Shown one piece after another: positions 1-64,000 of a stretch of 64,000 nucleotides of DNA. The stretch's first letter is position 1. Each line of letters starts with the position of its first letter. A program made the position numbers and the translations under genes. The stretch comes from Chrysomallon squamiferum (taxonomy: Eukaryota; Animalia; Mollusca): contig CM022670.1 of the NCBI GenBank assembly GCA_012295275.1, positions 26,908,001 through 26,972,000 on the forward strand, in the 5' to 3' direction. The notes under the pieces were generated by a model. The model had not been told where the DNA came from. It saw only the letters and a list, made by a program, of their open reading frames with translations, and searched no databases.

Positions 1-460
1 TCATACACATTCATACATACACTGTATACACACATTCATATCAAAATGTATTACATACATTATATTTTGTCCTCAGCTTTTTTCTGTTTTTAAATATATA
101 TTAAACTAATTAATGGACTGTTGAATTTTGACTGTGTAAGCAAAACAATAATAAAAAATAATAATAGAAGGTTGAGGATTCGTTATTTGAAATTTCAAAA
201 TCCAAAACTTTCCAAAGCAGCAAAAATAGTGATATGTTACAGATCTCAGACTTTTTTGCATATACAAACTTTATTTTATGAACAAAATTATTAAGTTTTA
301 TATAAAATGTATTAACTGTATATAAAATACAAATGGATTTGCATTTACACAATAATCCACTTCTCAGGTTATCACAATCTATTTCAAACTCTGAAAGACT
401 TCCTATCACAAGCATTTTGGATAAAGGATTCTCAGTCAGCATATTGGTAATGTTACTTAC

Positions 461-1416
461 AGAACTTCTGAGATACTCAGCAAGATTACTTCTTGTGAAG
501 TTAGCAGCTGCACGAGGTGAGAGTTCATAACCTACAAGAGATATTGTAAAATTACAAATGATTATACTGTTACACAAATCTGAAATACAAGTGCTAAATT
601 TGAAGTTTTAGAGGAAAAGAAGTATTTTAAAACAATGACACTCTTCACATAAAAAAGACTTCTTTTCTGTTCTTTTCTTCTTTTGATTTTGCTTCTTCTT
701 TTACAGTAAATGAGTTATTTGTATAATTACGTACATTATACTAAGTTTACTTTGTATGCATATTATGCTTTATTTTTGTTACAATAAATCCAACAGATAT
801 TTATATATGGTCAGACCGGATAAATGAACAGATGGCCCGTCGCAATACTCACCATTTCTCATTTTATACAGCTGAATATTTTTAGATATGTATTCTGCAA
901 ATTGAACTGTATCTCCAGGTTCACCTGTCACTGACAACAGAAGCTTATCACTTAATTTAAACATTTTGTCTTGATCTAGAAAAAAAAGTTTAAAAATATA
1001 TGTACAACAATAAATAAATAAACAGAGAAATAAAAATGAGACAATGTTAATGTAACGATTCAATGTTTACATTGTTTTAATGTTTCTTCTCAAAATAATT
1101 ATAAAGTTTAATTTTTATTCACAAGACTGCGAAGCCAATGTAACTGTTTATTTGCATTACTTAATACAGTAATAATTTAATTAATTGTTGATATTAAAGT
1201 ATTAACTAGTACCATTAATAATAATACTTCTTTATTACTATATTATATAATTATAATATTACTTATTTATTAGTACTAATATAATAGTATTAATAAAAAT
1301 AATATTATTTTGAATGCTTTTATACCTTGTTTTATAACAACAATACTGCGTGCAGCAACCATATCGCAAGCTGTTAAAACAAAATCTTTTCCCTGAATAC
1401 CTATAAGGAACTCCAT
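461..1416 (-). CDS. PSMB2: Proteasome subunit beta type-2, 5' part (remaining exons lie beyond the window start)
   Basis: Exons 1416-1326 ([30 protein letters not shown]), 975-853 ([42 protein letters not shown]) and 531-461 ([23 protein letters not shown]). Junctions are GT-AG and in phase. [25 protein letters not shown] is the PSMB2 signature. Confidence 0.96.
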
Positions 1417-1740
1417 GTCTGAAAATTATAAATTCTATTCTGAAATGCACTGCTCGAAATTTAGGGTGAGAAAGCAATTTGTTAGACTTCCGGTTTTTTT
1501 AATTTTATTTATTAGACTCGCAGTGAATAACATGATTTCATTGCTAAAACTAAAATAAAGCAATTATAATTTTATATTCACAATGGTATAAAAAATATAT
1601 TATTTATGAAATTATCGAATGCAGTATATTGAATATAATTGCTTATTTAGATTTTTATTTTTCTCTACTGATGTCACATCTAAATAATTAATTACAAAAT
1701 CCAATATCACATTTGTTCCGAAACGATAGAATCCTATATC

Positions 1741-1745
<5 letters not shown>

Positions 1746-1793
<48 letters not shown>

Positions 1794-1811
1794 CAACAAC
1801 AACAACAACAC
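1746..1811. repeat. (CA)n followed by (CAA)n microsatellite
   Basis: Direct reading. Confidence 0.95.
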
Positions 1812-2121
1812 AAAAATACACACACCAAAAAAAAAAAAAAAAAAAGCAAACAAACACGTAAGTATAATAACAAATAAAATATATTGATTATTTCTAGTTA
1901 TATTATTATTATTATTATTCGTTTTCAGTCAGTTGTTTAAAATATACTTTATAAAATAAAATTAAAATTATTCTATTTGAAAAAAGAGATTAAATTAAAC
2001 TTTATTTAATTTATGAATAAAGGTTTTTATGTGACCAACATATCAAAGTATAGTAAGTACTAGGACCATATTGGCACGTATATGCAACGTAAATATGGTC
2101 CATGCTAACAGTTAATAACGA

Positions 2122-2152
<31 letters not shown>

Positions 2153-2163
2153 TTCTTCTTCTT

Positions 2164-2194
<31 letters not shown>

Positions 2195-2213
2195 TTATTA
2201 TTATTATTATTAT

Positions 2214-2251
<38 letters not shown>

Positions 2252-2296
2252 ATTGTAGTAGAAGAAGAAGAAGTAGTAGTAGTGTATTATTAGTAT
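2122..2296. repeat. Compound microsatellite (TTTC)(TTC)(TTA)(GTA)(GAA)
   Basis: Direct reading. It explains the spurious ORF at 2102-2293. Confidence 0.95.
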
Positions 2297-2390
2297 TATT
2301 GCTGCATTAATGCAATTAAATGATAAAAATCGGAGTATGAGTATTTCCAAATAACATCGAAACAAAATTGTATTACATTTTCGGTTACTT

Positions 2391-2461
<71 letters not shown>

Positions 2462-2723
2462 TTTATTTTTTTTTTTTTTTTGTCTGGGTTTTATTTATTT
2501 ATTTATTATTATTTTGATGCATTTGCAAAGCTTTGGGGGTTTCTGTAAACTGTACCACAATATTTATTTATTTCACATGGATGTATGGTATTTTATATTT
2601 TAAAGAAATAATAATACAAAATAAAAAATTATGGACAGTCGACGGTAAATTAGAAACTGAGACAACAATAGTTATAATAAAGTACTGGTAATCATCATCT
2701 ATGCTGTAGTAACAATAACACTA

Positions 2724-2764
<41 letters not shown>

Positions 2765-2772
2765 TAATATAA

Positions 2773-2845
<73 letters not shown>
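2724..2845. repeat. (AAT)n and (AT)n microsatellites
   Basis: Direct reading. Confidence 0.95.
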
Positions 2846-2849
<4 letters not shown>

Positions 2850-4574
2850 TAATAATTCCTGTTCCGCCTTCCTGTGAATACCAATTTCATACCAGAAGAA
2901 CTTTTGAACATTCGAGAGCTCGCCGCTCAGAGCTTGTCAATTTTTTACGCAGACTAGATAAATTTGCATTATTGTGTATTATATTAAATCTAATACTTTT
3001 CTTTTCTGCGGAAACATCGATAGTAGTAAACACTAAATCGAGTGATAATCTAATTGGATAGGTAAGTTACCGAAATTATTCCGAAACTTTTCCTTTTCTT
3101 TTTTTTTTTTTTTTTTTTTTCTCGGTTGTTACTAGCCTATCCTGGTATTCAGATTATTGTCATGTTACTGCGATGTTATTGTTTGTCTGTTTTAATGTCT
3201 GGCTTGTGGATTTGAATTAGATTGTTAAACATTTTCTTTTTAAAATTCAAATCCATAAATGGTAGAACAATTTTCTATTTAAAAACAATTGGGAAATTTT
3301 GAGCTAAAAAGTGTAACAGTTCTGAAAATTTATTATTTTAAATTTACAAATATTCAAATTATAATACAAATTCAATTGGCAACTTTCATATAAATTATAT
3401 TTTAATTTATTTATTTATTTTTTTTTTTCTCAAATAATTTCTGATAATTTAGTTCTGTGAATTACTGACAGAAGTTAAACAATATTTTTCAGTCTAAGTT
3501 CACTTTGATTTGTCAAAACACTCAGCTTTTCCTTCATATCATCTAATAAATACCACTGTTCCCACAGTGATATTTATTAAATAATTCCTTGTTTCAAAAA
3601 TCATAATTACACAATTAAAACATTGAAGAAATATCACTGAATTTAAATCGATAATCAAAATGGTCAGCATGTAAAAATCTACATCCTTTATTGATCTTTC
3701 ATTTAAAAACAAAGACTAAATCATTTACAAGCACAGTCTGGATGCTAAATACCATTTTATTTTAATTGTATCTGATATTTTTATTTTTGCACGAGCAGAA
3801 GGATAACAGATTATGGCCAAAATTTCAGTAAAATCTCTGCTGACAAAGGCATAGTCCTAAAATGCAAGATTACAAGATAACATATAAATTGATAGTTCTT
3901 AAATACGTCTATGCCTTTTGAATGGTTTAGAAAGGTTTGGAAAATTGTTGAATATTTGTTGTTTTTACTTTTATTTGGTATTAATTTAGATAGATTATGA
4001 ACCAGCACTGGAAAATTCATTTAAACTGAAAAATAATTTTAAGAAAATTGTTCATAAATATTTTATAATTTCAGCAGTTTTAAGTAAATAACTTTTCAAA
4101 GTATCCTAATTAATGCATTTGTACTAAATACTCATTCATTTTGAATGGGTAAATATTGTTTGATTTTAATTAATTAATGTAGTTATTAAATAATGAGTAA
4201 ATCAATACCTTATACAAGTATATTATAAATTAAATTGTCTATATAAATTGAAGTGAATAAACTAAATAAATTTTTAAATTTTTATCTTCTTGAAACAGTT
4301 TTCCTGTTGACTTCATGCAATTTCCTGTCTTCCATCCTTTAAAGAAAAACCTCATGTAGTAAAAGTTCTCATCATAGACTGCATAGGTTGTTTTTTTTTT
4401 TCATTTTTTTTTTTAGTATCATGAAAAAGTGAAGAAGGTGGTAACCAATTAAATTTATTTTATCAGAATGAATGATGGATTATGTCATTTTTGTGTAAAA
4501 ATATAATTATTGATATAACCTGTTAATTGTTATTTTAAACATTTTTTCGTTCATTTTCTCCAGAAACGTTAACA

Positions 4575-7500
4575 ATGGCTGTCAATGTTTATTCAACAAA
4601 TGCAACACAGGACAACCTCAGTCGTCATGATATTTTATCATGGGTCAATGACAGCATGCATACACAGTATCAGAAAATTGAAGAATTGTGTACAGGTATG
4701 ACAAACAAATTTTCTTTTAAAATTACTGACACTTGAACCTTTTTTTTGCAAATAGTTTTGTATAGTACATCATTAAAGATTTTTAACAATATTTATGACT
4801 AACATACAACATGATTGTAATTTAATTATTAATTAATTTTTCTGCTGATATTTTATGGGTTAAATTGTGGAATGAAAAATTGTTTTATGGATGTTTTTAT
4901 TGCATAGGGAAATTTCCAAAATGAACATGAATGCCACACAAGATGAAGAACTTGATACTATAAATCATTTTAGTTTTCTTTAGACATAACATAGTGTTTG
5001 AACTTGTAACTTAAAACATTCTGCATGTCATATATAAATTATAACAACTGTTTTTGTCAATTTATATTTAACATAGGATTATTTTCAAATAAGTTGCAAC
5101 ATACATTTTTATCATTATTGTTAATATACATATATACATACATACATACATACATATCTATATCTATAGATATATATACGCGCACACACACACACACACA
5201 TACACACTGTGGTATCGTCTTGTATTGTGGGGCCGAGCAAAAGTGACCTACATTGCAGGTATCATCTCATCAGAGGGACAAAAAATGCAAGAATTTTTTT
5301 TGAACATACATTCTTTATTCACATCCATCACATCAGTACCCACAACAAACATAAAACATGGCCAGGCATTGCCTTAGCAAGCATTAGAGGTTTTCCCTAA
5401 AACACAGTAGCAAATACACTGAATTCATTGATGGACATAAAAAATACAAACTTATTGTGTACATCTTTTTTAAAACATAATAAGCATAATGTTTTAAAAT
5501 ATATTGTTTGAAACCTAATTAGAGGTCTGATTAGTACCAGCCATGCATCTTTTTCACCTCAAAAGTACTAGTAATATGTGGTGTTCATAAAACAAATATT
5601 TATGAAATAATGTTGAATGACTGAATTACCAAAATTATGTACCAAATGGTTTGAACATGCACAGTTTGTCAGGCAAGCATTTGGTTATTGCAGTTCACAG
5701 ACATTCTGGTTTGACAAAAACAAAACTTCTTGCATGCTCGGAGAAAACAAAAACCAATCCAAATCAGTATGACTCATCATGTTAGCAGTGAAATAATAAT
5801 TTTAAAAAAAAACGCTGTGTGCATTTAGCAGGTATCTACTGCTCTAAAGGACATATCTACTGAAACACAATTGGTCTCAGAAAAGTCTCTACATTCATCT
5901 TAGGGACACTAAAGATGGGTACCGCTGTGTGTGTGTATAGTTATATGAAAATCAAAATGCTTTTTATGATAAACAGATCCAATCGCAGATTTAACTGTGG
6001 TTAATTGCATATTCAGATATTATTTTGACAGGCACAGTATTTCAGTTCTTATAATCTGAGTGAAAGAAACAAACAAAAATGATAATAAAAATCCTCATTA
6101 ATTCTTAACGTGTGTATTTAAATAGCTTTCATTATGATATACCTAATTTTAAACTATTTGTGGATTTTGTTTGAGTGTGAAAGTTTATAATATTTAAAAA
6201 TTTAATTCATACTAAAATATCTTGGAAGCTTTTAACATTTTATATTGTAAATGATGGCTGTCATGTATCCATTTGAATTAGACTCCTCTCATTATGTAAT
6301 ATATTTTATAGGCACAAATAACATGGGAAGTATAAAATTTCAGCATCTTGACAACAAAATATTAACAGTTTTAATTTCTGTTTTCTTTGCATCCAGATAA
6401 TTTTAAATGGTGGCCATTTCCACCCACCCATATTTGCAATAACATTGTTCTTCCCAAAATATTCATTTTAAGTTTAAAATATTCATAACTTGCACTTTAA
6501 TGTGTTGATCATATGTAATTCTCTTTTTGAAAATTGATACACATTGTAATAAAGAACAAAGTGATAAAAATAATTGGTGACAACTATATTCAGAATGGCT
6601 TTTGACAGATGATACATTGGCTATACACATAAATTAAATGGCATATTAATTAACTTTCATTTTGAAATATCAAAATGGAGTTGGTTTTATTCATGTCCAG
6701 TGCTTTACCATAGTAGTTATTTGTTATGTGTGTTAATTAATAATTGTTTCTTTTGGTTTAGCAATTCTTACTTATTTTTGAAATAAATATTTGTCATAAT
6801 AACTTGTTAATAACTGATTTTAAATTCAGTAGACATTTACCTCATTTGAATTATTTTAAAATAAATTTTTGTAATTACATTATGTAGAAATTTAAAATAA
6901 ATAATTAATGATTGGTGTGTGTGGCCAGTTTTATTATTATTATTTTTTTTTTTTTAATTTGTTTTTGTATCAGAAAGATTTAGTCAGTTGTGATAAGTTC
7001 TTTCTTCTTTTTTTTATTTTTTATGGCTAAACAGATACAATAAATTTCATATTTTAAAAACTTTCAAATTAAATTGATGATTATTTTAAAAAAAGAAGAA
7101 AAAAAATGAAAGTACATTTCAGCAAGACAAGCTTAAAATAAAACAATAATACACCCAAAATTAATCTGATTAATTTTAATAACTGTACCTAAAGCATTAA
7201 ATTATAATTTATAAAAATTGTTTTTGAGCTGTTTGACAGAAAGTAATAAGTAACTAGTTTAATAAATTATCAGAAAATTACACGTCTGTCATTTCTAAGA
7301 TATCTGAACTGATTTTAATAGAACACATGTGAATAGGTACAGGTTTATTATGTTGTCTAAATTATGATATTCATAATATTTAAATTTTCCGTGTATAATC
7401 ACATTATTATTATTTTGTAAAACCATTCATTTATTAGAATACTGTCTCAGAAAATATGCAGAAAAAAGTTAATTGTATAATATTAAATTATTTTGGTTTA

Positions 7501-8248
7501 TTTTATACAAATAATTCATCATGAATATTTCCAGGAATGTTATTTTAATATTTACTTCAATTTTTGCAGGAGCTGCATACTGCCAGTTCATGGATATGTT
7601 GTTTCCAGGTAATATACACTACATTTACGTTTTCTCAGATATTCTAGTATTTGATTTGTGTACCTAAGGCATTTAAATAAGAAAATTTTGTAGGGCTCAT
7701 TTTAGATTATATGCTGGGGATGAAACCAATCAGATTTATCAAGAAATCTGGGTGTTATCATTAACAGATAGTGATGTAAAATAGTTTTATTACTTGCATC
7801 AACTAGAGGCAAATATCTCGATGCCAGGAAGCCCATGTTAAACCCATGGGTGATTGAAGCAGCTCACTGGTGTATTTGTTACTGTTACTAGTGTAAAGAT
7901 TATAAGATATCTTAATGACTTTTCAAGGTTCCGTGTGAGCCAGAACTGGTTTTAAAATGTTTGTGAGATGAAATAAGTTTAAAGGATAGTTTGTAATATC
8001 TCCTTGTAGACATTGCTTGTAATTTACAGTTTGCATGGTTTCATATTTCAGTGTGGTTTTGATGTTTTTTCTTCTTTTAAATAAAAAAGATAAACAGGTT
8101 GAGTGTAATTTTAACATTTATCCCAGTTTTCATTTAACTTAGTCTTCTTTTGTAGTGGTCAAATGTTAATAATGTTGAAAATAAATGGGTTTTTTTTTAC
8201 CTTGTAATACATTTTTATACTTATATTTACTGGTTCTAATTGTTGTTG

Positions 8249-8283
<35 letters not shown>

Positions 8284-11200
8284 ACTATTGTGCTCAGTAC
8301 TATTTTCTGAACAGTTTGTAGATTTATATGCTTGTTTATTTGACGTTTTCCATTCAATGAGGGTAATGAAAAACACATAAATGATTTTTTTATCATATGT
8401 AATATATTTCTCTGTGAATGTACAATTTGGAAACGGCTCTGTAAAACTAAAATATTAATTACCCATCTAGCTTTATATTTTAATTATAAATCAGCTAAGC
8501 TCACTCTATTGATCATAGAGGATTGTCTTTTATTTTTGTTGACACTGTGTTGTGGCAACACTCAGCAAGTTACTCATAATAAAATCTCTTTGATAAGTAA
8601 TTTGTTTGCTTTTAGACTTGTAATTAATTTATTAAGGACATGCATTAGCTCATGGATACATCTCTAATCATATTTGTCCTCAAAGGTCATTATTTGTGAA
8701 ATGGGGGACATGTATGTCCAAGCATCCTAAGTCTATATACATTTGACCTGAATTAATTAGTTTATCAAGCTTTTTTTTATTGATTCAGCAGCTTGGGAGA
8801 CTGGCATGCTATGCATATTAATTAGGTTGTGGTGACAACAAACATTCCTTGCTAAGCCTAGTACTAAAACAGACTATATTATATATTATTATAGCTACAA
8901 ACAAGTGTGATAAAGTTGATAAATGAATAATTATGCCTTTTCCTCACCTGTCAAATATATATTTTTTAATATAACATTTGTGAAAAGTAAACTGATGGTT
9001 ATCAGTAATTTGTTTTCATTTAAAAAAAGAGAGAAAAATATGATAACTTTTTTCTGTCCAGTATGTGTATTTTTTTTTTTGCTGACTGGGTAACCATTTC
9101 AGGTGTACTTCCCATGAAACGAGTGAAATTCAGCACGAAATTAGAACATGAATATATACAGAACTGGAAGCTGCTTCAAAGCAGCTTCAAGAAATGCAGT
9201 GTTGACAAGGTGAGATTGCAAAAGGCACTGAGCGCGGTGATGGTGTGCAGGGCAGTGGCACTTCTGGATGCAAACTGGAATGTTTATGTTTGCAGCTTAA
9301 TCAGCATGACTAATACCTTTGATCCCTGTTCTTACCTCATACCACATTTACATGTAGCTCAAACGATGTGAAATGGTGTAAGGAGCTGTCTGTAACTTAA
9401 AACTGTCTGTGTTGTTCTGTATTTCAATTTTAACTTGAGTAACAATTGTTCTTAATATGGTGACATCCAAGAATATTTAGTGGGCCAGATTTCAGAGCTA
9501 AACTTGAAAAATGATTTATATATGTGACAGGTTTTGACATTCTTTATCTCATGTCAGTCTCCATACAGTTAAAAGTATCAAGAATGTAGTGTCACCTAAT
9601 ATACACATCCATTCACACAAGATATCTTGCTACATTCTTCTCAATTGTTTTTCTGATTAACCTAGTTTGTAATTTTGTTTATATACATACAAAACAAGTA
9701 TTTGTTTTCAGTTTTAGTGATTTATAGTTATTAGAATAAAGGTAACATAATCTTTACATTAATAACGAACAAATTAAGTTTCTATAATATGAAATAAACA
9801 TTATATTATGTTGTGTTTCCTGACTAATTCACTCTTTGACCTACATGTACAGTGGCAGCACCATTATCTTACTTTTTTTAAAATTCATTTACTACAAACA
9901 TATTCTCTTCAAAGGTTTAACATTATTTCAGTTTATTATTTCAAACCAATCTGTATATTCACAGAAAATTGTTAACTTCTATTTTTTATTTTTTGGTTTT
10001 ACTTTTGGTTTATTAATATTGTTTTGTTTTGTTTTTTTGAAGGGAATACATTTGTTTATTAGAATGAAACACAAACCAATGAAAAACATTGTTGTGCATG
10101 ATATAGATTTTTCAATAGGAGGGTGGAGAGAATGCATGTAATAATTGTTTTTAAAGTAAATGTTGCATGGTATTAAATTCTAACATTTATAAAAGTGCCA
10201 AGTTGTTAAATACGTTAGTGAGATTTTGTGTGAAGATACAAACAATAACAATAAGTAAAATGTCAAAAGCATGTGTCATGATCCTTTATGTGCCAATTTC
10301 AACTGAAATTAAAATTGTAGGGAAAGTATTATCCCTGAAAATGTTTATAAGATTGTTAGGACAGCTAATTCTGTTTTGGAATTTTACTAATGAGGGCAAA
10401 TATATGTTCTTAAAAAGAAAATTTTAAATTAATAAAATAGTATTCATTCCATTCCTTTTTTTTTTTTTTGTTAAAGTATCTCACGTACCTGTGGACATTT
10501 ACTTAAATTATCATATGGTAAATATCTTTTTTTGGAATTTAAACCATGCAACTTGAATTTGGGAGAAATAAGCATTTTTCTCAGTATTTTGTCAGATGGT
10601 TACTAAAGCATTCTCAGATCTGAACATGTTTGAAATTGGTTTGTTGTTCATTTTCTTCCCCTCCAAGCAGTTCCAGTGCTTTGCAATCCCTGTTCAACGA
10701 ACTGAGATGACAACGCTGAGACTCAGCACTGCATGATGTTGGATTTCAAAAACTAACCAACCCAACAACAGGTGTGACATGCCCATTTTGTCGTGCTCAA
10801 CAGGTGTACATTATTTGTTTTAATTCTTGCAGGTTCAGTACAATTGAAAAAGTTAAAATTCAATACGAATTTAGAACACGAATACATAAACAATTTCAAG
10901 ACACTACAAGCAGCTTTTGCAAAACTGGGTGTCGACAAGGTGAGTTTCACTCATCTAGATTAAGTGCTGCACTTGTGGTCGATATATTTCATTATGTAAC
11001 ATGTGTTTTGTTGTTTCTCGCGTAGTTTTCTCAATTCGCTTTAATTATCTGTGCTTTCACCCTTTCAAATACCTTTCATCAGTGGTCAAGTGACAGAATA
11101 ATCAAAATTGCTTCAGCTTCAAAAATTCTTTTCAAGCACTGGAAAAAAAATTTGTTGAAAAGTTCAGTATTTAAATATAAAGATTTCATTTTGAAAAAGA

Positions 11201-12874
11201 AAGAAAACAAAAGATCTTGTTGTGAAAAGTGCTTGTAGCTGAAGTTATAAATACATGAATGTTTTCATTTCAGCCTTAACTATGTAATGTATGTACATAA
11301 TTAGATATATTACACAAAAATAATAACAGTAAAAATGTATTGAAACATTTTGATAATTGTTTACAGTTCATTTATTTTTACATTCATCAAAATTAAAAAC
11401 AGATTTTAGAATTTTGCTGGTAAGTTACACAACTGAATTATTGTATGGCTTCAGTCAAATGCAATATGTATACTTTTGAATTATTTGTAAATATTATAAT
11501 CATAATAATGGGGTTTTTATTAGAAGATGTAAACTAAAAACATCAATTTTAAAAAAAAGTAATAGCTTTTCTTTGTTGCTTTTGTTTAACATTATAACTT
11601 TAAAGCTTTTGGACTTTGGTGTTTTTGCTTTGATGATATAAAATAGAAGCCTTAGTTATTGCATTGGCAACAATAATGCATTTAAACGTATATATAAGTT
11701 ACCTCTGACAAGGAAAATATATGTTAGATAATATAAGAAACAAAGTTATGGTGTACATGCATTAAGAAATTTGATGGGGGGGTTTTTGGTGTTTTTTTCA
11801 CATAATCTGAAGTAGTAAACACACTGGTCAGGTTCTTGCAAGTGAATTAATTATGAACCAGCTTTAAATTAAATGGTTTTAGAGAGGGTTTTTAAAAAGA
11901 ACAAAAAAAACAATCCACCTGTTAATATGTTAAGATACTTAATTTTCATTTGTGGAGAAATTACATAACCCAATTAGCATTTAAGCTCTTGTTACATACC
12001 GAAGACCAAAAGAGCTAATGTTCAAAACATTGTCATCAGACAGTACTGGTAAGTTTTGTTTTACATGTCCTGGCACAAGATCTCTTCATAACTTTTTTGT
12101 TTTTAAATAAACATAAAATAAAAAAGCTTCCGTTACTAGCACCTTTTTACAGAAAGTTTTAATTTGTTAACTTCTTATGGTTTTAATGTCAACCTGTTCA
12201 TATTTCATTGAACTCATTTCTTAACAAAGAACTTAACAAAAGTAACTTTAAACAACTACAAATGGTATAATTAATGTCTCCATAATTTATTAATGACATT
12301 ACTGTTTCACTAACAAAACTAACTCACAACATTAATTTCTGTATTACAACAAATGTCTTTAAATTTCGGCATTATTTTAAGGTATTAAATTGTTCATGAA
12401 AACAGTTCAGATTACAGTGTGTTTACACAACAATTTCACCTGCACTTTTTTAATAGAGGTGACGATTTTTTAGATTATTATTAACATCAATGTTGTAAAT
12501 AAAAATGTAACTTATTGGCATCTTGACATTATTTAACCTTGCAAGTAGATACAAGAGGTAAAAAAATAAAAGTGATTTAATGTTCTAATCTAAAATTAAT
12601 AATAATATTTAACTCAGCTGTGCAGCACTGTATTTATTACTAAAATTAAGATTAATATTGGAATAAATCTGTAAAACATTGAGAAGTAAATAACTAATAA
12701 AAATATGTAAAATATAGATTTAATTGTTGATACAGTGAAATGTAATCATTACAGCCAGTTATAATGGAATGTGCTAAAATATTTTGTTTTACTTTGTATA
12801 TGCCTTCAAAATAAAATTTGATAAAATAATTTCTTTTTCTTAATTTTTTTAATTTTCAATTTATTTATTTAGTT

Positions 12875-12905
<31 letters not shown>

Positions 12906-14664
12906 GTTCTATTATTAGGTGGTACCAGTGGAAAAGCTTGTCAAAGGAAAATTTCAGGACAATTTCGAGTTTGTTCAGTGGTTTAAAAAGTTCTTTGATG
13001 CCAACTACCAAGGTCAGGAGTATGATGCATTGCAGATGAGAGATGGTATTCAAGTTGGAGCTCCTTCAAAATCTGTTCTGAACAAACCTCACCAGAGAAC
13101 AGCACCAGGCAACACAAGACCATCTCCAAAAGCAGGTATGTTTGTTTAGTTACATGATCCAAAAAGCCCTAAATTACTACCAATAACAAAAACATAAAAT
13201 AATACTGAGTAGACCAAAAATACCCTTGATGGAAATTGACAAATTGAAAGAACATGAAATTGAACCAGGTGCGTAAATCCTAATTAATGTTATTAAATTA
13301 TTTTCCAAAAACTCTATAGAGTTCTAAATTCATGAACTGAAAAATGCAAAATTAATATTACTCTAAATTGTAATTGTTGTGGCATAGATAGTAGCTGCAT
13401 CTTAGTTTTTAATAAATTTTTTAGCCCCGCCAAAAACCACCCAGAGAAATCCTCACCCAGTAGGCCCAGCATCAAGGGTTGCAAACCATACTGGAGCTGG
13501 AGATTCATTGAAAATCAGGGAACTGGAAAATGAGGTATATAGTCTAAATTTACAAATAACTTGTAGATGAGTGATTTGAATAAAAAAAAATGTATTATTC
13601 ATTTATTGTGATTGTTATTATTGTTTATTTATTTATTTATTTTATTTTTACTTTTATTTGGAATTGTTTGAGAAATTCTAATAGGAATTTTTGAAATCTA
13701 AACCATAACATCATTGTTTGAAAACTATCCAAATAAAAGAATAAAATTAAGTTTAAAAAAAATGCAAAACAGTTTCATCTGTGTGCTGTTTGTCTTTATC
13801 AAGTTGTGAACAGTTGTTTTTCTTGTGTGAAGATGCACATGGTTGTGTTTCATGGTACTTTAAATGAACACACACTATTCTGTTGTTCCAGCTGACCCAG
13901 CTAAATCAGGAGAAGGATGGTCTGGAAAAAGAGAGAGATTTCTACTTCAGCAAGCTTAGAGATATCGAGGTCTTGTGCCAGGACCACGAGGAAGACCCAA
14001 CAATAAAACAAATTATGGATATTCTTTATGCAACAGAGGTGAGCAAGCAATAAGAAGCCCTCTCATATTGAACAGTCCTTCAGCTTGCAATGGTTAGTTA
14101 GGAAAATCATGTTACAGCATGTCAGTATTCTTTTATTTCTCTCTCACTGTTTACTATCCAGGCTAGTGTCACCTGACTGATTTATGAAAGGTCTAGGTAT
14201 GTGTTTTCCAGTCTGTAGGAAATGTTTGTTAATTCGTTGCACCTGTATGTCTCTCACAAAACTTTTATGTAAAAAAAAATAGATCTTTGTATTATATAGT
14301 TTCACTCTTTCTAGTAGTTAAAAAGTGAGTATTTTCTTTCCACTTATTCTTAATCTTTTGTTTTAGTTATTCCTGTTCCTGTAGGCTTAGTGTATTAATA
14401 TAAGTATTATAGTTAATGTTTTAACTGAATATAAATTTGAGTTAGATTTATCATAATATAAGAACAGACTAGAATTCGTATCTTTTCAGCACAAAAATAA
14501 TACAGATATCTCCCACAATTTTAAGTTTCTGAATTTTAATTCCACAATTTTAAATTTAAAAAAATTTGATATTGTGTTTATATTTGTCTTTTTCTTTAAA
14601 ATTTCAGGAGGGTTTCACTGCACCTGATGATGCATTAATTGATGGAGAGCAAGACGAATATTAA
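4575..14664 (+). CDS. MAPRE: Microtubule end-binding protein EB1 / RP-EB family (MAPRE)
   Basis: Exons 4575-4695 ([26 protein letters not shown]), 7570-7608 ([12 protein letters not shown]), either 9103-9209 or 10833-10939, 12919-13135 ([26 protein letters not shown]), 13425-13534, 13892-14038 ([23 protein letters not shown] domain) and 14608-14664 (acidic tail ending QDEY*). A probable non-coding first exon ends at the donor at 3061. Confidence 0.97.
9103..9209 (+). CDS. MAPRE: EB1 alternative CH-domain exon A (107 nt)
   Basis: ttcag|GTGTACTT...GACAAG|gtgag. Encodes (G)[35 protein letters not shown], phase 1 to phase 0. Confidence 0.92.
10833..10939 (+). CDS. MAPRE: EB1 alternative CH-domain exon B (107 nt)
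   Basis: tgcag|GTTCAGTA...GACAAG|gtgagt. Encodes (G)[35 protein letters not shown], with the same length and phases as exon A. Confidence 0.92.
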
Positions 14665-17600
14665 AACCAGCCAAACAGCACTTTAAATCAAACATATTCA
14701 CCAGAGAGACAAAGCAAAACACATAACACAACAGCTAGCAAAAATATCTTCTTCTGACCAAAACACTTTCTGCTACCGTGGTTTGTTTGTGTATTTTGTA
14801 ATAACATGATAGTACTTAAATCAGAAAAATATGGGGGTGGGCTTGATGAAAATAAAACAAATTTATATGACTGGGTGGGTTTGTTATCCAAGAGTGACAT
14901 TTATCTTGGGATTTAAAGGATCTTTGTATTGTGAAGAAAGTATTAATTTTTGCCATAATGAAAACTGGAATATTATGCTATCCATATGCTGATATTTTAT
15001 TCAGTGTTTATTTGTGTTCTTTATAGATTATTTCTAAAATTCTGATTTGTCCTTAACTCTGGTCTGTGCATTGTCATTTTGACAGGAATCTTTAATTTAT
15101 AACCCACCAGATTTTTTTTTTGATTTTTTTTTAATTTATATTTTTATCTGTAAAAGTGTTAGAAAATTAACTTCACAAAAACCAGGAAATTGGTTCAGGA
15201 TCCTCTGGTCAGGTTATTTCATCCTGAATTCCTGCTTTTGATGAAACAGTTTGTAAATAATCTCTTACTCATAGTACAAATATAATTAGTCATACAATGT
15301 TTGTCAACAAAAGAAAATGCAGAATCAAAGTTATTAGCGCAGTGTTGCAGTAGGTTACCACCAGATATTCCAGAAATAGAATTTGCTATTGCTTTTTAAT
15401 AGGTTATTTTACTAATTTCAGTTCTCATATTTTTCTAAAATTTATTATTGTGCTCAAATATTTGAATGATTAGTGTTCATATTGCTGTAATGTGGAACTT
15501 TGGAGAATTGAGATTTTTTGGTTTAAAAAAAGAAATAATAATAATAGTAATATCTAAAATAGAATTCTAATTAAGCTTACAAAGAGAAAATTTACAGTTA
15601 ATAATTGTAGTGTTCTGTTAAATGATGTAAATGCCTTTTATTATTATTTTCATTTTTTATTTTTTATAGCAGATATTAAAGAAAAAACATCTCTTAGTAC
15701 ATAATGTTTCACTGGAGTGTTCTAAAAAAAAAAATTGTACAAATATCTACTGAAACATTACTATGGAATAATCTTCACTTTGAATCTGGTCTTACTATTA
15801 ATATATTATTTCATTAACATAATATATCTGTTTTTGTTTTTCCTGTACAGAAGCTCATATTTTCTATTTACTGATTTATCTTGAATTTTCTGAGAGAAAA
15901 GAAAACTTGAATGTGCTGCTATGATGCTTGACTTTCTTAAAACATCGAGTTTCCTTCTGGAGGAACTTGATTTTTCTCATATACATTTTGGATGTAGAAT
16001 ATTCCTTTATCAATTTCTTGGTAGTTCATGGTATGCTGAATTTGATGGCAATTATTATGAGCTAAAAATGTATTAACTCACTGTACATATGATATATGTA
16101 AGTATATGCATGTCTATGTAACTGTATTTATATGTACACATGATGTATTTGGGTGACAGGTATAAACGATACTAAGGTACATAGCAACAGAAATGGCAGA
16201 GGAAAAACACAGTGAAAGATTAATAGATGTTGGGAGGCAAATTAAATTGGCCTAGTTTGATCCAGTTTATTTTTTATTGGCATTTTCATTAAAATCTATG
16301 GAAATTGTTTGCCATTTAATACCCATAAAATGTGCCGTTTGTTGTGTTTGCTGAATACTCAGTTGTGATAAGCTGCTGAAACAAATAAAAACCAATCTTG
16401 TATATCTTTTGGTTATGGTTTCATGTCCTTTAAACCTCTAATTAATTAATTTCTTTTTCTCTCATTAAAGTTGTAAAAATTCAAATGCATGTAGAAATTT
16501 TGAAATTTTTTGGAAACTATTACCCAGTTTTTAACATGGATTTATATGTAGAGTATTTTGTTAAAATAATTTTAAATCTTTGCTCAGAATTTTTTTTTTT
16601 TTTTTTTTAAATTAAGTTATCCAGATCAGGAATTAAGCTGTATGTTAATTTCATAAAATTTTATTTTCAGTTACAAACTGAAATCAAATTTTGCATAATT
16701 ATCTTGCAAAAAAGAAACCTGCAGTTTGCTTGATCATTGTGTATAAAAAGTTGTCAAATTTTGATTTTATTGAGTGGACCAGCTTAAATCCTGAACTTGA
16801 TCTTTTTGTATTGATGTTATTGAAAACTAAATACAATTAAAGGAGGAGAGAACATAACTGTTTTACCAAACTTTCTTCTGATTAGAGACTTCACCTTTGT
16901 TCATTATCCAGATTGTTAAGCACTGATAGGTTTTCTTTACTATTACTAGAGAAAATAAATTGGTCATATATCACAGATCTTGTATAAGAGACAAATGATA
17001 AGTGTCCTAATGAAAGTGAAGTTTGGTATTTAAACACATATGGTCTCTCACCATTGTCGTAGATGATCAAATATTTTGTCTCGATTGTGTATTGACAAAC
17101 TATCTTTCTCACATTTCTCTCTTTTTTCTGTCTCTTAGTTGCATTTATTCATTATTAGTGTATATTCTCTGATACAAACTTTAATTTTATTTTCATTTAT
17201 TTTTTCAAAACTGTATAAGCATATTAGCATTTTTTATGCTTACAATTAAAAATAAAGAAGTCTGTATTGTACATGTATTGCTATTTACATGTAAGCAAAT
17301 GATTCAGTTATGTTGATTTAATTCCATTGTTTGTAGAATATTAATTTGGAATAATAATTGTAATTTTGAAAGTTATTAACCCTTTGATCCTTTGGCCTTT
17401 TCAAACATTAGCATAATTCTGGCTGTCTTGTTTTAGAAAACAAAAAACACCACCAAAAACCCATCTCAGTGTGACATCAGGTAATGATAGATAATGTTTT
17501 GTGTATTTTGAAGTTCATGACTGTGGTGCCAAGATATGTACATATTAATTTTTCTATGATTGTTACTTCTCTTGCAAACAAACAAAAATGTTCTTGTGTT

Positions 17601-17833
17601 TAAAACATGTACAATAAAATGGACTTCAGTACAGTTTTGTCTTTGTTTTTGTATGAGTTTACTTAAAACATTTGTCTTTTTATTATTATTTTTATATTTT
17701 TTCTTAACCTTAAATTTGAGTAATTACATACTTAATTCTTAATGTTTAACTACTGCACCACAGTCAATGCATTTAAATGGAATGGGTTGGTGAATAAATT
17801 ATTTAGTTAAGTATGTACATTTTTAATGAGCAG

Positions 17834-17864
<31 letters not shown>

Positions 17865-18572
17865 ATCGATATATCAAGTCGTTAAGCTAGGGTCTGATTT
17901 AACCAAGTTTAAAAAGCTATAAGACCTCGCAGTCAGAAGAATTTCAATCTTATATGTTTTCTCTCTCACATCTAAAATAGAGCATTTGATGTTTTCCATA
18001 GCATGGGAGATTCAGTGCAATTTAATCTGCGCTAGTACTACAAGTAGAGTGGGAGCTCCTGAAAGTCCATTACAAACACAAAGGTTGATCCTGCTGTCAC
18101 CAATTGAGACCTGTGCTTTGCTATTGAGCTAGAGCACCCCAAATCTTTCATACCATCTGCTAAATTATATATAATCAGAAATAAGTAAATTGGAAAGCTT
18201 GGTTTGTTTTGCTGTTATGAGCAGTGAATGAATGGACTTTCGGTTAGTATTTTGAAATGGTTTTTCGTCCTATTATATAACCTGTAGAAAATGATCTTAT
18301 TTCATTGAAATGATGGATGTTTTGTCATTTACTTCATCAGATCAGAGTGTGTCACGCACACGCACACACATATACGTATACATATAGGATGATGAATACA
18401 ATAAAACAACAGAGTTTAAAGTAAATATATTTTTTTTTTTTATTCACTACTATCTACAAATACCATACATTCAAACTAAACAAGCTTGTAAGATAGATAA
18501 ATCACGGGATCGCTAAACTCTCCATTTCTAATCACTGTCAGGATATGCATAGCAAAATTATTTAAAAAAAAA

Positions 18573-18574
<2 letters not shown>

Positions 18575-18651
<77 letters not shown>
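18575..18651. repeat. (AAT)n microsatellite
   Basis: Direct reading. Confidence 0.95.
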
Positions 18652-18653
<2 letters not shown>

Positions 18654-19492
18654 CTAAAAAAAAAGATTAAAAAAAAAGTAAATAAATGAACAACGAATGG
18701 AAATGAAGCTACATCTTTTATATATATATACATACATACATACATACATACCCACACAGACATTTACATACATATATATACACAAACTATAATATGATGA
18801 AAACACCAAAACAAATTCCTCCCAAACAGTCCGTTTCTGAACTTCCAGAAAATTTTATTTATGCATGATTTCGAAGTAAATATAAAGAAAAGAAAAGAAA
18901 AAGGAAGTAAATAAACTATATACAATACACTATTCATGAATTAATGTATGTAGCTAATAAATACTGAAGCAAAAAGCAAAGCAAACAACCAACAAGAAGT
19001 ATCTAATTTATGAATATTCGCTACAATAAAATAAAAACATCATTCCTAAAGCGTTTGTGTAAATGTTAGTTACAATTCTAATGATTGTAAATACCATAAT
19101 TATATTTTAAAATAATTATAAAGGTGTAAAGATAAAAAATATACAGTTTCCATACTAGATAAAAAAATGTGCATGTTCAAATCAAAAGTGATGTCTTTAA
19201 AATACATTTGGTCGATGTAGTTAAAAGAAACTAACTTTATTATAGTTATATAGCATTAAAATTAATTTGACGTCTTCACCATTTTGATAATATATTAAAA
19301 TGTGTACTTTTTCTCTATCTCTCTTAACATGAAGTTTTTAAAACAAAAACAACTACGTGAGGCCGACTGCCAATGGCTTCAGCAACATAAACCATCAGAG
19401 CCATGTAAATGCATACCATATAAACTTCTCGCTGCTTAAATGTTAAACCTCGGTCAATGGCGCATAAGGGGACAGTCCGTTGCACGCTATAA

Positions 19493-22400
19493 CTATTTGT
19501 GTGTGACTTCTTTTCCTATGATTTCACATTGTACACCACGCGTAGCTTTATTCTGAATATATGGCGTTTGACTTCCTGCTGTGCCTGACAGATTTACTTG
19601 CCTTAGGTTGTTACACTCTCCAAAAACACCAAAAGGAAATTCATCGAAACAACACGAGAGACCTTCATTAAACTTGTAATATGGTAGTTCTTGGAAATTT
19701 GGCATTTTTTCGAGATGGTCAAAAACGGGTATATTACTGTTCTCTACATAATCAAAATTTGCCTTAACTGGTCTATTCCAAAACTGTTTTCCAAACATTT
19801 CATTGCATTTTCGACGAGAATTTTTGTTTTTGGACATTTGTTTAGTGACATAGAAAAATTCATCTAGTGACATGGTGTCGGTCTTGGGCTGTTTATATTT
19901 TTTTCCTGAAATGCTATATGTATTCTGACCCTCGAAACTAAGATCCGTAGAACTTTTGTAAAAGTGAGGATTAACATAAGACTGCTTTTTAAATGAGTCT
20001 ACGAGGTTCCGCAAAAGGTTTGAATGTTGAAAATATATATCTGAACAAATATCGATATCATCATTATCTAGCCTCAAACCCTCAGCTAAGTTATTTGCTT
20101 CCTCGTAATTGGGTTTAAATGACTGCTGAAATTCTGTATTTATACAAATTTCACTTTGGATGTCTTCCGTTTCCATATCCTGGACATGTGAAACTCCAAA
20201 ATTAGATTCTCCGTTTTCGGTTGATGATGTATATTTGTTATACAATGACACGGCCTTGTGCGCTCTTCTCTCGCTACCAGGTATATTATTAACATTTAAT
20301 TTGTTTTTATGAAAGTTCTCTTCAAGTGTGCGGCAGGGTAAAACATTAGAGCACCAGTCTGAAGTAGCCGGTAATTCTTCAATTTTGTGAAGCTCTTTAG
20401 ACTGCTTCTTTTCATATTGTTTTAATAAATTTTTCAGTTCAGTCGGTATGCCATCAAACATATCCAAGTTGTTATTTTCAGATGAATATTCAGCTGAATT
20501 AAAACGCTCGGTGGTTGTTTTGTTTATTTGATTTGGAATGTCATCACATATCTGCATTGGCGATTCTTGATTTTCCCGTATCTCGCTAATGCTAGGTGTA
20601 GGGCATTTCGGTAATTCATTAGTATTTGTTGATTTATTCTCCTTTGATAACGACGTGTCTTCATTTAAAGAAATGGTCAAACGTTCTTCCCGGGCTCTAG
20701 GCAGGTGTTTTTTGCATGGACTACATGTTTCTTCGACCTGCATCTGTTCGAAGGATTTTAGCAACTCGGCGACTGTTTTAGAAGCCGCTGGTACTTCATG
20801 TTGTTTGGGTGACTTAGAAGGTTGCAGTGTCTCAGTTGTACCAGAAACCGACACTGGTAGTTTACTGGATGCTTTGGGCAGATGCAATTTAGAGGGTTTT
20901 AAAAACAGAGCAGGTCTATTACCATGCTCCTTTGGTATATTATTGATACTGGAATACTTTCTGCGACTTTCAGATGTTGCAGAGTTAAGATTACCCGCCT
21001 GAGAATGTGGAACCTCTTTCGAAATTCCATTTGTTATATCCATTTTTGTTCCATTGCCTTGCTGTTCACATGAGGCTATAGGTTGAACACTAGCTTTCTT
21101 TTGTGATACGTATGTATTTGATCTGGCAGGAACATTTGCACTTTGGTAAATGGATACTTTTTCTTGTGTCCCATTAATATTACTCATTTGTTTAACCTTC
21201 AAGAGTTCACCCGATTCCGTAATTTGATTTCGTTCATTACTGTTTGTTAATATATTCATGTATGAATGATCTTTTTTATTGTGGGTTTCATTACTAATGT
21301 CCTTGTACGAATCATGCTTTATATTAATATTTTCACTACTTGATATAGGCGCAGAATTGTACTGTTCAGTGTGAGTAACATTCTTGAGAGATTCATGGTT
21401 TTTATTAGTAATTTCATGACTTGGTACACGGACGGAGTTTTTTTCACCAGTGTGAATATCACCACTGTACGAATCTTGCATTTTGTTACTAGTTTCATTA
21501 CTTGATACACGGACGGAGGTTTGTTTATCAGTGTGACTATGTCCATTGTACGGATCGTACGTTTTGTTACTAGTTTCATTACTTAATTCACGGACGGAGT
21601 TTCGTTTATCATTGTGACTATCATCCTTGTACAAATCGTACCGTTTATTACTAGTTTCATTACTTGATACACGGACGAAGTTTTGTTTATCAGTGTGACT
21701 ATCATCCTTGTACAAACCGTTCCATTTTATTATTAGTTTCATTACTTGATACACGGACGAAGGTCTGTTTATCACTTTGACTATCACCCTTGTACAAACC
21801 GTTCCTTTTATTACTAGTTTCATTACTTGATTTACGGACAGTGTTTTGTTTCCCAGTGTGACTATCATCCTTGTGCGGATCTTGTCTTTTATTAAAATTT
21901 TCATAACTTGATACACGGTCGGATTTTTTTTCATCGGCGTGAATATCACCACTGTACAAATCGTACCGTTTGTTACCAGTTTCATTACTTGATACACGGA
22001 CGAAGTTTTGTTTATCAGTGTTAGTATCACCCTTGTACAAACCGTTCCTTTTATTACTAGTTTCATTACTTGATGTACGGACAGTGTTTTGTTTCTCAAT
22101 GTAACTATCATCCTTGTGCGAATCTTGTCTTTTATTAACAATTTCACGACTTGATACACGGACGGAGTTTTTTTCACCAGTGTGAATATCACCACTGTAC
22201 GAATCTTGCCTTTTGTTACTGGTTCCATTACTTGATACCGGAGGTTTGTTTATCGGATTTTTTCATCGGCATGTTACCAGAATATCACCACGAAGTTTTG
22301 TTTATCAAACCGTTCCTTTTATTTTATTACTAGTTTCATTACTTGATATACGGACGAAGTTTTGTTTATCAGTGTTAGTATCATCCTTGTGCGAATCTTG

Positions 22401-25400
22401 TCTTTTATTAACAATTTCACGACTTGATACACGGACGGAGTTTTTTTCACCAGTGTGAATATCACCACTGTACGAATCTTGCCTTTTGTTACTAGTTTCA
22501 TTACTTGATACACGGACGGAGGTTTGTTTATCAGTGTGACTATCATCCTTGTACAAATCGTACGTTTTGTTACCAGTTTCATTACTTGATACACGGACGA
22601 AGTTTTGTTTATCAGTGTGACTGTCACCCTTGTACAAACCGTTCCTTTTATTACTAGTTTCATTACTTGATGTACGGACAGTGTTTTGTTTCTCAGTGTG
22701 ACTATCATCCTTGTGCGAATCTTGTCTTTTATTAACAATTTCATGACTTGATACACGGACGGAGTTTTTTTCACCAGTGTGAATATCACCACTGTACGAA
22801 TCTTGCCTTTTGTTACCAGTTTCATTACTTGATACACGGACGGAGTTTTTTTATCAGTGTGACTATCATCCTTGTACAAATCGTACGTTTTGTTACCAAT
22901 CGATACGGACGAAGTTTTGTTTACCAGTTTCATCCTTGTACAAACCGTTCCTTTTATTACAAGTTTCATTACTTGATACACGGACGGAGTTTTGTTTCTC
23001 AGTGTGACTATCATCCTTGTGCGAATCTTGTCTTTTATTACTTGATACACAGACACGGTTTTGTTTTTCACTTTGACTATCACCCTTATACAAACCGTTC
23101 CTTTTATTACTGGTTTCGTTACTTGATACATGGACAGAGTTTTGTTTTTCGGTATGACTAATCTCCTTGTAAGAATCATGTTTTTTATTAAGATTTTCAT
23201 TACGTGATACACGGACCAATTCTTCTTTTTCCCTGAGACTAATATCCTTGTCAGAGTCAAGTTTTTTATGAAGATTTCCATTATCCGTAACAGTATTCTG
23301 TTTTTCAGAATGACCAAAATCCTTGTACGAATCATGCTTTTTATTAACATTTTCCTTATTTAAATTATGGGAAAATTTTGTTTTTTGGGTCTCACTAATA
23401 TTCTCGTTCGGATCATGTTTTTTACTTACAGTTTCATTGCTTGAAGCCAAGGCAGAGTTTATTTTTTCAGAATGATTAATTTTACTCATTCTATCAACCT
23501 CCCTATAATGAGATACTTTGCAATGCTCTTTTAACGAGTCTGCAAGAGCTGATTCATCTGCTTCATATGCTATTATATTAAAGGTGTTAGTTTCAGCAAA
23601 TGAAACCTGTTTTGGGGTTCTACGTTTCGTTTTAACTTGCCCCATTTCGACGTCTGTATTATCAAGTGCTGCTGGCATTTGTTTTGTAAAAGAATCTTCA
23701 GTTTTGGACAGAAGTATTACGTTTGATATTTTGTTATCGTTATTTTCATCTTGGCATTGTTTAGACAATTTAGAAATCTCTTCTTCTAATGAAGAGTCTG
23801 TTTTGGTCAAAGGTTTTGATATTTCTGTTTTGGTATCTGAAACTGACTTTTGGGACTCCTTCATTTTAAAATGTTCTTCACTTTGTTTCGGCTTATCTAA
23901 TTTTGCTTCAGCGTTACATGCTTTTGACTGATCATCATCATAAATATCAGATCTGGTAACAGATTTCGATTCTGAAGTGGTTCCATCAACGCCTGGAACT
24001 TGATTTTGCGATTCGTTTATTTGGCTATTTTCTGATTTGATGGACGTATTTTGTGAATGGCTGTCTTTAGTGACAGACTGTTTTTCTGAAGAGTTACAGC
24101 TTTTCGCTGTAACTTTCGACTTATCCTTTGACAACTCATTCACTTTACACAATTCCTTGATTTGTTTCTTGTCGCACGAAGTTGGTAACTTAGCGGGTAT
24201 TGTATTCGCAGTCCACAAAACTTCTTTTCGTAACTTATCATCAGAATTTAAGGTATTTGACTTGTCTGTTCTCGAACTAGTAACATTTTTTGGTAAATCA
24301 CAATATTTGGTTGATTCTTTCTCCAAGTTCTGTTCAGGTGTTCTTAAAATAGACTTATTATTCATTACTGACATGTCAGCATTTCTTGAACCAGACTTGC
24401 ATGCAATAGCAAGAGATTCCGATATGAGGTGAGACGTCTGTTTTGGACTCTCATTAATTTCAGAAGCTGCTTTGACTTGATTTTGTTTAGATAATTTCAC
24501 TAACGGTGAGTCTTTATTAATATTGGATGACATATCACTTTTAAACGAATCGGCTGCTTTAGTTAAAGATTCAGATCTTGACGAGTTGAAGTTTTCTATT
24601 GGAGTTACAGAATCTTGTTTCTCTGGAGTATTAATTCGACAAGATTCTTTTACTTGCTTTCTCTCACATGACTGTAGTGTCTCAGCATTGTTGCATACTC
24701 GAATTTCTGATGCATCTGATTTGTTAATTAATTCGTGTGCTATTTCATTTAATGCATTCGTTCTTGGAATGGATTTCGAAGGTTTGCTGTTCTCCTTTAT
24801 TTCGTCAACTGGTGAATTTTCCAAACCTACTGGTACATTTATGTCGTGTACGACTGATCTATTACTTTCGACTGAATCATCTGATTTGGTATGAGACTGG
24901 AATTTTGTGTTGTCACTGTTTTCAGTTTTTCTACCACAAGAATCCTTTGACATCTCATATTTTTCACTTGTTTCTTTAATTCCATTTTCTGATGATTTTA
25001 TTGACTCATTTTGTTCTTTGCACTTTTCTGACAGATCTTTTGTTTCACAATTTGGTGTATTTAATTTGTCATTTCTAGCATCAGAAACTACTTTAATCGA
25101 TTCACTCTTTACAGTTATTTCTTTAACATCCTTTTGTTTTGAAAATGTTAACTTATCTATGGCTTTTCTAGTTCCTGTTGACAAATCTTTATCAGAATCA
25201 TCAGAAATAGCACGGGTTTCCAATACTGTATTCTTCTCACTAGGTTTATTAATGTCTTTATTTTCATTTTGCGCGGGCGATTCGGATGAAATAATTTCTT
25301 TGTGTATATTTGTCGTATCATTGTATTGTTTAGTGAATGAGCCAAGTCCAAAACTTTGGAATTTATCTGCTGTAAAATTTGGATTCGACTGTTCACCTGA

Positions 25401-27778
25401 TTGAACTTTTTCCGTATCTTGACATTCTTCAGGTGGTTGTAATAAATAAGTATGTTTATTATTCTTTTCTTTGGACGAATAACATGTTGGATTATCAGAA
25501 TGGATCGGCCTGTCAGTATTTTCTGCCTTATTAAATGCAATCTTTGATAATTCGTTGTGTTTACTGATCTTTTTAATTTCCTTCTGATCGCATGATCTCA
25601 CTGACTGCGCGACTTTACAACTACTGCTAAATATATTTGGTATGGTCTTTTTTAACATGTCCACTGTTTTTACAGTAGGTTCTGAAGCGATTGGTTTTAT
25701 CGAGTGTGTTGGTTTATTCTGTTCTGTGATGACTGATTCAGACTTTGATGATTTAAAAATTTTGCTTTATCACAAGACATCTTTTCCGAATTGATCCATT
25801 TATTTTCTTTGTTATATTTCCGGGTCTGATCTTTGTACACTATCGAGGAATCTTCATTAACTGCATTGGCGAGATTTTCCTCACTTCTAGTATTTAATCT
25901 GTCTTTCGAAGAATCATTACATAAACGTTCTTTAAATGTTCCTTTGCACTGATGCAATTCGGATGATTTTAATAAGCGAGAGGTTTTCTTGTCAATTTTT
26001 GGGGGCATGCATTCTTTGGTCTCAGATTCAAGTGGCATATTCTCTAACCTTTCCGCTCTTGTTTTTTTAATTCTCAGTAGCTCTCTAGAGATGCGTGCTT
26101 CTTCAATTAGTTGGTACTTCAATGACAGCATCTGTGGTACAGGCTCTACTGAAACATCCTTATTGGTGTGCTCGGCTATGATTAGCGATTCAGCACTTGG
26201 TGGGTTTAAAATATTTTCCCTACCATAATAATCGTTTTGCAGCTCACTACATTTATTTGTTTGATTAACTTGTTGGTTTTCAGAACGATCTTTTCTCAGT
26301 GATTCGTCTTCTGCGGTAAGAGATTCAGAACTAGATGTGTTTATAATATACGCTGTAGCCTTACAGCGTCGCTTGGATCCTTCGTCGATATTGTTTCCTT
26401 CCGTTACTTGATGATGAAGCGATGCAAAAACATCTCTGTCAGATCCGTAAGGCCAGGTGCTACATGTATCTATGGTATGCGAAAACATTGTTCTAGGTGT
26501 CTCGCTGTATAAACGGGTTTTACTTCTAAATAGTTCTGCGGTCGGCTCCAGAGATCGTTGTTCAGATGATCTGGACGAATCATTTTGTTTAGACTGGCAA
26601 CCACAATAATCTAAAGACCCTCTGTCTTCAGGATGTTCCTTTTGTTGCTGATAATCACACAGCTTCATAGAGGTGGACTGCTTATTAGAAAATGATTCCC
26701 ATGTTTTTGCAGTCAGAGAACCGCTCACATACGAATAACAGTGTTTGTTGTGACCGGTATCATAAACCTGCTTTGGCAAGTGTCGATTTTCAGGTTTTAC
26801 CTTTTGATTCTTTTTATTAGAATATCGTTTTAGCAATTCATCAGAACTGGACAATTTCTTTCTATAATCTTTTGAAGACTGTTCTAGAAATGAACTATCG
26901 GATATCGATGAATGTTCCCCTTTCAATTTTGTTAAACTATCCGCCATTGGACCGGAAACATGCTTTGGCAACACACTATTTTTATTGGTTCCTTTAATTT
27001 GCCTTTCATCAGATAAATGCATGTTCGGCCGAGACGGTACGAGATCCTTATTTTTGTAAATATCTTCCGAATCACTTGATATGTGAGACTCGAAAGTGGA
27101 ATCGAAACTTTCTAAAGAAGTGTCTGAAAAAGGCGATGTAAGCTCCGATAATTCACTCATTTGATATTCATCATAATATCCCAACGACTCATTCGGATTA
27201 TCAGCCACATCAGATGTATCGTGCTCTGTAAGCTCTACGATATTGTCAGTTATATCGGTGTCTAGCAATGCTGCAAAATCATCTCTTGACATATAATTAC
27301 CTTCTCCTTGACCTACGTCATGCTGGTGTGTGGACTGTTCCTCTATTGCAGACATGGATAAATGCCAAACCTCTTGAACGTTCTCTTCGGGTATAGTTCT
27401 TTCTGCTGTATCATGTAGGGTGGCATCTTGGGGATTATAAATATTGGCAGCTAATTCAGATCGAGGTAATTCTTTTGACGGATGCCGCTCGTGAGATGTT
27501 CTGCTTGTGACGGCGGTGTCTGAATTGCTAACGACGTTACTGTTTATCCTACTTTTACATATATCTGTTAATGATATTGGCTTGGTTAGTCGTCTGTATC
27601 TAGAAATTCGCTCAGGAGAACCAACTGCACCACGACTAATGTTACCTGACCTTTCGGCTGCCCTGTCAGGACTGTTTGAAGATCCTGCACGACGATGCAC
27701 CTCTTTACTGGGAGACGTCCTTTTTGAAGAAGTTTTTCGTGCTATAGTTGAATTAGGAACATTCGAGTCATATGACAT
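19493..27778 (-). CDS. Giant intronless Ser/Lys/Asn/Glu-rich low-complexity protein (about 2,700 aa if frames are joined), uncharacterised, with frame breaks
   Basis: Abutting minus-strand ORFs 25697-27823, 22893-25664, pieces in the repeat array and 19493-21720 share composition and have higher GC than the flanks. First ATG is at 27778 (MSYDSNVP). Frame breaks lie near 25750, 22900, 22850, 22230-22325 and 21720. No domain recognised. Confidence 0.7.
21300..23440 (-). repeat. Coding tandem array of 78-nt (26-aa) units, consensus like DSHTDKQNFVRVSSNETSNKRYDLYK
   Basis: The plus-strand core agtttcattacttgatacacggacg recurs at about 78-nt spacing. Variant units (GDIHTGEKNS.., RQDSHKDD.., RNGLYKGD.., TYDLYKDD..) recur in order. 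The array degenerates at both ends. Confidence 0.93.
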
Positions 27779-29234
27779 AATACTTGACACAACGTAGTTT
27801 GCTTGCCGAGAAACGATGTGCACTTCAATGGATACGTACTAAAGTCCCGCCTTCGAGTGTATGGCGATAACTTTCTATATCCTTCTTGATTAGTAAGCAT
27901 TAATTCGCCTGACAGAAGTACCTCAAGTTAGTCTTTAATATCAGTACTGAAGAACTGTTTTGGATTGTTTATTAGTGTTAATTTCAAGGAAGACATCTTA
28001 AGGCATTTTAATCTTCATCTCGGTTATTAAAAAATGTCCAGCAGTGTTTCACAGAAATATTATCGGAACTAAAAACAGTACTATTGGTTTCTTCTGTTGT
28101 TTCTTTTAGAAATTATGCATTAATAATGAAATATGTTTTGGTTTTAATTATACTGTGCTTCTTTTTTTTTTTTTCAAATAATTTTCTTTTAAAAATCTTA
28201 GAATGGTTACTATAATATAAGTTAGATTTGTAAGTTCAAACCATTTAAATGTTTTTATTCTAGATTATAGACATGTCTTCTTATGCTTGTTATGCTTCCT
28301 TCTGCTTCTTGTTTTAAACAAATGTTATTAAAACTTAATAGGGTTTGATATTTCCGTATTCTTGATGTGGAATTATCTTTGATATCTCTTTATATATTTG
28401 TTTTTCTTAATCACTATGGTACATATATATTACAACTGTTATTTATCATTGTGTATTTATTGTGCATTTTCTTGACTATTTTAAGCATCATGTTTTGTTT
28501 TAATTAATTCCTATGGTTTATCTTATCGCAGTTCATATTTTGCGTAACAGGAATTTCTTCTTGTCATCTAGGCCAATTTCATATGAAGGTCCTCTTGTTG
28601 TAACCTTGAAAAGTGTTTAGTTTGTATCAGTATATAATTATTATTTATAATATAAAGCAAATTTGTACGTCATAAATTTACTGCATTTATTTTTTTATAT
28701 TATTATTTTTTTAATAATGCAGTTATCAATGATAATGATTCCATAATTGATAAAATTTTAGACTACGCTATAATAGTATAATAAGATATGATATTAGGAT
28801 ATATAAAACAAAGCCTTTTTCTAACTTCTATTTTTTTTTTTTTTTTTAGAACAATGATAACTAAATATTAACATTTTCAATAACTAAGTAATATCTATGA
28901 TAGTAAACTACAATATATTTTACAATAGCAGAATGGCTAGGCGAGATTTTCGGAGATCTCTTTAATTTATTTGTAACACCGGGTAACGACAATAGGCCTA
29001 CACAACTGCAGTATTCTAAGAAACATAGAATGAATATAGATTAAATTTCAGTATCATTATCGGGTGTTTTTTGGTTGGTTTTTTTTATTGTTTTTTTTTA
29101 AATTTAACAAATATTTATTATATAATAATAAATTTAAAAAAATACAAAATAAAATTAAAGTAAAAACTATGATTAAAGAAATATATATTTACTCACCTAA
29201 ATTGAAGTGACGTAGATTAATAAGATTTTTGTGC

Positions 29235-29249
29235 GTGACGTCACCGGAA
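29235..29249. promoter_or_regulatory. Perfect CRE palindrome (gTGACGTCAc) next to CCGGAA; possible promoter of the giant-ORF gene
   Basis: GTGACGTCAC at 29235-29244. A strong minus-strand donor (TTAG|GTGAGT) near 29197 suggests a non-coding first exon. Function is inferred. Confidence 0.4.
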
Positions 29250-30425
29250 CTGTAAATCTAATTATTGCTGAAATGCAACTTTACACTATTAACGAATCCA
29301 CTGAACTGCGGTGTGAAAAGAGAACTTTAATCGAATAAAAATATATATGTAGAATAAGCTAATTCATGCAACGGGATTTTTTTTTTTTTTTTCAATCCTT
29401 GATTAACAATCAATATACACATTAAAAGAAAGACAAACTAATTATTAATTTCATATTTATCGCACGCAACTTAAAATCCTATTCAGCGTTCCCCTCCACA
29501 TTAAAAGTGTTTCTCTTGCAAGAAACGTATTATTTTTTTTATTATTATTATTATACAGAGTCTTGCAGCTTTTTAATTTGCATTAGCAAACTGACTTTGA
29601 TTCTGACAGTATATAATCCAGCACGTCCTTTTAATATCATGATATATATCCATCGGATAAATACTGTTATTTGACAGCCGAAAACTATTTTATGGAAAAT
29701 AATATTTTCAGTCAGCGTGTTTGATATATTTATATATAATCACTGAAATTTTCATTTCAAAATTAATGTCAAATTTTAAGACTTAGGATTCAGTATCCTG
29801 TAATCAAATCGACTATCTTGCAAAACTGTTATATATTATAGAAAGAAATATTAATAAACATGACAGTATATATATAAAAATATATTTTTTATTCATTTTG
29901 CTCATTAGCAAAGATATACATAAGATGTGCAGTTATCGATACTATTTCTGTCAAACAAAACAAACAAAAATAATAATAATAACAAAATAAGTTTTCATCT
30001 CTCGCACACACACGCTCTCTTGCTCTCTGATTCGTCATGTGTAAATATGTTTTCTTTCATACATATCCAAATTATTTCCCTTTTAAACGGAAGAAAAAAA
30101 CTTTTGTTTTTTCAGGTTTTTTATCTCAATACTTTTTAAGCATTTTTCTTGTTTTGTCATCTTTTTTCTTCTGGCTCATAAAACCTACAGTAAAGCAAAG
30201 AGAATTTACTGCCAAAGGAAAATCAACATGATACCCATATATCTTACTCATAAACTCATAGGTCATTCCGTTTTCTACGAGCAGTTTATGCTATTCCATA
30301 ACAAGTCACCTCTGGCTCTAGAGCTCTGTCATGCTGCCGTAGTCTAATTACTGTATCTTCATTTTTTAATAGATTTTTTTGATAACCATTACATTTTTCT
30401 TATCTAAAACTGCTAAATATTAATG

Positions 30426-32379
30426 TCATACAAAGGTTTCTAAACCTATCCCATGATGGTAAAGACCAAACAAAACAACTTCACAGTGGTACAGTTGGTC
30501 AGATGCTGGTTTCTCCCACTCTATTTCAACGGTTCTTCTGTCAATTCTGTGTTTGTGAAAACCTATACTTTCCATGGAGTTTCTGTATCGCTCAAAGAGT
30601 TGCTTGACGAAATCTATGTTCTTTATTGTACTGTTCATTCGAAGGACATCTTGCAGCTGAAAAATTTAAAATATACATATTCCATCTTTCTTCAATATCA
30701 TACTTGTTTTTAAAACAGTTTTACAGTTACCAATATTAAAACAATAATTAATTTAAAAACCCAAGACACCTCACAGAAATAAAAATCAAAAAGGAACAAC
30801 GACACCTCCAGCATCAATAAAATAGTATCACTTTAACTGTAAGAATTAATCCGGAATAATCTTGACTAAATCTGTAACATGGACAGTATAATTAAATACC
30901 AGTGTTGACAGTAATTTTATTTATATATATATATTGATTTTTTTCCCTTCTTCTTCGTCTGTTATTTATAGGTTGTTTTGTTTTGTTGTTTTTTGGGTGG
31001 GAGGTTTGGGGAAGTCAGATTATTTTTTTCCCGCAATAATACTGATGAACAAATAAAACAATACAGTTTTATTACTAATTTATGTTTCATTATACTTATG
31101 TAAATATATATTATGTCTTATATAAATTATAAGTATCAAACACTCACAACACAAAGTAAATTATATCCTTCTTGGTCTTCCAAATACAGCATCATACGAA
31201 AGTTGTTCCAGTCAAGTTCTGGAGAAATTAAAAAAAAAAAAAAAAAAAATTAAATTAAATTACATAAATAACGTTTGTAAATAATGTTGCTAGCTGTAAC
31301 ACACTGTACTTTAGCTTATCTCTAAAAATATGTTCCAAATACGAGACTACATTACTGAAAGGATTAACGTTCATTGACGGTTTCAGTAGATCATGAAACT
31401 GTAAATGTTCGGCACAGTACACACAAGTGTGTCGAACTGTGCTAGAATGGGAAAAGCATGATTACCATTGATTTTATAACTGCACATTACAAAATATTTG
31501 TATTTTTGCTCCACTAAATCATAACGATTATGATGATGATAACTGAGCGCTATTATTATTATTATTATTGCCGTTATCTTTTAGAATCAGATACTTTCTC
31601 AAAAAAATTATCATTATTATCTGTCATTAACACAACGGAGAGAATCCAAAAAAACCACACAAAAAACCCCAGAGAAATCCTACCTAAGAAGCTATCCAGC
31701 AGCATTCGAAATCCATATAACGAGGACACCGTAACTTGTTCAGTGACGCTCACTTCAATGTAATCCAGTTTGTGATTTCCTTCCGGTTCCGTAATTTCAA
31801 AGTTTAAGCCAATCAGAATTATTTTCCAGTAGTCTGGATCCAAAATGGCTGGCTTTCGTTTCGTATCTATATACAGCGCCGGAAATCCAGGAGACGAGTC
31901 TGGCGCTCTTATAGCACGAATAGCTGTGTCCACCTGAAATACATGAGATCAGCACGAATAGTAATGAAACTGTACTGAAAGACAGATAAACACATTTATT
32001 TTCATGTTATAAGCAATGGGTCTAAATGTCCAGCACATAAGCAAATAAGGTAGTGTAGTAATATAATTATACATTATTATGTGGATGGTGTTTCGATAGC
32101 ACCAGAGATTCTAAAAATCAGTATATCTATCAGTCTGTGTCTGTTTATTTTGCTGATTGGTAAGACGGATTTTGAGATAATAATATAGAAATATCAGCTT
32201 ATCCATCTGTTTATCTTTCGATCTATTCATAACATGATTAGAAAAAGAAGTAATATAGCTTTAAGTTTAACTACAGATTTAAATAATATTATACCTGTTG
32301 GGCCAGAAAAGCGAAATAAATTCCAATAAACATTTATAAATTTAAAATATATGTTAATGAACTATTGATAGGCCTAAGT

Positions 32380-32462
<83 letters not shown>

Positions 32463-35400
32463 AAACACACACACAAAAAAAAAACCCTAATTTTTAATTT
32501 GACTATAAAAATTAAAACTTAAGCTTACATTATCTAGTAAAAACGAAACAGCTAGTTTTGCATTGAACTCGTCTATGTATATCTTCAGAAGCTTCTTCAA
32601 AGCTGGCTGCCATTCCATGGCATGGGTGTCACCCAACAATCTCGTCATGTATATGTGTTCATTGCCGCCCCCATTAATCACAGCTGTAAAGTAAATATAT
32701 TGGTGATACCTACAAGAATCGTGGTAAACTTCGATACCCGATATTTAAATAATAATAATAATAATAATAATAACAACACATGTATATATTTATAATTATA
32801 ATTTGCATTTAATGCATTTGGATGTTATAAAACAGCATATAATGTAACCAGTCTTGGATGAAATAACGAAAAAGAGTGTGCAGAGTAACTGAAAATTTAT
32901 ATCAGACTGTAATGTCTCAAAAGGCTTTAAACAAAAGGGGAAACAAATACAGTATGTTAATATAATAATAGCATGTCTCATTCGACTACTACTGTTTTGC
33001 TGAAAGATAGTGGATTGTTTATCTGCTCTTATTTTATGGATCAAAATATGTTACACGAATGTTTTATACAAACAAGTGTATCCATTACTATCCTAAACGA
33101 AGCAGAAAAGAATGCTCCATTCAAAGCTAACTTTACATTACCTGTTTTCATATTTTTGTATTTGTTACGATTACGTTGGTGTCTAAAAGTTTTACCCTAA
33201 AAGGTAGTGCGTTTCAAAACATTAAATTATAAGCATAAATGATAAGTCAGTAGATACTGATATGTATCATTATAACATTTATACAGTGTGATTATACCTC
33301 ATTAATTAACGTGTGTATAATTTTAATATATATAAAATGAATAACACTTATAGTTTTTGTCAGTGCAGTTACTTTCTCATAATTAAAATGTATCACAATT
33401 ATTTCAGATACAGCTATACTACTATTTTTCCGGAGCTCTTCGTTACAAAGCATTCCCGATTTATCCAGACCAAAAGAGATCACATAAAGATAAAAATATT
33501 TCTGCAATACACCTCGGAACAGTTAACATATATCTTTCATGTCTCTATAAATATTAAAAGTTTATCAGTATAGGCTGGATCAATCAAATCGAATTATATA
33601 TTTAAAAAAATTAAAAAAAAAAAAAAAATTAAATGTAACTTAATTAATGAATTTCAAATACTCGTTCCTAATTTTATCCGGTTTAAAAATGTTCCGGATG
33701 ATTAGGTCCGGAAGATCGATTTGCTACCTATATCACTGATTTGTGTAATGATTTAAAATAAATAAATAAATAAATAGATATTCACATATTTTATAAAATA
33801 GTCCATGAAAGACAATGCACAAAGTTGTTAATGTATTTTTGTTTAACATTACTGTAACAAATGTAATGCAAATATAATGCATAAAAAATTCTGTTTTTTT
33901 TTTCTAAAATATTACGGCGATATTAGTTCCAGTGAACAGTTTGTATAATTGTTTCTGAACAAATCACTCCTTTTGGGGAACAACAGTATTAATTTTACTT
34001 GACAGACAGTTTTGTCACCAATCGTGTTTAAATAACTTCTGATTAAAATAATAGGGTCATTCCGTGTCTCACCCAATGGGTTAAACCCGACCGTCTCAGA
34101 TTTTTATGAAACTTGGTATACTTGTTGACTGGGATCCCACAGCACCAAATCCGAAATTTTAGGTCAATAGGACCAACGGTGTGAGAGATATGCACCCCCC
34201 CCAAATTTGGCGATTTTCGACCAAAATGGGTATGACCACCAACATTTGAACCCTGATATCTCAGGAACTACTGAGCCAATCTTCATAAAGCTGTAATTGT
34301 TGAAAAGGCAATATAATAAGGATTCCAAATCTGCCATTATCGAAGAAAGTTGGGGTTCACTGACATTTATGACCTTTGTTATGATCTTGAAATTAACCTT
34401 GTGGATCACGTGACCTTGATATGATCTTTCTTAAAATTTAATCTCCCACATGTTTACTAAAACATTTAAAAGTTTCAGAGATATAATATTTTTTGTTTAG
34501 TCACAATATAGATTTTAAAAAATGCATACCTGCACAGATGATTGCATTTCAATGTACATTTTCTATATGTATACACTTCTCTGATACCAAAAACACATTT
34601 TTGGAGTCAAAAATCACCTGACATGTCTGATGGAATGCCTGAAGAATATGATAATATGCCAAATGGCATGAGATATTCTACACAATCCGGCCCAAAGGGT
34701 TAAAAGGAAGTGTGGATTCAGGCATGTCAGGAACTCCTTGAAATCCCCATTGAGCACATGGCAATTAGAAGTTTATACTACTAATTCTTCTACTGCTCTG
34801 TCTATTCCCACTACCTTTTGTTCCTAACTATTTCTACTAATACTGCATCTTCTTCTACTGACACTGTTATCAGACAACACTTACCACCACAGTTAGCCAT
34901 AACTTTATATCATAGTATTCCAAAAGCTTTAAATAATATCGATCTAGTAAGTTTTGATTTTTAACATAAACTGACAGGTTTAACACACGGAATTATGACC
35001 GTCAACAAGGTGCAAATAATAACCGAGAATATGAGAAAGCTAAATAAAGCGTCATAAGAGATTAGGTAACATATCGATCTTGTCTTCTGGCAACGTGTCT
35101 GAATATTTTATCAAGTACTTACACGTATACAAAGGTTACATATCAGGGATAAGGAAGAAAATACGGGTTATTTAATATGTATACGACATTTTTGCATTGC
35201 TGATCTACTGTGGCATTATGAATATGTTATGCATGTAAGTATAAGTGTATCTGTGAGTGAATTGTGCATGCATCTAGATGTATTTGTACGTGTTCGTAAG
35301 TATATATATATAAAAAAAGAGAATAAATTATGAAGTAAATGAGGTTGTTTTGGATTTATGGGTCGGTTAGTATGTAAGGAATAATATATAATTATGTCAA

Positions 35401-36433
35401 AAAACAAAATGTATGAAAATCCTGGTAAAATTACATCTGAGAAACTTCAGGTTTTGCTGTACAGTATTTAAAGTACAAAGCATATAAACACTTTATTCAT
35501 TCTGCGTTTTGTGTTCTCTCATTAAAGAGCCTTAATCCTTGCTTGTATATTTCGCACCTGCGATGTTTTTGTTCTAAACAATGAAAAAATTAAAAGGTGG
35601 TCCACTTCCTCTAACCTGGAGGCAATAAGCTGACTATTCAAGGATTAAAACTATGTAAGTGTTTAATCCGATTAAGCTTGCCAGTTGTAGGATTAAATCT
35701 ATAACACATGATTTAACAAATATGATGTACAGAAAGCACATGTATATTTATATATACATGTGCTTTCTGTGAGTCTTTGGCTACATAAATCGGCCAGTAG
35801 CATAATTCTAATCGGTCTTGTTACAAATAATATTATGAATGGAAAATAAAATAAAATAAATACTTGATGTTAATAAACTGTTTATTCTTTGGATATGTCG
35901 ACATGATGCATTATTAATCGACATTTAATATCTGTTATTAAGATGTCTAGAGGTATCATTTACATACTAACATAGTCATTACAATGCATTAACGAGCCTA
36001 GACAAATTGAGAAGCGAATGAATATGCAAGAGTTATATAATATTTTGTATTTTATTTGTCCGTAGCCAGTGTTTGTGACTGAGGACCACTGTAGAAGCAA
36101 AGAAGAAAAACGAGAGAGAGAGATGTGGTCATGATAGTGAGAATTTAAGCGTAATAGCAACATTATAACTATTTATAAAACGGAGCCATATTCAAACATG
36201 TTATGTTATCATTTCACGATAGAACAATAAAACGTACCTTGTAGATTCATGGTTTGACCTGGTAACGCTTCATTTTTGTTATCTACATTTTCCGGTGTTT
36301 TTTGCTGTTGACGGTATTGAGTAGTACCTCCCCGTGTCACACCAGACCGCCCTGACCAGTTGTGCGAGTCGTACTGTCTGTTGTAAGACTGCATGTGCTC
36401 CGCTTCAGCAGACGATAATAATGAGAGAGACAT
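30426..36433 (-). CDS. Uncharacterised 300-aa protein, 5 exons
   Basis: Exons 36433-36238, 32683-32529 (AVINGGGNEHIYMTRLLGDTHAMEWQPALKKLL..), 31933-31684 (VDTAIRAIRAPDSSPGFPALYID..), 31218-31148 (ELDWNNFRMMLYLEDQEGYNLLCV) and 30656-30426 (LQDVLRMN..GLETFV*). All junctions are GT-AG, phases 1,0,1,0 are compatible and the total is 903 nt. The exon 1 assignment is least certain. Confidence 0.8.
32383..32458. repeat. (GA)n microsatellite
   Basis: Direct reading. Confidence 0.97.
34054..35001. mobile_element. Degenerate non-autonomous DNA transposon in an intron
   Basis: Left end GGGTCATTCCGTGT (34054-34067) and right end ACACGGAAT(tat)GACC (34985-35000) form an imperfect inverted repeat. The interior is GC-richer. 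No transposase ORF seen and the TSD is not clear. Confidence 0.5.
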
Positions 36434-37705
36434 ACCAGATTATTTACCAGTCAAAGTTTTAATGATGATAAAAATGTATCTGTCTGTGAACGTCTGGTAC
36501 AACGTTTTAACGTTAGTTTTTAATGATGAATATAATATTAATACATCTGTTTAACTAGAGCAAATACAATAAAAAATAGATATAACCCCTCCGATTTTTT
36601 TTTTTTTTTTAGTATCTGTTTTATCTTAACTCGCGTAACTACTAACTGGATAATTATGTAAAAAATTACTTTTAAATGATCTTACATCCGTATGCTATTA
36701 AAAGTACATTTTCACTTCTCTGCTTATATATTCATTGACGTTCCCACGCAAATGGTTCACGTGTTTCGAAAAACTATGTGACGAAAGAACTCGTGATATT
36801 CTTTAGAAATTTAAAATGCCAAACAACACGTAACAGAAGACGAGTCATCGTTTTCTTGGAAAAAGTAAAACTTTTCATATAATTGTAGGCCTTTATACAA
36901 AATCGAGTTGTTACGTAAGAAATATGAATTTAATATATCCTGTTACGGTACCCATAATAAGGCTATGGATTTACTGAGTAACAAGAAAAACCCCACAAAC
37001 CCCCCTCCAAAAAATCAACAAAACAACCCATCCCTCTCTTTCACAGACACATTTTAAGCTACATAAACATTCTAAACATATATCTGTGTGATCCATAAGA
37101 AATGATAAATTCGATTTTATGACACCTCGGTTAATGTGAATTAACTTTGATATTAAACCTCAGTACAGTGAAAGTCTTTGTGAGTGATGTTTTTTCACGG
37201 AGAGATTTTTTTATTTTCACTTTATCAGCACAACAATGAGTCGGAGGACTTCAAATTATATGTAAAAATGGCAAATTGTTCTTAGGCCTTTTAAAAGTAA
37301 TAAATAATAACAAAATCTAATTATAAACCATTCTAAGCACTGTGAATTAGAATGCCTTGATCTCATTGTGGGGATATATTCAGATATTATAAATTTATTA
37401 AATTCTGTATTATTGATGCTAAAAGGCTAAGTCACAGTATATTGTGTATAACACCAGTTTTAAATATATGTTTTAACACATGTATATACATTCTGAGATG
37501 TATTCAAATATGCATAATTATATATACACCCCTGACACAAAAGGATATTGACACAATTACATGCACACCTGTTCATGAATACCTACCCAACTAGCCCATG
37601 CGTATGTTGTGACATCATCATCCTTCTGTACACAATGAGATCACCTGACTATACTGAAAGGAAACATTTTTAAAACGGATATTCTGTTACCAATGTATTT
37701 AAGTC

Positions 37706-37736
<31 letters not shown>

Positions 37737-38195
37737 TCTTATGTAACAAAATTTTCTCCATTACACTAAATTGGATATATTACAAGTAGTGTAAAATGTG
37801 GGTAATGTTATTATTTTTTGAAAGGGTAAGCCTTCATGACCTAGTTTGCCCAATCTTTTTTAATCTGTGAATCACAACAAGGAAGTTGTTAAGATAAGTA
37901 CTAGATATTGCTCTCATTTGTTGATTGCCTTTCTTCTAGTTCAGCTATAGTTATTTACAAACGGAAAAACACCATCATGATGCAATTGCTAGCATAAAAT
38001 GCAAACTGCTAGCAAAAAACATTCATTTGATTTAACTGAAAAATGTGTTGTCTGATTACACTATTTCTAACAGAGTTCTGTAAATCTGAAAAACTGAAGA
38101 CAGGAGTATTTGTTTATCTACACGTAATTTGAAAAGTTTCCACAGAAATAATCTGAAAATTATAAAATATAGCTGTTTTTACATCCTGACAAAAC

Positions 38196-40250
38196 ATGTA
38201 CATGTCTTTGATATGTCATTTTGTCTTTCTGTTTATATTAACTGGGTATGTGAGCATAAGAAACCTTCAAGTAAACTGTGCAAACTACTCACTGTGTCGT
38301 ATTCAAGGATCTGTAGCTGTTTGTTCAGGATATGGTAAAAATCTGACATACATACCCTATGTACCACAGAACATAACAGTCTTGAAATTTAACTTTAACT
38401 TTCTTCCAAATGTGTCTTTGTACACATTTACAAATATCACAGAGCTCAAGTTAAAAACCTTGCACATTGTTGGAGACCATATCAAACTAATTACAAGACA
38501 TGCTTTCTCTTCTCTGAAATACTTGAAATATCTAGACATTAGCCACAATACAATACATCCAGATATTATTGCTCATGCTTTTTTTGGACTGGGAAAAATA
38601 CCTGTTCAAAGACTTGATATGCTAGCTGTAGGCCTACATTATATTCCGAAAGGTTTCTTTGACAATCTGAAGAATAGTAAAATAAATAATATCCATATGC
38701 ACCAGAATTACTTACAAGTTTTTAATTGCAGTGATTTTGACCAATTAAAATTCTTGTATCACTTAGGACTCGGTCAGAACTTGATCACCAAACTACTGTT
38801 TACATCATCTTGTCATTTAAAGGAATTAGATGCATCATACAATAGCATAAAAGATGTCTGCCAAAATGGCACCTTCTCCACTTCACTGCAACTTTTGGAC
38901 GTGCAGTTCAATGGAATATATCATGTGGATCCTTCAACATTTGCATGTTTTCCAAACCTCCATAATCTGTTTATTGGTGGAAACTACATCAGCAGATTAC
39001 CTACAAATACATTTTCCCACATGAATGAACTCACTGTATTGTCTATGATTAACAATCCAAAACTGTTCATTATTGAAGCAGGTGCTTTTAATAACAGCAA
39101 GCTTACAACACTTTTACTTAAAAATTGTGCTGAATATTTCTCAGGTTATGACTGGGACATGTTCAGAGGAAACAATTTAATTTATCTGGACATTTCTCAA
39201 AATAATTTAAACCAAATCCCACCTACAGCATTACAAAGACTCTTTGAGCCTTTGAGGAACAGTCTAAAGGAATTGCTGATCTCTGATTCTTCTTTGTCAA
39301 CAATACCCAGCTTCATCTCAAACATGCCAAAGCTTAATAGATTAATATTAAATAATAATCTTATATCAAGATGGTCTGCTGGCACCTTATCCTCACTTAC
39401 CTTGTTGCAATACCTAGATCTAAGCAGGAATGAAATTACTATAGTTGCTGAAGATTCTGTTCCACCTAACATTCTGAATTCTGTGACATTTAATTTTTAT
39501 GGAAATCCATTTGACTGCTCTTGTGCAAATATTTGGTTTTTGAAAACTTTTAAGGCTCATCTTGATACCTTTGACTGTTCTGGAAAACTTTGTCAATGTT
39601 CCAATACTGATGGAATGGAAGGTGTTTATGTCAGAGATGTTCCATTGTCTGAAATTTCTTGTTTGTTGAATTTAACATCACAGTTAATCTTGATTGCAAG
39701 TTCAAGTGTTCTTCTTCTTGTGTTTATCATTATCATCCTTTCCAACAAATACAAATGGCAACTCCGTTATTTGTTGTACATGTACAATAACGGAAACAGG
39801 GAACAGAAGGAAAATGACGACCAATATCAGTATGATGTGTTTGTTGTGCATTCTTCAGAGGATTCCAATTGGGTACTTGATGTATTAGTTCCTAAACTTG
39901 AAGATGAGTTTGGCTTTAAGTTGTGTATCCATGAAAGAAACTTTGTTGCTGGAAAACTAATTGTGGATAACATAATATCAAGTATTGACAGCAGCAAGAA
40001 GATTATGGTTGTTTTATCAAATGCCTTCTCACAAAAAGACTGGTGTCAGTTTGAATTAAGTGTGATACATCAACATATTCTGGAGAAAGGTCAAAACTTA
40101 CTGGTTGTTGTTGTGTTAGAGCAGCTGAATTATCGATTGCTGTCTCCCACCATGTACACAATGTTGCAAACAACAACATACATCAAGTGGCCTGATGATG
40201 CCCTTGCAGAGGATATGTTCTGGAACAATCTAGTTCCTGCTTTACATTAG
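38196..40250 (+). CDS. Toll-like receptor (single-cysteine-cluster type, intronless CDS, 684 aa)
   Basis: Hydrophobic N-terminus, Cys cap, many LxxLxLxxN repeats, LRRCT (GNPFDCSC..W), a TM helix (LILIASSSVLLLVFIIIIL) and a TIR domain (YDVFVVHS..D.NWV, LCIHERNFVAG, WCQFEL, TYIKWP, FW). Confidence 0.97.
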   Translation: MYMSLICHFVFLFILTGYVSIRNLQVNCANYSLCRIQGSVAVCSGYGKNLTYIPYVPQNITVLKFNFNFLPNVSLYTFTNITELKLKTLHIVGDHIKLITRHAFSSLKYLKYLDISHNTIHPDIIAHAFFGLGKIPVQRLDMLAVGLHYIPKGFFDNLKNSKINNIHMHQNYLQVFNCSDFDQLKFLYHLGLGQNLITKLLFTSSCHLKELDASYNSIKDVCQNGTFSTSLQLLDVQFNGIYHVDPSTFACFPNLHNLFIGGNYISRLPTNTFSHMNELTVLSMINNPKLFIIEAGAFNNSKLTTLLLKNCAEYFSGYDWDMFRGNNLIYLDISQNNLNQIPPTALQRLFEPLRNSLKELLISDSSLSTIPSFISNMPKLNRLILNNNLISRWSAGTLSSLTLLQYLDLSRNEITIVAEDSVPPNILNSVTFNFYGNPFDCSCANIWFLKTFKAHLDTFDCSGKLCQCSNTDGMEGVYVRDVPLSEISCLLNLTSQLILIASSSVLLLVFIIIILSNKYKWQLRYLLYMYNNGNREQKENDDQYQYDVFVVHSSEDSNWVLDVLVPKLEDEFGFKLCIHERNFVAGKLIVDNIISSIDSSKKIMVVLSNAFSQKDWCQFELSVIHQHILEKGQNLLVVVVLEQLNYRLLSPTMYTMLQTTTYIKWPDDALAEDMFWNNLVPALH

Positions 40251-40891
40251 ACATTTTCAACAACAGGTCATAAAAGAACAGCATAAACTCATAGAAAATA
40301 AATAAAATCTGTTGGATTAGCATAAATGTAGTTATAATTTTAATTCTACATCTGATGTGATTGTTCATCATTTTGGTTAAAAATAAAAAATAAAAATAAA
40401 TGGACAGCATAATAACAAACAATAATTTCTCTAAACTATTTTGAGGTGATGGTAATAGAAGAAGCAGCAGTAACTAACGTAAACATACTGAATTATCAGC
40501 TTGCTTGTACAAACTTGAAATATTTTACTGTTAAATATTAAGTGAATGAATAATTTTGTTGTGAATTAAATCTATACTTTTCTGTATAAAATTTGAAATA
40601 GAAAGTTTCACAATAAAGGAAAAGAAACAAAATAGTATTTAGCAAAAAGGACTTTGGGTATGTATATGTACACAAAAAATGCACGTAACCAACATAAATC
40701 TTATCGATATAGATGTAGTGTAATTTCTCCTTGTATTATTATAAATCAGACTTGGTAAAATTAAAAAACATACATTTGCCATGTTCTACTTTATTTGGCA
40801 CCTTTTAAAAAAAGCAATATATTGTTACAGTCTTGTTATAAGTAAAGTGAACATGTTATTTTATCAACATTTTATTAAAATAAATTTAACA

Positions 40892-42499
40892 TCAAGCTGA
40901 TGACTTCAGGCTTTCTAATAACTGTTCAGTGATTTGTTTTGTGGCTTTTATCCTTTTTCTTTTTCTGGATTTTTTCTTTTTCTTAACTGCATTGTCAAGA
41001 ACTGGTTTTATTTTCTTTTTCTTGCAAGACAGTGGGTTGGCTCCCTTTTTCTTTTTCTTCTTTTTCTTTGGACTTTCTGCCTCACCAAATATCTGTTTTT
41101 TCAGTTTTCCTATAATTTCATATTCTGATGGAACCAGTTTAGAATTCAATTGTTCACTTGCAGATACTTTGCTGAAATCAGTTGGAGCTTCCAGTGTAAT
41201 TGTGTTGTAAGCTATGTACAACAGAGGGATTCCTGGTTGCTTTTTAACTGCCTCTGTCAGTTCTTGATCCTTCAAAAATTAATTACTAATTAATATATAT
41301 AAAAATTAATAAATCAACAATGAATAACACTGCACTTGCATACAAAATAAAACAGTGTCTAATGTAGCAAAAATGTAATGTTATCACTTTTGGAACAAAT
41401 AATGATAATTCTGTCACTGATTACTTTATAATCACCAAATTTATAAAACATTTTTATTTTAACTGATAGTTGTAGTTTTTGTTAATAATGAATTTTTTTT
41501 TTTGATTTTAATAACATCATGTAAGAATATTTTAACATTTTATGTGTGTGTCATATATAGATATTTACAAAGAATTTAACAATTGTACATCATCCTTAAA
41601 GTACTCTCTGCCTTACCTATGGAACATGCCATTTTTTATTATTTTTTACTAGTTACAAAGAACCATAAACAAGTAACAATAAATAAAATGTATTTTTCAC
41701 AATATGTGTATTTTATAATTTATATAAATTTGGACATGCATAAAATAAAACAAATATTCCTAATATTGTCGTAATACCTGGGTAGCCAAAATGTATTTAT
41801 GTTTATTCTTTTTCTTCACCCTTGTAAGCAAGCATCTGGAAGCAGCTGTGGGAGGTTTGTGACCACAGTGTAGAATTTCAAACTGTTGCAGCACTTTTAA
41901 TGGCCCATACAGAAGTGTTCCTAGAGAATAGATACGATAATAAATAGTGAGCTTGAATAAAATAATAATTAATCATAATTTAACAATTTTCTGATATATT
42001 TCATCTCAACTATGTTCAACCACTGACATATATTTCAGCTATTGTTAATCTTAGTTATGTTATCTGCACCAAGTTCTAAGCAGTAATTCTATCAGGTTTG
42101 GTATTTCTTTACCGATATTTATGACATAAATAAATAATTAAACTTTACTAAGAACTGATTCTAACAGTAAATCCGAAAAAATCAAATGTGAATGAAAATT
42201 ATTTTTATTTGTTTTACCATGTTTTGAAAACTCTTTATAATTTTTAATCAAATGACATCATCATAAATTAATTTGAACAAACCTAATGCCTCACATTCAG
42301 CAGTAACACATTCTGTGGTACACAAGCGAACCTCAGACTGGAAATACTTTGGCAGCTGTTCACTGATATTGATCTTGAATTTGAGAGCTGCTTTGCAAAA
42401 TGTCCCATCAATCAGAACAGTATAAGGCACAGTAAAACCAAAATTTTTCTGATAAAATGTTAACACCTTGTGACAGTGTTTAAGACGTTTCACCTTCAT
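40892..42499 (-). CDS. UTP23: rRNA-processing protein UTP23 (PIN/Fcf1 family)
   Basis: Exons 42499-42283 (MKVKRLKHCHKVLTFYQKNFGFTVPYTVLIDGTFCKAAL), 41920-41778 (HCGHK..YILATQ) and 41269-40892 (DQEL..PGIPLLYI..GANPLSCKKKK). All in phase. Confidence 0.96.
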
Positions 42500-42528
42500 T
42501 TTTTAGCTTTAACCTCAAGACATCTGGA

Positions 42529-42589
<61 letters not shown>

Positions 42590-42985
42590 TAGAAGTATAA
42601 GAAGAAATTTACAACAGTAATATCTAATATATATAACTACATACATTGATTTGTAAATTATATGATTTATAAAATAATACCGAGATAAACAATTTTAACT
42701 TAGAATGAAATGAAGAAACAATAAATAATGTAAGTATTTTGACTATGTCATTAATTCATTAATAAAAAATAATAATAATAATTTTAAAAAAAACAAAAAA
42801 AAAGCATTTAATTAATTTATTTTGCATAGAAACGTTAGTCCTAACAGACACGTGAAGTTGCTATTTCTTTCGTAACATGTACGCTGGAGTTATCTTTCCG
42901 ACTATATTTATGAAAAGTACGAATCTATTCGACCGGATATGTACGAATTGCTATGACTGGGTATTCTCGCAACAATTTTGTTCGG

Positions 42986-43035
<50 letters not shown>

Positions 43036-43260
43036 TAAATAAATAAAAATAAAAATAAAAATAAAATGAAATAAAAAAGAATAAATGTTCCACTTTAATT
43101 CAGGAATAATACTATCCTTCATATTATTTACCATTACATCAATTTCTAGTCAGTTGAACATTTTACATTTTAACAACTCATATTCATGATTATACTCACT
43201 AGGCTATGTCATCGAATCCGGAGGAATAGACATCACTTACATATCAGGCCAAATAAAAAT

Positions 43261-43325
43261 ATGGCTGGATTAGTGACAAGTGCTAGGAGTTTATTTCGAG
43301 TTATTGGTATATAATTACAGAAACT

Positions 43326-43363
<38 letters not shown>

Positions 43364-46300
43364 GGCATGAAGATAGGAAATGTTTTATATTATAATGATG
43401 CAGTCAATAAATTTTGTATATTTTCATAATATAATAATATTCATTATAATTATAGAGTATTATATAATATTACGTCACGTATAGTCAATAATTACTCAGA
43501 TGACTGAAAAGAAATCCCGCTAATATCACTTCATTTCCGACAAGCAACAACATACCACACCTCAGACAGAACAGTACGGGTGTAGGGAAAAATGGCACCC
43601 GGAAGAAATGGCACTGTGCCCATTTTTGAAGAAAAAAAAAATAGCACCCCATTTATTTTTTTCTCAGTAGTTGCTTTAAAAAACAACTTAAAAATACTTT
43701 TGTAAATACAGTTGATTCATGCAATATTGCTACATACATGTACATTAATATACAGCATCACTCAACCACTTTGTTTTGGTTACCATGAGGTTTCCAGCGG
43801 TTGTTGTGACAGTAATGTTAATGCGCATACCATAGTTAAAATATCCTCTAGTATGATGTCATTATGTCAATTCAAACATAGAATATTTGGTTGGTTGTTT
43901 TTGGTTTACATTTATTTTAACTGAATATTATTCATGCAGAGGTTTTTTTTATGTGCAGTTATGAACTGTTTTAGTAAGCAGAACTTTACCATATACCAAT
44001 AAGTAAATGTCAACAAGGAATAACATTTTTTTTTCAGGTGTCATTTTTTCCTAATTTGAACAGTGTCATTTCTTCCAGGTGCCATTTTTTTCCAGATCCC
44101 TTTTTTCTGGTGCCATTTTTTCCATACATCAAACAGTACAGTATGTAACTCTGCCTTCTATCCCTCAGTTGTGGAGAACTAAATAGAATGAGAAATGGCT
44201 CAGTGTTGACCAAAAGCCAAAAAAGGATTGAACCAAAAACCTATCACAGGTTCACAGTATATTCTACCACTGAGCTATATTCCATATTATTGGATTATAT
44301 CCAAAAGTTTAATAATTGTCTATGTGAGCATCCAAAACATGTTTGCTGAATATAATACAGGATTATTTTACTTTATTTTATTTATTGATTCATTTTTAAC
44401 TTTTTTTCTGAAAGTAAATAATTAATCAAATGTTTAAAATTCTTTTTATTTTTTCATTTGCTGTACATGCACTCAACAACAGATATAGGTGCCAACCTTA
44501 CAGGTATGTGTGTATGGTTTCATTTAAAAATAGTGCTAGAGAATGAAAGTTATATAATATTATTACTAGCTTTGAAACTGTAGTGTAAACTTGTGCAAAT
44601 ATATCTTAATATAAGTTCAAGATAATGAGAATTATTTATCAGTATTATTGGTAAGTATGATAAATAAGTAAATAAAGATATCTTTAAATTAAAAATAGGT
44701 TAATATTTTACCTCTTCATATTTTGTTTTGAGAAATAATTATGTGCAGCATTATGTTGTTTCTTACCTATTAATATATAATACCTGCTTAGCAATTAGCA
44801 TTAATAAACTACATATATTACAAACAATTATATACATGTACAATTACAAATGAAAGGGAAAAAATTAAATGATTTAAAAAAAAAAATTTTTTTAGATCCT
44901 GTTTTTCGAGGGATTTACCATCATTCAAAAAAACATGAAGGTAAGAGCTTGGCTACAAATATTAAGCAGTTACAACTTTTTTGTTTGTCTTCTTTTTCAA
45001 AAAATATTATCAAACTATATTTAAATGAGTGCCTTCTTGGCCTATTTGCTAGTATCAGTTGTCCATAATTTAACATAACTTCAGACATGGTCAGGGATTA
45101 CTCTGTATTTAGTATATGGTTGCAAGAGCTCTGTGTTAAAATTAACAGTTTGCCAATTAATAAATCCAAGGCAGATCCACATTATTACAAAAAATCAGGA
45201 AAGTGATATTAGCATTTCAGCTGAACATTTATGTAAATTAATTTTACAGATGACTTTGAGGATGTTTTGAAACGAGCATTTGACTGTGGTGTTGAAAAGG
45301 TAATAAAACATAAAAGAAATAATTAATCTGATGATCCTGAGTAATAATGCACTAAGTTATAAAGTTTAACAAAATAAACGTCTTAAAAACATGAATTTCT
45401 GAATGACAAGACTATATAACATCTGAAATTGAATGGCTTAAGAAATTAGGATGTATCTTGATTTCAGATCATAATCACAGGAGGTTGTCTGAAAGATGCC
45501 AAAGAAGCTGTAAAACTTGCAAAGACAAATGGTTGGTACTATTGAATTAAGACAATTTGCTTTGTACAAAATAAATAAATACATTTTTTCTATCAGCATT
45601 TGAATGTCAAACATTCAATAATTCCAGCATAAAACCTTTAGAGGAAGCCTACTACATTTTCAACAGGCTAACATGCACAGTTTGTAAGACACTGATTTTA
45701 GCACATCTTATTGAAGTAAAAAAAATAAAATAAATAAATAAATATATATATATATATATATATAATTTTTGGAATTATTTCATATTGAATGAGAAATGTG
45801 AAGTCGTTATTTTATCATCAGTTCTGAGCTTCGTTTAAACTTGTTTTAATTTATCAATTTCAGATTCTCTCTACAGCACTGTTGGATGTCATCCAACAAG
45901 ATGCAAAGAATTTGAAGGCAGTGGTGATCCAGAAAAATACCTCAACAACATGTCAGAAATTATAGAAAACAACAGAGATAAAGTAGTGGCATTTGGAGAA
46001 TGTGGTTTAGGTATGAAATTTTGGATTAAGATATTTCTTGCACCTGTTTTTAGAAGTCCAGTTTAATACATTTCATCAATAGACTGACAATTTATTTTTA
46101 AATATTTTTTATTTTATTATTATTATTTTTTTATTTACATAGTAGAAAATAGTTAAAATAATTAATGTTAATTAGTATTCAGATATTTCATTGAGGGCAT
46201 TTCTTTTGTTTTATAATTCAGTGATCACAATTTCCATAAATGCAAATATGAAATACCTTTAAAAAGATTGTAAGGTTATTATTTTAATTGTTATATATTT

Positions 46301-48319
46301 TCTATGGTAATGTTCAGTCTAGCATCATTGAGTTGATTTTTCTAAAACTATCTTATTAAATAATTTGTGTTAATTTTCGTAGTATATTTCATTATCACCA
46401 TTTCAGATTTTGACAGACTTTTTTTTTGTCCAAAGGAAACTCAACTTAAGTAAGTTTCAGTTTTTAGTCTTTTATCAGATAATCTTATCTACCAAAAAAT
46501 TTGTATTTTTAGGACCAATTTTTATATAAAGATATAAATTTAATGAATATAAAAACAAAATAGTTCTTCTCATTTTCATGAAAAACTGTCATCTACTATA
46601 CATAATAAATATCTGCCATTATAGCGTAAGGTTCTCAGTATGTTAAATTAACATAAATTCTGAAAAATATTTAATATGCATTATATTTACAGATACTTTG
46701 AAAAGCAGTTTGATATCACTGAATCAGCCAACTTACCAATGTTTTTTCATTGTCGCAATTCATTTTCTGAATTCATTGACATAATCAAGAGAAACAGGGA
46801 TCGTTTTCCAGGTGGTGTAGTAAGTATAATTACAAATAAGCTTTTTAAATTTTGAATTCATAATCACTGTATTTTCATAAAATAATTGATTGAAATTAGT
46901 TATATGGTTTTTTTTTGGTGGGGGTTGGAGATTGTGTAAAAGTTTATGAAGCATAAACTGTATTTCTGAAATGATGTGGAATTCTCCCATATGGAGAAAA
47001 GTATTATTTGTACTTTAATAACTGTAACTAAATGTAATACATTTCAGGTTCATTCCTTTAGTGGGACAAAGGAAGATGTTACTGCCATTCTTGACCAGGG
47101 ACTGTATATTGGGATAAATGGCTGGTATGTAATGCTGTTCTTTTGTTTATAAGCTCATATATAACTTAATAAAATTAAATATTTTTATGTGTGATTGCTT
47201 GTGCACACTCACATATGTACAATATGGTAATTTGTTTTAAAAACAATTTCTACATATATAACTTTTTTTTTTTTTTTTTTTAAAGAAACAATGGGAAGAC
47301 TATAACTATTTACCATCGAAAGACATGATCTTTATATTTAAGATTTATTATTGTAAAATGGATTGGTGTAGCGTATAAAATAATTATACTGAGTATTGTT
47401 TGTTTGGTACAGTTCTTTAAAAACCCAAGATAATATTGATGCAATGTGTACCATTCCCACTGAGAACCTCATGATTGAAACAGGTATACACTTTAAGTTT
47501 TACTGTCTTCATTTGTGTGTATGGTTTGCTTTCTCTAACACTGATTCAGATGGTTAATAAGTTAAAAATATGATCATTGATAATTTAAATAGAAAACAAA
47601 TAAGATGTAGATTTTAAGCTATTAAAATCAAATTTATTATTTTTCTATTTTTTATTTTTAATATCAAAATGGTGTTAAATATTGGGTTATTTTGATTTTA
47701 AAATGTTATTGTATTTAATCAGATGCCCCATGGTGTGACATTCGCCCAACCCATGCAGGATTCAAGTATGTGAAAACAACATTTCCTTCCAAGAAAAAAG
47801 AAAGATGGGAAAAAGGAATGTGCATAAAAGGCAGAAATGAACCTGCATGCATAGTGTAAGAATTCTAGTTAAATTTATCGTTTAGGTTTGATTAAAACTG
47901 TACCAGTATAGATCATTAAATACTCATATGCAACTTCATCCTAGAAATGGGTGGGAAAATGGTGGTACAACATTCATACAACTAGATGCAGTCAGTAAAT
48001 GAGTTTTTCTTCTTGCTTCATTTCAGTTATAACATTTGTTTAATTTAAAAATATCAGTTTAATGTTTTAAAAAAAAAAAAATAAATATACAAAATCTCTA
48101 TAATCTTATTTTATTTTCTCTTTCTTTTTCATTAATATAGAAGTTATATTTTATCTAAACCACTGAGGTGAATTAAAGACTGAATGAATTCTTCAATTTT
48201 ATTATTGCAGTCAGATACTGGAAGTGATGGCAGGCGCTAGAAATGAAAACATTGAAGATTTAGCAAAGAATCTGTTACAGAATACAGAAAGACTTTTCTT
48301 CAGTAAAAGTGGAAGATAA
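43261..48319 (+). CDS. TATDN1: TatD-family deoxyribonuclease TATDN1
   Basis: 12 exons: 43261-43306, 44483-44503, 44896-44940, 45250-45299, 45468-45531, 45864-46010, 46407-46449, 46693-46819, 47048-47124, 47413-47483, 47723-47855, 48211-48319. Motifs [50 protein letters not shown] and GRNEP. Confidence 0.96.
43578..44131. mobile_element. MITE (about 554 bp) in TATDN1 intron 1
   Basis: Imperfect TIRs GGTGTAGGGAAAAATGGCACC / GGTGCCATTTTTTCCATACATC with repeated subterminal AAATGGCAC motifs. An 8-bp direct repeat AACAGTAC lies at 43570-43577 and 44132-44139. Confidence 0.8.
44140..44285 (-). mobile_element. Degenerate tRNA-derived SINE-like remnant
   Basis: The minus strand begins TATAGCTCAGTGGTAGA (A-box-like) and later has GGTTCAATCC (B-box-like). 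No cloverleaf is completed. Confidence 0.5.
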
Positions 48320-48810
48320 TACAACAATTTGTTGAAAACTAAATTATTGAAATATAATAACAAAATTTTTTTTTTTTTTTTTTTTTATTTTATTACCTGG
48401 ACAGAAAAACAACAAAACAAAATATTCAGTAAAACGTTTATTCCAGTGTTTTGTGACCTTTCCTTTAAGATATTTAACAATTTTGTATTTGAAAATTACT
48501 TTTTATTGCCGTTGTTCATATATTTCAGTACATTCACACACTGTAAAAGTATTAGCTTCAGGATGATGATGAAAATTATACTAACAAAACTTCAAGGAAT
48601 GCTGAGGCAGAAAGTTTAAAATTTTAAGTAATTAAATTACTTTTTGTAAAACATTAAAGAATAATGGTTTTCATTTTGGAGGTTATTGCACTGTATGAGT
48701 TCACTGTTGTTTATTTGTAATAAGCAGGAGAGACCTAATTCGTTGAACATTTTCATCCCATACATTTTGGGAGACATTTTTTGAAATATAATAATTTAAA
48801 TTGTCTTCTG

Positions 48811-51800
48811 TTATTTGCTGCCTTTAGCTACAAATGTACTGCACCAGCTAATAAAGCCAGAAACTTGATTTTGTAATGAATTCAAAGTCCATGAGACCGT
48901 CGTCTGTATATTTTCTGGGCTAAACTTTCCTCTGAAAAGAATGATAGAATACAAATTAATAATTCTCCAAGCAAAATACATTTTAATACAGCTACTTAAA
49001 AAGGTATAAAATGTCATTCTCCCGTTTAATAATTCAATGTTATGTCAAAATTTCTTTGGTTTTTGTTGAAAATTTAAATGTTTAAAACACCAGACAAAAT
49101 ATTTATGGAAGAAACTGTATACCCATTAACAATATGTATATATATGTGTGTGTGTGTGTATGTATATATATATATAAAGAATGTGGACTCAATATAAACT
49201 AACCCTACAGACATTGCAGAATAACTAATCACCTTGTTAAGATTTAAAGCCAAAACTTGCATACTCACACTAAAACGTTTTCTAAAAGCCACTGGTAGGC
49301 CACCAGGGTTAAGTGAATGACATGTTTCCACATCCAGTGTGTGTAGTCTTTAATAAACTCCCACACATTAATTAAATGCATAGAAACCATATTCCAGGCA
49401 TCAGGGGTCAATGCATAAACCTGCAAATTAAAATTTTAGCATGTTGATGATATCCACAACAAAATAAAATTAATGTATTATTTGTTACTTTTTGTATGAT
49501 ATTGAAGAACAGTATTATTTGATCTAGGTTAGTGTAACACATTCAATTAAGTATGTTCAGAATATGTTCTGTAATTATATGTAATTCCACAGCCAAATCA
49601 GCAGGCATCTGGTCTCATTTTGCACTAAAGATTTGATGTTAACATATTTAACTGTTCTCAACTTGGCCTCATATCACAAGAGGATAAAATTTTAATCAAG
49701 TGTATGGAATAATCTTTTTTTTAATAATCAAACATTTCTATAAATAATTAAGAAGTCATTTAATTATAATATTATTTTTTTTAAATAAAAATAAAAACAT
49801 TCCTAAATAAATATGATGGGCTGGATCCAGTCGTTAAAATTAGCCCAGTTTTCAGTTCTGAACAATGTTCTAGTAGGACAAATCTAAATTACTTCAAAAT
49901 GCCATTAAATACATTTTTTTTACCCATTCAACTCCTTGGACAGTTTTTTCAGTCACCCATGTCCTGTGAGGCTTGCTGACTTCTACAAGATATGCAGTTT
50001 TCTCAACCACCCAGACTCTTGCAGAGGTGACGTAAGGACCAACAGTCACACAGACATCATTGTAGTATATTGGAACATTATATTTCAGCCAGCTTTAGAA
50101 ACGGAAACAAAACAACAACAACTGTAATCTGGTATTATGAAAATTAAATTACTGATAACCTGATTACTTTCCAATAATAATTCATTGTTATTTGCTTTGT
50201 TCTTCTTTTTCCAGTATTAGCCCAATTTTATTGGCTAAAAGTCACTCCTAAGTTTCATTTTATTTCTTTTATCTTTAAATTGTCAATGAACATTTTGTAT
50301 TTAAATTGTAAATTATCTACACTGAACATATATGATATATAATTTAGAACAAACTGGTTAGTCAGTGTCTTACTGCATGCATTGTACTACTTACCCTACC
50401 ACTGTCACAATAAATGTAAGTAGTTTCCTCCAGGCTTGCTCCAGAACTGCCAGGATTCCATACTTTTCTAGAAACACCACAGTCCTTGACTCTAAAATGA
50501 AATGACCAACCTTTATCTTATGAAACATTTTTTTCATCATCAAGTTACCGAATAACATACTGAATAGAGTAAATAAATTACCACAGTTAAAAGATGTAGA
50601 ACAATGATATTGTTAAATCTAGGATTAGTCTTTATGAGCAGTCTACCTGAAAATCCCTCCACACTAATTTGTTCTACAAACAATGTACATAAATATTCTG
50701 CAGAAATAGCTCATCTGAGATATCAATGTTTAGCATGTGATCAACAGAAAAAGTTTAAATGCTGATATTACCATTGATATTGTTGCTTGTGTACATGTCA
50801 TAAGCAATCACTGCCACCAGTACAATTCCTAGAGAAAAACTGATGGCAAACCAGGGAAATGGACTTCGATTCAGTTTCTGTAACAGATCCTGCAAAAAAA
50901 TTGTTAAATAAATCCATTTGGAAGATTTATAAAGAATAAGCAAAGAAATGGATATATGTTTTGATTATGCTTACACTGGCAAAAACACATTATCAGCAAA
51001 AATTATCCCATTTAAAAATAAATTTTCAGTTGAAAGAATTGTTCTCATAAAAATTTCAAAAGGTCACTAAAACCTGAAATTTTAAAATTTTATTTTAAAA
51101 TTCATCTGATCCAAGCAGAAAATGACTGATGAATATTTTACAGGTATTGATAACATTTTAGAAAACCATTACAGTTGGTTACCTCTCCAATATATATATA
51201 TATATACATATACTAAAACTTCAGAGAAGTCTTAATATTGTAAGATTTTTTAAAAATGAAATATGTGGAAAAAAATTTGCTACAACTTTCAAGTGGCATT
51301 TGTTCTACCTTACAAACAGAAGTACAGTGATCCAAGCCTTCAGGATTAGCACGTCCAGGAGCAGCTATTTCCTCATTGGTAACACAGAATGATCGAACTG
51401 TCTCTCTTAGAGGTTTTCTGTCAAACTTTCCATCTAGCTTGTTCCAATTATCATTGATATGTTGAAGCAGTATTCTGAATTTTTAAGAAAATAATTTTAA
51501 AATATCTGTTTAAACGAAATAAATTAAAAATAAATATTTACTGAATCAGTAATACTTTAATAAACTCAACAAAAATACTGTCAAAAAGTGAACACGCTAA
51601 GTTGATTTAGATTTAAGTTTTTTCTGTTACCTTTAAATGATATTTTAACAGAACAGAAAATTGTAATAATGCATATGAAAACCCAACAGGTTTTTATTCT
51701 TTGGCTTTGTACAAGATAAAAAAAGAAGTAATGTGTTTGACGTTGACAGATTACTGAACTGATTACGTGTGGGACATTTACCCTGACTGTGGTAATTGTT

Positions 51801-53197
51801 TTGTATACATCTGACACCAGGTGGCAAAAGTGTGTTTGTCAGTCTGCAAACAAGAGATCAAGCAGGACAGCAGCTGCAACAAAATTTAAAAAAAGCAATA
51901 AATATGAAAACACTCTCAATTTATAAATCTCACACATCTGATATTAAAGCAATTCTTTTCCAATAATGCACAATATATAGAACATTTTACTTCCAAAAAT
52001 TAATTTCCACTCAAAATAGTAATTACCTCCTGCTTCAGAACATTCGAACAATTCTTATTCAGTCTTGAAAGATATGAAGGGAAGAAGTTCCTCATTGTTT
52101 TTGCTGGGTTTCCACCATATGCCAATGCCTGGTTTATTAAAATAAATATTTATACATCTAAATAAAATATGTATGTGTTTTGCCACAAAACAATTTTTTC
52201 ATCATATTCTGCCACAAACAATTTGCATTCTTTCAAGTCATTTATATTTTATTATGCCACCAATTATTGCTAATACAATCACAAGTTCTATGAGAAAGCA
52301 TGGAGGCTTGCATTAGTGAGAACAAAATCTTATTGACTGATGTGATAACTATGGATTCCTTTCGTTCTGTGGGCATACTTATTTTGTAACAGTAATGCTT
52401 TCATCATCATATTTCATTATTAGCTAAATGTTATCTTCAGATAACAATGCTGAATCCATAATATATTTAGGTCATCAGTGGCATACTTCTATAAAACAAA
52501 CAAAAAACCCACATTTTATCCGTTAAGCTGAATTTCAGAAACTGATGCAAAAAAACTAAAATTACTAAAGTTTTTACCTTTATTTTAGGATACTGAGCTT
52601 GAAGCCTTTTCTTCAAGTCACCTTGGATATTGGCTGTTGAAGTAAACACTATGTCAAGCACCTGAAAATAGTCCCTCATTGTAACAGCACCAGCAGTCAG
52701 TCGGTGATCTTTATGCCATCTGTATTAAAATAAAAACTCAAGTATCAAACTTATTTTTAAAATGTCTATTATATTTTACAAACAAAGATTAACTGTTTAA
52801 AATTTATATATCTCTTCTATTTCACAAAAACACAATGTCATAAGTAGACAAAAATAGAAAGATGAAATAACAGCAGCTGTCAATCATATTCCATTTTGTA
52901 TTATTACTGTCAACAGATTTTATTTATATGTTCATTCAAGCTACATGATCACACTTTATCACCAACACCATAAGTTATCAAAATTGTTCTTACCTGAAAA
53001 GGTTTTCAAGGTATTCCACACAAAAGGTTGCAACCCATCTGACACCTAGAGCAGGTAGCATCAGACCGAGCCAAACTGTTCAACAAATATAATTATTGTA
53101 AAAAAGAAACTACAAAATTATCCATATGATGAAGAATATATATGTATCTGTGTGTGTGTGTGTGTGTGTGTATGTGTGTATGTATGTATATGTATAT

Positions 53198-53234
<37 letters not shown>

Positions 53235-56141
53235 CACCCCCCCCCCCTTGATACATACATTTATTATCTGAACATTGCAAATTGAAATATTTTCTTTTAT
53301 TATATAAAATATAAATATATTGTAAATAAAGCTACTTACCAGTAAGGCCACACTTCAGATCTTTGACACCACACTGACCCATTGCCCACAGAATGGACAA
53401 ACAGCGCAAGGGACGATTTTGATGAACTTTCAGCAAATCCAGATACTGACAATACAAATTAATACAACATTATATGTTATAAGTTATAAATAACAAATTA
53501 AACTTCAGAACAAGTATCTTCATAAAATGAATAAAACAAAAATTTTATTATAAAGAAAATTCAGAATCTTACCTGTGGAATTTTGTTGAGAGCTATGTTT
53601 GGTTTGTGAAATGCAAGTGCCTGAAGAAAAACTCTGTATCCAAATGTTGACATTCCTGTGGAAAAGTTTAAAAAAAAAAAAGGAAAGATTACTTTCAGTT
53701 CTTCAGATATTTTCAAGTGTATGTTTTAACCTGATGAAAATTAACTTTTATTTATGCAGTTATTAGTAATTTCAGAAACCTTTTTACACTGATGACATTC
53801 ATGTTGCAAGTTCTTGTCATTATGGAATATTATAGTATCTTACAATCCAATAAATATAACAGAGAAGTAATTAAAAAAAAATGAAGAAGATTAAAAGAAC
53901 TGTTCAAAATTCGATATTATTAATTAGTAACAGAGTAAATAATTAACCTTTCATCTGGTTGACAAGCATGGACTGAACACAGTGGTAGAACAGATGTTCT
54001 AGAGTTTCTGCAGAACATTTCTTGAGACTAGAAAATATAACAGCCTGACATCCCTTGTTGAACTTACAGAGAGGGAAATCTGAAAGTCACATATTGTTTA
54101 TTATTCATATTATTAACAAACAAATGAGTTTAACTAATAACCTTTTATGTAATAAGTAATAATTCATTTTAAACTTATGAATTTCAAACAATTTCTGAAA
54201 CAATATGTGGTCCACATGTTACGTATTTTCTTACAAATATCCATAGTCATGAAAAGCCTTTATTTTATGAAGTTCAAGTCATATACAATGGTGATAATAT
54301 AGAACATATGACAAGATACAAACTATATGTACCATATTGACTGATTTTTCATGTTTAAAGAACTGAGATCATATCTGTGAATAAACACATCTACCAAAAT
54401 CATAATAAATAGACAAATGTAATAACAGTAATATTTTAAAAATAAAACCCATACATGCCAAAAAAATAATAATAAGAATAAAAAAAAATAAAAAAAAAAA
54501 ATAAATAAATGTGTCCCCCCCAAAGATCAACGATAGGGGAAAGAAAAAAAAAGAAGATAGAAACGTCAAAACTTAATGCAAACAGCAAACAGGTTTAGTG
54601 ACAAATACAGTAACATAATAAAGCATTGTTATGTAGTTGTTCCATACATCTCTCTTTCATTGCTAAAGCACCTAGTGATAAAATTCTGATTAAACTGATA
54701 GTCTTTCTTTTTTCAAACTTAAACCAAAAGGTCATGAAGTGATGAAAAGTTAATTTGTCATAATTCTTTGGCCTAACTGCCACCAATAGTGTTCATTATT
54801 AATACTAATAGATGAATATTTAGTAATGACATATTTATGCTTGGATGAAGACCTGTTCAACTTAAAAATTGCAACGAATGTAGATATATAAAATGTTCCC
54901 AAAATGTTGATAGACAATCATTAGATGATTTGGTATATAAAATTTTCTATAAATATATCGGTAGACACCTTTGGCTCTTTGACTTGCTTGAGATTTAAAG
55001 GCATCATCAGTCTCTGGAACATTTTCCAGCCTAATATTCAAGAAAGAAGCAAGGTCTTTGAGCCACACATCAGGGTTATCAGGGAAACTTTCATGAGACT
55101 GATTAATAATCAGCTGCAGATCTTCTTTGTCAATCTGAAAATAAAATACAAACATAGATACATTTTTAACATTTGTAGTTGTAATATTTTTATTATAATA
55201 ATAGTAATATAATAATAATAATAATAATAAATAATTCTAAAATGTTACTAAAAACAAAAAAAAAAAAAAAAAAATTAAATAAAAATAAAAGTATACTAAA
55301 AACATAAAAAAAAAAAAAAATTAAATAAAAATAAATGTTAAAAAACAACTAAGAAAACTCTAATGAAATATTACATTTCAAATATTAAATAAAATAATAA
55401 TTTTTCTTTTAATCAATAATACTTTTCTCTTTATTATATTTAAAATGAAAAAACCTGAATATATATATATATATATATTACAATACAACAAAACTATTAG
55501 ACAATTTAAAACCTACTTTAGACACAACATCCTCCAGTTTTTCAGTCTTTTGTTTTTTATCTTGTTCTTTCTTTTTTGGTGCTGGTTTTTTGTTCACTGT
55601 ATCATTATTAATTTTAGGAGTTTCTTTGTGCTTTTTTTCTGCAGCTTTGGCTTCTTTTTCCAAAAATGCATCGTACAGTGTTTTAGACTCTTGCACAGGA
55701 GCTGTAATATAAAATTAATTATGGAACTGCCTACCTAAAATTTTATTCAAATTATAAAAATAATATTTTATTTTTGTTTAATATACAAAACATTTATTTA
55801 ATTATTCTATATACATTTTTTTAATTACAGAATGATTAGATGTGAAAGCAATTAGGTTTTCCGATGATGACGTAGACAACGTCCAGGATAATATGGAATA
55901 TCATCAGTATCATACTGAGTATGCGTATGAACGTAAGATTCACCATCTCCCTACAGATGGTACGATATAATTGGCTAAGCACATTCTATTTTGTTTAATT
56001 TAACTTACGATTCGGGTCGATTCGTTGCATTTGATTGATATAATTTTTCTTTTGTGCTTTCGCAGCATGCTGAGCAACGTTTTTATTCAAAGGCTTCTTT
56101 GGTTTGCCAACAACTTCCCATCGCTGACCGGTAGCCGCCAT
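48811..56141 (-). CDS. TMEM214: Transmembrane protein 214
   Basis: Multi-exon. Starts MAATGQRWEVVGK (56141), then KTLYDAF, FPDNPDVWLKDLASFLNIRLE, CLSILWAMGQCG, VWLGLMLPALG, a TM segment (FPWFAISFSLGIVLVAVIAYD) and a last exon ending TFVAKGSK* at 48811. Matches remembered TMEM214 motifs. Not every exon boundary was checked. Confidence 0.92.
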
Positions 56142-56376
56142 TTTGCCGTTTGTAATGAACTCTTTTCGGAAATGAGCAGCAAAAGAGTCAACCACGTGAA
56201 TACGTTTCGTCTATATAAAGAGCGGGAATTTTAAAATATATTGGTAACGAAGACATAATTAAAGATAACAGTTCAACTTAGATGTAATCTTATAATATAT
56301 TAACAATATTTTGACCGTTCAGTTCAGATTCCAGGCCAAATGTGTCTGAACATTCGATAGATGAATTACATTAAGT

Positions 56377-56670
56377 CAGTGATTCCCAACCTTTTCATCA
56401 ATGCGGAGCCCTATAACATTTTTAATACCCCCCACACACATTAATTAAATAGTTATTTATTTATACAAATTACTATTTAAATTAGGCATGATATCCATCC
56501 ATGTGCATTGTACATAGTAATCATTGTAATGTCATTGTAGGTGTATTCGTTTGTTCTGTCTATTTCATTCTGTCCGTCTGACTGCCCCCAGTTTCTCCTT
56601 TTTTATTTATTAGTTATGTCATCTCTCGTGGAGCACAAGGGCTCCGAGAAGCCCCGGTTGGAAAACACTG
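56377..56670. mobile_element. hAT (Charlie-like) MITE, 294 bp
   Basis: TIRs CAGTGATTCCCAACC / GGTTGGAAAACACTG, with a perfect 8-bp TSD CATTAAGT at 56369-56376 and 56671-56678. Confidence 0.92.
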
Positions 56671-57268
56671 CATTAAGTGTATGTAATACTTCTTAGATGG
56701 TTGATCAATAGCAGAACAAGTTACAATGGTATAATAAAAACAATAAAATAATAACATTAATTTAATTCGTGTTCTTATGATGTGATTCTTTTATGTTTAT
56801 TTTTGTATTTTCCAATAAATATGTTTATTTTATTAATAAATTATAGCATTTATAAATATTATTATTATTGTTATTGTTGTTGTTGTTATTATTATTATTC
56901 GGTTGTTATAGCAGCATGTTTAGGTAAATATATCGGACTGTACCAAGAAACTCCACTGAATAATGATGAGTCAACGAATCTATCACCTAGAATAAATGCT
57001 AAGTTAAATCAAATAAATAATAATTTATTGTTGTTGGGTCTTATCTTGATAGGTTGGCTTGATTTGTTTGTTGTTGTTCAGTTTTATCTTGATAGGATGG
57101 CTTGATTTGATTTGTTTATTGTTGTCAAATGCACTGATGTTGACAGTGAATGAAATTAGATATATTTTTAAACATGAAAACGCTGAAGTGGCGGGAGTGT
57201 CAAAATAAAATATAGATTATGCACAGTTACGTCCCTTTATGAGGAAGTTTCTGTGAAAGCGGAACTAA

Positions 57269-63085
<5,817 letters not shown>

Positions 63086-64000
63086 GTAAGAATGTAGAGA
63101 CTTGTAACAAAACATCTCTGTTGGTGCACATTTCCACTGATCTGTTCAGCTCAGTTTTAAATTTCATTAGTTGTTATACAAAAGCCACTATCAAGGTGAT
63201 ATCCCACTCTGTCCCATATTTATTCATGTTGTTTAACCATTTCATCATATAGAGGCTGGTCTGGAAGCGAGTTGGCAGGTATTGTAATTGTCAGCAATAA
63301 TTTAAACAACAGTTATAATTTGCTTGTTATAAAGCTTTGTTTCTAAACAGCGTATTATGTTATATCATATGCATATTATTTATTGATAAATAATCTGTTC
63401 TGTTCAGTTAAACATTGAGTGAATATATGTAGATTAATGCTGCAAAAATAAATAAACAATTAGTCACACATATTTACCTGACACGCCTGAAGTGTTTTAA
63501 TTGATAAATGTTGGGAAATTATATTACTGTGATTTATAGTGCAAAACACATGTATTTAGAATTCTCTGATGATAGTTAAATTATTTGGGTATGGTTGCCA
63601 CAGTTCTGTTTACCTGTATTCACGTAAACTGTTTGTTGGTGCAGAACATTAATCTTGCACAATGAAATAAAGTAATAACTAAGGAATGTGACATTGTAAC
63701 TGAAAAAAAACAAAAAAACAAACAAACAGGCAGCATAGACTTATGGAGGAACAAAATAAATGTATTGATTAATTATTACTTCTAGTACTATTATGACCAC
63801 CACCATCATCACCATCACAGTCAGTGTAAACATGGCTTGTTGATCATCAGCGTTTTTATCATAAATTCACATACTAATGTTATTGCAGGATCAATTACTG
63901 CCCAACAGCTAGTTTATAAAAGGATATCTGTCTGTGCAAAATGTAACATATGGTTGACATCTACAAATATGTGAAAATACTGTTAAACTTTCAGTTTATT

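What the first reader, a model, noticed from the sequence alone, without database searches (positions are those of the whole stretch)
9103..10939. Mutually exclusive duplicated exons in the EB1 microtubule-binding CH domain
Seen: two intact paralogous exons, both exactly 107 nt, in the same phases and with good splice sites. They encode [35 protein letters not shown] and [35 protein letters not shown]. Codons are strongly diverged while the protein motif is kept, which suggests an old duplication under selection. Since 107 is not a multiple of 3, including both or neither shifts the frame. Known: this segment holds the basic KxKF..KLEHEY surface that EB proteins use on the microtubule lattice. 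Exon A has 8 K/R versus 6 in B, and an unusual Trp where EB1 normally has Phe (NFK). Inference: one gene makes two EBs with different plus-end affinity, paralleling the vertebrate EB1/2/3 paralogues. I am not aware of this having been described.
Basis: partly seen in the sequence, partly recalled or inferred. Interest (0 to 1): 0.78.

Follow-up and report, generated by a model that had tools for sequence, protein, structure and literature searches.

The report
Swappable microtubule-grip exon in mollusc EB1
The EB1 gene of what is likely a snail carries two intact versions of one exon and splices in either one, annotated snail and clam proteins and a tubeworm gene model show the same pair, and the two proteins likely grip growing microtubule tips with different strength.

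Summary
Exons A (9103-9209) and B (10833-10939) are both 107 nt. Either one gives a 265-aa EB1; both or neither give an early stop. RNA contigs from one study join the upstream exon to A and to B in 4 of 4 runs, join A and B separately to the next exon, and show no A-to-B joint. Isoform pairs differing only in residues 54-89 occur in 15 of 20 mollusc clusters listed, and an annelid model holds both copies in tandem. The conserved difference is not the Trp. It is Lys83, absent from all 18 B copies and present in 54 of 55 single-copy arthropod and vertebrate EBs. Known contact residues are invariant. Different microtubule affinity and Rbfox-type control (six GCATG between the exons) are untested inferences. 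One contig of a DNA-like run shows B with a broken donor. Fly Eb1 is already listed as an exon-swap gene; the insect and crustacean models seen here duplicate the next exon instead. I found no paper on this event, and the scan had not noted it before.

The parts
4564..4695 (+). EB1 first coding exon (ATG at 4575), residues 1-41
   Evidence: loose ends before 7567 in X1, X3, X4 match its 3' end
7570..7608 (+). 39-nt shared exon E3 upstream of the pair
   Evidence: joined to A and to B in RNA contigs
9103..9209 (+). alternative exon A (residues 55-89; Lys83, Leu77, Trp75), the ancestral-like copy at 77 and 83
9210..9290 (+). GC-rich flank after the A donor (51% GC, the highest of 255 intronic 80-nt windows); candidate regulatory or pairing element, unproven
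9304..10735 (+). six GCATG (Rbfox-type motif) at 9304, 10096, 10134, 10165, 10269, 10731; four ACTAAY at 9309, 9823, 10386, 10752 in or just beyond this span
   Evidence: GCATG ranks 1 of 596 five-mers, 6 observed vs 1.3 expected, 3 of 3000 shuffles
10650..10810 (+). GC-rich segment upstream of the B acceptor; best long-range partner of the A-donor flank, not beyond shuffles
10833..10939 (+). alternative exon B (residues 55-89; Ala83, Thr77, Phe75), the derived copy at 77 and 83
12919..13135 (+). shared exon E5, end of the CH domain and start of the linker
   Evidence: its first bases follow A and B in RNA contigs
13425..13534 (+). exon E6, linker
   Evidence: joints in 4 of 4 RNA runs
13892..14038 (+). 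exon E7, EBH coiled coil
   Evidence: joints in 4 of 4 RNA runs
14608..14664 (+). last coding exon, acidic tail and stop

Best explanation
This EB1 gene splices either exon A or exon B into otherwise identical 265-residue proteins, and the two likely differ in how strongly they hold the microtubule, because B has lost a conserved lysine (83) on the predicted helix that also carries a likely tubulin contact (Lys76). Shown: both exons are intact, each is spliced on both sides, and both or neither give an early stop; the pair recurs across gastropods, bivalves and an annelid. Inferred: the stops lie 566 and 406 nt upstream of the last junction, so nonsense-mediated decay would clear mis-spliced messages. 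Predicted: an Rbfox-type protein bound to the GCATG cluster between the exons favours A and represses B, so A would be the neuron and muscle form and B the default. Predicted: B is the weaker or more tip-restricted binder. One duplication before molluscs and annelids split is more likely than repeated ones. My odds by step: real mutually exclusive use 0.93; single ancient origin 0.65; measurable difference in microtubule binding 0.55; Rbfox-type tissue switch 0.45.
For: Splicing. Conservation: in 15 of 20 mollusc clusters listed, equal-length isoforms differ only within residues 54-89. Gigantopelta copies match the window at 32/35 (A) and 34/35 (B). Annelid Lamellibrachia model P0334, unnamed protein P0146 and genomic locus L029 (two 107-nt exons with AG/GT ends) hold both copies in tandem, with the Lys83 copy first as in the window. 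One A/B labelling fits 9 subclades (34 of 36 cells positive; 0 of 1000 clade-aware shuffles). Lys83 is in 14 of 18 A, 0 of 18 B, 39 of 40 arthropod and 15 of 15 vertebrate EBs; residue 77 is I/L/V in 17 of 18 A, 4 of 18 B and 55 of 55 single-copy EBs. A model of the Gigantopelta B isoform has a helix at 68-85 with pLDDT 85-94 over residues 21-130, so 76, 80 and 83 are i, i+4, i+7 (inference: one face). Mal3 K63 and K76 contact alpha-tubulin and charge reversal weakens binding (PMC3368265 passages); I map them to EB K76 and K89 by an inferred +13 offset. Conservative CH changes are enough to shift EB tip position (PMC6398475 passages). GCATG enrichment is strand-specific and confined to this intron; downstream binding usually activates and upstream binding represses (PMC11874969 passages).
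Against: In run X5 (other study, kind not on record, looks like DNA) the only contig shown over exon B carries three amino-acid changes (A83T, G86A, K89N) and loses the donor GT, while its exon A contig has no change. The contacts validated by mutation (inferred EB H69, K76, K89) and K59/K62 are the same in both copies. In Pomacea, Littorina, Mercenaria and Mya neither copy has Lys83, and net charge is equal in 3 of 18 pairs. The cross-clade signal leans on two columns: without 83, 11 of 400 shuffles reach it; without 83 and 77, 56 of 400. The 35-column tree makes neither A nor B one clade (6 and 4 changes; 0% of 200 bootstrap trees with one). Mytilus (6 members) and Ostrea (3) clusters showed only the Lys83 type. 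GCATG is not enriched in L029 (2 vs 0.92 expected, 118 of 500) and is absent in L079. All RNA comes from one study, as contigs.
Confidence: 0.58

Rival explanations
1. The exons are used mutually exclusively, but the swap mainly changes something other than lattice affinity, such as self-inhibition by EB1's acidic tail, a partner or modification site on the 77-80-83 face and the 55-58 loop, or protein stability.
For: Validated contact residues are invariant; the variable columns are 55-58, 64, 73, 77, 80, 81, 83, 85, 86. The EB2 specificity residues lie outside this exon. Caenogastropods keep two different copies with no Lys83 in either.
Against: The one consistent physicochemical trend is charge (A>B in 15 of 18 pairs, never lower), on a helix that carries a likely contact lysine.
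Confidence: 0.27
2. Exon B is a dispensable or decaying copy kept by weak selection, and the two products are functionally equivalent.
For: X5 contig with three residue changes and a lost donor in B. Only one type seen in the Mytilus and Ostrea clusters.
Against: B is 34/35 identical to Gigantopelta B, more than A is to A. B is spliced with an intact sequence in the RNA runs. B copies are as conserved across species as A copies (mean identity 25.0 vs 24.1 of 35).
Confidence: 0.08
3. On origin only: the exon was duplicated independently in several lineages, and the second copy lost Lys83 each time.
For: The tree does not resolve A and B clades and the signal rests on two columns. Loci L038, L039, L041, L045, L079 and proteins P0147, P0148 hold tandem copies of the same exon with a different pattern. 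Insect and crustacean models duplicate the next exon. Convergence is common in this class (PMC9741552 abstract and passages).
Against: One labelling fits all 9 subclades. Order is Lys83 copy first in 4 of 4 tandem cases where only one copy has a basic residue 83.
Confidence: 0.33
4. The two exons come from separate paralogues or haplotypes mis-joined in the assembly.
For: No whole genome was held to check for other EB loci. X5 shows divergent haplotype tracts in the intron.
Against: The same E3 and E5 sequence is joined to both exons. An X2 contig runs 9183-10763 from exon A through the intron and an X1 contig runs 10478-10859 into exon B. Isoform pairs in 15 genera are identical outside the block.
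Confidence: 0.02

Closest known systems
Drosophila Eb1 (FBgn0027066) tandem duplicated / mutually exclusive exons
   Same: Same gene family and same kind of event in the CH domain. The gene is listed in PMC7954323 S1 Table, fly sheet and PMC9741552 Table S4; the ID is Eb1 (PMC7885120 passage).
   Different: The lists give gene names only. In my protein sets 52 of 449 proteins repeat the next exon (from residue 90; the named ones I inspected are insects, Daphnia and copepods), and none of those repeats residues 55-89. That the listed fly event is that next exon is my inference from D. sechellia and D. persimilis models.
Tandem duplicated exon substitutions / homologous mutually exclusive exons as a class
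   Same: Homologous same-length exons, conserved core residues, old age. Class median length is 36 aa and mean identity 67% (PMC7954323 passage); here 35 aa and 54%.
   Different: This event was not found in print. MAPRE has no hit in the one supplement file of PMC9741552, which lists only part of the human set.
Vertebrate EB1/EB2/EB3 (MAPRE1-3) paralogues
   Same: EB variants with small CH-domain differences; in vertebrates these change nucleotide-state preference and tip position (PMC6398475 passages).
   Different: Separate genes with different linkers and tails. Their mapped determinants lie outside residues 55-89, and all 15 vertebrate sequences checked keep Lys83.
RefSeq/GenBank isoforms of mollusc EB1 (for example XP_041358473.1 and XP_041358474.1)
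   Same: The two products are already in automatic annotations as isoforms X1 and X2.
   Different: They carry no comment that I saw, and are named 'member 1-like' or 'member 3-like' by isoform.

Membership tests
EB1/MAPRE family | N-terminal CH domain and C-terminal EB1 (EBH) motif | tested here: met
   Pfam CH and EB1 pass cut-offs for both Gigantopelta isoforms; gap-free alignment to EB1/EB3 over residues 1-130; window translation matches these
EB1/MAPRE family | Autonomous tracking of growing microtubule ends | not testable with these tools
   needs TIRF or cell imaging
Homologous mutually exclusive exons | Adjacent exons of the same length and phase with homologous sequence | tested here: met
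Homologous mutually exclusive exons | Each exon is spliced to the same flanking exons | tested here: met
Homologous mutually exclusive exons | Double inclusion and double skipping are absent | tested here: inconclusive
   no A>B joint in 4 RNA runs, but contigs drop rare forms; joints beside the T-run before 12919 were probably dropped, so E3>E5 skipping was not properly tested
Homologous mutually exclusive exons | Conserved in relatives | tested here: met
   15 of 20 mollusc clusters; annelid model; locus L029
Homologous mutually exclusive exons | Tissue- or stage-specific use (common in the class, not required) | not testable with these tools
   contig depth cannot rank isoforms and tissues are not given
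Exclusion by steric hindrance | Very short distance from first donor to second branch point | tested here: not met
   intron is 1623 nt
Exclusion by U2/U12 incompatibility | One splice site of minor-spliceosome type | tested here: not met
   7 of 7 donors are U2-type
Exclusion by competing RNA pairing (docking site / selector) | Conserved complementary intronic elements with covariation | tested here: inconclusive
   best duplex joins the A-donor flank to about 170 nt upstream of B in both window and L029, but 14 of 100 and 15 of 100 shuffles do as well; no close relative's intron for covariation
Exclusion backed by nonsense-mediated decay | Both or neither gives a stop more than about 50 nt upstream of the last junction | tested here: met
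   566 and 406 nt upstream; decay itself not tested

The most novel reading that the evidence does not exclude
Since before molluscs and annelids split, these animals have made two EB1 microtubule-binding heads from one gene by an Rbfox-controlled switch: a Lys83 form for neurons and muscle and a Lys83-less form elsewhere. Arthropods reached a similar end by duplicating the next exon, a third lineage by duplicating this exon again, and vertebrates by duplicating the gene. The 77-80-83 helix face would then be an unrecognised dial for EB tip-versus-lattice binding, and mixed dimers would add a third state.
Probability: 0.25. Interest if true: 0.75.

Novelty: new member of a known kind. Interest (0 to 1): 0.5.

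Why it matters
EB proteins are the hub of microtubule tip tracking, and small changes in the CH domain move where an EB sits on the tip. This is a natural, long-conserved swap of 35 residues in an otherwise identical protein, and it points to residues 83 and 77, which the papers I read do not single out. It can be tested with two constructs and one point mutant, and in Aplysia, where both isoforms are annotated. Anyone using a mollusc EB1 as a probe should also know which isoform they have.

Tried and rejected
No own genome was held, so other EB loci in this animal were not checked. A homologue search with exon A plus 5 upstream codons gave only 2 hits among 4 candidates. A first fold from a 9-row alignment was poor (pLDDT 52.8) and was not used; no fold search was run. 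Repeat search of 7570-13135 gave mostly AT-rich matches. Long-range RNA pairing: duplexes of -24 to -30 kcal/mol link 9213-9270 with 10662-10799 and 10952-10977, and 10955-10980 with 12611-12637. The A-flank/B-flank duplex was matched by 5 of 25 and 14 of 100 shuffles, and the 9217 allele seen in all five runs weakens one helix from -25.1 to -20.9. Kept as a lead only. Local alignments of the four intron flanks to L029 were not above shuffles (252, 100, 216, 77 of 300), so shared short motifs are not claimed. YGCY motifs were not enriched. Trp75 as the key difference was rejected: W in 17 of 152 motif matches among representative hits and 1 of 204 among the two large homologue lists. Contig depths were not used to rank isoforms. 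The tree was unresolved and I ran no AU test. Literature: searches listed no paper on this event (24 gave one unrelated review; two gave none); one search found no paper on EB residue 83; the Drosophila exome paper doi 10.1038/ncomms3460 is not held and may describe the fly exon; PMC8284659 has no passage on Eb1 isoforms; PMC5727398 passages named no contact residues. Supplementary figures listing residues within 5 A of tubulin (PMC6398475 Fig S5, PMC3368265 Fig S3) are images that I could not see, and they bear on whether 77, 80 and 83 face the lattice.

Full report
Observation. The window (29.6% GC) holds a complete EB1/MAPRE gene on the + strand. Exons A (9103-9209) and B (10833-10939) are 107 nt each, with canonical U2-type ends and the same phase; they share 66 of 107 bases and 19 of 35 residues. 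Joining E2-E3-(A or B)-E5-E6-E7-E8 gives a 265-residue protein either way; both exons together stop at codon 94 and neither stops at codon 76. Numbering equals that of human EB1/EB3 over residues 1-130, so the exons encode residues 55-89. The closest named relative is the gastropod Gigantopelta aegis (88% over E5), so the animal is likely a gastropod. No genome was held.

Expression. Five public runs hold the stretch: four RNA runs of one study and one run of unrecorded kind from another. All are contigs. E3 is joined to A and to B in X1, X3 and X4 as joints and in X2 as loose ends. No A-to-B joint is listed. That absence is weak because contigs drop rare forms, and skipping of both exons was not properly tested. 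Intronic contigs link A to the intron (9183-10763, X2) and the intron to B (10478-10859, X1), which argues against a mis-join. Against my reading: in X5 the only contig shown over B has three residue changes and has lost the donor GT, whereas A is unchanged. It may be a null allele whose intact partner was collapsed or filtered, a second copy, or an artefact; I could not resolve it.

Conservation. I listed members of 20 mollusc protein clusters. In 15, equal-length isoforms differ only inside residues 54-89, by 6-15 residues: Gigantopelta, Patella, Pomacea, Littorina, Biomphalaria, Physella, Aplysia, Bradybaena, Mercenaria, Mya, Dreissena, Sinanodonta, Magallana, Argopecten, Mizuhopecten (the Bradybaena proteins carry consecutive but different locus tags). 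The five misses were Lottia and Plakobranchus (one member each), the Tegillarca cluster, Mytilus and Ostrea. These are database models, not experiments. The annelid Lamellibrachia model P0334 reads through both copies in tandem, as does unnamed P0146. Of 80 metagenome loci, most too short or spliced to show a pair, 6 hold two copies: L029 has two 107-nt exons 567 nt apart, and L038, L039, L041, L045 and L079 share another pattern with an intron of about 110 nt. No cephalopod, chiton or brachiopod was among the hits listed.

What differs between the copies. Across 18 pairs one A/B labelling scores far above column-swap controls (0 of 300), and still does when relatives are swapped as blocks (34 of 36 subclade cells positive, 0 of 1000). 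The signal is mostly residues 83 and 77: dropping 83 leaves 11 of 400, dropping both 56 of 400. Lys83 is in 14 of 18 A copies and 0 of 18 B copies, against 54 of 55 single-copy arthropod and vertebrate EBs; residue 77 is I/L/V in 17 of 18 A, 4 of 18 B and 55 of 55 single-copy EBs. So A is ancestral-like there and B is derived. Net charge is higher in A in 15 of 18 pairs and never lower. Where order is known and only one copy has a basic residue 83 (window, Lamellibrachia, P0146, L029), the Lys83 copy is first; only L029 played no part in the labelling. The other 3 of 7 tandem cases scored keep a basic 83 in both copies, and in L038 and L079 the second copy is the more A-like. A tree of 46 rows by 35 columns is unresolved. 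One origin before the mollusc-annelid split (Cambrian, from general knowledge) is therefore likely but not shown. Trp75 is limited to this window and Gigantopelta among the pairs and also occurs in Hydra.

Likely function. A model of the Gigantopelta B isoform places residues 68-85 in one confident helix. In Mal3, Y56, K63, K76 and Q89 are validated contacts, K63 and K76 with alpha-tubulin (PMC3368265, passages). A +13 offset, inferred from matching residues and not aligned here, makes them EB H69, K76, K89 and Q102. The three inside the exon are the same in A and B. Residues 80 and 83 are one and two turns from K76, so the simplest reading is that both isoforms bind the normal site and B has less positive charge beside one alpha-tubulin contact, hence weaker or more tip-restricted binding. 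Small conservative changes do retune vertebrate EBs, but the mapped ones lie outside this exon (PMC6398475, passages). I could not measure distances to tubulin. This step is inference.

Likely control. Steric exclusion (1623-nt intron) and U12 incompatibility are ruled out; both wrong products would be decay substrates by the usual junction rule (rule from general knowledge). GCATG occurs 6 times in the A-B intron against 1.3 expected. It ranks first of 596 five-mers (3 of 3000 shuffles), its reverse complement is not enriched, and only 2 of 312 same-size windows in the 64 kb reach six, both over this intron. I tested 4 motifs in 8 introns; ACTAAY was also raised here (4 vs 1.06, 2 of 300). 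Rbfox binds GCAUG and usually activates an exon from downstream and represses from upstream (PMC11874969, passages), so this position predicts A on and B off where Rbfox is active, typically neurons and muscle (recalled). The same paper warns that GCAUG is common and often unbound, and the motif is not enriched in L029. The two most GC-rich ends of any intron here flank this intron and can pair, at the same distance from B's acceptor as in L029, but not beyond shuffles.

What is known. Homologous mutually exclusive exons are a well-described class (PMC7954323 passages and S1 Table hit; PMC9741552 passages and part 1 of its supplement). Fly Eb1 is on both lists by name. In my sets, insect and crustacean models repeat the next exon and not this one. 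Searches and 83 of an open-access library found no description of the mollusc/annelid event; most subscription papers are not covered. The scan's own index had no look-alike sequence and no EB1 note.

Verdict. A real, expressed and deeply conserved alternative-exon pair in the microtubule-binding domain of EB1, apparently undescribed but of a known kind and already latent in RefSeq isoforms. The function is plausible and cheap to test. Interest 0.5.

Noticed in passing
window 14039-14053: Reading on past the E7 donor gives five residues and a stop, like Gigantopelta isoform X3; an X3 RNA contig covers 14010-14342. Short isoforms without the acidic EEY/DEY tail also appear in Physella, Mizuhopecten and Onthophagus. 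Possibly a conserved tail-less EB1, or simple intron retention.
   Followed up: partly
window 10918-10954, run X5: A contig with exon B carrying three residue changes and a lost donor, inside a region with other divergent haplotype tracts.
   Followed up: partly
L038:5777-6102 and L079:325-647: An unidentified animal lineage with the same exon duplicated about 110 nt apart; the first copy seems to have two possible acceptors (113 or 104 nt) and both copies keep a basic residue 83. Possibly an independent duplication.
   Followed up: partly
proteins P0003-P0021, P0295-P0340 (52 in all): Insect, Daphnia and copepod EB1 models carry two copies (three in Culicoides) of the exon after this one.
   Followed up: partly
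window 19493-27838, minus strand: Overlapping long open frames (918, 346, 957, 713 codons) with an 81-nt tandem array at 21300-23358; the three longest have no Pfam match. Probably one large repeat protein broken by frameshifts in the array.
   Followed up: partly
window 38190-40250, plus strand: A 686-codon open frame with leucine-rich repeats and a TIR domain, a Toll-like receptor.
   Followed up: no
window 9217 and 11016: All runs covering these sites read C where the window has T, so the window carries a minority allele or an error there.
   Followed up: no
window 8078, 8955, 9037, 12685: Long loose ends recur in several runs at these intronic places, suggesting insertion or deletion differences between the window and those animals.
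   Followed up: no
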